Origin: Salinivirgaceae bacterium
GTDB lineage: Bacteria; Bacteroidota; Bacteroidia; Bacteroidales; SZUA-534
DNA: 56,350 nucleotides
NCBI GenBank assembly: GCA_024405635.1
Contig: JAKSOL010000021.1
Span: 1 to 56,350 of the forward strand
Reading direction: 5' to 3'
Under the pieces are notes generated by a model. It was not told where the DNA came from. It was given only the letters and a program-made list of their open reading frames with translations, and searched no databases. The position numbers were made by a program, and so were the translations under genes. Shown here piece after piece: positions 1 to 56,350 of this stretch; positions within the stretch are counted from its first letter, which is position 1, and each line of letters opens with the position of its first letter.

Positions 1-830
1 CATCATCAACGTAAACGGTTGTAGCATCAGTGTTTACTGCAAGAATATCGTTTTCTCCTTTTGCTCCACTACGGCCACGCACTGCGAATGCTGATTTTGC
101 AGCTTTGCTGTCATCGTCGTCAACATAAACAGTTGTAGCATCGGTGTTAACGGCAAGAATATCGTTTTCACCTTTAGCTCCGCTACGTCCACGAACTGCA
201 AAGGCTGATTTTGCTGCTTTGCTATCATCGTCGTCAACGTAAACGGTTGTAGCATCGGTGTTAACGGCAAGAATATCGTTTTCACCTTTTGCTCCACTAC
301 GGCCACGAACTGCAAAGGCTGATTTAGCAGCTTTGCTGTCATCGTCGTCAACATAAACAGTTGTTGATTCGGTGTTTACAGCGAAAATATCGTTTCCTTC
401 GCCTTTAGCTCCGCTACGGCCACGAACTGCAAAGGCTGATTTTGCTGCTTTGCTATCATCGTCGTCAACGTAAACGGTTGTCGATTCGGTATTTACAGCA
501 AAAATATCGTTCTCACCTTTAGCACCACTACGTCCACGAACTGCAAAGGCTGATTTGGCAGCTTTGCTGTCGTCATCATCAACGTAAATGGTTGTAGCAT
601 CGGTGTTTACGGCAAAAATATCGTTCTCGCCTTTTGCGCCGCTACGGCCACGTACTGCGAAAGCTGATTTAGCTGCCTTGCCATTTTCGTCATCAACGTA
701 AACGGTTGTTCCATCGGTGCCAACTGCAAGAATGTCGCTCTCGCCTTTTGCGCCGCTACGTCCACGAACGGCAAACGCTGATTTTGCTGCCTTGCCATTT
801 TCTTCGTTTGCGTAAACCACAGTTTCGTTT
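1..830 (-). repeat. Coding tandem repeat, 114-bp unit (one 117 bp), consensus SKAAKSAFAVRGRSGAKGENDILAVNTDATTVYVDDDD
   Basis: Core recurs at 76, 190, 304, 421, 535, 649 and 763, plus a partial copy at the edge; differences are mostly synonymous. Confidence 0.93.
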
Positions 831-2911
831 GGATAAACCGCAAACACTACATTGCCGTCTTTGTCTTTAACTTCGAACAAAGCCTCGTCGTCGGCTGCGT
901 TTGATGCTGCTTGAATGCTGGCTGATTTAAATTCGTTAGAAGGGGCTTGCCATTTGGTTCCTGTACTTGTGCTAGTAAGCACTTGTCCGGTAGTTCCGTT
1001 TGAGTTGCCACTGTCGTAAATAGCACCACGAACTCGCATGTTTCCATTAACATCAAGTTTTTGAGTAGGGCTAGTTGTTCCAACACCAACTTTAGAGCCA
1101 TCGGTGTATATGCCACTGTTAGCCACCCAAGTAGTACCATTGTGGCGTAGAGTTTGTCCCGATGTACCAGAGACATTCATACCATCGTTTCCTTTTGGAC
1201 CTTGAATACCTTGATCACCTTTAGGACCTTTTAGATTGCTAGTGGTGAATGTAGAGCCATCGGTGTATGTTAAAGTAAATGTTCCGTTGCCGTTATCGGT
1301 AGTTGAAGCAATACCCACACCAGTTTCACCAGTATTACCCTTGTCGCCTTTAGGACCTTGAGCGCCTGTATCTCCTTTTTCACCCTTAGGTCCTTGAATA
1401 CCTTGGATACCTTGATCACCTTTAGGTCCTTGAGCACCAGTGTCGCCCTTTAAACCTTGAGGACCTTGAGGACCAGTTGCACCTGTTGCACCAGTAGCAC
1501 CTTGAAGTCCAGTAGCACCTTTGTCGCCTTTAGGGCCTTTAAGGTTGCTAGTAGTGAAAGAAGTCCCGTTGGTATATGTTAAAGTAAATGTTCCGTCTTC
1601 GTTGTCGGTAGTTGAAGCAATGCCCACACCTGCTTCGCCTTGAGGAGCGCTAAATTCAACCCATTTTGTTGTTTCGTTTTTAGGTTCTGAAGTTGAAGTA
1701 AATGCGCTGTTTGCTTTTACAATCCACATTGAAGATGTTCCTGCTGCATTTGAGGCGAATACGTAATCGCCAGGATTGTATGTAGTTCCGCTTACCCAAG
1801 CACCTTTGTTAGTTAAGCCAACGCCAGCGTCACCTTTTTCTCCTTTTTCACCCTTAGGACCTTGAGCACCTGTGTCGCCCTTATCACCTTTGTCGCCTTT
1901 AGGTCCTTGAATACCTTGCTCACCTTTAGGACCTTGAGCGCCGGTTTCACCTTTTAAACCTTGAGGTCCTTGAGGTCCAATTGCACCAGTTGCACCCGTG
2001 GTACCTTGAGCTCCAGGGTCACCCTTTAAACCTTGAGGACCTTGAGCTCCGGTGTCACCTTTATCTCCCTTATCACCTTTATCACCCTTTTCTCCTTTAG
2101 GACCTTGAGCGCCAGTGTCGCCTTTATCTCCCTTGTCGCCAGTGTCGCCTTTATCACCTTTATCACCTTGTGGAGCGCTAAATTCAACCCAATTTGTTTC
2201 GTCATCTTTTGGGTCTTTAACGGCACTTTCTATATCAGCTTGTGCAATCCACATCGATGAGTTGCCTGCAGCGTTAGGAGCAAAAACATAGTCGCTTTGT
2301 TTGTAGCTGGCACCGAAATCAAATGCGCCTTTATTGTTTAGACCAGTTCCAGCATCGCCCTTGTCACCTTTGTCACCTTTGTCACCTTTCAACGCGGCTT
2401 TTTGCTCATCGGTTAAATCGTTGAAAGTCAATGCATCGCCTTTCAACGCGGCTTTTTGTTCGTTGGTTAAATCGTTGAAAGTCAAAGCGTCGCCTTTATC
2501 TCCCTTGTCGCCTTTGTCGCCTTTTTGTCCGTTAGCAGCATACAAAGCGTAAGGCACCGCGTTTATTTTGGTCTTGCCAAAGTCAACCGATTTGCCTTCA
2601 ACAGTTGCCGAAACTTTCATCCACACATCGTTGCTAGCCCAGTCAACATTAGCAAGGCTATTTTCGCCAACAGGCTTACCCTCGCCAACATTGGCGGTAA
2701 GAATACCATAGTCGTTGGTCGAAACTTCTTGTGTTTCAGAATAATATACAACAACATCGTTTTTGTCAACCAAAGTAATAGTCAAAGGAACTTTGGTCGA
2801 TTTTAGTACTTCGCCTTTGGCATTGCGCACAACGGCTTGATACGAAAAACTTTGGGCACTGACCTGCAGAGCAAACGCTGCAGACAACAGCATTAGGAAC
2901 ATTTTTTTCAT
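1..2911 (-). CDS. Secreted collagen-like (Gly-X-Y) / tail-fibre-like repeat protein, 3' end beyond window
   Basis: ATG at 2911 (MKKMFLMLLSAAFALQVSAQSFSYQAVVRN, signal peptide); frame stays consistent to the window edge; long GDK/GPQ/GAT triplet runs, then 38-aa repeats. Absent from the ORF track because no stop lies in the window. Confidence 0.9.
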   Translation of the reverse strand, partial: MKKMFLMLLSAAFALQVSAQSFSYQAVVRNAKGEVLKSTKVPLTITLVDKNDVVVYYSETQEVSTNDYGILTANVGEGKPVGENSLANVDWASNDVWMKVSATVEGKSVDFGKTKINAVPYALYAANGQKGDKGDKGDKGDALTFNDLTNEQKAALKGDALTFNDLTDEQKAALKGDKGDKGDKGDAGTGLNNKGAFDFGASYKQSDYVFAPNAAGNSSMWIAQADIESAVKDPKDDETNWVEFSAPQGDKGDKGDTGDKGDKGDTGAQGPKGEKGDKGDKGDKGDTGAQGPQGLKGDPGAQGTTGATGAIGPQGPQGLKGETGAQGPKGEQGIQGPKGDKGDKGDTGAQGPKGEKGEKGDAGVGLTNKGAWVSGTTYNPGDYVFASNAAGTSSMWIVKANSAFTSTSEPKNETTKWVEFSAPQGEAGVGIASTTDNEDGTFTLTYTNGTSFTTSNLKGPKGDKGATGLQGATGATGATGPQGPQGLKGDTGAQGPKGDQGIQGIQGPKGEKGDTGAQGPKGDKGNTGETGVGIASTTDNGNGTFTLTYTDGSTFTTSNLKGPKGDQGIQGPKGNDGMNVSGTSGQTLRHNGTTWVANSGIYTDGSKVGVGTTSPTQKLDVNGNMRVRGAIYDSGNSNGTTGQVLTSTSTGTKWQAPSNEFKSASIQAASNAADDEALFEVKDKDGNVVFAVYPNETVVYANEENGKAAKSAFAVRGRSGAKGESDILAVGTDGTTVYVDDENGKAAKSAFAVRGRSGAKGENDIFAVNTDATTIYVDDDDSKAAKSAFAVRGRSGAKGENDIFAVNTESTTVYVDDDDSKAAKSAFAVRGRSGAKGEGNDIFAVNTESTTVYVDDDDSKAAKSAFAVRGRSGAKGENDILAVNTDATTVYVDDDDSKAAKSAFAVRGRSGAKGENDILAVNTDATTVYVDDDDSKAAKSAFAVRGRSGAKGENDILAVNTDATTVYVDD

Positions 2912-2937
2912 AAATTCTCAAGTAAAAATATTTGTTG

Positions 2938-2945
2938 CAAAGGTA
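2938..2945 (-). promoter_or_regulatory. Bacteroidota -7 promoter box (TACCTTTG) for the collagen-like gene
   Basis: Matches TAnnTTTG, 26 nt upstream of the ATG. Confidence 0.65.
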
Positions 2946-2984
2946 GTTATATTATATAGGTATATGAAGTAGTTTGACTTTGTA

Positions 2985-3027
2985 TTTTGACGAAAAAATA
3001 ATTTTCTACGTGATTTCACGTAGAAAA
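2985..3027. promoter_or_regulatory. Putative operator: 12-bp perfect inverted repeat TTTTCTACGTGA-tt-TCACGTAGAAAA plus adjacent TTTTGACGAAAAAA
   Basis: Palindrome at 3002-3027; a close copy of the motif lies in the opposite orientation at 7976-8015. Confidence 0.6.
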
Positions 3028-3127
3028 GGTTAGCTGGCAAAAACAATTGTGCTTTTCACTTTTTGAAAGCACATATTCAGTGCATTCTTTTCTGTGCAAA
3101 AACATCATAAAAGTTAGCACTTAATTA

Positions 3128-3135
3128 TAACTTTG
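3128..3135 (+). promoter_or_regulatory. -7 promoter box (TAACTTTG) for phoH-purC
   Basis: TAnnTTTG 20 nt upstream of the ATG. Confidence 0.6.
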
Positions 3136-3155
3136 TGGCTTGAAATGCCATAATT

Positions 3156-4100
3156 ATGACAGAGAAATTACTTCAGCTTGATAATATCGAACCTATTGAA
3201 TTATACGGAGTTAAGAATACTCGTTTTGAAATTTTAAAACGAGCTTTTCCTAAAATTCGCATTGTTGCTCGTGATACTGAAATAAAGTTGTTGGGCGATG
3301 AAGAGCAAATTGCCGCATTTGAGAATAAGTTCCGTCAGGTGGTTAATTTTCTCGATAAGTTCAATCGTTTGAGCGACGATGATTTGGTTCAAATATTGAA
3401 CAACGATGGTCATCCAGTTGACAATCAGGCTGAAACTCCCGATTTTATTTTGTTTGGAAACAACGGTCGTGCCATTCGTTCGCGTAGCGATAATCAGCAA
3501 AAAATGGTTAATTCGATTGCTGAAAACGACATGATGTTTGTGCTAGGTCCTGCAGGCTCTGGAAAAACATATACTGCTATTGCATTGGCAGTTAGAGCAT
3601 TGCGCAATAAAGAAGTACGACGCATTGTATTGAGCCGTCCAGCAGTGGAGGCGGGCGAACGGTTGGGATTTTTGCCAGGCGATGTAAAGGAAAAAATTGA
3701 TCCGTATTTGCAACCGCTATACGATGCTCTTAACGATATGATTCCTGCAAAGAAATTAGAGTCGCTTATTGAAGACGGAATAATTCAAATTGCACCTTTG
3801 GCATTTATGCGAGGCCGCACGCTCGACAATGCTTTTGTTATACTCGATGAGGCTCAAAACACCACTTTGGCGCAAATGAAAATGTTTTTGACTCGTATGG
3901 GCCTCAATTCAAAGTTTATAATTACTGGTGATGCAACACAAATCGATTTGCCAAAAACTTCAGATAGCGGTTTGTTACAAGCAATAAAGTTGCTCAACAA
4001 AATTGACGGCATCAGCATTGTTGAATTAACCGATAGCGACATTGTTCGTCACCGTTTGGTGAAGGAGATTGTTAAAGCTTTTGATAGAAATTCGTATTAA
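3156..4100 (+). CDS. phoH: PhoH family ATPase
   Basis: GPAGSGKT Walker [31 protein letters not shown] motifs. Confidence 0.95.
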
Positions 4101-4111
4101 AACATATAACT

Positions 4112-5071
4112 ATGGAAAAGACAATTGTAAAATCAGACTTCAACTTTAGTGGACAAAAAGCCGTTTACAAAGGCAAAGTGCGCGATGTGTATAACATTAA
4201 CGACAAATATTTGGCAATGGTTGTTAGCGACCGTATTTCGGCATTTGACGTTATTTTGCCAAAAGGTATTCCATTTAAAGGTCAAGTTTTGAACCAAATT
4301 GCAGCAAAATTCCTTGATGCAACAGCCGACATTGTTCCAAACTGGAAAGTTGCAAGCCCAGATCCAAATGTTACCATTGGTCACAAATGCGAACCATTTG
4401 CAGTTGAAATGGTTGTTCGTGGTTATTTAACAGGAAGCTCTTGGCGTTTGTATCGCGATGGTGGTCGCGAAATTTGTGGTATTAAGTTGCCTGAGGGTAT
4501 GCGTGAGCATCAAAAATTTGAGCAACCAATCATCACCCCTACAACTAAGGCCGAAATTGGTACTCACGACGAAAACATCTCGCGCGAAGACATTATTAAA
4601 CACGGAATTGTGAGCGCTGAAGATTATGCAAAACTTGAAGAATATACCTTGGCTTTGTTTAAACGTGGTAGCGAAATTGCTGCTAAAATGGGTTTGATTT
4701 TGGTTGATACCAAATACGAGTTCGGTAAAAAAGACGGCCAAATTTACCTTATTGACGAAATTCACACTCCAGATTCCTCTCGCTATTTCTATGCCGAAGG
4801 ATATGAAGAGCGTTTTGCAAAAGGTGAGCAACAAAAACAACTTTCAAAAGAGTTTGTTCGCGAATGGTTGATGGATAATGGATTCCAAGGCAAAGCAGGC
4901 CAACAAGTTCCTGAAATGACTGATGATATTATTAATCAAATTTCAACTCGTTACATTGAACTTTACGAAAACATTGTTGGTGAAAAATTCCAACCAGCCG
5001 ACACTTCACATCTAAACGACCGTATTTTCAATAACGTTGAGAATTATATTAAATCGAACTTGTTAAAATAG
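4112..5071 (+). CDS. purC: SAICAR synthetase
   Basis: [36 protein letters not shown] motifs. Confidence 0.96.
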
Positions 5072-5091
5072 TTTGGTTATTTAAAAGCAAT

Positions 5092-5130
5092 AAGGGTCGC
5101 TTCGAGTTGTCGGGGCGGCTCTTTTGTTTT
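5092..5130 (+). terminator. Intrinsic terminator after purC
   Basis: AAGGGTCGCTTCGA/TCGGGGCGGCTCTT stem followed by T tract. Confidence 0.7.
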
Positions 5131-5199
5131 TATTGGCTTTGGATGCAAATACTTTTTGGTTGTTGGCTCAACACATTTTTCTACCTTTGCCAAGTCAAT

Positions 5200-5272
5200 G
5201 CGGGAGTAGCTCAGTTGGTAGAGCATAAGCTTCCCAAGCTTAGGGCCGCGGGTTCGAGTCCCGTTTCCCGCT
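5200..5272 (+). tRNA. tRNA-Gly (CCC)
   Basis: GCGGGAG acceptor stem, TAAGC-TTCCCAA-GCTTA anticodon arm, GGTTCGAGTCC T arm; TACCTTTG promoter box at 5182-5189; CCA not encoded. Confidence 0.96.
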
Positions 5273-5278
5273 CTTAAT

Positions 5279-5316
5279 AAAAAAGCCTTGAAAATTTAGT
5301 TTTCAAGGCTTTTTTT
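5279..5316. terminator. Bidirectional terminator between tRNA-Gly and ribD
   Basis: AAAAAAGCCTTGAAAA...TTTTCAAGGCTTTTTTT hairpin with A and T tracts. Confidence 0.8.
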
Positions 5317-5344
5317 GTTTTTGATAAATGATGTTTGTTATTGC

Positions 5345-6388
5345 CTATTGAGGCATAATTCTTTCAAGTTTAATATCGCCTATATTTTCCGAACTTATTA
5401 TTTTGCCTCCAATTTTAGGAGCGGCAACGCCTCGCCCAATTTGCATTGGTGCTGTAAATACTCGGGCTTCGTCCCACAATTCGGCATCAATAAACGATTG
5501 CAAAAGTTTGCACCCACCTTCAACAAAAAGTTGGTTTACACCAACGCAGTAGAGCAAATCCATCAATTCGGGAAAAAGGTTGTCCCAATTAAACTGAATA
5601 CGTTTGTCGTTTCCGCTATTTTCGTTTCGAAGTTGATTTAAAATCCATGTAGTTTGGCTTTGATCAAACATGTGCAGTTCCCAAGGCAATTGCAAGTTTC
5701 GGTCAGTAACAATGCGCAATGGGCTGGGGCCGTTGCAGTTGCGAACGTCAAGACGAGGATTGTCAAGTAATGCAGTGTTGAATCCTACCATTATTGCTCC
5801 CGACTCGCTACGCCAGCTATGAACCAATGTGCGGCAAGCTTCGTCGGTAATGAGCAGTGGGGCAGTGCTGTTGTCGGTTCTTACGGCATCAATGTAACCA
5901 TCGGACGTTTGAGCCCATTTTAGCATAACGTATGGTCTGCGTTTTTGCTGAAAAGTGATGAATGCGTGATTTAGTTCTTCGCATTCGGCTCTTAAAACAT
6001 TTTCAACCACTTCAATGCCCGCATCGCGTAACTTTTTGATGCCCATGCCGTTAACTTTTGCAAAAGGATCTTGCATGCCCACCACTACGCGAGGAATTTG
6101 GTTGGCAATAATCAAATCGGCACAAGGAGGAGTCTTTCCATAATGGCAACAAGGTTCAAGACTTACGTAAATGGTCGATTGTTTTAACAAACTTTTGTCA
6201 ACCACTGATGCAATAGCATTTACTTCGGCATGAGGTTCGCCACATTTATGATGAAATCCTTCACCAATAATCTGACCGTTATGAACCACCACTGCGCCTA
6301 CCATTGGGTTGGGCGATGCGTTGCTTCCTGCAAGTCGAGCTAACTCAATGCAGCGCTTCATGAAATATTCGTCGCTTTGTGTCTTCAT
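5345..6388 (-). CDS. ribD: Bifunctional riboflavin deaminase/reductase
   Basis: PNPMVGAV, HAEVNAI, LEPCCHYGKTPPC, VEGG motifs. Confidence 0.96.
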   Translation of the reverse strand: MKTQSDEYFMKRCIELARLAGSNASPNPMVGAVVVHNGQIIGEGFHHKCGEPHAEVNAIASVVDKSLLKQSTIYVSLEPCCHYGKTPPCADLIIANQIPRVVVGMQDPFAKVNGMGIKKLRDAGIEVVENVLRAECEELNHAFITFQQKRRPYVMLKWAQTSDGYIDAVRTDNSTAPLLITDEACRTLVHSWRSESGAIMVGFNTALLDNPRLDVRNCNGPSPLRIVTDRNLQLPWELHMFDQSQTTWILNQLRNENSGNDKRIQFNWDNLFPELMDLLYCVGVNQLFVEGGCKLLQSFIDAELWDEARVFTAPMQIGRGVAAPKIGGKIISSENIGDIKLERIMPQ

Positions 6389-6409
6389 TTATAAATTAAA
6401 TTTGCCCGT

Positions 6410-7273
6410 ATGAACGGAACATTGACTTCAATTCAAAAACAAATCTGTCAACAACTGTCAAGTATCTATACTTTGGCAGAATGTCGCATTATAGCAGCCG
6501 AATTGCTAGAGAATCAAGGTTTCTCGCGAACTCAGCAACTTGCGTTTGGCGACACAAAGGTATCAAATATCGTTGCTGAACAAATTGCTATGCAAGTGTT
6601 GCGTTTGCTTAACCACGAACCACTGCAGTATGTTATTGGTTACGAGTGGTTTATGGGATATAAGTTTAATGTTGCACCAGGCGTGCTGATACCTAGACCT
6701 GAAACGGAAGAGTTGGTTCAGCGTATAGTTGATACTGTGGGTAATTTGCAACAACACAGCGTGTTAGATGTTGGCACAGGTAGTGGGTGCATTGCCATTT
6801 CGTTAAATAAATTGCTGGACAGCAGTTCGGTGTATGCTATTGATTTTTCAGCCGATGCCATTGCCATTGCAAAACAAAATGCTGAGCAAAACAATGCCCA
6901 AGTTGAGTTTGTTTGCCAATCGATTTTTGACGATAATTTGCCGTTTAAACCGCAACAATTCAGTGTTATTGTTAGTAATCCGCCGTATGTTACCGAAAAC
7001 GAGCGTTACTCAATGGAACCAAATGTTTTGAATTGGGAACCGCATTCGGCCTTATTTGTCCCAAACGACAATCCGTTGTTGTTTTATAAACGTATTGCAG
7101 AATGTGCATCAATTTGGCTCAAGAACAATGGCTGGTTGTTTTTCGAGATAAATAGAATGTTTGGTTCTGAAACTGTGCAAATGCTTGGCAACTTGGGCTA
7201 TAAAAAAGTTGAAGTAATAAAAGACATTAGCGGGAACGATAGAATAGTGATGGCTAAATGGAACGTAGAATAA
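6410..7273 (+). CDS. prmC: Release factor glutamine methyltransferase
   Basis: VLIPRPETEELV, DVGTGSGCIA, SNPPY motifs. Confidence 0.95.
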   Translation: MNGTLTSIQKQICQQLSSIYTLAECRIIAAELLENQGFSRTQQLAFGDTKVSNIVAEQIAMQVLRLLNHEPLQYVIGYEWFMGYKFNVAPGVLIPRPETEELVQRIVDTVGNLQQHSVLDVGTGSGCIAISLNKLLDSSSVYAIDFSADAIAIAKQNAEQNNAQVEFVCQSIFDDNLPFKPQQFSVIVSNPPYVTENERYSMEPNVLNWEPHSALFVPNDNPLLFYKRIAECASIWLKNNGWLFFEINRMFGSETVQMLGNLGYKKVEVIKDISGNDRIVMAKWNVE

Positions 7274-7767
7274 GTTTTGAGTGGGCAATGAATAAATGTA
7301 TGGAACTTGCTTCGCGTGGCGAGGTTTGTTCTTTTGACATTGAGCAAAAACTAAAACGTTGGGGATTAGCAACTAACGATATTGATAAAATTATTGATCG
7401 ATTGATTGACGAAAAATATGTTGACAATCAACGTTATGCTGAAGCTTATGTGCGCGACAAAACGCGTTTTAACCATTGGGGTCGAATAAAAACAACTATG
7501 ATGTTGCGCCAAAAACGCATCAGCCAAACAACAATTAACAAGGCTTTTGATGAACTGAACGACAACGATTATTATGCCGCAATGGAGCACGAACTGCTAA
7601 AAAAAATGCGACAGCATAAGGCGCTACCTAAGTTTGAGCGAAACCAAAAGTCAGCATATTATGTAATACAAAAGGGCTTTGAACCGTTGTTGGTTTTCGA
7701 TTCGATAAGCAAGACCGAAAAACTACTTGATGAAGAGGAGTGCAGTTCCCCAAACGATTATGAGTAA
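7258..7767 (+). CDS. recX: RecX regulatory protein
   Basis: YVDNQRYAEAYVRDK...WGRIK and QKGF pattern; the prmC-recX pairing is usual in Bacteroidota. Confidence 0.88.
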   Translation: MERRISFEWAMNKCMELASRGEVCSFDIEQKLKRWGLATNDIDKIIDRLIDEKYVDNQRYAEAYVRDKTRFNHWGRIKTTMMLRQKRISQTTINKAFDELNDNDYYAAMEHELLKKMRQHKALPKFERNQKSAYYVIQKGFEPLLVFDSISKTEKLLDEEECSSPNDYE

Positions 7768-7963
7768 ATATGAAAAACTATGGCAGCATATTGCTGCAAC
7801 TACACAATCTGAGCTGATTCTAACTTTTGCCGAAATTGAACAGATTGCAGGCGTGCCAATTGACCATTCGTTTTTGAGGTATAAAAAAGAACTTATTGAT
7901 TATGGTTGGCAGGTTAAAAGCATTAGCCTAAAAAGCAACAAAATGACTTTTGTCAAGAAATAA
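7760..7963 (+). CDS. Small conserved hypothetical protein (67 aa)
   Basis: Start moved to ATG 7760 overlapping the recX end; MSKYEKLW...LTFAEIEQIAGVPIDHSFLRYKKEL resembles a recurrent small-protein family. Confidence 0.7.
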   Translation: MSKYEKLWQHIAATTQSELILTFAEIEQIAGVPIDHSFLRYKKELIDYGWQVKSISLKSNKMTFVKK

Positions 7964-7975
7964 TATGCAATTTCG

Positions 7976-8015
7976 TTTACGTAGAATCACGTAGAAAATG
8001 CTTTTTTCGTCAAAA
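7976..8015 (+). promoter_or_regulatory. Second copy of the operator-like motif
   Basis: ACGTAGAATCACGTAGAAAATGCTTTTTTCGTCAAAA closely matches the reverse complement of 2985-3021. Confidence 0.55.
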
Positions 8016-8064
8016 GTCCTCCATTTCCTATTGTATCTATTGTTTAAAAGCACACATTTGCCTT

Positions 8065-8280
8065 CGGTTTTTCACCAAAAGTGTTCAATGACATACGTGC
8101 TAACAAGGAATAAACGATTAATCCCTTCAACATTCATTCTCAAAAACAACAATTAAACCTTTTAGTCGGTATTAGCACTTTTGGATTGGTGGAGTCAATC
8201 GTACTCTGCTGAACAGTTTTAATGGTTTTTTCATTCTTCAAGATACGCTGGGAAACAATGGCCAACGTATCTTTTTTTTG
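8065..8280 (+). ncRNA. Candidate sRNA (about 210 nt), unidentified family
   Basis: -7-like CACATTTG at 8053-8060, long-range stem 8075-8089 with 8171-8184, own terminator 8240-8280, no long ORF. Confidence 0.4.
8240..8280 (+). terminator. Intrinsic terminator
   Basis: AAGATACGCTGG/CCAACGTATCTT stem followed by T tract. Confidence 0.75.
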
Positions 8281-8314
8281 TGTGTTTTTTTGAAATGTAG
8301 TCGCAAACGGGCAT

Positions 8315-8347
8315 AAAAAAAGAGGCCTCGTTGCAGAGACCTCTTTA
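8315..8347 (-). terminator. Intrinsic terminator after guaB
   Basis: AAAGAGGTCTC...GAGGCCTCTTTTTTT on the minus strand. Confidence 0.75.
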
Positions 8348-8371
8348 TATTGATAATCTTTAGTACAAAAC

Positions 8372-9865
8372 TTATTCTTGATTTTTAAGAACTACATCGT
8401 GAGCGCCGCCCTCAATAATTGAAGTTGACGACACAAGTGTAATTTTGGCATTTGTTTGTAGTTCGTCAATGGTAAGAGCTCCGCAACTGCACATAGTAGC
8501 TTTAACTTTGCCAAGAGTAACCATTAGGTTATCTTTCATTTTGCCAGCATAAGGCACGTAACTATCAACTCCCTCTTCAAATTTTAGAGCAGAGTCGCCG
8601 CCCATATCGTAGCGTTGCCAGTTTTTTGCACGGTTTGAACCTTCGCCCCAATATTCTTTCATAATGCGGTTGCCAATGGTAACTTTTTTGGTAGGCGACT
8701 CGTCGAAACGAGCAAAGTAACGACCCATCATCAAAAAGTCGGCACCCATAGCTAAAGCTAGTACCATGTGGTAGTCTTGAACAAGGCCACCATCGCTACA
8801 AATTGGAACGTAAATGCCAGTTTTTTTGAAGTACTCGTCACGAGCAGCAGCAACTTCAATTACCGATGTTGCTTGACCGCGACCAATACCTTTTTGCTCG
8901 CGGGTGATGCAAATTGAACCACCACCAATACCTATTTTGATAAAATCAGCGCCTGCTGCTACAAGGTAATCAAAGCCTTCTTTATCAACAATGTTGCCTG
9001 CTCCTACTTTTACTTTGTCGCCATAGGTGCTTTTAATCCAAGTTAGGGTTTCTTTTTGCCATTCAGAGTAACCGTCGCTTGAGTCGATGCAAAGCACATC
9101 AACACCTGCCTCAATAAGGGCTGGAACGCGCTCTTTGTAGTCGCGTGTATTAATTCCTGCACCAACCATCAATTTTTTGTTGCTATCTGATAGTTCGTTT
9201 GGATTTTCGTGGTGGCTATCGTAGTCTTTGCGGAATACAAAACATTTAAGGTTTTGCTCGTCGTCAATAATTGGTAGTGCGTTTAGTTTGTTTTCCCAAA
9301 TAATTTGGTTGGCATCGCTCAAAGTAATTCCATGTTTACCAACTGTAAGTTTTTCAAATGGAGTCATGTGAGCCGATACTTTGTTGTTCAAACTATCTTT
9401 GTCTAAGCGATAGTCGCGGCTTGTAATCATGCCTAGCAATTTTCCGTTTGCTGAACCATCGTGGGTAACACCAATTGTTGAGTGTCCAGTTTTTTGTATC
9501 AATGCAAGCACGTCTTTTAAGGTGTCTTCTGGAGTAACGTTTGAGTCGCTTGTTACAAAACCTGCTTTAAACATTTTAACCTTGCGAACCATTTCGGCTT
9601 GCGAGGCAATTGGCTGCGAACCAAAGATAAAAGACAAGCCTCCGTTGCGTGCAAGTTCAATGGCTAAGCCCGAGTCTGAAACTGACTGCATAATTGCTGA
9701 CACTAGTGGAATGTTTAGTGTTATTGCAGGTTCCTCTCCTTTTTTGAATTTTACCAATGGGGTTTTCAGCGACACGTTTGCTGGTGTGCATTTTGTGGTT
9801 GTCAATCCGGGAATAAGCAGGTATTCGCCGAATGTTCTTGATACCTCGTTAACGAACTTTGCCAT
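8372..9865 (-). CDS. guaB: IMP dehydrogenase
   Basis: [10 protein letters not shown] catalytic Cys loop, CBS pair, YWGEGS, EEGV motifs. Confidence 0.96.
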
Positions 9866-9985
9866 AGTATTTGTTGATTAGATTATCGTAAAAAAAATTT
9901 CGGCGAATTTAGGCTTTTTAGAGTTGTTCGCAAAGTTTAGTTTGCTCCAAAAACGCACAAAAATTCTATTGTTGGTTAGTTGACA

Positions 9986-10020
9986 TAAAAAAGTCGGAGT
10001 AAGTTTCCTCGCTCCGACTT
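9986..10020 (-). terminator. Intrinsic terminator after the OM barrel gene
   Basis: AAGTCGGAG/CTCCGACTT stem with T tract on the minus strand. Confidence 0.75.
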
Positions 10021-10053
10021 CATCTCTATGGGTCAATAAAAAAAACTGTGTGT

Positions 10054-12942
10054 TTACATACGTGGACCGCCCATTCTCATTCCTCCTGGAGGTGGCATCA
10101 TGCCGCCTGGGAAACGGTTGCTTTGTTTTTGTTCACCGTACGATTGGAATTTGTAGGTGAATGTAAGCATTACGTAGCGGCGAAGAACGTCGGTTGTGGT
10201 GGTGGTTACGTTATCGTTTTGGATGCTACGCGATACGCTTTGTGTTTTGTCAAGAATATCGTTCACTTTTAAGCGAAGTTCACCGCGGCGGTCTTTAAAG
10301 AATTTGCAACCAAAGGCAGCGTTCCATTGAACATAGTTGTTGTCGCGGTTGGCACCCAAACCGTTGGTGTAGGTATGAGCAGCATCGGTTGCAATAACAA
10401 AACGTGTGCCTAGTAATACGTTCAAGTTGCCACTCAATGTGTGGTTGTAGTAGTTTTGATTTCCCATTTTGTTCAAACTATTCTCCACAATGTTGTAACC
10501 GCCCCAGTATGATAAGGTAAAGTCAACGTTTTGGCTAATATTGCTCGACAATGTCAAGTTGCCTGTTAGCGAGTAGTTTTTGTTATCGCCCTTAGCTCCA
10601 TTTACTAAAGTTGGTGTGTTTGTCATATTGGCGCCAATGCCAAAGTTGGTGGTCGATTTAATCAACGACACTGGCATTGTGTAGTTCAAATTGGCGCGCA
10701 ACGAGTAAAAACCATTTGTGTTCACTGGTTTTACAATTGATGTTCCAGCTGGTAGCAATATTTGAATGTTATTGCCGTTTTCATCTTTTGAATCAAGATA
10801 TTGGTTCTCGCGATAGGTGTTAGTTGAGTTAGCAATGTAGTTTTGTGTAGTTGATAGGTTGAACATTGCAAAAATACCGCGCGAAGTAGCCATGTTGTTG
10901 CTTGCTATAAACAAGTTGATATTGTGGCTGTACGATTGTTTCAAGTTTGGATCACCAGTTGAGTAGCTCAAAATATTCGACATGTCAATTACCTCTTGCA
11001 ATTGGTTTACACTTGGAGCATTAGTGTTAGTACGGTAGTTTAGTCGAATGTTGTTGCCCATTCCTTTTTGAATTTGAATTCGGGCCGATGGCATAATGCT
11101 GCTGAAGTTTGTTTTTGTTGTGTTTTCAAAAGGATAAACTTGCTCGCTTTCAAGTTGAGCATTTTGATAGTCAACACCAAACGTAGCATTGAACACTTTG
11201 CCGTTAAATACGTTTAAGCCCAAACCTGCACGTTGACGTAGGTAACGTGTCTCTTTCTCATTTGACAAGTTTGATGAAAACTTATAGTCCTCTGGTGCAA
11301 ATTCCAAACCAAAGTCGTTTGATTCTGCTGAGTTCACTCTGCGGTTGCCCGAGTTAATATCGTACGATGGTGAGTAGTTAATTTGCAAAGCAACATGGTC
11401 GCCAAAAGGTTCAGTGTACATTAACGACGATGATAGTGATATTGATTTGGTATCGTTATCAGTCTTCTCTGACGATTTGCTATTAGTTGCAGCCTCTGCA
11501 ATACCTTCTGCATATTGATTAACCTTGTCAGTTTCTGAGTTATTGTCGCGATTGTTAATGTTTGTTGTTAACGAAAGCGATAGTGTTCGGCGTGGTAAGC
11601 TAAAACGGTGACGAGCTGTTAGCATTGCGCGGCCACGATACGATTTTGAATCGCTAGTTGATTCGTTTGAAGTGAAACGATAAAGGTTATCGTCGTAGAA
11701 GGTATTTGAAAGGTCTTTTGAGTAACTATCGCTACCTTGCCATGAGAAGTACGAACGTAGAATAATGTTGTTGTTCTTGTTAACGTCCCAATCGATGGTG
11801 AGGTTTAGATTGTGGTTATAGTTAGTAGACTCGCTGTCGCTAGTATCGGCTTCGGTGCGGAACTCATCTTCCTCGTTTATTTTAAAGTACTCTTTGTCCG
11901 ATGATGAGTTGCTAACGTTTTTGGTGTTGCCATATCGGTACGATGTCTCAATACGTATTGTATCCTCTTTGTCTAATGTGTAGTTTACACCAAATGAACC
12001 AGTACGGTTTTTGCCGCCATTGCCATTCCAGCCGCCACGGCCTCCCATCATTCCCATCATTCCCATGCCGCCACCGCTAACCGACGACATATCTTCCATT
12101 GAGAAGTTTTGTTGGTTAATGTTGTTTAATAGTCCGATTAACGACACCCGGTGGTCTCCGTAAAACATATTGTAGTTACCACCTGCTTCGTATCGAGGGT
12201 CGGTTCCATCGGTACCAACGCCAGCGTATGCGCGTCCAAAACGACCTTTTGAAATACCCATTTTGGTAAGAATGTTAATGGTGCGCTCTTCGTTACCGTC
12301 TGAAAAACCAGTAAATTCGGCTTGGTCGCTTTGTTTGTCGTAAACTTCAATTTTCGATACCATATCGGCCGAAATGTTTCGAAGTGCAGCCATTGGATCA
12401 TCGCCAAAAAACTCTTTGCCGTCAACCAATACTTTCTTTACTGTTTCGCCACCACTTTTAATTTCATTACCTTGAATTTGCATGCCTGGCATTTTTTTCA
12501 ACAGGTCTTCGGTAGTAGCATCAGGATTAACTTTAAATGCCTCAGCATTAAAAATAGTTGTGTCGTCGCGTTGCTCTTGACGTTGCATTACTCCAGTTAC
12601 TTTAACCTCGTCAAGTTCTTTTTCTTCAATTTTCAAACCTACAGTACCAATCTTTATATCTTGATTGGTTACCTCAATGGTTTTTTCGTACGATGAATAA
12701 CCAACGTATCCAATTTTTAAGTTCCATTTTCCTGCTGGAGTCTTGATGCGGAAATTACCGTCAAGGTCGGTAACTGAACCCATAATGTCACCTCCATTGG
12801 CTGGAGTAAGAGTTACTTGTGCACTTGGCAATCCTTGATTGTCTTTTTTGTCGATTACTGTACCATGCACATAAGCTTGTGCGAAAGTGGCGGTTGAAAT
12901 TACCATTGCCGACATTAGTGCGATTAGGTGTTTGATTCTCAT
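10054..12942 (-). CDS. Outer-membrane beta-barrel / TonB-dependent-receptor-like protein with N-terminal carboxypeptidase-regulatory-like domain
   Basis: Signal peptide, TDLDGNF, EDLLKKMPG, VDGKEFFGDDP plug motifs, C-terminal RYVMLTFTYKF strand. Confidence 0.85.
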   Translation of the reverse strand: MRIKHLIALMSAMVISTATFAQAYVHGTVIDKKDNQGLPSAQVTLTPANGGDIMGSVTDLDGNFRIKTPAGKWNLKIGYVGYSSYEKTIEVTNQDIKIGTVGLKIEEKELDEVKVTGVMQRQEQRDDTTIFNAEAFKVNPDATTEDLLKKMPGMQIQGNEIKSGGETVKKVLVDGKEFFGDDPMAALRNISADMVSKIEVYDKQSDQAEFTGFSDGNEERTINILTKMGISKGRFGRAYAGVGTDGTDPRYEAGGNYNMFYGDHRVSLIGLLNNINQQNFSMEDMSSVSGGGMGMMGMMGGRGGWNGNGGKNRTGSFGVNYTLDKEDTIRIETSYRYGNTKNVSNSSSDKEYFKINEEDEFRTEADTSDSESTNYNHNLNLTIDWDVNKNNNIILRSYFSWQGSDSYSKDLSNTFYDDNLYRFTSNESTSDSKSYRGRAMLTARHRFSLPRRTLSLSLTTNINNRDNNSETDKVNQYAEGIAEAATNSKSSEKTDNDTKSISLSSSLMYTEPFGDHVALQINYSPSYDINSGNRRVNSAESNDFGLEFAPEDYKFSSNLSNEKETRYLRQRAGLGLNVFNGKVFNATFGVDYQNAQLESEQVYPFENTTKTNFSSIMPSARIQIQKGMGNNIRLNYRTNTNAPSVNQLQEVIDMSNILSYSTGDPNLKQSYSHNINLFIASNNMATSRGIFAMFNLSTTQNYIANSTNTYRENQYLDSKDENGNNIQILLPAGTSIVKPVNTNGFYSLRANLNYTMPVSLIKSTTNFGIGANMTNTPTLVNGAKGDNKNYSLTGNLTLSSNISQNVDFTLSYWGGYNIVENSLNKMGNQNYYNHTLSGNLNVLLGTRFVIATDAAHTYTNGLGANRDNNYVQWNAAFGCKFFKDRRGELRLKVNDILDKTQSVSRSIQNDNVTTTTTDVLRRYVMLTFTYKFQSYGEQKQSNRFPGGMMPPPGGMRMGGPRM

Positions 12943-13022
12943 TTTTTATTTGTGTTATGTTGTTATTGAATATTTTCCGAATGCAAAAAAAATAAAGAGT
13001 AATAACCTAAAAAAGCAACATA

Positions 13023-13048
13023 GACGAAATCCGTTTTTTTACGGACGA
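13023..13048. promoter_or_regulatory. GACGA direct repeat at 21-bp spacing (possible LytTR-type site)
   Basis: GACGA at 13023 and 13044, upstream of the barrel gene. Confidence 0.3.
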
Positions 13049-13192
13049 GTAGGCTAAAAACCCGAAAATGTGCCTAAAAAAGCCGATGATTAGTTAAATG
13101 GGTTATGTCGCGTTTTAATATTCAAAATATAAAAGTTCTCCGTTTGTAGTTTCAATGTTTTTCTACCTTTGTTCAACTCAAATACAAATTAT

Positions 13193-13510
13193 ATGATTGA
13201 AGATTTTGAAAAAAACGATATTGCTCGCGATAGCAACGAATTGTTCTCAAAAGCGGTAAAGGCTGGTAAACGAACTTATTATTTCGATGTAAAATCGACC
13301 AAGCAAAACGATATGTATCTTACTATTACAGAAAGCAAAAAGCAGTTTGATGACAATGGCTTGGCTCATGTAGAAAAACACAAAATTTTTCTTTATAAAG
13401 AAGATTTTGAGAAGTTTACCGACGGCATGGCCGAGGCTCTTCAGTTCATTAGAGACAAACAAGGTTCTGACGATGCTTTTGATTCTATTTTGAAAAAGTT
13501 CGACGAATAA
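13193..13510 (+). CDS. DUF3276 / PUR-like nucleic-acid-binding protein
   Basis: FSKAVKAGKRTYYFDVK, YLTITESKK, KHKIFLYKEDFEKF; start set at ATG 13193, after TTTG (13143) and TACCTTTG (13164) promoter boxes. Confidence 0.88.
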   Translation: MIEDFEKNDIARDSNELFSKAVKAGKRTYYFDVKSTKQNDMYLTITESKKQFDDNGLAHVEKHKIFLYKEDFEKFTDGMAEALQFIRDKQGSDDAFDSILKKFDE

Positions 13511-13526
13511 ACGCGTTACTTTATAT

Positions 13527-13561
13527 AAAAAGAGCGACTCTACTGAGCCACTCTTTTTTTT
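13527..13561. terminator. Bidirectional terminator
   Basis: A tract, imperfect AGAGCGACTC/GAGCCACTCT stem, T tract between convergent genes. Confidence 0.6.
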
Positions 13562-13580
13562 GTGTGTTTTAAGATTGACG

Positions 13581-13883
13581 CTAAAATTCGTAGTCAACAG
13601 CGGTGCGGCTTAATGCTGCACTTTTAATAAATCCTACGCATTTAAGATGCTCCGGATGATTGGCGTAAACCTCAAGATCGGCCATAGAGGCAAAGTCGCC
13701 TACTAAAACTACATCGGCATTTTTGCCTTCGTAAGCGCAATTAATGCCAACTTCAAGTTTCACAATTTCGCTAATAACACCATTAAGTGACTCAAGGTCT
13801 TGTTTCATTTTTTCTGCGATTTGCTTTTTGGACATGCCGTTAAGCTCGTCGCGCAATGTCCATACTACAATGTGACGTACCAT
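13581..13883 (-). CDS. Dabb family stress-responsive alpha/beta barrel protein
   Basis: MVRHIVVW, EVGIN, YANHPEH, VDYE motifs. Confidence 0.88.
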   Translation of the reverse strand: MVRHIVVWTLRDELNGMSKKQIAEKMKQDLESLNGVISEIVKLEVGINCAYEGKNADVVLVGDFASMADLEVYANHPEHLKCVGFIKSAALSRTAVDYEF

Positions 13884-13898
13884 TTTATTTATTTTTAA

Positions 13899-14693
13899 TT
13901 ATTCGTTGTCTGGCAACTCATCACCAATGTTTCCTTCGTCAATAAAGTCTATTGGTGTTGCTGTAAATGTATTACCTGTTTTCTCGCGTTGGGCAACTAT
14001 TTCGGCAATTTCTTCAAAGCTCAGTTCTTTTACATTGGTTACTAAAAAGTCGTGCGTTAAAAAATTGCCAAACTCGTTACATGTTTTAACTGCATCAATT
14101 ATCAGTTTATCGAATTGAACATTGAGAGGTATAAGAAGTTTTGTTGCAGCATATTTCCCATTAAATTCAATCGATTCCAGTTCCGATTGGTTCTCTTTCA
14201 TTGCTGTCTCAAATTCCGACTTTACCAATTTTTGTTGAAATTCGGCAAATTCTTCGTTGTTTGAAATTAGTACAACAAAATATCGAAGTTTGTTGTTTCG
14301 GCCACCTAATCCAGTTGATACAAATACTTGACGTTCGTTAAGCAACGAACCCTCAATTAGCATTTTACTTTCGTTTTTTGCCATAAGAGCCCAAGCATGT
14401 AATGGGTTTTCTGTGTCCTTGGCATATTCTTCAATAATACGAAAGGCGCGCGCATCATCAATGCTGGCTAATTTAATCAGTAGCACTTTGCGGTCTTCGT
14501 CGCTTAAGGTTTCGGAGTTAATGTTTTCAAGCATATCAACATTCAAGTCGTCGTCAAGTTCTTTATGTACTTGTTTTGATGTCTTGAAGTATTCCATTTG
14601 CAAGTTCACATCAATAGGCTCGTCAATGGCATTGAATCCGTTTGGAAACAGATTCATTAGTTTGTTCATTTCGTTTTGGAAATCAATCTCCAT
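13899..14693 (-). CDS. Conserved hypothetical protein
   Basis: 264-aa ORF co-oriented with the Dabb gene; STGLGGRNNKLRYF segment; no function recognised. Confidence 0.8.
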   Translation of the reverse strand: MEIDFQNEMNKLMNLFPNGFNAIDEPIDVNLQMEYFKTSKQVHKELDDDLNVDMLENINSETLSDEDRKVLLIKLASIDDARAFRIIEEYAKDTENPLHAWALMAKNESKMLIEGSLLNERQVFVSTGLGGRNNKLRYFVVLISNNEEFAEFQQKLVKSEFETAMKENQSELESIEFNGKYAATKLLIPLNVQFDKLIIDAVKTCNEFGNFLTHDFLVTNVKELSFEEIAEIVAQREKTGNTFTATPIDFIDEGNIGDELPDNE

Positions 14694-14849
14694 ATTTTGT
14701 TTGGGGTTGATGGTTATTGCAAATCGTTTTGTGCTTTTTCAGAAAGCGGTCAAAGGTAAAAAGAACTATACAAAATGATTACTTTTGCTTTTGTATTTTC
14801 GGTTTGCCCGCTAATCGTACAATGTTTAAATAAATTATAATGCAATATA

Positions 14850-16955
14850 ATGTTACTATCAGAAACTAAACTACCTCGAAAAAAAGAGTTTGCAGTAGCT
14901 TTAATATGGCTTGTGGCACTAGTGCTTTTTGTGGCGCTTTTGCCAAAAAAACAAATGTTTAAGTACGACATTCAAAAAGGAAAAGAGTGGCTGTACGAAG
15001 ATCTTTTTGCCCCTTTTGATTTTGCTATTATAAAATCGAACTCCGAAATTAAAACGGAACGAGATAGTATATTGCGACTTTCTAGGTTGTGCTTTGTGAA
15101 GCAAGATTGGGTTGAGCAAAGTAAGATAGTTGAGTTTAAACGCAATTTTGACCATCAGTGCAATGTGGCTATTGATGCAGTTAAGATGCGTTATCCGCAT
15201 TTCCAATTAAGCCAACGAATGAAGGATAGTGTACTAAATGTGTCAGTAAGTATTCTGTCTAATGTTTATGATAATGGTATCTGCTCATATAATGAGGAAC
15301 TAGACCGCGAGTTTTTGAAACAGCCAGTTGCACTTATTAATAATAAAGTGACGCGTGTAGTTTCTCCCGACAATTTTTTTAACCTAAAAGAAGCAAAACA
15401 ATATGTTTCGGCACAGTTTAATAAGCATTTCGATAATCATTTGACTCTTATTTTGTTGTCCGACAATCTAAACCTTCACGATTATATTGCTCCTAATGTT
15501 GAGTACAATAAAGACCTTACCGAGCGTATGAGATACGATGCCATACGAAAAATTTCAACTACTAGAGGTATGGTTCAAGCGGGACAATCGATTATCAACA
15601 GAGGTGAACTTATAGATGGTAATAAGCATCGCATTCTTGAATCGTTGAAACAAGAATATGAAAACATGGGACAAAATACAACTATATGGTTGTTGCTTGG
15701 CCAGGTTTTATTTGTATCGATTTTGCTTTTTGTACTTTATCTATTCCTAATCAATTATAGATTTGATGTGTTTGAGTCGCCACTGAAACTAGTTTTTATT
15801 CTTGGAATGGGAGTGCTTACTGTTGCAATGTTGGCCTTTTCAAATCGTTATAAAATTGGTGATGTTCTCATACTTCCGTTTGCCATTTTGCCAATAGTAG
15901 TGCGAGCCTTTTTTAGCGGCAGGCAAACTTTTTTCATCAACACGTTCTTTTTGCTTATATGTGGACTGTTGGCCCCAAGTGGGTTTGAATTTATAGTGAT
16001 GCAGATGGTGGCTGGAGCGGTTGTCATTTTTTGCTTTTCGCGCATGTGTAAACGCACACAAATGGCATTGGCTGTTTTACTTGCAACGTTGTCGTACATG
16101 GCAACATACACAGCTCTACAACTTTTACACGAGGGAAATGTTACCCAAATAGAGTTGCGCCCATATTTTGAATTGGCAATAAATGGTGCACTTTTATTCA
16201 TTAGCTATCCACTTATTTATGTTACTGAGCGAATGTTTCGCTTAGTGTCAAATGTCACGTTGCTTGAATTGTCTGACACAAACCAACCATTATTGCGTTT
16301 GTTGGCCGAAAAAGCTCCAGGGACATTCCAACATGCACTACAAACAGCTAATCTTGGCGAAGAGGCAATTAGAAAAATTGGTGGTAATTCTTTGCTGATG
16401 CGTGTTGGTGCTTTGTATCATGATATTGGTAAAATTGAAGCTTCGCAGTGGTTCAGCGAAAACCAATCGGGACAAAATCCGCTTGATCAACTTTCAAATG
16501 TCGAAAGTGCTAGCATCATTCTCAATCACGTAACCAAAGGTATTGAGCTAGCTCGCCAATATAAACTACCTATACAGATTACTGAATTTATTGCAACACA
16601 TCATGGCACCAGTCATGTACAATATTTTTATAACAAAGAGGTGAATGAAAAAGGAATGGAAAATGTTGATATTGAGAAATTTACCTATAAAGGGCAAAAA
16701 CCTGTTACAAAAGAATGTGCAGTGCTGATGTTTGCTGATGCAGTTGAAGCGGCTTCTCGCTCACTTAAAGAATTTTCCGATAAGTCTATTGGCGATTTGG
16801 TTGAAAGAGTGATTGATGGTAAGATTACTGAAAACCAAATGAGTAATGCTCAAATAACATTTAAGGATGTAAAAACTATTAAACAAGTTTTTAAAAACAA
16901 ACTACGTAATATTTATCATACTCGAATTGAATATCCACGAATAAATAAAGTGTAG
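14850..16955 (+). CDS. Membrane 7TM-HD (HDIG) phosphohydrolase, PgpH-like
   Basis: Extracytoplasmic domain, multiple TM helices, APGTFQH, YHDIGK, HHGT, ADAVEAASRS. Confidence 0.92.
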   Translation: MLLSETKLPRKKEFAVALIWLVALVLFVALLPKKQMFKYDIQKGKEWLYEDLFAPFDFAIIKSNSEIKTERDSILRLSRLCFVKQDWVEQSKIVEFKRNFDHQCNVAIDAVKMRYPHFQLSQRMKDSVLNVSVSILSNVYDNGICSYNEELDREFLKQPVALINNKVTRVVSPDNFFNLKEAKQYVSAQFNKHFDNHLTLILLSDNLNLHDYIAPNVEYNKDLTERMRYDAIRKISTTRGMVQAGQSIINRGELIDGNKHRILESLKQEYENMGQNTTIWLLLGQVLFVSILLFVLYLFLINYRFDVFESPLKLVFILGMGVLTVAMLAFSNRYKIGDVLILPFAILPIVVRAFFSGRQTFFINTFFLLICGLLAPSGFEFIVMQMVAGAVVIFCFSRMCKRTQMALAVLLATLSYMATYTALQLLHEGNVTQIELRPYFELAINGALLFISYPLIYVTERMFRLVSNVTLLELSDTNQPLLRLLAEKAPGTFQHALQTANLGEEAIRKIGGNSLLMRVGALYHDIGKIEASQWFSENQSGQNPLDQLSNVESASIILNHVTKGIELARQYKLPIQITEFIATHHGTSHVQYFYNKEVNEKGMENVDIEKFTYKGQKPVTKECAVLMFADAVEAASRSLKEFSDKSIGDLVERVIDGKITENQMSNAQITFKDVKTIKQVFKNKLRNIYHTRIEYPRINKV

Positions 16956-16978
16956 CCACACCATATTATATATGTAAC

Positions 16979-17014
16979 AAAAAAACGCCCGCAATTTTTT
17001 GTGGGCGTTTTTGT
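16979..17014. terminator. Bidirectional terminator
   Basis: AAAAACGCCCGC...GTGGGCGTTTTT between convergent genes. Confidence 0.8.
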
Positions 17015-17037
17015 TTCTTGACTATGTCTATACAATG

Positions 17038-19209
17038 TTAGTTGCCTTCGTTGCTAATAAACTTAATGCGCATCAGTCTGATATCTTCTTCAGAGTAATC
17101 GTCTTCGCCAAGTTCTTCAAGTGCCTTTTCAATTGAATCGTCTTCAGCCTCTTTAAAATATTCATAAACTTCGTCTTGGTAATCTTGGTCCAAGCGTTCG
17201 TTTATGTAATAATCAATGTTGAGTTTTGTTCCAGAATATACAATTGTTTCTATTTCCTTAAGTAACTCATCAATCTCAAGACCGCAAGCATCAGCTAGTG
17301 TCTCAAATGGCATTCGGCGGTCAATGCTGTGGATAATTTTTAGTTTCTGCTCCGATTTTTTTGGTACTGATTTTACAATCATATCCATGGGGCGGATAAT
17401 CTCGTTTTCTTCTACGTACTTTTTAATTAGTTCGCAGAATTCTTTACCAAACTTTTGAGCCTTGCCTTGTCCAACTCCAGTCATTGTTTGCAGCTCTTCC
17501 ATTGTTATTGGATAGTGAATGGACATATCTTGCAACGATGCCTCTTGAAATATTACAAAAGGAGGAAGATTGTTTCGCTTAGCCACCGATTTGCACAAAC
17601 TTTTAAGCATGTTGTATAATGTTTCGTCGGCCGCTGCAGCTCCTCCACTACCTTTCTCTTCCATATCTGAAGCCTCTTGCTCGTAGTCGTGATCTTTTAC
17701 AATCATAATCGGCTGGGGTGACTTCATAAAGGCGCGACCTTCGTCTGTAATTTTCAGTACTCCATATTTCTCAATATCTTTTGAAATGAGTTTAGCAATG
17801 TATGCGTGTCTGATTATTGTGTCCCAATATTTTTTATCGTGATCGTCGCCAATTCCAAACTCATCAAGTTGAAAATGTTTATTGGAGTTAACTTCAGCTG
17901 ATTCAATTCCACAAATCACCTCTGCAATGTAAGTAGCTTTGTATGATTCTTTGGTAACATCAATCACCTTTAATGCTTTAACCACGTCATCCTTTCCGTC
18001 AAATTGCTCACGAGGGTGAAGGCAGTTGTCGCAGCAACCACAATTGTCTTGAGTGTAGTCCTCACCAAAATATTTTAGTAGGTGTTTGCGCCTACACATA
18101 GCTAACTCGGCATAGGTTACTGTTTCGGTGAGTAGCAGTCGCCCAATCTCAATTTCCGATTGAGGTTTACCTTGCATAAACTTCTCAAGCATTTGAATGT
18201 CTTTATATGAGTAGAATGCAATGCAACGACCTTCTCCACCATCGCGGCCAGCACGGCCAGTTTCTTGATAATAACCTTCCAGACTTTTGGGCATATCGTA
18301 GTGTATAACAAATCTAATGTCTGGTTTGTCAATACCCATACCAAAAGCAATGGTGGCTACAATAACCGATATTTCTTCTTTCAAAAACTTATCTTGGTTT
18401 TCGCTCCTTACTGACGATTCAAGACCTGCATGATATGGAGCCGCCTTTATACCGTTGGCTTGTAAAATTTCTGCCAACTCTTCAACCTTTTTGCGGCTCA
18501 AACAATATATAATGCCTGATTTCCCTTCGTTATTCTTAATAAACTTGATGATTTCTCTATTTGGTTCAACTTTTGGACGTACCTCATAGTACAAGTTTGG
18601 CCGGTTAAACGACGATTTAAATACATCAGCATCTGGAATGCCCAAACTTTTTAGAATATCACTTTGAACTTTTGGGGTAGCAGTTGCTGTAAGTGCAACA
18701 ATGGGGGCTCTTCCAATTTCTTCAACTATGTCGCGAATACGCCTATATTCTGGACGAAAATCGTGCCCCCATTCTGAAATGCAATGAGCCTCGTCAATGG
18801 CATAAAACGACACTTTTGTTTGTCGCAAAAATTGAATGTTTTCTTCTTTGGTGAGAGATTCTGGTGCGACATACAACATTTTTGTGATGCCTTTTAAAAT
18901 ATCATCTTTTACCTCTTGTATTTCTGATTTTGAAAGAGATGAATTTAAAAAGTGCGCTACGCCTTCAACGTCGCTTATACCACGCATTACATCAACTTGA
19001 TTCTTCATCAGCGCAATAAGAGGAGATATAATTATGGCTGTTCCTTCCTGAATTAGAGCAGGCATCTGATAGCACAATGATTTACCTCCGCCAGTTGGCA
19101 TCAGCACAAAAGTGTCGCGTTGGTTCAGAATATTTTTGATTATTATTTCCTGATTGCCCTTAAATGAGTCAAATCCGAAATATTTCTTCAGATAATCCTT
19201 TAGTTCCAT
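17038..19209 (-). CDS. recQ: DNA helicase RecQ
   Basis: MPTGGGKSLCYQ, DEAHCISEWGHDFRP, QETGRAGRDG, Zn-binding, RQC and HRDC regions. Confidence 0.96.
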   Translation of the reverse strand: MELKDYLKKYFGFDSFKGNQEIIIKNILNQRDTFVLMPTGGGKSLCYQMPALIQEGTAIIISPLIALMKNQVDVMRGISDVEGVAHFLNSSLSKSEIQEVKDDILKGITKMLYVAPESLTKEENIQFLRQTKVSFYAIDEAHCISEWGHDFRPEYRRIRDIVEEIGRAPIVALTATATPKVQSDILKSLGIPDADVFKSSFNRPNLYYEVRPKVEPNREIIKFIKNNEGKSGIIYCLSRKKVEELAEILQANGIKAAPYHAGLESSVRSENQDKFLKEEISVIVATIAFGMGIDKPDIRFVIHYDMPKSLEGYYQETGRAGRDGGEGRCIAFYSYKDIQMLEKFMQGKPQSEIEIGRLLLTETVTYAELAMCRRKHLLKYFGEDYTQDNCGCCDNCLHPREQFDGKDDVVKALKVIDVTKESYKATYIAEVICGIESAEVNSNKHFQLDEFGIGDDHDKKYWDTIIRHAYIAKLISKDIEKYGVLKITDEGRAFMKSPQPIMIVKDHDYEQEASDMEEKGSGGAAAADETLYNMLKSLCKSVAKRNNLPPFVIFQEASLQDMSIHYPITMEELQTMTGVGQGKAQKFGKEFCELIKKYVEENEIIRPMDMIVKSVPKKSEQKLKIIHSIDRRMPFETLADACGLEIDELLKEIETIVYSGTKLNIDYYINERLDQDYQDEVYEYFKEAEDDSIEKALEELGEDDYSEEDIRLMRIKFISNEGN

Positions 19210-19343
19210 TTTGCCTTTTTTCTATTTTCGCTTGAAAATATAAAAAATATCGCTTGTATAGATGTTTGTAACAAAAATTGAAAGATATATTTTACAAAAT
19301 ATCAATTCAACAACTGCAAACACAATAATATCATTGATTTAAG

Positions 19344-20312
19344 ATGAAAAAAACTCAAGAAATAATAAGCTGTGCATTAAATGTTATTAAACAAGAAGAA
19401 AATACAGTGCGACAACTTGCACAATATATAAATAGTGATTTTGTGGTTGCTGTTGAAACCATATTAAATTGTAAGGGTAGGCTTGTGGTAACAGGAATTG
19501 GTAAAAGTGCCATAATTGCTCAAAAAATCGTAGCAACAATGAATTCTACAGGAACGCCCGCATTGTTTATGCATGCTGCCGATGCTATTCATGGCGATTT
19601 GGGTATGATTCAAAAGAATGACATTGTAATGCTATTATCGCGAAGTGGTAATACACCAGAAATAAAGGTACTTATACCTATATTAAAAATGCGTGGCAGT
19701 AAAATGATAGCTTTGGTGTCTGATACTAACTCTTATTTGGCTCAGCATGCCGATATTATTATTAATGCTTATACTGAGCACGAGGCTTGCCCTAATAATC
19801 TTGCGCCAACTTCAAGCACAACCGCACAATTAGTTATGGGCGATGCTTTGGCTGTGTCATTACTAGAATGTCGAGGCTTTTCTCCTGCTGATTTTGCAAA
19901 ATACCACCCAGGAGGTTCTTTGGGAAAAAGATTATATACGCGGGTTGAGGATTTATATAAAAATAATGAGTGTCCTCAAGTTGGGCTTGATGCCCCTATA
20001 GGTCAGGTGATTTTGGAAATGACGTCTAAACGATTAGGAGCCACTGCCGTTGTGGACGATTGTGGTTGTCTGCGAGGAATAATAACAGATGGCGATCTTA
20101 GAAGAATGCTTGTTTCTGGTCGTGCGCTTGAAAATCTTACAGCAAAGGACATTATGTGTAGCACTCCAAAAACTATTGATGAAAATGAAATGGCTGTAAG
20201 CGCCTTTCATTTAATGGAGCAAAACCACATAACACAATTAGTTGTTACTAAAGATGGAAAGTATTTGGGAATGATTCACATACATGATATCTTGCAAGAA
20301 GGTATTGTGTAG
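19344..20312 (+). CDS. kdsD: KpsF/GutQ family arabinose-5-phosphate isomerase
   Basis: GIGKS, HGDLG, APTSSTT, HPGGSLG, C-terminal CBS pair. Confidence 0.9.
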   Translation: MKKTQEIISCALNVIKQEENTVRQLAQYINSDFVVAVETILNCKGRLVVTGIGKSAIIAQKIVATMNSTGTPALFMHAADAIHGDLGMIQKNDIVMLLSRSGNTPEIKVLIPILKMRGSKMIALVSDTNSYLAQHADIIINAYTEHEACPNNLAPTSSTTAQLVMGDALAVSLLECRGFSPADFAKYHPGGSLGKRLYTRVEDLYKNNECPQVGLDAPIGQVILEMTSKRLGATAVVDDCGCLRGIITDGDLRRMLVSGRALENLTAKDIMCSTPKTIDENEMAVSAFHLMEQNHITQLVVTKDGKYLGMIHIHDILQEGIV

Positions 20313-20330
20313 AGGTCTGGTGATATATTT

Positions 20331-20370
20331 AAAAGAGGCGTTCCAATTATATTGGAGCGCTTTTTTTTTG
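20331..20370 (+). terminator. Intrinsic terminator
   Basis: GGCGTTCCAAT/ATTGGAGCGCT stem followed by T tract. Confidence 0.75.
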
Positions 20371-20583
20371 TTTGAAAAAACACTATTTGGGTTTGGTTTG
20401 AAATAAAAAAATCGATTTTTAAGACAGAAATAATTAACAATAACATGTGGATAACGTGCCACTTTGCGATGCGCTGACTTGTTAATTACTCTGTTAACTA
20501 GTTTGTGTAGTGTTTTTGTAATACGTTAATTGTCCGACAGATAAGACATGAACAAAAAAATCAAAAGAATTGTTTTACAACTA

Positions 20584-20613
20584 TTTGCGCAATTCAAAAA
20601 AAGTATACCTTTG
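20584..20613 (+). promoter_or_regulatory. Promoter of the str operon (-33 TTTG, -7 TACCTTTG)
   Basis: Both Bacteroidota housekeeping-sigma elements at typical spacing upstream of rpsL. Confidence 0.75.
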
Positions 20614-20660
20614 CACACCTATTTTGTAGAAGAGTATATACATTTATTTAACATTTAAAT

Positions 20661-21035
20661 ATGCCAACAATACAGCAATTAGTAAGAAAAGGCCGTGTAG
20701 AGGTTGACAAGAAAAGTAAAGCGCCAGCTTTGGATTCTTGCCCACAACGCCGTGGAGTTTGTGTTCGTGTATACACAACAACTCCAAAAAAACCTAACTC
20801 AGCTATGCGTAAAGTAGCGAGAGTACGTTTAACCAATGGTAAAGAGGTGAACTCTTACATTCCAGGAGAGGGACATAACTTGCAAGAGCACTCAATCGTA
20901 ATGATTCGTGGTGGTCGTGTTAAGGACCTTCCAGGTGTTCGTTATCACATTATTCGTGGTGCATTGGATACATCAGGTGTTGAGGGTCGTAAACAACGTC
21001 GTTCAAAATACGGTGCTAAAAGACCTAAAAAATAA
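20661..21035 (+). CDS. rpsL: 30S ribosomal protein S12
   Basis: [20 protein letters not shown]. Confidence 0.99.
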
Positions 21036-21053
21036 TCTTATTAAATAAAGACA

Positions 21054-21530
21054 ATGAGAAAAGCTAAACCAAGAAAAAGGATTCTGTTGCCAGATCCAAA
21101 ATTCAATGATGTGTTGGTTACACGTTTTGTAAACAACTTGATGCTTGATGGTAAGAAAAGTACAGCTTACGAAATCTTTTATGATTCGCTAGAGGTAATT
21201 GGCGCAAAAATGAAAGATAATGAGATGTCGCCACTTGAGATTTGGAAAAAAGCGTTGTCTAACGTTACTCCTCAAGTAGAGGTTCGTAGCCGCCGTGTTG
21301 GTGGTGCAACATTCCAAATTCCACAAGAAATTCGTGAAACAAGAAAAGTTGCTATTAGTATGAAAAATCTTATTTCAGCAGCTCGCAAACGTCCAGGACG
21401 TACTATGGCTGAGAAACTTTCTGCTGAGGTAATGGCTGCTTTCAACGAAGAGGGTGGAGCATTTAAGAGAAAAGAAGAGATGCATCGTATGGCTGAAGCC
21501 AACAAAGCTTTCTCACATTTCCGCTTTTAA
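21054..21530 (+). CDS. rpsG: 30S ribosomal protein S7
   Basis: [24 protein letters not shown]. Confidence 0.99.
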
Positions 21531-21551
21531 TTAATTGGATTAAGATAGAAA

Positions 21552-23654
21552 ATGGCACAAGACTTAACATATACGCGTAACTTCGGTATCATGGCTCACA
21601 TTGATGCCGGTAAAACAACAACATCTGAACGTATTTTGTTTTATACAGGTATTACTCACAAAATTGGTGAGGTTCATGATGGTGCTGCTACAATGGACTG
21701 GATGGTTCAAGAGCAAGAGCGTGGTATCACTATTACCTCTGCAGCTACAACTTGTTTTTGGACTTATCAAGGTAAAAAATATAAATACAATTTGATTGAC
21801 ACCCCGGGACACGTTGACTTTACTGTTGAGGTTGAACGTTCTTTGCGTGTTTTGGACGGTGCAGTAGCTGTATATTGCGCTGTGGGTGGTGTACAACCAC
21901 AATCAGAAACTGTATGGCGTCAAGCAAACAAATATAAAGTTCCACGTATTGCGTTCGTTAATAAAATGGACCGCGTTGGTGCTGATTATTTCTCAGTAGT
22001 AAAACAAATTCGTGAGCGTTTGCGCGCAAACCCAGTTCCTCTTCAAGTTCCAATTGGTTCTGAGTCGGATTTCAAGGGTGTTGTTGACCTTCTAGAGATG
22101 AAAGCCATCATTTGGAAAGATGATGCAGCTAATGGTAGCACTTTTGAATATCTACCAATACCAGAAGATTTGGTAGCTATTTGCAATGACTATAGAGCTC
22201 AACTTATTGAATCTGTTGCAGAGTTGGATGACTCTTTGCTTGAGCGCTTCTTTGAAAATCCAGATTCAATTTCAGTTGATGAAATTAAACCTGTAATTCG
22301 TCAAGCTACTATTGAACAACGTATTGTTCCTGTTTTGTGCGGTTCGGCATTCAAAAATAAAGGCGTTCAATGCTTGCTAGATGCTATTGCAGCATATTTG
22401 CCATCACCTCTTGATGTTCCTGCAGTTGATGGTGTTAATCCAAATACCGATGAGGCTGAGGTGCGTAATGCAGACTCTAAAGAGCCTTTCTGTGGTTTGG
22501 CATTTAAGATTGCAACAGACCCATTCGTAGGTCGTTTGGCATATATCCGCGTTTATAGTGGTGTGCTTAAAGCTGGTGAAACAGTTTTTAATGCAAGAAC
22601 TCAAAAACGTGAGAGAATTTCTCGTTTGTTCCAAATGCACTCTAATCACCAAAATCCAAAAGAAGAGATTGAGGCTGGTGATATTTGTGCAGGTATCGGT
22701 TTTAAAGATGTTCGTACAGGTGATACACTTTGTGCTGAAGACAGACCAATTGTATTGGAGAGTATGACTTTCCCTGCACCTGTGATTAGTATTGCTGTTG
22801 AGCCTAAAACTCAAGGTGATATGGAAAAACTTGATGCAGCATTGTTAAAACTTGCAGAAGAAGACCCAACATTTACCCTAAAAACAGACCAAGATTCTGG
22901 TCAAACTATTATTAGTGGTATGGGTGAGTTGCACTTGGATATTATTATGGACCGCTTGAAACGCGAGTTTAAAGTTGAGTGTAATCAAGGAGCTCCTCAA
23001 GTTGCATACAAAGAGGCTATTACATCTTCAGTTGAACACCGTGAAGTATTTAAGAAACAAACAGGTGGTCGTGGTAAATTCGCTGATATTTTTGTTCGCA
23101 TCTCTCCTGCAGAGGAAGGCAAAGAGGGCTTGACCTTTATTGATTCAATTAAGGGTGGTAATATTCCACGTGAGTATATCCCATCTGTTGAAAAAGGTTT
23201 CAAAGAAGCTATGAAAAATGGCCCATTGGCGGGTTTCCCTGTTGATAGTTTGCAAGTTGAGTTGTTTGATGGTTCGTACCACCCAGTTGACTCTGATCAA
23301 TTGTCATTTGAAATTGCAGCTCGTCAAGCTTTCCGTGAGGCATGCAACAAAGCTAAACCAGTTCTTCTTGAACCAGTAATGAAAGTTGAGGTTGTAACAC
23401 CAGAAGATTACATGGGTGATATTATTGGTGACTTTAACAAGCGTCGTGGTCAAGTTGAAGGTATGGAATCAGGTCATAACAACGAACGTATCATTAAGGC
23501 AAAAGTTCCATTGTCTGAGATGTTTGGTTATGTTACTATTCTTCGTACAATTTCTTCAGGTCGCGCTTCTTCTTCAATGGAATTCTCTCACTATGAGGAA
23601 ACACCAAAGAACGTATCGGCTGAAGTTCTTGAAAAAATCAATGGTAAGAAATAA
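21552..23654 (+). CDS. fusA: Elongation factor G
   Basis: [33 protein letters not shown]. Confidence 0.99.
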
Positions 23655-23671
23655 TATTTTTTAGTAAGAAT

Positions 23672-23977
23672 ATGAGTCAAAAAATTAGAATCAAATTGAA
23701 GTCTTTTGATCACAACTTGGTTGACAAATCAGCCGAGAAGATCGTTAAGACAGTAAGAACAACTGGTGCAGTTGTGAGTGGTCCTATTCCATTGCCAACA
23801 CATCGTCGTGTTTTTACAGTATTGCGCTCAACATTCGTGAACAAAAAATCACGTGAACAATTTGAGCTATCATCTTACAAAAGGTTGTTGGATATTTATA
23901 GCACATCTGCTAAAACTATCGATGCCTTGATGAAACTTGAACTGCCTAGTGGCGTTGAAGTAGAAATTAAAGTATAG
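23672..23977 (+). CDS. rpsJ: 30S ribosomal protein S10
   Basis: [18 protein letters not shown]. Confidence 0.99.
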
Positions 23978-24001
23978 TTTGACATTTTATTTTACATAAA
24001 A

Positions 24002-24622
24002 ATGGCAGGATTAATAGGTAAAAAAATTGGAATGACATCGATTTTCAGTGCCGAGGGAAAGAATGTTCCATGCACTGTTATCGAAGTAGGACCTTGTGTT
24101 GTTACACAAGTGAAAACCGTTGAAACAGACGGGTACGACGCATTGCAATTGGGTTTTGAAGACAAATCTGAAAAGAATGTTGCTAAAGCTCAATTGGGAC
24201 ACTTTAAAAAGGCCGGCACATCACCTAAAGCAAAAGTTGCCGAGTTTTTAGATTTTGAAGGTGAGCATAAATTAGGAGATGTAATCTCAGTATCTGACGT
24301 GTTTGATGAAGAGTCTTGGGTAGATGTTTCTGGCATCTCGAAAGGTAAAGGTTTCCAAGGCGTTGTTCGTCGTCATCATTTTAATGGTGTTAACGATCAA
24401 ACTCATGGTCAGCACAACCGTGGAAGACATCCAGGTTCTTTGGGTGGATCTTCTTATCCTTCTCGTGTATTCAAAGGTTTGCGTATGGCAGGCCGTATGG
24501 GTGGCGATGAGGTTAAAGTTCTAAGTTTGCGTGTTGTTAAGGTAATTGCTGAGAACAACTTGATATTAGTAAAAGGATCAGTACCTGGTCATAAGGGTTC
24601 ATACTTAATAATTGAGAAATAA
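24002..24622 (+). CDS. rplC: 50S ribosomal protein L3
   Basis: [15 protein letters not shown]; operon order. Confidence 0.99.
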
Positions 24623-25248
24623 TGGAATTGAAAGTTTTAAATCAAGAAGGAAAAGAAACCGGAAAATCGGTGGTATTGAATGATTCCATATTTGGAGTTG
24701 AGCCAAATGATCATGCAATTTATTTGGACGTAAAGCAATTTTTAGCTAACCAACGTCAAGGAACTCACAAATCAAAACAACGTAATGAGGTTTCAGGAAG
24801 CACCCGTAAGTTGAAAAAACAAAAGGGTACAGGTGGTGCTCGTGCTGGTAGTATCAAATCTCCTGTATTTGTTGGTGGTGGTCGCATATTTGGTCCTCAA
24901 GTTCGTGACTATTCATTCAAATTGAACAAGAAATTGAAACAAGTTGCTCGTAAATCAGCTTTGACTTACAAAGCACAATCAAATCAAATTATTGTTCTTG
25001 ATTCATTGAATTTTGAGACTCCTAAAACCAAAAATTACGTAGCAATGTTGGATAATTTGAAGCTTACTGGCAAAAACTTGTTATTTGTGGTGGCTGAATC
25101 CAATAAAAATGTATCTTTGTCGTCGCGAAATTTGCAAGGTGTTAGCGTTGTAACTGCTGATACATTAAACACTTATCAGATTATGAAGGCTACATCGCTC
25201 GTGATTACTGAGGACTCTTTGGCTTTGATTGATAATATTTTAGGATAA
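24622..25248 (+). CDS. rplD: 50S ribosomal protein L4
   Basis: [10 protein letters not shown]; operon order. Confidence 0.99.
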
Positions 25249-25261
25249 GAGGAGGAAAGTT

Positions 25262-25552
25262 ATGAGCGTAATTATTAGACCTATCGTAAGTGAGAAAATG
25301 ACGGCTCAAACTGAGAAGTTGAACCGTTATGGTTTTATCTGTGTTAAGAGCGCAGACAAATTGCAAATCCGCAAAGAAATTGAGGAGTTGTATGGGGTTA
25401 ATGTCGTTTCAGTTAACACTATTAGATATGCTGGAAAGAAAAAATCCCGTTACACAAAGGCTGGCTTTGTTCAAGGAAGAACAAACGCTTACAAAAAAGC
25501 GATTGTATCTTTGAAAGAAGGTCAGGTTATTGATTTTTATAGCAACATATAG
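25262..25552 (+). CDS. rplW: 50S ribosomal protein L23
   Basis: RPIVSEK, KKAIVSL. Confidence 0.98.
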   Translation: MSVIIRPIVSEKMTAQTEKLNRYGFICVKSADKLQIRKEIEELYGVNVVSVNTIRYAGKKKSRYTKAGFVQGRTNAYKKAIVSLKEGQVIDFYSNI

Positions 25553-25568
25553 TATTATAAATTAAATA

Positions 25569-26399
25569 ATGGCCGCAAAAAAATTGAAACCCGTTACAGC
25601 GGGTCAGCGACGTAAAGTGGTAAGCAACTTTGAAACGATTACCACTAGTACACCTGAAAAGTCATTGTTGAGTCCATTGAGGAAGTCTGGCGGTAGAAAT
25701 AACGACGGACGCATGACAATGAGATATATAGGTGGTGGACACAAAAGATGCTATCGTATTATCGATTTTAAACGCGATAAAGATGGTATCGAGGGAACAG
25801 TTAAATCAATTGAGTACGATCCAAATCGTAGTGCTCGTATTGCTTTGATTGTTTATGCCGATGGTGAAAAACGTTACATTTTGGCTCCTAATGGTTTAAC
25901 CGTGGGTCAAGTTGTATGCTCAGGTAAAGGCGTGGCTCCTGAAGTAGGAAACGCTTTGTACTTGTCTGAGATTCCACTCGGTACTGTTATTCACAATATT
26001 GAATTGCGCCCAAATGCAGGAGGTAGTATGGCTCGCAGCGCCGGAACGTTTGCACAGCTAACTTCTCGTGAGGGTAAATATGCAATTGTGAAGTTGCCTT
26101 CAGGCGAAACACGTATGGTTCTTGTTACTTGCAAAGCTACCATTGGTGTAGTTGGCAATTCAGATCATGCTTTGGAAGTGTCTGGTAAAGCAGGTCGTTC
26201 ACGTTGGTTGGGTCGTCGTCCTCGAAACAGAGGTGTTGTTATGAACCCAGTTGATCACCCAATGGGTGGTGGTGAAGGTCGTGCATCTGGTGGTCACCCA
26301 CGTTCTCGTAAGGGTATGCCAGCTAAGGGATACAAGACACGTCGTCCGAAGAAGTTGTCTAATAAACTTATTGTTGAACGAAGAAAAAGTAAAGCATAA
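25569..26399 (+). CDS. rplB: 50S ribosomal protein L2
   Basis: [21 protein letters not shown]. Confidence 0.99.
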
Positions 26400-26401
26400 T
26401 T

Positions 26402-26665
26402 ATGAGTCGTTCGTTAAAAAAAGGACCTTATATTTTTTATAAGCTCGAGGAGAAAGTTGCAAAGATGAATGAGTCGGGCAAGAAGAGCGTGATCAAAACA
26501 TGGTCTAGAGCTTCAATGATTTCTCCAGATTTTGTTGGACATACCTTCGCCGTTCACAATGGTAATCGCTTTATTCCTGTATATGTGACTGAAAATATGG
26601 TAGGACACAAACTTGGTGAGTTTGCACCAACCCGTCAGTTCAAAGGTCACGGAGGAAAGAAATAG
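26402..26665 (+). CDS. rpsS: 30S ribosomal protein S19
   Basis: [18 protein letters not shown]. Confidence 0.99.
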
Positions 26666-26686
26666 TAATACGTAAAATGAACTAAC

Positions 26687-27109
26687 ATGGGTGCTAGAAA
26701 AAGAAATAAAGCAAATCAAGTTAAAGAGGCAAAGAAAAGCGTAAGCTTTGCAAAGCTTAATGACTGCCCAACTTCGCCTCGTAAAATGCGTCTTATTGCC
26801 GATTTGGTTCGCGGAATGGAAGTTAACAAAGCTTTGAGCGTGTTGAAGTTCAGTCCAAAAGAAGCTTCTGCAAGAGTTGAGAAATTGTTATTGTCAGCTA
26901 TTGCCAATTGGCAACAGAAAAACGAAGGAGCTAGACTTGAAGATTCAGATCTATATGTTAAAGAGATTTCAGTAGATTCTGGTCGCCAACTAAAAAGATT
27001 ACGTCCAGCTCCTCAAGGTCGTGGTTATCGTATTAGAAAAAGATCAAACCATGTAACCTTGGTTGTTGATAGCCGCAACCTTAGTCAAACAAATGAAAAA
27101 AGTGAATAA
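26687..27109 (+). CDS. rplV: 50S ribosomal protein L22
   Basis: [14 protein letters not shown]. Confidence 0.98.
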
Positions 27110-27808
27110 ATGGGACAAAAGTGTAATCCAATAGGAAATAGATTAGGTATCATCAAAGGATGGGACTCTAATTGGTTTGGTGGAAAGAGCTATTCTGATA
27201 AGATTCTAGAAGACAGCAAGATCCGTGAGTATCTTCAAGCTCGCTTGGCTAAAGCAAGTGTTTCTAAAATCATTATTGAGCGTACTCTTAAAGTTATCAC
27301 CATTACTGTAAATACCGCTCGTCCCGGAATCATTATTGGTAAGGGGGGTCAAGAGGTTGATAAATTGAAAGAGGAGTTGAAGAAAATCACTAAGAAAGAT
27401 GTCCAAATTAACATTTTTGAGGTTAAAAGACCTGAGTTGGATGCTTTCTTGGTAGGTAGCAACATTGCTCGTCAATTGGAAGGTCGCGTATCGTACCGTC
27501 GTGCAGTCAAAATGGCAATAGCTTCTACTATGCGCATGGGCTCTGAGGGTATAAAAATTCAAGTTGCAGGACGTTTGGGAGGTGCCGAAATGGCAAGAAC
27601 CGAGACTCTTAAAGAAGGTAGAATTCCTTTGCATACATTGAGAGCTGATATTGATTATGCTCAAGTTGAAGCTTTGACAAAGGTTGGTTTAATCGGTATC
27701 AAAGTTTGGATTTGCAAAGGTGAAGTTTACGGCAAAAGAGACCTATCTCCAAATGTTGGTGTTAGCCAAAACCAAAAGAAAGGTGGAGTAAAAAAACGTC
27801 AGAAATAA
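27110..27808 (+). CDS. rpsC: 30S ribosomal protein S3
   Basis: [22 protein letters not shown]. Confidence 0.99.
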
Positions 27809-27829
27809 ACGTATAAAATTTAGTAAAAG

Positions 27830-28246
27830 ATGTTACAGCCAAAGAAAACTAAATACCGTAGAGTCCAAAAAGGTAGGATTAAAGGAAATGCACAACGTGG
27901 TCATTTGCTATCTTTCGGTTCTTTTGGTATTAAAGCCCTAGAGCAGTCTTGGATTACAGGACGCCAAATAGAAGCAGCACGTCAAGCTGTTACACGTTAT
28001 ATGAAACGTGAAGGACAAATTTGGATACGTATATTCCCTGATAAAGTTATAACAAAGAAACCTGCCGATGTGCGTATGGGTAAAGGTAAAGGAGCGCCGG
28101 AAGCCTTCGTTGCCCCTATAGAGCCAGGTCGTGTTATTATTGAAGCAGACGGAGTTCCATTTGAAATTGCCAAAGAAGCTTTGAGATTGGCAGCACAAAA
28201 ACTTCCAATCAAAACCAAGTTTATTGTCCGCAATGACTATGTTTAA
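27830..28246 (+). CDS. rplP: 50S ribosomal protein L16
   Basis: MLQPK, RMGKGKG. Confidence 0.99.
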
Positions 28247-28272
28247 TGAACCTTCATCAAATTAATTGAAAA

Positions 28273-28473
28273 ATGAAAGCTTCAGAAGTTAGAGAGTTGT
28301 CAACATTGGAAATCCAAGAGTTGATTGAGAGTAATACAAAAGCACTGACCAAGATGCGTTTAAATCATGCAGTTTCTCCACTAGAAGACACTACTAAAAT
28401 TAGCAAGACTAAAAAAGATATTGCAAGATTGAATACAGAATTGAGGAGCAGGCAAAATAACCCCCAAAAATAA
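28273..28473 (+). CDS. rpmC: 50S ribosomal protein L29
   Basis: KDIARLNT; operon position. Confidence 0.96.
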   Translation: MKASEVRELSTLEIQELIESNTKALTKMRLNHAVSPLEDTTKISKTKKDIARLNTELRSRQNNPQK

Positions 28474-28482
28474 TTTTGGCAG

Positions 28483-28740
28483 ATGGAAAAAAGAAATCTG
28501 AGAAAAGAGCGTATAGGGATTGTTGTTAGCAATAAGATGGATAAAACAATTGTTGTTGCTATTAAACGTAAAGTTAAACACCCTATTTACGGTAAGTTTG
28601 TCAACAAAACCACAAAGTTGCATGCTCAAGATGATAAGAATGAGTGCAACATTGGTGATACTGTTAAGATTATGGAGACCAGACCTTTGAGTAAAACAAA
28701 GAACTGGCGTTTAGTTGAAATCATTGAAAGAGTGAAGTAG
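28483..28740 (+). CDS. rpsQ: 30S ribosomal protein S17
   Basis: [22 protein letters not shown]. Confidence 0.99.
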
Positions 28741-28742
28741 CC

Positions 28743-29108
28743 ATGATACAACATGAATCAATTTTAAGTGTTGCAGATAACAGCGGAGCTAAAACTGCTC
28801 TCTGCATCAATATTTTGGGTGGATCTAAGAAAAAATACGCAACTATTGGCGATAAAATTGTTGTTGCTATTAAAACAGCATTGCCAAGCGGTGAAGTAAA
28901 AAAAGGATCTGTAAGTAAGGCTGTTGTAGTTCGCACTACTAAAGAAATTCGTCGTAGCGATGGTTCTTACATTCGTTTTGATGATAATGCTTGTGTATTG
29001 CTTAATAATGCTGGTGAAATCAGAGGTACTCGTATCTTCGGTCCTGTAGCTCGTGAATTGCGTGACGGTTATATGAAAATCGTTTCACTTGCACCAGAAG
29101 TGTTATAA
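28743..29108 (+). CDS. rplN: 50S ribosomal protein L14
   Basis: [20 protein letters not shown]. Confidence 0.99.
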
Positions 29109-29128
29109 ACCTTGTAAACAGAGTAATA

Positions 29129-29452
29129 ATGTCAGCAAAATTGCATATTAAAAAAGGCGATAATGTAATTGTTATTTCAGGTGAATCAAAAGGACAAAAA
29201 GGTAAAGTTCTTAGTGTTCAGGTTGAAAAACAACGTGCTATCGTTGAAGGGGTAAACATGGTTTCTAAACACACCAGACCCAACGCAAAAAATACCCAAG
29301 GTGGTATTGTTAAGCAAGAAGCTCCTATTCACATATCAAATTTGATGTTGATTGATCCAGCTACTGGCAATCCAACTCGTACTGGTAGAAGAATGGGTGA
29401 GAATGGTAAATTAGTTAGATATTCTAAAAAATCTGGAGAGGAGATCAAATAA
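29129..29452 (+). CDS. rplX: 50S ribosomal protein L24
   Basis: IKKGD KOW motif, EAPIHISN. Confidence 0.99.
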
Positions 29453-30009
29453 TGGAATATATACCAGGACTACAGAAAAAGTACAAAGAGGAAATAGTTC
29501 CAACTTTGACCAAAGAATTTAACTACTCAACTCCGATGCAAGTTCCAAGATTGGAGAAAATTGTTATCAACCAAGGTGTTGGTAAAGCTATCGCAGATAA
29601 GAAAATTATTGATGTTGCAGTAGAAGAATTGACAGCTATCACTGGTCAAAAGCCAATGAAAACCTTGTCTAGAAAGGATATTTCAAACTTTAAGCTAAGA
29701 AAGAAAATGCCTATTGGTGTTAAAGTTACTTTGCGTAGAGATCGTATGTACGAATTTTTGGAGAGACTTATTGTAGTTGCTCTTCCACGTATTCGCGACT
29801 TTAAAGGAGTTAATAGCAAACTTGACGGCAAAGGAAATTACACACTTGGTATTACTGAGCAAATTATCTTCCCTGAGATTGATATTGATAAAATCACAAC
29901 ATTGTTGGGTATGGATATTACATTTGTTACCACAGCGAGAACTGATGAGGAAGGATATGCTTTGCTAAGAGAGTTTGGTATTCCATTTAAAAATCTAAAA
30001 AAGAATTAA
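29452..30009 (+). CDS. rplE: 50S ribosomal protein L5
   Basis: [20 protein letters not shown]. Confidence 0.99.
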
Positions 30010-30012
30010 TCC

Positions 30013-30282
30013 ATGGCAAAAGAATCTATGAAAGCCCGCGAGGTTAAGAGGGCTAAGCTAGTTAAGAAATATGCACAAAAACGTGCTAATCTGTTAGCTG
30101 AAGGAGATTACGAAGGATTGCAAAGAATTCCTAAAAATGCGTCGCCAGTTCGCATGCATAATAGATGCTCGTTGACTGGTAGACCAAAAGGATACATTAG
30201 ACAATTTGGAATTAGTCGTATTCAATTCCGTGAAATGGCTTTGAAAGGATTGATTCCAGGAGTTAAAAAAGCAAGTTGGTAA
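30013..30282 (+). CDS. rpsN: 30S ribosomal protein S14
   Basis: [17 protein letters not shown]. Confidence 0.99.
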
Positions 30283-30301
30283 CCGATAAAGTTTTATTAA
30301 A

Positions 30302-30691
30302 ATGACAGATCCAATAGCAGATTTCCTTACAAGAATAAGGAATGCTCAAATGGCAAAACACAAAGTTGTTGAAATACCTGCTTCAAATATGAAGAAGAGT
30401 ATGACCAAAATTTTGTTTGATAATGGTTATATTCTAAACTATAAATTTGAAGATGAGCAGAATATAATTAAAATTGCGCTTAAGTATAATCAACAAACAA
30501 AAGAACCGGTTATCAAAAACCTTGAAAGAGTAAGCCGTCCTGGTTTGCGTCAATATAAAGGGGTTGAAGAACTTCCTCGTGTATTGAATGGACTAGGTAT
30601 TGCTATCGTTTCTACATCTCAAGGTGTGATGTCTGATAAAGAGGCTCGCGCTAAGAATGTTGGTGGCGAAGTTTTGTGTTACATTTATTAA
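30302..30691 (+). CDS. rpsH: 30S ribosomal protein S8
   Basis: [19 protein letters not shown]. Confidence 0.99.
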
Positions 30692-30706
30692 TTATAAAAT
30701 TACAAC

Positions 30707-31267
30707 ATGTCACGTATTGGAAAATTACCTGTAGCTATACCAGCTGGTGTTACTGTTACTGTTGACAATAACAACGTGGTAGTAGTAAAAGGGCCCAAAG
30801 GAACATTAACTCAAGAAGTTAATCCTATCATCAAAGTGAATGTTGATGGTGCACAAGTCGTTTTGGAGCGTCCAGACGATGAGATTGCAAGCAAATCTAT
30901 GCATGGTTTGTATCGTGCGCTTATCAACAATATGGTTGAAGGTGTTTCTAAAGGGTTCACATTAGAAATGGAGTTTGTTGGTGTGGGATACCGCGCTGAG
31001 TCTAACGGTCAAATGTTAGAAATGAGTCTTGGTTATTCTCATAGCATTTTCTTTGAAATGCCACCTGAGATTAAAGTTGAAGCAAAAACTGAGAAACGAA
31101 GCAACCCAATTTTGAAATTGGAAAGTTGTGATAAACAACTAATTGGTCAAGTTGCAGCTAAGATTCGTTCTTTCCGTATGCCAGAACCTTACAAAGGAAA
31201 AGGTATCAAGTTTATGAATGAGAACATTCGTCGTAAAGTTGGTAAGTCTGGTGGTAAGGCTAAATAA
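30707..31267 (+). CDS. rplF: 50S ribosomal protein L6
   Basis: MSRIGK, PEPYKGKGI. Confidence 0.99.
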   Translation: MSRIGKLPVAIPAGVTVTVDNNNVVVVKGPKGTLTQEVNPIIKVNVDGAQVVLERPDDEIASKSMHGLYRALINNMVEGVSKGFTLEMEFVGVGYRAESNGQMLEMSLGYSHSIFFEMPPEIKVEAKTEKRSNPILKLESCDKQLIGQVAAKIRSFRMPEPYKGKGIKFMNENIRRKVGKSGGKAK

Positions 31268-31289
31268 TAACTATTAAAAAAAGTAAATT

Positions 31290-31646
31290 ATGGCTACAAA
31301 TAAAATAGAAAGACGCAATAAGATCAAAGCTAGCATTCGTTGTAATGTTAGTGGTACTCCAGAGAAGCCAAGAATGTCTGTTTTTCGCAGTAACAAACAA
31401 ATTTCAGTTCAAATTATTGACGATGTTGCAGGTGTTACACTTGTTTCTGCCACATCTTTAGTTAAAGAGGTTGCTGAAGCAAAAGAAACCAAGACACAAA
31501 AAGCTGAAAAAGTTGGTGAAGCAATTGCAAAGAAAGCTTTGGAAAAAGGTATTTCTGAGGTTGTATTTGATCGCAATGGATTTTTGTATCATGGTAGAGT
31601 AAAAGCCTTGGCTGACGCTGCCCGTAAAGGAGGACTTAAATTTTAG
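31290..31646 (+). CDS. rplR: 50S ribosomal protein L18
   Basis: [18 protein letters not shown]. Confidence 0.99.
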
Positions 31647-31651
31647 AAATT

Positions 31652-32164
31652 ATGTCAAGCATTAGAAAGATAAAAACTACAGATCTTGAATTGAAAGATC
31701 GTTTGGTAGCAGTAAACCGTGTTACCAAAGTAACTAAAGGTGGTAGAGCGTTTACTTTTTCTGCCATTGTAGTTGTTGGTGACGAGGCTGGCGTTGTTGG
31801 CTATGGACTTGGTAAAGCTAATGAGGTTACAACAGCAATTAGTAAAGGTATTGAGGATGCTAAAAAGAACTTAATTAAGGTTCCAGTTATTCACAATACT
31901 CTTCCTCATGCGCAAACAGCTGTTTATGGTGGTGCACAAGTATATATTTCACCTGCATCTCATGGTACCGGTGTAAAAGCTGGTGGTGCTATGCGTGCCG
32001 TTCTTGAGAGTGTTGGTGTAAAAGACTGCTTGGCTAAATCTAAAGGTTCTTCAAACCCTCACAACGTTGTTAAAGCAACAATTGAAGCTTTGGCTCAAAT
32101 GCGCGATGCGTATACTGTTGCTTATGATAGAGGTGTTTCGTTGGATAAAGTATTCAAAGGTTAA
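31652..32164 (+). CDS. rpsE: 30S ribosomal protein S5
   Basis: [18 protein letters not shown]. Confidence 0.99.
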
Positions 32165-32175
32165 TATTTAACGTC

Positions 32176-32358
32176 ATGGCTAAATATCGTATTAAACAAG
32201 TTAAGAGCAAAATTGGCAGTTCTAAACGCCAAATTGCGACCCTTGCAGCACTCGGTTTGCGCAAGATGAATCAGGTTGTTGAGCATGACGCTAAACCTGA
32301 GATTTTGGGAATGATAAATGCAGTAAAACATTTAGTTTCTTTTGAAGAAATAAAATAA
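32176..32358 (+). CDS. rpmD: 50S ribosomal protein L30
   Basis: KSKIG, LGLRK; operon position. Confidence 0.97.
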   Translation: MAKYRIKQVKSKIGSSKRQIATLAALGLRKMNQVVEHDAKPEILGMINAVKHLVSFEEIK

Positions 32359-32367
32359 GAATTTGTT

Positions 32368-32814
32368 ATGGATTTGAGCAATTTAAAACCAGCGTTTGGC
32401 TCTGTTAAAACATCGAAAAGAATTGGCCGTGGTGCTGGTTCTGGTAAAGGTGGCACCTCTACCCGTGGTCATAAAGGAGCTAAATCACGTTCTGGTTATT
32501 CGACTAAAATCGGTTTTGAAGGAGGTCAAATGCCTTTGCAACGTCGCGTTCCAAAATTCGGTTTTAAAAATATCAACAGAGTTGAGTATAAAGCAGTGAA
32601 TGTTGGCGATTTGCAAAAGCTTGCTGAGGCTAAGGGCATTACAGATTTTGAGCCAGTTGTGCTTGTGGAAAATGGTTTGGTTGGTCCAAATGATAAGATT
32701 AAGATCTTGGGCAATGGTAAATTGTCTTTGGCAATCAATGTGAAAGCTCACGCTTTCTCTAAAACAGCAGCAGCTGCTATTGAGGCACAAAAAGGTACAG
32801 TAGTAACTTTGTAA
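32368..32814 (+). CDS. rplO: 50S ribosomal protein L15
   Basis: RGHKGAKSRSG, FEGGQMPLQRR. Confidence 0.99.
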   Translation: MDLSNLKPAFGSVKTSKRIGRGAGSGKGGTSTRGHKGAKSRSGYSTKIGFEGGQMPLQRRVPKFGFKNINRVEYKAVNVGDLQKLAEAKGITDFEPVVLVENGLVGPNDKIKILGNGKLSLAINVKAHAFSKTAAAAIEAQKGTVVTL

Positions 32815-32824
32815 TCTTACATTG

Positions 32825-34153
32825 ATGAAGAGATTTATAGAAACCTTAAAGAATATTTGGAGGATAGAGGATCTTAAGACAAGAATTGTCAATACGATCT
32901 TGTTAATTTTAGTTTATAGACTTGGAACCATGGTAGTATTGCCAGGTGTCGATCCAACTCAATTAGCCGAATTGAAGAATCAAACTTCTGGTGGTATTTT
33001 GGGTTTGGTTGATATGTTCTCAGGAGGTGCATTTTCTAATGCTTCTATCTTTGCACTTGGTATTATGCCATATATTTCTGCATCTATTGTTATTCAATTG
33101 TTAGGAATGGCAATTCCATACTTCCAAAGATTGCAACGTGAAGGAGAGAGCGGAAGAAGGAAAATTAACCAAATTACACGTTATTTGACAGTTGTCATTT
33201 TGATGTTGCAAGCCCCAGGTTATATTGCTAACCTTCATTCTCAACTTCCTGAAAGTGCATTTATATTAAAAGGTACTTATTTTATCGTCTCTTCAATGTT
33301 TATTCTAACAGCAGGTACCATGTTTGTAATGTGGCTTGGTGAAAGAATTACTGATAAAGGATTGGGAAATGGTATCTCTTTGATTATCATGATTGGTATT
33401 ATTGCACGTCTTCCTTCTGCTCTTTGGGTAGAGTTTATTTCGCGCTTGAATGAGCAAGGTGGAGGTTTGGTTGTTTTCTTGCTTGAAATTATTGCATTGG
33501 GACTTGTTATCCTATTTACAATTCTTTTGGTGCAAGGAACTCGTAAAATACCAGTGCAATATGCTAAGCGTATTGTTGGAAATAAACAATACGGAGGTGT
33601 TCGCCAATATATTCCATTGAAAGTTAATGCAGCTGGCGTTATGCCAATCATTTTTGCTCAAGCAATTATGTTTTTACCTGTAGTGCTAGTTGGTTTTTCA
33701 AATACTGAAACTGCTTCTGGTATTGCTGCTGCACTTTCTAATCCTGTTGGTTTTTGGTATAATTTCACCGTAGCTGTTTTGATTATTCTATTCACTTATT
33801 TCTATACTGCTATTATTATTAACCCTACACAAATGGCAGAAGAAATGAAGAAGAATGGTGGTTTTATTCCTGGTGTTAAACCAGGACATAATACTGTTGA
33901 GTTCCTTGATACAATTATGTCAAGAATTACCCTCCCAGGTTCTATTTTCCTTGCAATCATAGCAATTTTGCCGGCTTTCGCTATGATAGCAGATGTTCAA
34001 AGTAGTTTTGCTTACTTCTATGGAGGTACATCATTGCTGATTATGGTAGGTGTTGTTCTTGATACTTTGCAACAGATTGAAAGCCATTTGTTAATGCGTC
34101 ATTATGATGGATTGATGAAAAATGGTAGAATTAAAGGACGTTCGGCCATTTAA
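32825..34153 (+). CDS. secY: Preprotein translocase SecY
   Basis: SIFALGIMPYISASI, GNGISLII, FIPGVKPG, GGTSLLI. Confidence 0.99.
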   Translation: MKRFIETLKNIWRIEDLKTRIVNTILLILVYRLGTMVVLPGVDPTQLAELKNQTSGGILGLVDMFSGGAFSNASIFALGIMPYISASIVIQLLGMAIPYFQRLQREGESGRRKINQITRYLTVVILMLQAPGYIANLHSQLPESAFILKGTYFIVSSMFILTAGTMFVMWLGERITDKGLGNGISLIIMIGIIARLPSALWVEFISRLNEQGGGLVVFLLEIIALGLVILFTILLVQGTRKIPVQYAKRIVGNKQYGGVRQYIPLKVNAAGVMPIIFAQAIMFLPVVLVGFSNTETASGIAAALSNPVGFWYNFTVAVLIILFTYFYTAIIINPTQMAEEMKKNGGFIPGVKPGHNTVEFLDTIMSRITLPGSIFLAIIAILPAFAMIADVQSSFAYFYGGTSLLIMVGVVLDTLQQIESHLLMRHYDGLMKNGRIKGRSAI

Positions 34154-34266
34154 TAATTCAACCGTATATTTCATATAACTAAAGTGCGCAATTGAGTTAG
34201 ATAGAAATTGTAGACGTCTGAGTATAGAATTGTCAAGGTTGAATAGATAAATTTAGAATAGATAAT

Positions 34267-34485
34267 ATGGCAAAACAAGCATCAATAGAACAAGATGGTA
34301 CAATTGCTGAAGCTTTGTCGAATGCAATGTTTCGTGTAGTTCTTGAAAATGGGTTGGAGATTACAGCTCATATTTCAGGTAAAATGAGAATGCATTACAT
34401 TAAGATTTTGCCTGGTGATAAAGTAAAAGTTGAGATGTCCCCATATGATTTAACAAAGGGGCGTATCGCATTTAGGTACAAATAA
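34267..34485 (+). CDS. infA: Translation initiation factor IF-1
   Basis: [18 protein letters not shown]. Confidence 0.99.
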
Positions 34486-34496
34486 AAGATTAAAAG

Positions 34497-34613
34497 ATGA
34501 AAGTAAGGGCATCAGTAAAAAAGCGTAGCGACGATTGTAAAATCGTTCGTCGCAAAGGACGTTTGTATGTGATTAACAAAAAAAATCCTAAATTTAAACA
34601 ACGTCAAGGATAA
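34497..34613 (+). CDS. rpmJ: 50S ribosomal protein L36 (38 aa, below ORF-track cutoff)
   Basis: Translated by hand: [38 protein letters not shown]. Confidence 0.98.
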
Positions 34614-34657
34614 TTGACTAATTTTGCAAACCAAAATTTTAATTTAAAAAGTAATTT

Positions 34658-35035
34658 ATGGCACGTTTGGTTGGTGTTGATTTACCAAATAACAAAAGAG
34701 GAGAAATCGGTTTGACATACATCTTTGGTATTGGTCGTAGCAGCGCAAGAACAATTCTTGAGAAAGCTGGTATTGATTTTGATACTAAAGTTGGTGATTG
34801 GACTGATTCAGAAATAGCAACTCTACGCAAAATCTTAGGTGAAGGATATAAATTGGAAGGTGAACTTCGTTCAGAAATTCAATTAAATATTAAACGCCTT
34901 ATGGATATTGGTTGTTATAGAGGTGTTCGCCATCGTTTAGGTTTACCTGTTCGTGGTCAAAATACTCGTAACAATGCGCGTACTCGTAAGGGACGTAAGA
35001 AAACTGTTGCTAATAAAAAGAAAGCCACTAAATAA
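34658..35035 (+). CDS. rpsM: 30S ribosomal protein S13
   Basis: [13 protein letters not shown]. Confidence 0.99.
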
Positions 35036-35047
35036 TAGAAAGTAATT

Positions 35048-35437
35048 ATGGCACAGAAGTCAAAAACTACTAGAAAAAAAGTTGTAAAAGTTGAAGCTAC
35101 AGGTGCAGTGCACATTCATTCTTCATTTAACAATATTATTGTTTCTATGACCAACAGTGATGGCGAGGTAATTTCATGGTCGTCGGCTGGTAAAAATGGT
35201 TTTAGAGGATCTAAGAAGAACACTCCCTATGCTGCTCAAGTTGCTGCAGAAGATTGCGCAAAAGTTGCTTACGAGGCAGGTATGCGTAAAGCAAAAGTTT
35301 ATGTGAAAGGTCCAGGTGCTGGTCGTGAATCAGCAATTAGAACTGTTCACAATATGGGAATTGAAGTGTTGGAAATCATAGATGTTACCCCACTTCCTCA
35401 CAATGGTTGCCGTCCTCCAAAAAGACGTCGCGTTTAA
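35048..35437 (+). CDS. rpsK: 30S ribosomal protein S11
   Basis: [19 protein letters not shown]. Confidence 0.99.
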
Positions 35438-35468
35438 TTTTTAGTTAAAACGATAAAAAAGAATACAA

Positions 35469-36077
35469 ATGGCTCGATACATTGGACCAAAAACAAAGAT
35501 TGCCAGAAAATTAGGAGAGGCAATTTATGGCTCGGACAAGTATTTTGAACGCAGAAACTTTCCTCCTGGCCAACATGGTTTGAATAAGAAAAGAAAAAAA
35601 TCTTCTGAGTATGGTGTGCAATTGTTGGAGAAACAAAAAGCTAAATACACTTATGGTGTTTTAGAGCGTCAATTCTCTAACTTGTTCAGCAGAGCACAAA
35701 GAAGTAAGGGTATTACTGGTGAGGTTTTGCTACAATTGTTGGAATCTAGATTGGATAACGTTGTTTATCGTTTAGGTATAGCTCCAACTAGAGCTGCTGC
35801 AAGACAACTTGTATCTCATAAACATATTGTTGTTGATGGTAATGTTTTGAATATTCCTTCGTATACAGTTAAAGCAGGTCAAGTTGTTGGTGTACGTGAA
35901 AAGTCAAAGTCTCTTGAGGTTATTTCAAATTCTTTGGCTGGTACAAATCACAGCAAATATTCATGGTTGGAATGGAATAATGAAAATGTTGCAGGTACAT
36001 TCCTTAATGTTCCTGAGCGTAGTGACATTCCAGAGAATATTAAAGAACAATTGATTGTAGAACTTTATTCTAAGTAA
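35469..36077 (+). CDS. rpsD: 30S ribosomal protein S4
   Basis: [23 protein letters not shown]. Confidence 0.99.
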
Positions 36078-36090
36078 TAAACTAATCATT

Positions 36091-37083
36091 ATGGCAATTT
36101 TAGCTTTTCAAAAGCCCGATAAAGTTGTAATGTTGGAATCAGACGATCGTTTTGGTAAGTTTGAATTCCGTCCATTGGAACCTGGATATGGTAATACTGT
36201 GGGTAATGCCTTGCGTAGAATATTGCTTTCTTCATTAGAAGGTTTTGCAATTACTACCATTAAAATTGAAGGTGTTGAACACGAGTTCTCTACCATTCCT
36301 GGAGTAATGGAAGACGTTACAGAAATGGTTTTGAATCTTAAACAAGTAAGATTTAAACAACAGATTGAAGATATTGATCACGAGAAGGTTTCTATTTCAA
36401 TCACTGGTCAAGATACTTTTACTGCTGGCGATATTACTCGTTTTGTTAGCGGTTTTGAGGTTTTGAATCCAGAGTTGGTTATTTGCAGAATGGATCCATC
36501 GGTTAAACTGCAAATGGATATGACTATCAACAAAGGTCGTGGTTATATTCCTTCAGATGAGAATATGCCAGTTGATGCTGAGTTCGGTGTTATTGCCATA
36601 GATTCGATTCATACTCCAATCAAAAATGTTAAGTACTCTGTAGAAAACTATAGGGTTGAGCAAAAAACTGACTATGAAAAGTTGGTTTTAGAGATCAAAA
36701 CAGATGGTTCTATTCACCCAAAAGAGGCATTGAAAGAAGCAGCTAAGATCCTTATATATCACTTCATGCTTTTCTCTGACGAGAAGATTACTATTGACGA
36801 CGGAGTTAAGTATCAAACCGAAGAGTTTGATGAAGAAGTTTTGCACATGCGTCAACTGTTAAAGACTAAATTGATTGACATGGATTTGTCGGTTCGTGCT
36901 CTTAACTGTTTGAAGGCTGCCGATGTAGAAACATTAGGAGATTTGTGCACATATAATAAAAACGACCTATTAAAGTTCCGTAACTTTGGTAGAAAATCGT
37001 TAACCGAGCTAGAGGATTTGCTTGATTCAATGAATCTTACCTTTGGAATGGACATCACTAAGTATAAACTTGAGAAAGATTAA
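36091..37083 (+). CDS. rpoA: RNA polymerase subunit alpha
   Basis: [31 protein letters not shown]. Confidence 0.99.
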
Positions 37084-37088
37084 TAGCG

Positions 37089-37580
37089 ATGAGACACAAT
37101 AAAAGTTTTAATCACTTGGGCAGAAAATCTGCTCACAGAAATTCAATGTTGGCCAATATGGCTTCATCGTTGATTCTGCACAAACGTATCTCTACTACTG
37201 TTGCAAAAGCTAAGGCTTTGAAAACTTTTGTAGAGCCATTGATTACTAAATCAAAGGTTGATTCAACTCATTCACGCCGTGTTGTTTTCAGCTATCTTCA
37301 AGATAAGGATAGTGTATCTGAATTGTTCCGTGAAGTTGCTGTAAAAGTTGGCAACCGTCCTGGTGGTTACACTAGAATTTTGAAGACTGGTACACGTGTG
37401 GGCGATAGCGCTGAGATGTGCATTATTGAGTTGGTTGATTACAACAACAACTACTCACAAAGTGCTAAAACCGAAGCTAAAGCTGCTCCTAAAACACGTC
37501 GTTCTTCTTCTAAGAAAAAAGTTGAAGCAGCTGAAGAAGCAACTGTTGTTGAAGTTGCTGCAGAAGAAAAGGCAGAATAA
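37089..37580 (+). CDS. rplQ: 50S ribosomal protein L17
   Basis: MRH start, RPGGYTRI. Confidence 0.99.
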
Positions 37581-37597
37581 TTTAGTATTATATGCAT

Positions 37598-37633
37598 TAA
37601 AAGGTCGATTCCAAATGGATTCGACCTTTTTTA
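37598..37633 (+). terminator. Intrinsic terminator ending the ribosomal cluster
   Basis: AAAAGGTCGA...TCGACCTTTTTT. Confidence 0.8.
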
Positions 37634-37733
37634 TTTTCTTATTTAGCTGTTTTTCAGTGTAATTAATATTCTTTTTTGAGGTGTGTGAGAATGTCATTTT
37701 ATATATTCGCACAAATTTTTAAACTTAATTAAA

Positions 37734-38705
37734 ATGAAAAAGTTTTTCTTTTTTGCTTTAGGTGTTATAAGCGCCTTTGTTATAGTTGGATGTTCTGCAT
37801 CTTATACTTCTGATTCTAAAATTGTGTCTAAGGTTGATTCTATAAGTTATGTTATGGGAGCTTATGACGGTCGAGGTGTTGTTAAAAATATGAATGCTTT
37901 AGGGTTGGATACTATTATCGATGTAAAGAAATATGTTCAATCTTTGTTTGAAGTTGCAATGTCTGGTAAAAAAGTTGAAGAGCCAGATTCTTCTTTCCAA
38001 AAACGCTTTTCAAAATTTGTATACGACCTTAGAAATAACTCTCAACAATTATCTAATGGAGAGGAAAATTTATCTTTTGAGGTTCCAAGTAAGAGTTTTT
38101 TAGATTCTGCTAGTGTGATAATGGGCAGTCTTGATGGTCAGAATATAAGAAATGGTTTTGAACAAGAAGGTTATGATTCTCTTGTTGTTCTTCGTTTGTA
38201 TCTTGAAGGAATACGTGATGTAACTAATGGTAGAGGACGTATTGATATTGATGCAAATATTTCGAAGGTTCGCACTTATTTTGATTCTATTCAACAAGCT
38301 GAGTTTATGGCAAAATATGGTGATAACCTTCGTAAGGGAAAAGAATTTTTGGCTGTTAATAAAGGAGATTCAGATGTTGTTGAAACTGAAAGCGGTTTGC
38401 AATATAAGGTTATTGTGAAAGGTAATGGTAAAAAGCCAAAAGTTACAGATAGAGTAAAGGTTCATTATACAGGTACATTAATAGATGGATTAGTTTTTGA
38501 TAGTAGCGTTCAACGCGGTGAGCCTGTTGTGTTTGGTGTAAATCAAGTTATTGCAGGTTGGACTGAAGCTTTGACGTTGATGCCAGTTGGATCTAAATGG
38601 GATTTGTTTATTCCATATAATTTGGCTTATGGTGAACGTGGAGTGGGTTCTATTCCTCCATATAGCACTTTGCTTTTTACAGTAGAGTTGTTAGGAATTG
38701 AATAA
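37734..38705 (+). CDS. FKBP-type peptidyl-prolyl isomerase, probable lipoprotein
   Basis: VIVGC lipobox-like signal; SGLQY, VHYTG, FDSS, VIAGW, LAYG, IPPYSTL. Confidence 0.92.
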   Translation: MKKFFFFALGVISAFVIVGCSASYTSDSKIVSKVDSISYVMGAYDGRGVVKNMNALGLDTIIDVKKYVQSLFEVAMSGKKVEEPDSSFQKRFSKFVYDLRNNSQQLSNGEENLSFEVPSKSFLDSASVIMGSLDGQNIRNGFEQEGYDSLVVLRLYLEGIRDVTNGRGRIDIDANISKVRTYFDSIQQAEFMAKYGDNLRKGKEFLAVNKGDSDVVETESGLQYKVIVKGNGKKPKVTDRVKVHYTGTLIDGLVFDSSVQRGEPVVFGVNQVIAGWTEALTLMPVGSKWDLFIPYNLAYGERGVGSIPPYSTLLFTVELLGIE

Positions 38706-38772
38706 AAGCAGATATTAAGAACAAGGCAAATGGCTTTTATGCTGTTTGCCATTGTTTTTTTTTATTGATACG

Positions 38773-39567
38773 ATGGATTTTAAAGGAAAGACTATTTGGG
38801 TAACAGGGGCTACTTCAGGTATTGGTGAAGGAGTAGCTTATGAATTGGCTAAATATCAAACTCGTCTTATTTTGTCGGGGCGCAATAAAGCAACGTTGGA
38901 TAAAGTTGCTAAACATTGTGAAGAGTTGGGGGCTACTACAAGAATTGAACCTTTTGATTTAGCTATTCAAGAAACAATTGAAGCTGCAGTTCACCGTGTT
39001 TTAGCTGATAATGAGAATGTTTTTGGATTATTCAACTTTGGCGGAATAAGTCAACGTTCGTTTGTTATTGATACTCCTGTTGAAATTGACCGCATTGTAA
39101 TGGAAACCAATTTTTTTGGTACGGTTGTATTAACAAAGGGGTTGTTGCCGCAAATGGTTAAAAATGGGGGCGGCGTTATAGTAGCAACTTCTAGTATTGT
39201 TGGCAAATTCGGATTCCCATATAGGTCAGCATATTCAGCATCGAAGCATGCTTTGCATGGTTTTTTTGAGAGTTTGCGAGCTGAGAATGTTCGTAATAAT
39301 ATTCAAGTTACTATGCTTTTACCTGGTAGGGTAGCAACAAATGTTTCTGTGAATGCCATAACAAATACAGGTGAGCGTTATGGGAAAATGGATAAGGGTC
39401 AAGCTGGAGGCATGTCGGTTGAAAGATCGGCAAGAATAATATGCAAAGGTGTTAGGCGAGGCAAAAAAGAAGTGCTATATGGTGGTTTCTCGACCATTAT
39501 GGTTCATATACGCCGTTGGTTTCCAAGACTTTATTATTTTTTATCATCAAGAGTTGAACCATTGTAA
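38773..39567 (+). CDS. Short-chain dehydrogenase/reductase
   Basis: TGATSGIG, YSASK; start set at ATG 38773. Confidence 0.93.
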   Translation: MDFKGKTIWVTGATSGIGEGVAYELAKYQTRLILSGRNKATLDKVAKHCEELGATTRIEPFDLAIQETIEAAVHRVLADNENVFGLFNFGGISQRSFVIDTPVEIDRIVMETNFFGTVVLTKGLLPQMVKNGGGVIVATSSIVGKFGFPYRSAYSASKHALHGFFESLRAENVRNNIQVTMLLPGRVATNVSVNAITNTGERYGKMDKGQAGGMSVERSARIICKGVRRGKKEVLYGGFSTIMVHIRRWFPRLYYFLSSRVEPL

Positions 39568-39579
39568 ATAATATACAAT

Positions 39580-40653
39580 ATGAGTACAAAACCAGAAATT
39601 AACGGTATTCAGCAAATGGGTGTTGGAGTTCCAAACCTTGACGAGGCATGGAAGTGGTACAATACCAAATTTGGTACCGATATTAAGATTTTTGAAGAGG
39701 CTGCAATGGCCGAATATATGTTGCCTTATACAGGAGGCAAACCTCGTGAACGTCGTGCTATTCTTGCTTTGAGTATGCAAGGTGGTGGTGGTTTTGAAAT
39801 ATGGCAACATACTGGAAGAACACCGCTTATGCCTCAATTTGATGTGCAATTAGGTGATTTGGGCGTTTGCGTAACTAAATTAAAGACAGCTGATATTAAC
39901 GCTGCATTTAAGCAATTTAGCGAAAACGGGGTAGAAGTACTTTCAAAAATTGCTAAAACTCCAGAAGGCGTAAATCATTTCTTTATTCGCGATATTTATA
40001 AGAATCTTTGGGAGATAGTTGAAAATGATTTTGTTTTCAAAAAGACAAACCATTCAAATGGCGGTGTTTTTGGAGGCGTTATTGGAGTGAAAGATATAGA
40101 AGATAGTTTGCGTGTTTATCGCGACATTTTGGGATACGATGTTGTTCTTTCTGATAAGGAAGATGTTTTTGCCGATTGGGCTGGTGTTCCTGGTTGTGAG
40201 AATCGTTATCGTCGAGTTCTTTTAGCTACAACACGAAAATCGCATGGTGCCTTCTCTCCAATTTTTGGAACATCGCAACTAGAGTTGATTCAAGTGCTTG
40301 ATCGTGAGCCAAAAAAGATATATGAAGGTAGATTGTGGGGTGATCCTGGATTTATTCAAATCTGCTATGACATTACAGGAATGGATGCAATGCGTGAATT
40401 CGTAAAATCAAAAGGATTTGCTTTCACTGTTGATAGTGCTGCATCAACTAGCAATTTTGATATGGGTGAAGCATCTGGTGATTTTGCATATATTGAAGCT
40501 CCAGAGGGTACTTTGATTGAATTTGTTGAGACTCACAAAGTTCCAATTATTAAAAAATTGGGTTTGTCAATCAATCTTAAAGGACGTAAAGAAAACAAAC
40601 CATTGCCAATGTGGTTGTTAAAATTGTTCTCGGTTTTGCGAGTAAAATTCTAA
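39580..40653 (+). CDS. VOC (glyoxalase-like) family protein, two domains
   Basis: IQQMGVGV, GGFEIWQ, LELIQ, PEGTLIEFVE beta-alpha-beta-beta-beta pattern. Confidence 0.8.
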   Translation: MSTKPEINGIQQMGVGVPNLDEAWKWYNTKFGTDIKIFEEAAMAEYMLPYTGGKPRERRAILALSMQGGGGFEIWQHTGRTPLMPQFDVQLGDLGVCVTKLKTADINAAFKQFSENGVEVLSKIAKTPEGVNHFFIRDIYKNLWEIVENDFVFKKTNHSNGGVFGGVIGVKDIEDSLRVYRDILGYDVVLSDKEDVFADWAGVPGCENRYRRVLLATTRKSHGAFSPIFGTSQLELIQVLDREPKKIYEGRLWGDPGFIQICYDITGMDAMREFVKSKGFAFTVDSAASTSNFDMGEASGDFAYIEAPEGTLIEFVETHKVPIIKKLGLSINLKGRKENKPLPMWLLKLFSVLRVKF

Positions 40654-40671
40654 ATCAAGTAAAAACAAGAA

Positions 40672-40710
40672 TAAAAGGCTGCCAATTTGTATTAGTTGGC
40701 AGCCTTTTTA
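40672..40710. terminator. Bidirectional terminator
   Basis: AAAAGGCTGCCAA...TTGGCAGCCTTTT. Confidence 0.85.
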
Positions 40711-41478
40711 TTAAGCCTTTTCGGTGTTATCGTCAATAGGTTCTTCGCCCAAAAAAGGTTCTGTTATTTCAATATTGTTGCTATCAATTAAAGGTTGCCC
40801 TTTGTATCGCATCATTAGTTGGCAAATAGTAATAACGTCGCGTTGGCAATACTCAGCTATAGCTGTAAGATTGTCGTTTTGCCAGTAAAACTCGTGAACT
40901 TGGCTGCCGTCCATTTCCTCTTTGGGCGAATCGATTCCAAAGATTGAGGAGAGCAATTCAAGTGAAGTGTAATGTTTGTAATCGCCAAATCGCCACAAAT
41001 CTAAAGTGTCTAGATGGCGAACTTCCCAAGGTTTATGGCCTGCATAATCGAGTATTTTGGGTAACCGAATACCATTAACAAGCATCCTTCGTGAGATGTA
41101 TGGAAAATCAAACTCTTTGCCGTTGTGCGCACAAAGCAAGTATTGGCTTTTGTTGAATCTAGTTTCTATCATCGTTTTAAACCCTAATAGAATTTCACGT
41201 TCGCTATGACCATAAAATGATTTGATGCGTAGTGTTTTGCAATTGTCTTTTGTAAAAATGTAACCGATGCTTATACAAACTATTTTGCCAAATTCGGCCC
41301 AAATGGCAGCTCGGTTGTATATTTCAGCTGCAGTAGTATTATCCTTTTCAATGTGCCATTGCATTTTACGTTCCCATAACCTTTGTTCGGTATTGTTAAG
41401 ATCGGCAAACGTAGGATGTTGTCCTACGGTTTCAATGTCAATAAAAATGATGTTTTCGTCTTTTATCTTTTCTAGCAT
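40711..41478 (-). CDS. PolB-like 3'-5' exonuclease
   Basis: DIET, HNGKEFDFP, YCQRD DEDD motifs; start set at ATG 41478. Confidence 0.9.
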   Translation of the reverse strand: MLEKIKDENIIFIDIETVGQHPTFADLNNTEQRLWERKMQWHIEKDNTTAAEIYNRAAIWAEFGKIVCISIGYIFTKDNCKTLRIKSFYGHSEREILLGFKTMIETRFNKSQYLLCAHNGKEFDFPYISRRMLVNGIRLPKILDYAGHKPWEVRHLDTLDLWRFGDYKHYTSLELLSSIFGIDSPKEEMDGSQVHEFYWQNDNLTAIAEYCQRDVITICQLMMRYKGQPLIDSNNIEITEPFLGEEPIDDNTEKA

Positions 41479-41615
41479 ATTGATGTTTTTGTTGATGTGT
41501 GTGTTCAAAAGTATGAAGATATGCAAAAGGTTAGCATAAAGTTGTTTTTTTTCTGATTAGGCAGCAACGGAACTATTGTATGTTGGCAAAACCGTTTATT
41601 TTTGCACATCATTTC

Positions 41616-42011
41616 GGGGTTGACATGGTTTTGACAGCGAGATGAAGTAATATGTAAGCATGTCGGGAGTAGTGAATCTGGCCCGTTAATCCCAGGCGCA
41701 ACGCTATAACTGGCGAATATAACTACGCTCTTGCAGCCTAGTCGAAGTATAGTAGACTGGCATAATTTCGGCTCAAGGAGCTGAAACAAGACATCTCCCG
41801 GAAACCCATGTTCTGAGGTTCATCGAACAGGAGGTGCAGCAAATCGGAACTGGCAGGAGGCGGCCTCGAGCCCGATGCGAGATTTAGAGGATAAGGATAT
41901 GGTGGGTGGTTTGGATCCAGCCGTATCTCGAAAATTAAGTCCAAACTAAGCATGTAGAAAGCTTATTGTTTCCTCGTTTGGACCCGGGTTCGAACCCCGG
42001 CAGCTCCACAA
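41616..42011 (+). ncRNA. ssrA: tmRNA
   Basis: 5' GGGGTTGA..GGTTTTGAC, tag ORF GEYNYALAA* at 41712-41741, T arm GGGTTCGAACCCC, acceptor CAGCTCCA; promoter box TATTTTTG at 41597-41604. Confidence 0.96.
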
Positions 42012-42044
42012 GTATAATTGGTTGTCAATCAGTTATAAAACTAG

Positions 42045-42081
42045 TACCCAAATTTATACCCATAAGGTGTGAATTTGGGTA
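42045..42081. repeat. TACCCA x2 (direct) plus TGGGTA (inverted): candidate integrase arm-type sites
   Basis: TACCCA at 42045 and 42057, TGGGTA at 42076, about 35 bp from the tmRNA end. Confidence 0.45.
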
Positions 42082-42341
42082 TTTTGTTTCGGATAATTCT
42101 TTTTAGTCCAGAAAACATATAAAAATATCATTTTTTTAAAAGACTTCGTATTGATGTCGCAGCAACTGAAATCAGTTGTGATTATTCGGATTTTTAATAA
42201 AATTCTATCATTTCTTCCCGAAATGACATTTTTCGATTTTCCCATTTTGCCGTTTTCCGGTTTTTTCCGGTGGTGTTTACAACTAAAACACTCATTTTCG
42301 AATCGCCGGCAGCAAACAAATGTTTAATTAAAAATTATTGT

Positions 42342-42638
42342 ATGATGATTAACGGAAATATGCCACTATGGCAATTATCAGTCGACGAACTGATCGATTA
42401 AATACATGAACACATAAAAAAAGATGCGCAGAATGGTCATCCGCATGAAGCACATAAGTTCGTTTATGGTATCCCCGGAATAGCCAAATTGTTCCATTGT
42501 TCTAAGACTATTGCAAACAGAATCAAGCAGAGTGGGGGCATAGATCTGGCTATTAGGCAAATCGGTAAAAAAATCATTATTGATTCTGAATTAGCTCTCA
42601 AACTTATTACCAATAAACAGGAAAGGAGACGGAAATGA
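42342..42638 (+). pseudogene. DUF3853-family (excisionase-like HTH) gene with internal stop
   Basis: MMINGNMPLWQLSVDELID*IHEH...KFVYGIPGIAKLFHCSKTIANRIKQSGGIDLAIRQIGKKIIIDSELAL; TAA at 42399-42401; ATGA overlap with the next gene. Confidence 0.8.
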
Positions 42639-43371
42639 AAATGGATTCTTTTGTATTTTATGCATCTGATTATCTGTCAATTAAGGACATGACAAACGCT
42701 CAGTTAGGCACATATTTCAGGGCTATTTGCGAATTTGCACTTTACGGATCTACAAAAATGGAAGACATAGAACTGAAATATGCTTTTAACTTGCTGACAG
42801 ACAAAATAAAACGTGATCAGGCGAAATATGATGAAGTCAGCAAAAAGCGAAGTGAAATTGCAAAAAAAGCAAGGTCGAAGCAATTGCTGCTGATAGTAAT
42901 TGTGAGAATAATCGTGATAGTAATAATGAATGTGAGAGTGAGATTATTAACATAAAAAAATTCTTTCTTTTTGAGAAACGAGTTTGCCCAGTCAATGCCG
43001 AATTTGAGCGATTTTGGCATCATTATTCCAAGAATGATTGGGTTGCAGGAAATGGTGTCAAAATAACCAACAAAATGGCTTGTGCCCAGAACTGGAAAAT
43101 TCCCGAAAGTGTCCAAACGATGATTTCTTCTCATGCTACAGCATGGAAAAAAGTATACGAACGATTAGAAAAGGAGGCTGATAGTTATCTTCTCATCACC
43201 GACCTTCAGAAAATATGTATAAATGACTCACAATTGTCATTATTCTGCACGGAAGCGATGAGTGTATTTCTTGAGAGATATATCGCTGATATTCGGAACA
43301 TAATCATTACAGATTTCGCATGTAACGATGTCACATATACATTTCCCAAAAACAGTAATAATGAAAAATAA
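42635..43371 (+). pseudogene. DUF6291-like (putative replication-related) gene split by a -1 frameshift
   Basis: N-terminus DSFVFY...AICEFALYG; the -1 frame is open from 42856 (DSNCENNRDSNNECE...FERFWHHY) into the 43075-43371 ORF. Confidence 0.65.
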
Positions 43372-43379
43372 ATTTAACT

Positions 43380-43757
43380 ATGGTCACCCAAAAGAATAGA
43401 GGCGGCTGCCCAAGATTGCTGAAAGGCAAAAAAGGCTTCACACTGCAATTCTGCGTTAACGAATCCCAGATGAAGTTTCTAATTGACCAACTTGAACGCT
43501 CACACTATCATAGTCTGAGCGAGTTGGTGAGGGATATGCTGTTTAATCGACAACTAAAAATATTAACAGAAAGTGCTTGCCAACGGGAACTTTTGCGAGA
43601 ATTGGCAAAAATTGGTGCTAACATCAACCAAATAACCCACAGATGCAATGTTGACGCCATAGGCGGCACAACATCTCGATTGCATATATCGGATAAGTAT
43701 ATCATTAACAGCGCCCGCAAGGCAATTGATAATGCTCTTAAGAAAGGATTGTTATGA
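43380..43757 (+). CDS. mobC: MobC-type relaxosome accessory protein
   Basis: RELAKIGANINQI motif; ATGA overlap with the relaxase. Confidence 0.85.
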   Translation: MVTQKNRGGCPRLLKGKKGFTLQFCVNESQMKFLIDQLERSHYHSLSELVRDMLFNRQLKILTESACQRELLRELAKIGANINQITHRCNVDAIGGTTSRLHISDKYIINSARKAIDNALKKGLL

Positions 43758-45199
43758 TTCCCAAAATCAAATCAGGTAAATCATTTGGCGGCCTTGTCGG
43801 GTACAACGAGAAGAAGGTTGCTATGGGCATGGCGGAACTTGTTGGTATTGAGAATATTCCATCGCCAAATGCCATAAAAGAAACGTTGGAACAAGTCGCT
43901 TCATTCAATCCCCTTTGTCTGAAGTCGACCTTCCACGTTTCACTGTCTTTCCCTCCAAACGAAAGGACGCTTGACAATGCAACGTTGCAAGCTATTGCCA
44001 ATGAGTTCATGCATGGCATGGGCTATCAAGACAACCCCTATGCCATATACAGACATTACGACACTGACAATCAGCACATTCATATTGTATCAACAAGAAT
44101 TGACTGGCACGGCAAGCGTGTAAGCGATTTTCAGGAACGGCGCAAGGCAGGCAAACTTGCGACGGAAATAGAAAGGAAATACGGACTAGTTGAAGTTGAG
44201 CGGAACAAAAAAAGCAAGAAGGAAACACAGGCTCGTAGAATAAAACCAGGGCCCGCCGATAAAGCCAATGTAAGACAGCACATTATAAATGCGATTGCCA
44301 CTTGTTTGGAAATGAAGGATATAACTTCTGTCGATGATTTTGACGAACGCCTTAAAGATTATAGCGTCGGCATAAGAATTAGCGATAAAAAGACTGTCAG
44401 TTATTTCATCATTGACGAAAACGGGCGGCAGGCAACACCAGCTGTTTTAGCATCGGCAATACCATTCAAGCCAACATATCGAAGGCTGGGCAACGTAATC
44501 GGAAGAAACAAAAAACTAATCACGTTGCAGCGGAACGAACTGAAGCGGGAATTCAGTTGGCTTCATAATTATTCTGCTGTTCGGCAAGAAACTTTCGACA
44601 AAGTTCTTACAGATAACCATCTCAAAATCAAGTATGCAGAGAATTCCGGCGGAATATATGGTGTCAGTTTTATCGACACAAAAAACGGAGTTGTTTTCAA
44701 AGGTGGCGATATAGATTGTCCGTACTCATTTTTGAGAGAAATACTTTCGGGGAGGATAACGATAAAGAAGGGCAATGAGCAAGCTTTCATTGAGAAATGC
44801 TACCGGGCTTTGATTGAAGCGAACAATCACCTTGACGAAAAGGATTTGCTTATAAAAGAAGAGTTTAGGGATTTGTTCTACGACCAGATAAGGCGGTCCA
44901 CAAATGGCACTTTTGCCCTTTCATATCAGAAAGCGGCTGACGAATATATCGAAAGCCGTAAAGCGGTAATCGAAAAGACAGAGCGGCAAAAAAATGACGG
45001 CATAGGAATATCCATTAATGATTCTCACCACGCTTCGATAGTTGACACCATCATAGATTCAGTTCAGAAAACTGGCGGAGGCTTGTTAGGCAATTTAATG
45101 CCTGCGGTCCCTGCTCCGCAAAAAGGCGTCGTGCAGAATGACGATGATGAAGATGAGGAAACGAGAATCAAAATATTATTGGGCAAATTAATCAAGTAA
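43754..45199 (+). CDS. Relaxase (MOBP-type)
   Basis: GKSFGGLVGYNEKK, HVSLSF, HYDTDNQHIHIVSTR His motif. Confidence 0.92.
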   Translation: MIPKIKSGKSFGGLVGYNEKKVAMGMAELVGIENIPSPNAIKETLEQVASFNPLCLKSTFHVSLSFPPNERTLDNATLQAIANEFMHGMGYQDNPYAIYRHYDTDNQHIHIVSTRIDWHGKRVSDFQERRKAGKLATEIERKYGLVEVERNKKSKKETQARRIKPGPADKANVRQHIINAIATCLEMKDITSVDDFDERLKDYSVGIRISDKKTVSYFIIDENGRQATPAVLASAIPFKPTYRRLGNVIGRNKKLITLQRNELKREFSWLHNYSAVRQETFDKVLTDNHLKIKYAENSGGIYGVSFIDTKNGVVFKGGDIDCPYSFLREILSGRITIKKGNEQAFIEKCYRALIEANNHLDEKDLLIKEEFRDLFYDQIRRSTNGTFALSYQKAADEYIESRKAVIEKTERQKNDGIGISINDSHHASIVDTIIDSVQKTGGGLLGNLMPAVPAPQKGVVQNDDDEDEETRIKILLGKLIK

Positions 45200-45628
45200 T
45201 TACCAGCGACTTGGGCAATCATCATCAAACGGTTCAATGTCTTCCTCATAGACAGAACCCGTTCCGTTACACAGGTCGCATCTGCAGAATTTTCCGCTAC
45301 GCATATATAGAAGGCCTTCGCCAAGGCACCTGTTGCAAGTCACCTGGCGATATCCTAGCTTCGGAGGGCGGTAAATAATATACTTCTTGTACGGTTTGTG
45401 CAATTTCTCGTGGCAATCTACACACAGCGTTTCAACCAGTTCTGGCGGATAATCCCAGATATCTTTTCCTTCAATGTACATTTTGTGGTGTACTAGCAGT
45501 TCGTTCTCCGATTTCTTTTGGTGACAGATTTGGCAGGTGTAATTGTCCTGCTTTAACTTGGTTTTACTGTACTCACGCCATTCAGGCGTTTTCAGTAATC
45601 TTTCGTAGTTAAAATGTTTATTTCCCAT
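45200..45628 (-). CDS. HNH-like nuclease domain with C-terminal CxxCxGxG zinc finger
   Basis: DNYTCQIC, VHHKMY, TLCVDCHEKLH; CNRCLGEG...CDLCNGTG. Confidence 0.75.
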   Translation of the reverse strand: MGNKHFNYERLLKTPEWREYSKTKLKQDNYTCQICHQKKSENELLVHHKMYIEGKDIWDYPPELVETLCVDCHEKLHKPYKKYIIYRPPKLGYRQVTCNRCLGEGLLYMRSGKFCRCDLCNGTGSVYEEDIEPFDDDCPSRW

Positions 45629-45716
45629 GTTTTAGATAATTTTTTTCCGCCTCCGATAACGTAGCCTGCATTTAAGCGAGCATTAAGGTTTTATTTGGTC
45701 GTTTTTGGGCTCGCGG

Positions 45717-45748
45717 TTGTCAAGACGCGGTTACCGCCGTCTTGACAA
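45717..45748. repeat. Inverted repeat TTGTCAAGACG/CGTCTTGACAA
   Basis: 11-bp perfect arms with an inner CGG/CCG stem, between divergent genes. Confidence 0.7.
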
Positions 45749-45927
45749 TAAATGCGTGCGTAGTTAGATTGGGAAAAGAATTATCGGGGAAAGTTCTTGT
45801 TGTCTATACGCAGAGCTTTTATGCCGTGTTTGACAAACTTGCCGCAACATGTATGAATGTCAATATTTTTTCTATTATTGAGTCGTAAGGGGGTAATGCT
45901 TTTACAATCGAACTAACTTCAAAAATT

Positions 45928-48201
45928 ATGAGAAAGATTACATTCATTAGCATCGTCATGGTGTTGGCGGTGATTAACACTCATGCGGCAGACGCATGGG
46001 AAGGCGCCATGGAAGAATTCACAGAAGGTGATGGCAGCAAAGAGTCGCCATATATTATTGGAACCGCTAACGAACTGGCGTTTATGTCGTATGTTGTTAG
46101 TGCCGGAACACAGGGATTTGATACTTTGCACTATAAACTTATTGCGGACATCGACCTGAACAATCAACCGTGGTTTAGCATTGGCGAGGCAAGGAATCCG
46201 TTTAAAGGTGTTTTTGACGGCAACAACCACACCATTTCGAATATGAATGTTGCTGACAGTTCGGCTGAAACACGCAGTATCGGATTATTCGGGTATTCGA
46301 GCGGTGCAACCATAAAAAACATCACTGTAAAGGGTATTGTAAAATCAAAAAGAAGCAAATCAATAACATCCTATTGTGGCGGTATTTGCGGTTATGCGAA
46401 AAACACGGTATTTTACAATTGCCACAATGAATGCATTATTACTGACAATGCGGCAAATGAAACGCTGTTTGAGTGTATCGACAGTTCCTTTGTCGGCGGG
46501 ATTTGCGGTTATGCTGAGAAATCGGATTTGGCTTTCTGCCACAACTCCGGGGCTCTGTCTACCGAATCGGTCACTGAAAACACAAATGAGTCAATACTAC
46601 ATGTTGGTGGTATATGCGGCAAAGCAAACAACACCCGAATCAAATGCTGCTGCAACAATTCGACCATTTTGGTTAAATCTGCTCAAACAAGCGATTACAT
46701 AACTTGCTATAACAGAACCTATCACTATGCTGGTGGCATTTGTGGTTGCATGAGCAATAATTCTGATATCAGTTCGACTTACAATGTTGGCAAATTAACA
46801 AACAACTATCTGTCGGCAAGAAATGGCAATGACATGCCTTCGACAAAATACGCTGGCGGCATTTGCGGCTTTGCCAACCAGTCGTCGACCACAACAAACT
46901 CGTCGTTTGAAGAGCATTGCTGTGAGTCAAGCACATACGGTGGTACAAAAACCAATGCCAATAGTATGCAGACAAACGCTTTTATCATGACACTAAACAG
47001 CGAGAATCCATGCGCGTTTGTTCCTGACAATCAGTCGCAAAACGGTGGTTACCCGGTATTGAACACCATTTATGAAATCATAACTGAAACGAAAGCCGGC
47101 GAAGGAATAACCGTTAATGGCGCTGATTTTTTCAATGGTAAAGAGATTACAATCAAAGCACATCCCGCTGTTGGCTATCATTTTGTAAAATGGACCGACG
47201 GCAACGATATTACTGACAGTGTGCAGAATATCATCGTGTCGCGCGACAGCGTTTTTGGTGCGATTTTCGAAATCAACCAATATACGGTTTCTGTTGATTT
47301 TAATGAAGGCATGGGCACAGTTTCGGGGGCCGCCGAATACAATCACGGCGATACCGTCAGCCTTGTGGCTGCAGCGAAGATTGGCTATAAGTTCGCAAAT
47401 TGGAATGGCGGCATTCAAGTTGATTCAATCAGTTTCATTATAGAAAACGACACCACAATAACCGCTAGTTTCGACAAGTTGTACAAAGCGTCTGCGGCCG
47501 CTAGTGACTCTGCCAAAGGTTTTGTTGCAATTGCCGGACTTGACAAAAACGGATTCTGCGGGAAGGATTCTGTTGTCACTTTCACGGCAAATGCCAAAGC
47601 GGGATTCCGTTTTGTGAAATGGACCGACGGCGATACTGCAAATCCACGTGCAGTCAGCATAAAATCAGACACCACACTGAATGCTTATTTTGCCAAATGC
47701 CATACTGTTACGACATTGTCGGACAATGAGTGGGGATATGTTGAAGGCGGTGGCATATATGAGCACGATTCCACAGCTCTGCTGCTGGCAGTAGCCACAC
47801 AATATGTGACTGGCGGATTCGGATTTCTGAAATGGAACGACGGCAACAGAGAGAATCCGCGCAGGATAACTGTCACCAAAGACACTTTGCTTGCCGCAAT
47901 TTTTACAACGCATGATACTGTTTATGTGCATGATACGACATACATCCATGATACCATAAACGTTGCTTCTGTTACCAGCAAAGAAGTGATTGACGTCAGC
48001 ATTTATCCAAACCCGACCATATCTTTTGTCAATGTGAGCGCTTCAAAGTTCTTCTCATATATTCTGACCGACGCTCGCGGTGTGGTGCTTAAGCGTGAAG
48101 ACGAGAACACTTCGTTCATCATTGATATGTCGGAATATGCTGACGGAGTATATTTTATTACCACATCGGACGGCATTACGCACAAAATTGTGAAGAATTA
48201 A
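45928..48201 (+). CDS. T9SS-secreted surface protein with GLUG-like repeats and InlB-B-like repeats
   Basis: Signal peptide, GDGSKESPYII, FKGVFDGNNHTISN, five GGICG repeats, GYxFxxWxDG repeats, HDT linker, SIYPNP...GVYF...KIVK C-terminal sorting domain. Confidence 0.88.
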   Translation: MRKITFISIVMVLAVINTHAADAWEGAMEEFTEGDGSKESPYIIGTANELAFMSYVVSAGTQGFDTLHYKLIADIDLNNQPWFSIGEARNPFKGVFDGNNHTISNMNVADSSAETRSIGLFGYSSGATIKNITVKGIVKSKRSKSITSYCGGICGYAKNTVFYNCHNECIITDNAANETLFECIDSSFVGGICGYAEKSDLAFCHNSGALSTESVTENTNESILHVGGICGKANNTRIKCCCNNSTILVKSAQTSDYITCYNRTYHYAGGICGCMSNNSDISSTYNVGKLTNNYLSARNGNDMPSTKYAGGICGFANQSSTTTNSSFEEHCCESSTYGGTKTNANSMQTNAFIMTLNSENPCAFVPDNQSQNGGYPVLNTIYEIITETKAGEGITVNGADFFNGKEITIKAHPAVGYHFVKWTDGNDITDSVQNIIVSRDSVFGAIFEINQYTVSVDFNEGMGTVSGAAEYNHGDTVSLVAAAKIGYKFANWNGGIQVDSISFIIENDTTITASFDKLYKASAAASDSAKGFVAIAGLDKNGFCGKDSVVTFTANAKAGFRFVKWTDGDTANPRAVSIKSDTTLNAYFAKCHTVTTLSDNEWGYVEGGGIYEHDSTALLLAVATQYVTGGFGFLKWNDGNRENPRRITVTKDTLLAAIFTTHDTVYVHDTTYIHDTINVASVTSKEVIDVSIYPNPTISFVNVSASKFFSYILTDARGVVLKREDENTSFIIDMSEYADGVYFITTSDGITHKIVKN

Positions 48202-49925
48202 AAATCTCCGTTCCAGTGGCACTTGCCATCGGTGCGCTTTATGCCGCAACTGAAGTTGTAGGTGTAGGTCAAATTGAGAGAGTATTGCGGACTGCCGGGT
48301 TTTGAGTTATTGGTAAGTGCCGAATAATTCAGATTGACATTGTGGTGCTCCAGAAACGAGTAGTCGAGCGTGGCGCGCAAGTTAGTAATGGCATAGTCGG
48401 TTTCCGATTTCACAGTGTTGTAGGTTGCAGAAAAACTGGCCCTTAGATTCTTTACAAACGAATTGCTCAAAGTGGCACTATAGGTAGCCACATCGGTTTT
48501 CTGCGGTGCAGCATCGGTGCGGTTGAAGTTAGCCGACAGTGACAGAGTCGTCTTTGAGTCGGAATGCGAAATTTGATACGACAGGTTCAGATTGTGAAGG
48601 CGCGTATCAGTAAAATCATCGCTATACTTCTGCTCATGCGACGTTTTCTGGTAACTGTAACTGGTAGATATGGTTTGTGATAATGCTTGCGGGTCGCCGA
48701 AAGTGTAGCTGGCGGTGCCGTTGGTGCTGAAGTTTAACTCTGTGTAGCTCAGCGTATCAAGATTCTGATACTGATTGGTCTCCGTGGCTTTCTCAACAAC
48801 ATCTTTTATATAGACATACGACTGGATATTCGACACCGAACCGCTAAGTGACAGTCTTTCGATTGGTGCCAGCTGCAGCCCGACATTATAAATAGCCTGC
48901 GTGTTGGTGTTCACTTCCTGATTTTCAAGATTGTCGCGCTGATAGCCCACACTGCCGCTAATGTTGGCAAATTTGCCTATCCGTGCAGCAAAGTCGGCAG
49001 TCAGATTTCGGAAATCATCGGTGTTGTAGTACGAGCTGAAAGTGGCGTAATTGGGCGACACTTGCTCATACGACACGCCCAACGTGCCGAAGCTGACCGA
49101 TTGGTTTGCCGACACCTTGAAAGCCTGATAGCGATAGGTGTCGTCGTCTTTTGACAGAATGCCAGGCGACAAGTTGGTGCTGTCGTCTTTCGAACAATTG
49201 TTGTCGATGATGCTGGTGGCGTACTGGACCGATACGGTTGTGGCTTCGAAGGGGTGCGCATTGACAGTCAACCCCAACGCCACATTACCTTTCGGCGCAA
49301 CATAGTTCGTATCCGACCTGTCGGGCGAGATTGAGTTCTCAATATCGGCAGAGCGCACCGCATTGACGCTGACATCGAACATATCGGCCTTGTAGCCAAT
49401 CATCATGCCACCGCTCATGCGCCTGTAAAGGGGTTGCATAAGAGTGCTGTCGAATTCAACAGCCTTGTTGAACCTTCCGTAATAGGCGCTGAACGACAGC
49501 GGGAAATCGGGCGGTGTGAGTTCTACGCCGCCGCCCATAAACTCACGTCCCGACATTGTGTAGGGCGAGAACGACATTGTTGAGTAGCCTATGTAGGTTT
49601 TTATCCACCGATACGACGGCGCTAACGAAAATCTGTTGAACGGATAGGCAATTGTTGACGCATACTCGTTGTTGGTGTACGAGAAACTCATCGGAACTGA
49701 CACAACTCCGAAAAACGTTGTATTCAGACTGCCTGACAGATAATAGGAATAAGGCAAGTTGGTTTTCAAAGAGTCTTTGGGCCATGTGAAAATGTTGCTC
49801 ATGGTTATGGCGCCAGAACTTCTCCACGGGTCGGCTTTCACAACCTGCTCAACATCCTGCGCTTGTCCGCCTACAGCCCATGTCAGGACAAGAAGAATCA
49901 GTATGAATCGGATTTGCCGGTTCAT
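48198..49925 (-). CDS. Outer-membrane beta-barrel protein of unknown function
   Basis: Signal peptide, many amphipathic strands, terminal Phe; coupled to the FN3 gene (5-bp gap). Confidence 0.75.
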   Translation of the reverse strand: MNRQIRFILILLVLTWAVGGQAQDVEQVVKADPWRSSGAITMSNIFTWPKDSLKTNLPYSYYLSGSLNTTFFGVVSVPMSFSYTNNEYASTIAYPFNRFSLAPSYRWIKTYIGYSTMSFSPYTMSGREFMGGGVELTPPDFPLSFSAYYGRFNKAVEFDSTLMQPLYRRMSGGMMIGYKADMFDVSVNAVRSADIENSISPDRSDTNYVAPKGNVALGLTVNAHPFEATTVSVQYATSIIDNNCSKDDSTNLSPGILSKDDDTYRYQAFKVSANQSVSFGTLGVSYEQVSPNYATFSSYYNTDDFRNLTADFAARIGKFANISGSVGYQRDNLENQEVNTNTQAIYNVGLQLAPIERLSLSGSVSNIQSYVYIKDVVEKATETNQYQNLDTLSYTELNFSTNGTASYTFGDPQALSQTISTSYSYQKTSHEQKYSDDFTDTRLHNLNLSYQISHSDSKTTLSLSANFNRTDAAPQKTDVATYSATLSNSFVKNLRASFSATYNTVKSETDYAITNLRATLDYSFLEHHNVNLNYSALTNNSKPGSPQYSLNLTYTYNFSCGIKRTDGKCHWNGDF

Positions 49926-49930
49926 GTGTG

Positions 49931-51979
49931 TTATTTTATAGCTTTAATTTCACTCAATATCGATTCGCCACCATCGGTATACACCGCCTTTACCGCATAG
50001 CGGTACTTATGGCCGGGTGTGGTCTGTGCGTCGGTATAACTGCACTGCCCGACATTGTCGTAAGGCTTCAGGGGTTCGTCGTCGGTGGCGCGGAATACCA
50101 CGTAGTTCGCCACATTTTTAACCGATGGTGTCCACTGCAGACGCACTTGCCCGGCGTCGTGCTTGACAGTGAGCGCTATGTGCTCAACAAAGTCGAACAC
50201 AAACCGCTGCGGTTCCGACGGTTCAGAGCGGTTGCCCGACTCATCGACAGCCACAACCTGATAGACATAGATGCCGGTGGTTGTCAGAGTACTGTCGGAC
50301 CATTCGCTGATTGTGCCTTGCGGAACTGTCTTAACATCGGTATAAGCACTGTCGGCCAATGCTTTGCGCATTACGGCATGAGCGGCGACATCGGAACTGT
50401 TGCTGGCCACCCAAACAAGTTTCGGAAATCCGCCTGAAACGGCAGTTATCGGTCTGAGCACCGGCGATGCGGGCGGTATGGTGTCTGGGCGGGTAAGCAC
50501 AAGTGTCTCCGACGGCTCCGAAAGGTTGTCGCGCACATCGATAGCCCGCACCTGATAGTACACCTTGCGTGTCAGTGTGTTCAGATTAACACTGGTGTAA
50601 AACACCGTGTCTTTGATTATTGAGTTGGACAGCAATGCGAACTCCGTGTTGGGCAGGTTCGACGTGTAGACGCGGTAGCCGTTCAAATCGCTTTCGGTGT
50701 TGGCTCGCCAACTTATTGTGGCTATTCCGGTGGTGTCGATTTCGCCATGCAGCGCAACAGGCGGCGCAGGCGGGAAACTGTCTATCAGCCCCACGTAGGT
50801 GACGTAGGGCGATAGCCTCTCAACATCGCTGTTGTAGGCCGAAACCTTATAGTAGTTGGTCATTCCGGGCATCAGGTCGGTGAAATGGCGCTGACGCGAA
50901 TCGGTGCCTTCAAAAATCTTGTGCAATCGTTGGTTTGGTCCCGACTGCGAATAGACGCGAAATCCAAATACGCTCGACTCAAGGCTATCAGGAAAATACC
51001 ACTCCAGCTCAACGTTGCGATTGTCGATAACATTATAGTTGACAATGGTTGGCGCCATATCCAGCGGTGGTGCGGCACACGCCTCAACCGAATCTGACGG
51101 CTGGCTTATGCGCCCGAAACAGTCAACTCCGCGAATGCGGTATAGAAATGGCACGTTGTTGACCGGCAGCGAGTCAGTGTAATAAACCATATTGGCACTG
51201 CGCGGCGAGTCGCCCGTAATGCTGACAACATTCTCATCAGACAGAGCCTGGAATGTGGCGCCCCCGTCGTCGGAACGCTCAACAATGTATGCGGTGTAGT
51301 AGTCTCTCATAATTGTAATATCCCATTGCAGGTTGACGGCAAGGTTGCCGCTTCGTGCTTCGGGTGCCGGTAAGTTTGCCATTGGTGTCTCAATGCCGGG
51401 ATTCACAAAGTCCATTGCGGTGTCCTGCCTGATGGTGTCGGGCAGATTGGCCAAAAAGACATGATACAGATACTTCTCGTTTTTGTTCACGCACGTATCG
51501 GTATACATCAACCCCGACAATTCGGCGGCTTTGGGCGACATGTCGGCGGCGTAGAGCGCAAAAGCGAAGCGCTGCTGCTGCTGACGATACTGCTGATAGA
51601 TGGCACGGGCTGTTGACGCCGCAGTTGACGTTTCCACCTCGCCATAGAGGCACTCTGCGGCAATGGCCACATACTTGTCGTTGGCAAAGGGTTCCCATTG
51701 GGCAAGTGGAGCAACCTTGACATGAGCTGTAAGAATGTTGGCCGGATTCTGAATCTCTTCGGGTGCAAGCACCTCGCCGCTGCGCAGTATGGTGTAGCGC
51801 TTAATGGTGTAGCCCATGGTGTCGGCAATGTGCCACGTGGCATAATCGGCGGGCGCCCAACGCAGCACCACACCACTGCCCGTCACGCAGTGGCGCATTT
51901 TTGTGGTGTAGGTTTGCCCCACGGCCGTGCCGCATGCTACGCACAGCATTATGAGAATTAGTTTTTTAAGGTTTGGCAT
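49931..51979 (-). CDS. Secreted multi-fibronectin-type-III protein
   Basis: Signal peptide; repeated W...Y..YR...Y.Y.V.AVD..GN.S..S FN3 pattern, DSFPPAPP and DTIPPASP linkers. Confidence 0.85.
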   Translation of the reverse strand: MPNLKKLILIMLCVACGTAVGQTYTTKMRHCVTGSGVVLRWAPADYATWHIADTMGYTIKRYTILRSGEVLAPEEIQNPANILTAHVKVAPLAQWEPFANDKYVAIAAECLYGEVETSTAASTARAIYQQYRQQQQRFAFALYAADMSPKAAELSGLMYTDTCVNKNEKYLYHVFLANLPDTIRQDTAMDFVNPGIETPMANLPAPEARSGNLAVNLQWDITIMRDYYTAYIVERSDDGGATFQALSDENVVSITGDSPRSANMVYYTDSLPVNNVPFLYRIRGVDCFGRISQPSDSVEACAAPPLDMAPTIVNYNVIDNRNVELEWYFPDSLESSVFGFRVYSQSGPNQRLHKIFEGTDSRQRHFTDLMPGMTNYYKVSAYNSDVERLSPYVTYVGLIDSFPPAPPVALHGEIDTTGIATISWRANTESDLNGYRVYTSNLPNTEFALLSNSIIKDTVFYTSVNLNTLTRKVYYQVRAIDVRDNLSEPSETLVLTRPDTIPPASPVLRPITAVSGGFPKLVWVASNSSDVAAHAVMRKALADSAYTDVKTVPQGTISEWSDSTLTTTGIYVYQVVAVDESGNRSEPSEPQRFVFDFVEHIALTVKHDAGQVRLQWTPSVKNVANYVVFRATDDEPLKPYDNVGQCSYTDAQTTPGHKYRYAVKAVYTDGGESILSEIKAIK

Positions 51980-51982
51980 GGT

Positions 51983-52675
51983 TTAGTTGGTTTTATCACG
52001 TTCCATATCCTCTGCCATCTTGCCAAAGCGAGCTTTTAGAATTTCTTTGGCCTTGTCTAAGCCAAACTGCAAATTTGACTTTCTTCTTCTATCTGGAATA
52101 TATTTTGAAAGAACCCACTTGCCATCTTTCAGTTTATATTCTTCTACTGGCGCATTATCCTCAGGTCCCCAATCTGGTCGTTCTATGCCATCGTCACCAA
52201 CAGCTCCACCATCGGCATAAAGATGCTCTTGCCTTATATAGTAAAAGAACACATCAAAATATACTTCCACTTCATCACTTAGTGCTTTTTCTGTCATTCC
52301 GGATTTTATTTTTCGAATAAGCTCATTATGAAGTCGCCATTGTATATGACTGAATTTCTTTGTGTTACATATTCTTGAAACAGTTGTATCCTTAGGCAGT
52401 AAAATCATAAATCCCAGACCTCCGTTTTCATATACTGCGTTATAACCTTTTGACAAATAGTTCATCTCTAAAGAATCTGTCAATGGCACTGCTTTAGGCG
52501 TAAATTCTCCGCTTTTAGTCATGGTTTTGTAACTAACGTCAAAATGGATGCTTACACTATCATTTACAGTACTTTCGGAGCGCACTGAATCTTGTGTCTC
52601 TCCATCCTTTTGATTAGATTGACACAATGTCAACCCCACCATAATTGCTAAAAGAATCTTGTTCATATTATTCAT
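51983..52675 (-). CDS. Candidate immunity protein 3 (possible lipoprotein)
   Basis: AT-rich, signal peptide ending LTLC; start overlaps the stop of the duplicated toxin tip. Confidence 0.6.
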   Translation of the reverse strand: MNNMNKILLAIMVGLTLCQSNQKDGETQDSVRSESTVNDSVSIHFDVSYKTMTKSGEFTPKAVPLTDSLEMNYLSKGYNAVYENGGLGFMILLPKDTTVSRICNTKKFSHIQWRLHNELIRKIKSGMTEKALSDEVEVYFDVFFYYIRQEHLYADGGAVGDDGIERPDWGPEDNAPVEEYKLKDGKWVLSKYIPDRRRKSNLQFGLDKAKEILKARFGKMAEDMERDKTN

Positions 52676-52760
52676 CTTTTATGATTTTTGTTGCTTCTGA
52701 TGTTGTAAATCCAAAATGCATAGGATCTATCTTTTTACTGAATGTTCCGCCCCATTGTAT
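52662..52760. repeat. 99-bp direct repeat, copy 1 (98/99 identical to 54374-54472)
   Basis: Aligned by eye; offset 1712; single difference 52738 C vs 54450 T. Confidence 0.95.
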
Positions 52761-52790
52761 CGCGCCCACTACACCACCACATTTCACCAT
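52668..52790 (-). pseudogene. Toxin C-terminal remnant mini-ORF (40 aa)
   Basis: MVKCGGVVGAIQWGGTFSKKIDPMHFGFTTSEATKIIKDE*; the last 30 aa duplicate the 643-aa ORF end with one change. Confidence 0.7.
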
Positions 52791-52846
52791 GCAAATTAAC
52801 CTATACTCCGAATATAGTAGTCTATGTCGAACGTGGCAAAAACTGC

Positions 52847-53545
52847 TTATTTACTATACGGCAACTTCAAACCCTCTGGCAATACGAAGCCATTATCTTC
52901 CAACTTAGACAGATACCTATGCCTTGTACAGCCCTCGCCATTACCCTTTGGATAACTTCCTGTGTTTTTGACTACAAATTCTATCTCCCACTCAGTGGCA
53001 TTTAATACACTATCCAACTGAGTCTCGAGAACATAATCTTCTGCCGGACTCCTGCTTTTATCACACAACTTCTTATCTATTGTAATGTCCCAATATTTTC
53101 TAAATTCTTCAACATAACAATAGTTGACAATTACGCGTTTCCCGCTTTCCGACGAGCCCCATCCTTCTGTATATACATTCATATATTCCTCTTCCAAACA
53201 TAATTTACCGTCCTCAAAAAAAGCACGCACATATTTTACAAATCTTGATTCATCGGTATCGCAATCACCTATCAATCTGTCCAAACGATGTTCCATTAAC
53301 ACTAAATCATCATTCTGGAAATAGCAGAAAAGAGTATCGGGCTTTTCGTAGTCTATGTAACACGAAGTCTCATCTACATATTGCATATTCAAAGGAAATT
53401 TCACAACAAGGAAATCCTTCCTATGATTTAAGACATATTCTCTATACTCATCAATGTGATTTATCTTCACGGTTAATGAATCCTGAGCTGAGGCAACTTG
53501 CATCACACTTATTGATGCAAAAATCAAACTAAGTAATCTATTCAT
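52847..53545 (-). CDS. Candidate immunity protein 2 (secreted)
   Basis: Signal peptide ...VASAQD; starts 2 bp after the stop of a toxin-tip remnant. Confidence 0.6.
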   Translation of the reverse strand: MNRLLSLIFASISVMQVASAQDSLTVKINHIDEYREYVLNHRKDFLVVKFPLNMQYVDETSCYIDYEKPDTLFCYFQNDDLVLMEHRLDRLIGDCDTDESRFVKYVRAFFEDGKLCLEEEYMNVYTEGWGSSESGKRVIVNYCYVEEFRKYWDITIDKKLCDKSRSPAEDYVLETQLDSVLNATEWEIEFVVKNTGSYPKGNGEGCTRHRYLSKLEDNGFVLPEGLKLPYSK

Positions 53546-53547
53546 AA

Positions 53548-53739
53548 TTAAGGATTATTTGTCAAGTATTGTACTAATTCTTTACACAAACCGAAATGCA
53601 TGGCATCTATAGAACTGCTATATGTTATACCTGCATCAAGGGGCAACTTTTTACCAAGTATTCTTTGACTGACTATTTCATGAGCATATTTAAATGCCTC
53701 ATAAACCTCGGGTTCAATATTACAGAAACCATCTCGCAA
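53548..53739 (-). pseudogene. Diverged toxin C-terminal remnant (63 codons)
   Basis: LRDGFCNIE...IDAMHFG aligns with LYDGFCNIE...IDPMHFG of the 643-aa ORF; begins immediately after the preceding stop. Confidence 0.75.
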
Positions 53740-54387
53740 TCATTCCTTATACTTTTCTATAAGAGTTTTTATTTCCAACAACAATGAACTGCATTCTAAA
53801 TAATTAAATTCAATATTTTTTATGGTTTGTGACAAAGTTTCAGACTCTGCCGATGGACAATTGTATTCTTTTTTCAACGATTTTATACACCCTCCACTCT
53901 CATCAAAATAGAACCTATATTCTGATGTCGGAAACGACCTAGTATCAAAGTCAAACAATGAAGATTGAGAATCACGAACATATATGAAATATATGCCAGA
54001 AGAATCATAATAACACTCCACTAATTGTGTGGTATAGGTATCGTTATTATCTAACATCCCATATATTTCAATTTTTTTTAGGATGTTGTCTGGTTTTCTA
54101 TAATAACGAGTAATTCTCTTCTTATAACCGTATCCATCTGATCCCTCCAAACTGTAATCTTTATAGTAATCATCAAGACCTAATATCGGATTATAGTATT
54201 CATATGAAAAATCAATTTCTTTTGTTTCATACATATGGCTATTCAATCTATAATCTATTGTGTACTTTTTGTATGCATCTTTAATGTATGCAATCCGACT
54301 TGTAATGCTATTATTTTGTTGTGACGTTGCACTTATGTAACAAATAGCACAAATAGACATTATCAAAATCCTTTTCATATTATTCAT
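53740..54387 (-). CDS. Candidate immunity protein 1 (secreted, cognate to the 643-aa ORF)
   Basis: Signal peptide; start overlaps the toxin stop (ATGAATAA); AT-rich. Confidence 0.65.
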   Translation of the reverse strand: MNNMKRILIMSICAICYISATSQQNNSITSRIAYIKDAYKKYTIDYRLNSHMYETKEIDFSYEYYNPILGLDDYYKDYSLEGSDGYGYKKRITRYYRKPDNILKKIEIYGMLDNNDTYTTQLVECYYDSSGIYFIYVRDSQSSLFDFDTRSFPTSEYRFYFDESGGCIKSLKKEYNCPSAESETLSQTIKNIEFNYLECSSLLLEIKTLIEKYKE

Positions 54388-54472
54388 CTTTTATGATTTT
54401 TGTTGCTTCTGATGTTGTAAATCCAAAATGCATAGGATCTATCTTTTTATTGAATGTTCCGCCCCATTGTAT
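54374..54472. repeat. 99-bp direct repeat, copy 2
   Basis: Covers the toxin 3' end plus the MNNM start of the next gene. Confidence 0.95.
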
Positions 54473-56311
54473 TTTGTCATTAGAGTTAATAAACGCATCG
54501 ATGATTTCTTTCTCGATATTACAAAAACCATCGTACAATAAATTATTACCAAATCCTATATTAGAAATACCTTTCTTCAAATTAAGGCCAAAAGTTGACA
54601 TGGTTTCATTTGGGAAATTGATTTGAAAATTTTCTTTAAATGATTTGATTGATGTTTCAAATTCAAGATACTTATCATAATTCAAACTATCGTTTACAAA
54701 ATTCATATTTAATATTTGATTTAAATCCACAAATAAACATTCTCCCTGTAAAACAGCACTATTTTCATTAACCATACTTCTAAGATAATGAGGAATAATA
54801 TTTTGGACCTTTTTGAGATTTTCCACAATATTTTTTTTACCGTTATGAATACCAGATAACATGAAGGTACTATCTTTTATAAAAGATATCATTTGTTTTA
54901 AATCATACAAACTAACATTATTAATATCAGATTCATACCGATTTATAGCGTCAAAATCATTAATCAACGTATCTATTGGCACGTTCTCAAATTTTGTTAC
55001 AAACTTTTCATGTGCATTTTTTATTTGGTCTACAGTTTTTTTTGAGCCGATATCAAATCCTGTCATTTGTTTAATGTAAAAAACAACATATATATTACTT
55101 CCTAAAATTTGAGGGTTTTTCCGTGGCAAAAAGTCGATAGCCATTCCTAATCCATGTTCACTGATTTTATTTGTACCATTAGGATCGTTCATGACACGCA
55201 TGCTCATAGCACCTATATTGTTCTTATATTTTGCAACAACTTCATTATAAGAGCCGGCATCGATTAATGATTGTTGCACATTATCTAATACTTCTGCAAA
55301 TTTTTTGTGTACATATAAATTTTTCTCTAAAAATGTTATGTTAGTGAAATTTTGTTTGATCCATTCAAACGGGTTCCCAAATCTTTGAATCCCTTCATAT
55401 GTCATATATATATCGCGAATATTTTTATATGAATCATATCTTTTTTCATCTGTTTGTCCTATAAGAAATTTATGCATATCTGGATATTTAACCCATTCCA
55501 AAGCAGCACCTTGCAAGATATTGAAAGTTGTGTCTACAGATGTTGAAATATACATCAAGCTATCACCTGATATTGCCTGATACAATAAGTCCTTAAATTC
55601 CTTCCATGATCGTACATCTAAAATTCCATCTATTTTCTTTCCACCAACCAACGACACACTAACCTTATATGGTCCATCTTCATACGAGATCGATTGTTTT
55701 TGCTCTTTATCCTTAAAACCATTCCATGTTAGTGAAGCATTGTTATCGGCTTTTTGCTTGGTTGTATGAACTATATTACCCAAGCTGTCAGCAACAACAA
55801 GTATAACTTCAAAATTTTCATTAGGATACTTTGCAATGATTCTCTGCGTACGTTCATCAAGAGTGTATTCTATTTCCAATTCACCAACACAAGGAGCAAA
55901 AGCATCGTTAAGTTTAGTAATTGACAAACTGATACTATCCTTATCGGCAGTTGCAATCATCTCACTCTTCTCCTCATCCGCCAAGAACCCAAACAACCCG
56001 CTGCCATGTTTTTCGTGCATCCAAGTCCACTGCTTGTGGTTCAAGGCTGTGCCACCATTGTAGTCCATTAAATTGTCCGTTGAGTACTGCGGTGCACTAA
56101 AACTCTCTGTTTCAGAAGAAAAAGTATGGTGCAACCCAAATGCGCCGTGGCCTAACTCATGAGCCACATATTTGGCGGCTGGCACGCCAAACAGAAATCC
56201 GTGCTGTCGGCCAATTGGCATATAGCCTGCCAATATATCTTTCATTGGCGTGCCATCTTCGTTAAGGCGCGTAACATTGTCAACTACAAACAAATAATAC
56301 CCATTGTGCAT
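54380..56311 (-). CDS. Putative polymorphic-toxin cassette: zincin (HELGH) stub + Ig-like domain + M15-family peptidase tip
   Basis: HELGHGAFGLHH...NLMDY near the N-terminus; SEHGLGMAID and WGG...DPMHF M15 motifs; no signal peptide; in-frame TGA at 56315-56317. Confidence 0.7.
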   Translation of the reverse strand: MHNGYYLFVVDNVTRLNEDGTPMKDILAGYMPIGRQHGFLFGVPAAKYVAHELGHGAFGLHHTFSSETESFSAPQYSTDNLMDYNGGTALNHKQWTWMHEKHGSGLFGFLADEEKSEMIATADKDSISLSITKLNDAFAPCVGELEIEYTLDERTQRIIAKYPNENFEVILVVADSLGNIVHTTKQKADNNASLTWNGFKDKEQKQSISYEDGPYKVSVSLVGGKKIDGILDVRSWKEFKDLLYQAISGDSLMYISTSVDTTFNILQGAALEWVKYPDMHKFLIGQTDEKRYDSYKNIRDIYMTYEGIQRFGNPFEWIKQNFTNITFLEKNLYVHKKFAEVLDNVQQSLIDAGSYNEVVAKYKNNIGAMSMRVMNDPNGTNKISEHGLGMAIDFLPRKNPQILGSNIYVVFYIKQMTGFDIGSKKTVDQIKNAHEKFVTKFENVPIDTLINDFDAINRYESDINNVSLYDLKQMISFIKDSTFMLSGIHNGKKNIVENLKKVQNIIPHYLRSMVNENSAVLQGECLFVDLNQILNMNFVNDSLNYDKYLEFETSIKSFKENFQINFPNETMSTFGLNLKKGISNIGFGNNLLYDGFCNIEKEIIDAFINSNDKIQWGGTFNKKIDPMHFGFTTSEATKIIKDE

Positions 56312-56350
56312 TATTCAAAAAACTAAGGATTTTAAACTATTAATGTTTCT

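Follow-up and report, generated by a model that had tools for sequence, protein, structure and literature searches.

We consider it likely that the genes described here form the last part of a polymorphic toxin locus of the TANFOR type in a Bacteroidales bacterium, and we propose a mechanism in which toxins of this family are exported by way of an outer-membrane barrel. The window, by which we mean the whole 56,350-nt stretch of DNA that was analyzed, carries at its right end a tight run of minus-strand genes with gene gaps of -8 to 5 nt, the exception being 171 nt around the second of two toxin remnants. The run begins with a 643-aa protein made of a HELGH zincin stub, an Ig-like domain and an M15 cell-wall peptidase tip, and continues with three unrelated secreted ORFs with two tip remnants between them, an FN3 protein and a beta-barrel. 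The features are as follows.

56299..56350, no strand assigned: end of an unassembled dispersed repeat, which cuts the carrier gene short and provides its ATG
54380-56311, minus strand: HELGH/NLMDY and Peptidase_M15_4 protein, 643 aa (ORF and Pfam)
55961..56311, minus strand: HELGH zincin module, residues 1-117, the conserved trunk end and recombination junction (nucleotide identity and conservation)
54383..55960, minus strand: variable tip, residues 118-643, an Ig/FN3-like sandwich and a predicted M15/LAS zinc peptidase that contains a long helical insert (Pfam, motifs and alignment)
53740..54387, minus strand: cognate immunity candidate, 215 aa, signal peptide by eye, overlapping the toxin stop by 8 nt (ORF)
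53548..53739, minus strand: tip remnant, 63 aa, C-terminal piece of another allele of the resident tip's M15 family (alignment)
52847..53545, minus strand: orphan immunity candidate, 232 aa, signal peptide by eye (ORF)
52655..52760, minus strand: M15 tip 3'-end remnant joined to the start of the next gene (duplicates 54367-54472)
51983..52675, minus strand: orphan immunity candidate, 230 aa, lipoprotein-like signal with LTLC by eye (ORF)
49931..51979, minus strand: secreted FN3-repeat protein, 682 aa, conserved neighbor of the barrel (ORF; Pfam fn3, E 2.7e-14)
48198..49925, minus strand: outer-membrane beta-barrel, 575 aa, ~26 strands, no periplasmic domain (ORF and AF2 model)

The original prediction had described eight elements at 48198..56350, and ORF calling recovered every one of them there on the minus strand. 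The difference in base composition that it had seen by eye is real by computed GC: the FN3 and barrel genes have 0.45-0.56 and the stub 0.43, against 0.25-0.40 for the tip and small ORFs and a genome average of ~0.40. Its HELGH/NLMDY stub is present as well but has no natural gene start, as the frame of the 643-aa ORF has a TGA two codons ahead of the ATG, and the first four codons of the zincin-module ORF derive from the flanking repeat. The final 52 nt of the contig are a repeat common to the ends of contigs C15, C25, C31 and C35, the 52-mer being identical at C15, C25 and both ends of C35 and near-identical at C31; the repeat has two end types, each terminating in ...TAATGCACAAYGG, and the flanks beyond are unrelated and non-coding. 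The stub is thus a 5'-truncated carrier whose contig runs out in a dispersed repeat, and full-length carriers were found on contigs C4 and C8, in agreement with the earlier placement of the full-length toxin gene outside the window. Everything upstream of the zincin module has been lost at the repeat, leaving the window copy without signal peptide, head and stalk and probably without part of the peptidase fold; residues 1-125 are modeled at pLDDT below 50. This truncated copy may be a silent reservoir cassette.

The complete toxin plan comprises a Sec signal, a ~300-aa head (TANFOR-like domain and FN3), a further ~500-aa stalk, the zincin module and an exchangeable tip. The zincin module spans ~110 aa, with A-H-E-L-G-H-G-A-F-x-L-x-H-T-F, N-L-M-D-Y and Q-W in that order and an acidic D-E-E-E-G-E at its end. 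We used residues 1-950 of the C8 carrier as a phmmer query against 1.84 billion representatives and obtained 1944 cluster representatives at E<=1e-3 and 365 at <=1e-30. Almost every full-length alignment, in proteins of 1150-3486 residues, stops at query residues 908-947, mostly ~923-930, and the consensus of 37 aligned carriers is blank beyond 'QDEEExE'. Family conservation ends precisely where the zincin module does, and the tips beyond it are variable: C-terminal domains were recognized in 8 of 34 full-length homologs (DUF5675 twice, M15_4, Reprolysin_5, ART, M23, PGAP1 lipase and M43), the profile scan giving no recognizable domain in the remaining 26, and further tips in the family include Endonuclea_NS_2, intein/HINT, BgtA-like and M23. 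The bacterium's own genome has 8 HELGH modules, on C4, C8, C14 and C29, with differing tips (DUF5675, C39_2 and M15); the C8 toxin gene adjoins a 507-aa ORF that by eye looks like a tRNA synthetase. These family and own-genome comparisons bear out the earlier reading of a polymorphic-toxin pattern, with a conserved trunk and variable tips, secreted ORFs downstream, and orphan cassettes; homologs do not keep a constant C-terminus, and, as had been noted, Pfam/NCBIfam scans returned no Rhs/YD, VgrG, PAAR, haemagglutinin or POTRA family.

An invariant zincin module sits at the swap junction. Window positions 55960-56299 are 92.6% identical in nucleotides to C4:6486-6823 with no identity beyond, and this sharp break in the own-genome comparison marks the junction at residue 117, about where conservation stops in an alignment of 161 sequences. 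In that alignment H51 is kept in 161/161, E52 in 160/161, H55 in 161/161 and H62 in 157/161, and N80-L-M-D-Y84 in 145-158 of the 161. We propose that the module cuts the tip loose. It could instead be a recombination handle and structural joint, or act on the target cell (for example in tip entry), with the tip staying on the stalk; the concentration of paralog nucleotide identity in the module is what a handle would give, the third histidine stands at HExxH+7, departing from the classical metzincin motif, and self-cleavage is itself deduced from sequence. We nevertheless regard this alternative as unlikely: the three histidines, the glutamate and the NLMDY turn are invariant among the 161 sequences at 22-50% overall identity, which points to selection for catalysis and not only for DNA homology, and pre-tip releasing peptidases, zincins included, are described as established in polymorphic toxins (PMC3482391).

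The tip is predicted to be a zinc-dependent M15/LAS peptidoglycan peptidase. Peptidase_M15_4 scores 32.9 bits against a cut-off of 25, and S384, H386, G389, D393, D625, M627 and H628 are invariant in 8/8 aligned tips, so that the tip family shares the motifs S-x-H-x-x-G-x-A-x-D and D-x-x-H with VanY-type D-Ala-D-Ala carboxypeptidases and phage endolysins. It differs from these in that the fold is interrupted by a ~150-residue helical insert, and the assignment is based on a short Pfam stretch and the motifs, the catalytic domain being confirmed by neither PDB sequence search nor fold search. The preceding Ig/FN3-like sandwich (about residues 123-267) has fold matches up to Z 9.1, at which many Ig-like domains tie. 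Over 525 aa the complete tip shares 68% identity with the C-terminus (903-1427) of the full-length carrier P0001, and a word-indexed search found only 2 tip homologs besides itself.

The 215-aa ORF behind the tip is probably a periplasmic immunity gene, and the two further small ORFs are candidate orphan immunity genes. Their signal peptides were judged by eye and not computed; none of the three matched a Pfam/NCBIfam family or a known immunity family, pairwise comparison gave no mutual similarity, and the 230-aa ORF has no paralog in its own genome. Each of the extra small ORFs is preceded by a tip scrap. The 63-aa remnant, which retains the D-x-M-H motif, shares 76% identity with the C-terminal end of P0049, another stub-tip protein, 62% with that of P0015, a full-length toxin, and 37% with the resident tip. 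The other scrap, described earlier as a tip duplicate, proved to be a 106-nt direct repeat (52655-52760 and 54367-54472, 97% identical) that precedes the 230-aa ORF and holds the tip's last 30 codons and the next gene's first 7; in tblastn the region is 96.7% identical over tip residues 614-643. Judged from these alignments, the scraps are the signature of displaced toxin-immunity pairs, and would have been left behind as tips were replaced again and again through recombination in the zincin module. A non-weapon role, in which the M15 protein, on the surface or secreted, hydrolyzes cell wall or peptides for the cell's own wall remodeling, feeding or predation and the small ORFs are unrelated lipoproteins, seems to us highly improbable. 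It would fit the rarity of tip homologs and the dissimilarity of the small proteins to each other and to immunity families, and toxicity and immunity are for the window's proteins read from sequence; but it leaves aside the tip scraps, the nuclease, ADP-ribosyltransferase, lipase and several peptidoglycan-hydrolase tips borne by the same trunk, and the reported experimental validation in E. coli of a TANFOR-class tip and immunity pair (PMC7073777).

TIGR02542, the TANFOR model, matches the N-terminus of 21 of 30 trunk homologs (E 0.0055 to 6.6e-11), most matches spanning most of the 145-position profile. Carriers of the bacterium's own genome stay below the model (best 15.2 bits, E 0.027, cut-off 67, none at E<=0.01), and none of 400 sampled genomes reaches the cut-off, yet 19 have the trunk. 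Judged by these profile matches, the carrier N-terminus is a sub-threshold, remote relative of the TANFOR domain. The toxins therefore belong to the polymorphic-toxin class described in 2020 with Fn3, SprB and T9SS-tail neighbors (Jana, Salomon & Bosis; PMC7073777), and the distinct delivery class put forward in the original prediction does not hold as a new class.

The barrel is plug-less and matches no Pfam/NCBIfam family. Its AF2 model is all-beta (pLDDT 82.2, pTM 0.72), and the 120 homologs listed of 178 at E<=1e-10 have no Pfam domain, and those that carry a name are mostly a 'hypothetical protein'. Barrel and toxin family are linked, as had been suspected, by co-occurrence and synteny far above chance in both relatives and phylum genomes. 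Among 40 relatives, 12 have the barrel, 10 the trunk and 9 both, on the same contig and strand in 7; among 400 Bacteroidota genomes the counts are 58, 19 and 18, with a Fisher p of 1e-15 that is overstated because kin are not independent. In 14 of the 18 both-positive genomes, from 7 families, the two genes are direct neighbors (<1 kb apart), with ORFs checked in 10 and match coordinates alone used for G062, G091, G236 and G316. The FN3 gene lies <=5 kb from the barrel in 8/8 relatives' loci, directly adjoining it in 5, and an FN3-like gene occurs in 3/10 phylum-level loci; the FN3 and barrel genes do co-occur with the homologs. In relatives the operon order is FN3 protein, barrel, p300, p1490, giant, toxin and small ORFs, and the FN3 protein and barrel belong to a conserved accessory cluster of p300, barrel, p1490, FN3 protein and SprB-repeat giant. 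The FN3 protein may export or display the toxin.

These same neighborhoods allow another route, to which we give a modest chance and which we think rather unlikely: the toxins would exit via type IX secretion, with the barrel, FN3 protein, p300 and p1490 serving the neighboring SprB-repeat giant adhesin and the toxin genes sitting downstream or riding on the adhesin. Enrichment of SprB, Fn3 and Por_Secre_tail around TANFOR genes is published, and T9SS exit is the hypothesis of those authors (PMC7073777). The bacterium's own genome encodes the translocon SprA (2473 bits), and the giant on C12 carries a type A sorting tail, though a weak one (19.1 bits, cut-off 23). Immediately beside the barrel in the window's own family stand p300 and p1490, and the toxin gene, 7-17 kb off, directly follows the giant; the own genome has one barrel and at least three other toxin loci without one; and 40 of the 58 barrel-positive genomes have no trunk match at E<=1e-5, so the toxin is not the barrel's only or main partner. 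On the other side, sorting domains (Por_Secre_tail, type A or B) were not found in the six own-genome toxin-family proteins scanned, two of them full-length carriers, or in 34 + 30 homologs, and a variable C-terminal tip leaves no room for a C-terminal T9SS signal. The barrel also lies immediately upstream of a TANFOR-like-head gene in 13 genomes of 7 families, giant nearby or not, and in L025 and L026 p1490-like proteins encoded next after the barrel carry the TANFOR-like head as a fusion, so it is the head rather than the adhesin that is tied to the barrel.

In the barrel route that we prefer, the toxin would reach the periplasm via Sec, its TANFOR-like head would engage the barrel, which would pass or anchor the stalk at the surface, and the tip freed by the zincin module would degrade the cell wall of neighbors without the immunity protein. 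Folding of barrel and toxin head with ESMFold2 scored 0.32 (best control 0.00), a 'weak support' verdict that, in the tool's own terms, is wrong in most cases unless the proposed pairing was already probable. The tool's mark is reached by 116/157 solved complexes and 2/215 mismatches, with 18/157 solved complexes and both mismatches at 0.60 or under; in this fold the partners had a pLDDT of 71 or more, and contacts agreed between runs by 0% or more.

The locus shares features with several known systems. Like CdiB-CdiA (two-partner secretion/CDI), the family has an outer-membrane barrel gene directly upstream of a long Sec-dependent protein with a constant N-terminal module, a variable C-terminal tip, an immunity gene, orphan tip-immunity arrays and a conserved pre-tip junction for recombination. 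The window's barrel differs from CdiB, only 49th among its fold matches (Z 13.0), in having ~26 strands and no POTRA domains, and the toxins differ from CdiA in lacking haemagglutinin repeats and in having a zincin domain as the junction, which in CdiA is a short VENN-type motif. The barrel's best structural match is MtrB of MtrCAB (6r2q_B; Z 19.6, rmsd 4.6, 443 residues aligned; Foldseek E 1.3e-9, TMq 0.54), a wide barrel of 26 strands without a plug, whose lumen encloses a partner protein and which so offers a working analogy for a barrel that might hold the toxin head. There is no sequence similarity to MtrB and the window's cluster has no cytochromes; generic porins and TonB-dependent barrels follow at Z 17, so the likeness is one of size and shape, not membership. 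Releasing peptidases such as the PVC-metallopeptidase (Zhang et al. 2012, PMC3482391) are, like the module here, zincins immediately N-terminal to an exchangeable toxin that they are proposed to free, but with HExxHxxQ-E in place of AHELGHGAFxLxHTF...NLMDY...QW, another trunk and an eCIS/PVC delivery context. The TANFOR toxins (TIGR02542) are described in the main text of PMC7073777 as confined to Bacteroidota, with a Sec signal, an N-terminal head often followed by Fn3, variable C-terminal tips that include peptidoglycan hydrolases, nucleases and ADP-ribosyltransferases, immunity genes downstream, and neighborhoods rich in SprB-repeat, Fn3 and T9SS-tail proteins, and our analysis saw every one of these features; the own-genome carriers differ in the sub-threshold score given above. 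Neither the zincin junction module nor the barrel partner is described in that main text, because 'metallopeptidase' and 'HExxH' have zero occurrences there and 'outer membrane' is used three times, each about T9SS. What our analysis adds to that main text is the zincin module at the swap junction and a barrel gene linked to the toxin; this barrel, which accompanies the toxin family across Bacteroidota, may be its way out of the cell.

The locus of interest (48198-56311) is a single co-directional run of genes on the minus strand, spaced by -8 to 5 nt except at a single gap of 171 nt. Its elements are, in order of transcription:

54380-56311 (-), 643-aa protein, first; Peptidase_M15_4 in Pfam (32.9 bits, cut-off 25)
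53740-54387 (-), 215-aa ORF, second; 8-nt overlap with the toxin gene
53548-53739 (-), 63-aa ORF, third; tip remnant
52847-53545 (-), 232-aa ORF, fourth
52655-52760 (-), 106-nt repeat, fifth; tip remnant
51983-52675 (-), 230-aa ORF, sixth
49931-51979 (-), FN3 protein of 682 aa, seventh; fn3 in Pfam (E 2.7e-14)
48198-49925 (-), barrel, an all-beta protein of 575 aa, last

Pfam assigned no family to the small ORFs or the barrel, and NCBIfam added nothing specific. The eight-element run of the original prediction is sound by ORF coordinates and Pfam, and the GC contrast that it had drawn by eye is borne out: 0.45-0.56 in the FN3 and barrel genes, 0.43 in the stub (the HELGH zincin module, residues 1-117 of the 643-aa protein) and 0.25-0.40 in the tip (its variable C-terminal part) and the small ORFs. 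The window is the whole of contig C14 in the source genome, G000 (2.66 Mb, 36 contigs, GC about 40%). GC lies well above the genome's 40% in the FN3 gene (0.50-0.56), in a large part of the barrel gene (up to 0.54) and in the gene of another accessory protein, p1505 (C12:201532-206049). The FN3 and barrel genes of the closest relative, G004, are likewise GC-rich, and the copies of other relatives match the local GC of 0.31-0.37. The GC excess may reflect a recent transfer of the accessory cluster into the source lineage.

The locus is placed downstream of a tmRNA gene, with the following features between:

41616-42009, tmRNA gene (tag GEYNYALAA)
43380-43757, MobC/NikA-like gene
43754-45199, MobA/VirD2 relaxase
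45928-48201, T9SS-tailed GLUG/InlB-repeat surface protein, a T9SS cargo gene adjoining the barrel

Judged by its genes, the region 41616-48201 resembles a mobilisable island at ssrA. The sequence up to the contig ends shows no integrase. The genes at 42010-48201 include a Cys-rich ORF of 142 aa, and a 970-aa ORF with collagen triple-helix repeats (2-2911; Pfam Collagen, four stretches, E 1.9e-26) runs off the left contig end. In G004 (locus L017) an ORF of 1369 aa (L017:2-4108), Cas9-like at its N-terminus as judged by eye, adjoins the group of the accessory gene p300, the T9SS cargo gene and the barrel.

The tip is assigned to Peptidase M15 (PF13539, Peptidase_M15_4) by sequence, with the gathering cut-off passed and the zinc ligands conserved. 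The motifs S384-x-H386-x-x-G389-x-A-x-D393 and D625-x-M627-H628 are invariant in all eight aligned tips, and we take H386, D393 and H628 to be the M15/LAS zinc ligands. The AF2 model of the 643-aa protein is of moderate quality (pLDDT 69.5); it places a beta-sandwich with confidence at about 129-224 and contains an extended helical insert. A PDB sequence search with this protein gave no match at E<=1, and Foldseek found nothing for the model at E<=0.001, only antibody-like Ig matches. A wider fold search covered the beta-sandwich alone (residues 123-267, window 55511-55945) and barely probed the M15 domain; its top match, at Z 9.1, was the C-terminal domain of the T9SS component PorU, and since many unrelated Ig-like domains were tied with it within 1 Z, we draw no conclusion for the beta-sandwich. 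The word-indexed search for the tip returned only two relatives besides itself, and none of the 60 matches of a pattern search for tip-bearing loci was confirmed. By eye, each of the three small ORFs starts with a signal sequence; they are not similar to one another and have no paralogues in the source genome. They encode putative periplasmic immunity proteins, a role suggested because of gene position, and the product of the 215-aa ORF is the candidate neutraliser of the tip, to judge from gene order, the 8-nt overlap and the signal peptide. Homologues of the tip, the remnant and the three immunity candidates were absent from all of the relatives' loci fetched.

The source genome contains eight HELGH modules, most of them heading stub-tip ORFs with DUF5675 and Peptidase_C39_2 tips. 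The longer carriers, in which a trunk (the conserved part of the toxin up to the zincin module) precedes the tip, are:

C8:57616-62421, full-length carrier of 1601 aa
C4:5285-9157, full-length carrier of 1290 aa
C29, carrier of 779 aa cut by the contig end

An exhaustive phmmer search with residues 1-950 of the C8 carrier against 1.84 billion cluster representatives found 1944 representatives of the trunk family at E<=1e-3, of which 365 reach <=1e-30. With few exceptions the full-length alignments break off at query residues 908-947, mostly at about 923-930, in proteins of 1150-3486 residues, and the consensus of 37 aligned carriers is blank past the acidic motif. C-terminal domains of seven kinds were recognisable in 8 of the 34 full-length homologues (DUF5675 twice, M15_4, Reprolysin_5, ART, M23, PGAP1 lipase and M43) and none in the other 26; further tip types among the homologues are nuclease, HINT/intein and BgtA-like, and an fn3 domain lies at about 290-360 in 18 of the 34. 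The entire 525-aa tip of the window is 68% identical to the C-terminus of a 1427-aa carrier (P0001), and the 63-aa remnant matches the C-termini of two other homologues, P0049 (76% identity) and P0015 (62%). Judged by these sequences, the two remnants mark earlier tips displaced by recombination, and the orphan tip/immunity cassettes keep junction homology, with 92.6% nucleotide identity confined to the zincin module. The polymorphic-toxin reading of the original prediction was right: a constant trunk carries unrelated tips, with orphan cassettes and two remnants beside it, and the domains downstream of the trunk, which it had proposed to compare among homologues, vary rather than staying constant.

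The HELGH carriers have no similarity by phmmer to the p950-p1500 family, and the two share only the head (the TANFOR-like N-terminus of about 300 aa), in some lineages. System debris occurs at a third place in the source genome, C23:186265-187183, where an FN3-protein paralogue (42% identity) survives as an N-terminal fragment of 111 aa beside a 97-aa fragment that combines a signal peptide with trunk residues 520-568 (73% identity). There seems to be a short carrier form, beginning near trunk residue 500 and equipped with a signal peptide of its own, that has neither the TANFOR-like head nor the FN3 domain, as at C29:10891-13230 and C23:186265-186558 of the source genome and in the homologues P0020 and P0046.

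The zincin module at the junction keeps its presumed catalytic residues. Among 161 aligned modules H51 and H55 are present in 161, E52 in 160 and H62 in 157; N80-L-M-D-Y84 is found in 145-158 and Q94-W95 in 145-151, with M82 falling, like the ligands, in the range 149-161. Conservation extends as far as an acidic D-E-E-E-G-E motif near residue 117, the same edge as in the consensus of the 37 carriers. Since the third His lies at +7 (+6 in metzincins), the module is zincin-like and no textbook metzincin; its sole family match is TIGR03952 (15-21 bits, cut-off 208) and its fold model is of low confidence. The catalytic residues are invariant at 22-50% overall identity, and for this reason we argue that the module is probably an active peptidase rather than a mere DNA handle. 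Releasing peptidases, zincins included, are described directly before toxin tips by Zhang et al. 2012 (PMC3482391), and by analogy the module may release its own tip.

The stub in the window is a 5' truncation of a carrier gene. An in-frame TGA lies two codons upstream of the ATG of the 643-aa protein, and the stub is 92.6% identical in nucleotides to its C4 paralogue over 340 nt, from 56299, which is the edge of a repeat, to 55960, which corresponds to residue 117. The final 52 nt of the window (56299-56350) recur unchanged at the ends of C15, C25 and C35 (both ends), and almost unchanged at one end of C31. This dispersed repeat breaks the assembly at 12 contig ends at least, including those of C1, C3, C7, C11, C15, C25, C31, C32 and C35; there are two contig-end types, each finishing ...TAATGCACAAYGG, like inverted termini, and the flanks beyond TAATGCACAAYGG are mutually unrelated and, C14 excepted, non-coding. 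Neither the interior of the repeat nor any transposase is present in the assembly, one internal copy is a solo end of about 55 nt in an intergenic position (C32:~122350-122410), and the missing 5' part of the trunk is on no contig end. On these three grounds a plain IS inserted in an intact gene was rejected, and we speak of a dispersed repeat with IS-like termini, its nature as an IS being unproven. The toxin copy in the window may be a truncated reservoir cassette. The locus is a decayed example with a truncated toxin and spent immunity genes, and its value is that of a pointer to the toxin family rather than of a working system.

The AF2 model of the barrel, built with 66 homologues, has about 26 strands and no periplasmic domain (pLDDT 82.2, pTM 0.72). 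In fold comparisons MtrB ranks first (Z 19.6, rmsd 4.6, 443 aligned residues; Foldseek E 1.3e-9), followed by generic barrels at Z 17. The 120 listed of its 178 homologues have no Pfam domain, and the named ones are mostly 'hypothetical protein'. Among 40 relatives the barrel was found in 12, the trunk in 10 and both in 9, the single trunk-only relative having a stub alone; in 7 of the 9 the two lie on the same contig and strand at a distance of 7-17 kb. The gene order in the relatives is FN3 protein, barrel, p300, p1490, SprB-repeat giant, toxin and small ORFs. In the source genome these genes are dispersed: p300 lies directly upstream of the C4 carrier, and C12 holds p1505 and a 2747-aa giant, its final 55 nt being the start of a carrier gene. 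The Atlas annotation has the FN3 protein as 'FN3 domain protein' and p300 as 'hypothetical', with faint HEAT-like leads. By protein size, the FN3 protein and p1490 might correspond to SprC and SprD, encoded in the sprCDBF operon of Flavobacterium.

Across 400 genomes sampled from the phylum, the barrel occurs in 58, the trunk in 19 and both in 18 (Fisher p 1e-15, an overstatement, as related genomes do not count as independent observations). Of the 18, 14 genomes from seven families have the two genes side by side, as read from ORFs in 10 and from match coordinates only in four (G062, G091, G236 and G316); 13 of them have the barrel just upstream of the trunk gene on its strand, and one has a barrel fragment downstream. 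In three of the remaining genomes the two genes are about 2-6 kb apart, as estimated from match coordinates, and in one far apart. The 10 loci read contain the barrel, a HELGH toxin and a small ORF in five cases, a HELGH toxin and then a barrel fragment in one, the barrel, a TANFOR-like head fused to a p1490-like body and an FN3 protein in two, and the barrel followed by giants (2497 aa and 4016 aa) bearing the same head in two. Because the toxins, the p1490-like fusions and the giants that follow the barrel share this head of about 300 aa, we regard the head as the constant partner of the barrel. Four loci of the phylum sample (L029, L030, L031 and L034, families f24 and f21) have a barrel ORF of 817-825 aa, about 250 aa beyond that of the window's family; the extra part is C-terminal to the matched region in three and N-terminal in L031. 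Of these loci, L030, L031 and L034 show the order of barrel, toxin and putative immunity gene.

The original prediction had given the barrel and FN3 genes a part in toxin delivery, and this has gained comparative support from co-occurrence and synteny, though no mechanistic proof. We tentatively propose, with more doubt than conviction, that the 26-strand barrel and the TANFOR-like head could make up an outer-membrane route for export or display in Bacteroidota that is as yet undescribed. Such a pathway would be two-partner-like, without POTRA and independent of the T9SS C-terminal signal; adhesin-like giants and toxins would be its users, the built-in zincin would cut the tip loose, and the machine would also include the FN3 protein, p300 and p1490. 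The known two-partner transporters, TpsB/Omp85, have 16 strands and POTRA, whereas the window's barrel has about 26 strands and neither POTRA nor an Omp85 match in Pfam. The predicted complex of the barrel (22-575) and the C8 head (35-330) scored 0.32, 0.26 and 0.32 in three runs against 0.00 for the best control, which was rated 'weak support'; in the benchmark, 116 of 157 solved complexes and 2 of 215 mismatches attained this mark, and only 18 of the 157 and both mismatches did so with scores of 0.60 or less. The partners have a pLDDT of at least 71, and run-to-run contact agreement is at least 0%. Three observations count against export by the barrel: the trunk was not detected at E<=1e-5 in 40 of the 58 barrel-positive genomes, the source genome, with at least four toxin loci, has a single barrel, and in the window's own family the toxin gene is not the barrel's immediate neighbour. 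Export of the toxins by the T9SS instead of the barrel is a hypothesis that fits the presence of SprA in the source genome and the weak T9SS sorting tail of the giant, but no T9SS sorting domain (TIGR04183/PF18962, TIGR04131) was found in the six toxin-family proteins of the source genome that were scanned, nor in 34 + 30 homologues. An unannotated barrel gene tied to the toxin head in at least seven families bears on the exit route of TANFOR-type toxins.

TANFOR-domain proteins (TIGR02542) are presented in the text of Jana, Salomon & Bosis 2020 (PMC7073777) as a polymorphic toxin class of Bacteroidetes, with SprB, Fn3, PKD and Por_Secre_tail domains enriched around their genes and export by the T9SS hypothesised. 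In the literature searched, no other paper has TANFOR in the abstract or mentions it more than two times; the main text of Jana et al. contains neither 'metallopeptidase' nor 'HExxH'. TIGR02542 matches are present in 21 of 30 trunk homologues at residues of about 25-175, most of them spanning almost all 145 positions of the profile; their scores of 17-42 bits (E 0.0055 to 6.6e-11) compare with a cut-off of 67. The source-genome carriers lie under the cut-off as well, none at E<=0.01 and the best being the C8 N-terminus (15.2 bits, E 0.027), and the window's copy lacks the TANFOR-bearing N-terminus altogether. None of the 400 sampled Bacteroidota genomes reaches the cut-off. Seven sub-threshold places were found in this sample: three lie under trunk matches (G279:C17, G089:C6 and G431:C1:812053), a fourth under the trunk fragment of locus L028, and the other three (G279:C17:41390, G279:C20 and G323:C7) have no trunk match. 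Matches that are below the cut-off and cover nearly the full profile indicate membership of one superfamily, most of which escapes the curated model. The trunk family is therefore far larger than that model sees (1944 representatives versus no genome in 400 over the cut-off), and since most members lie below it, surveys of antagonism in Bacteroidota undercount the family. The 'distinct delivery class' of the original prediction does not hold, since the trunk is of the published TANFOR kind in a broad sense, and the class is thus not categorically new. The neighbourhood is TANFOR-like too: SprB repeats occur in the giants, with a giant directly before the toxin in two genomes (G001 and G011), the FN3 protein is found in all eight of the relatives' loci, and a T9SS cargo gene adjoins the barrel of the window.
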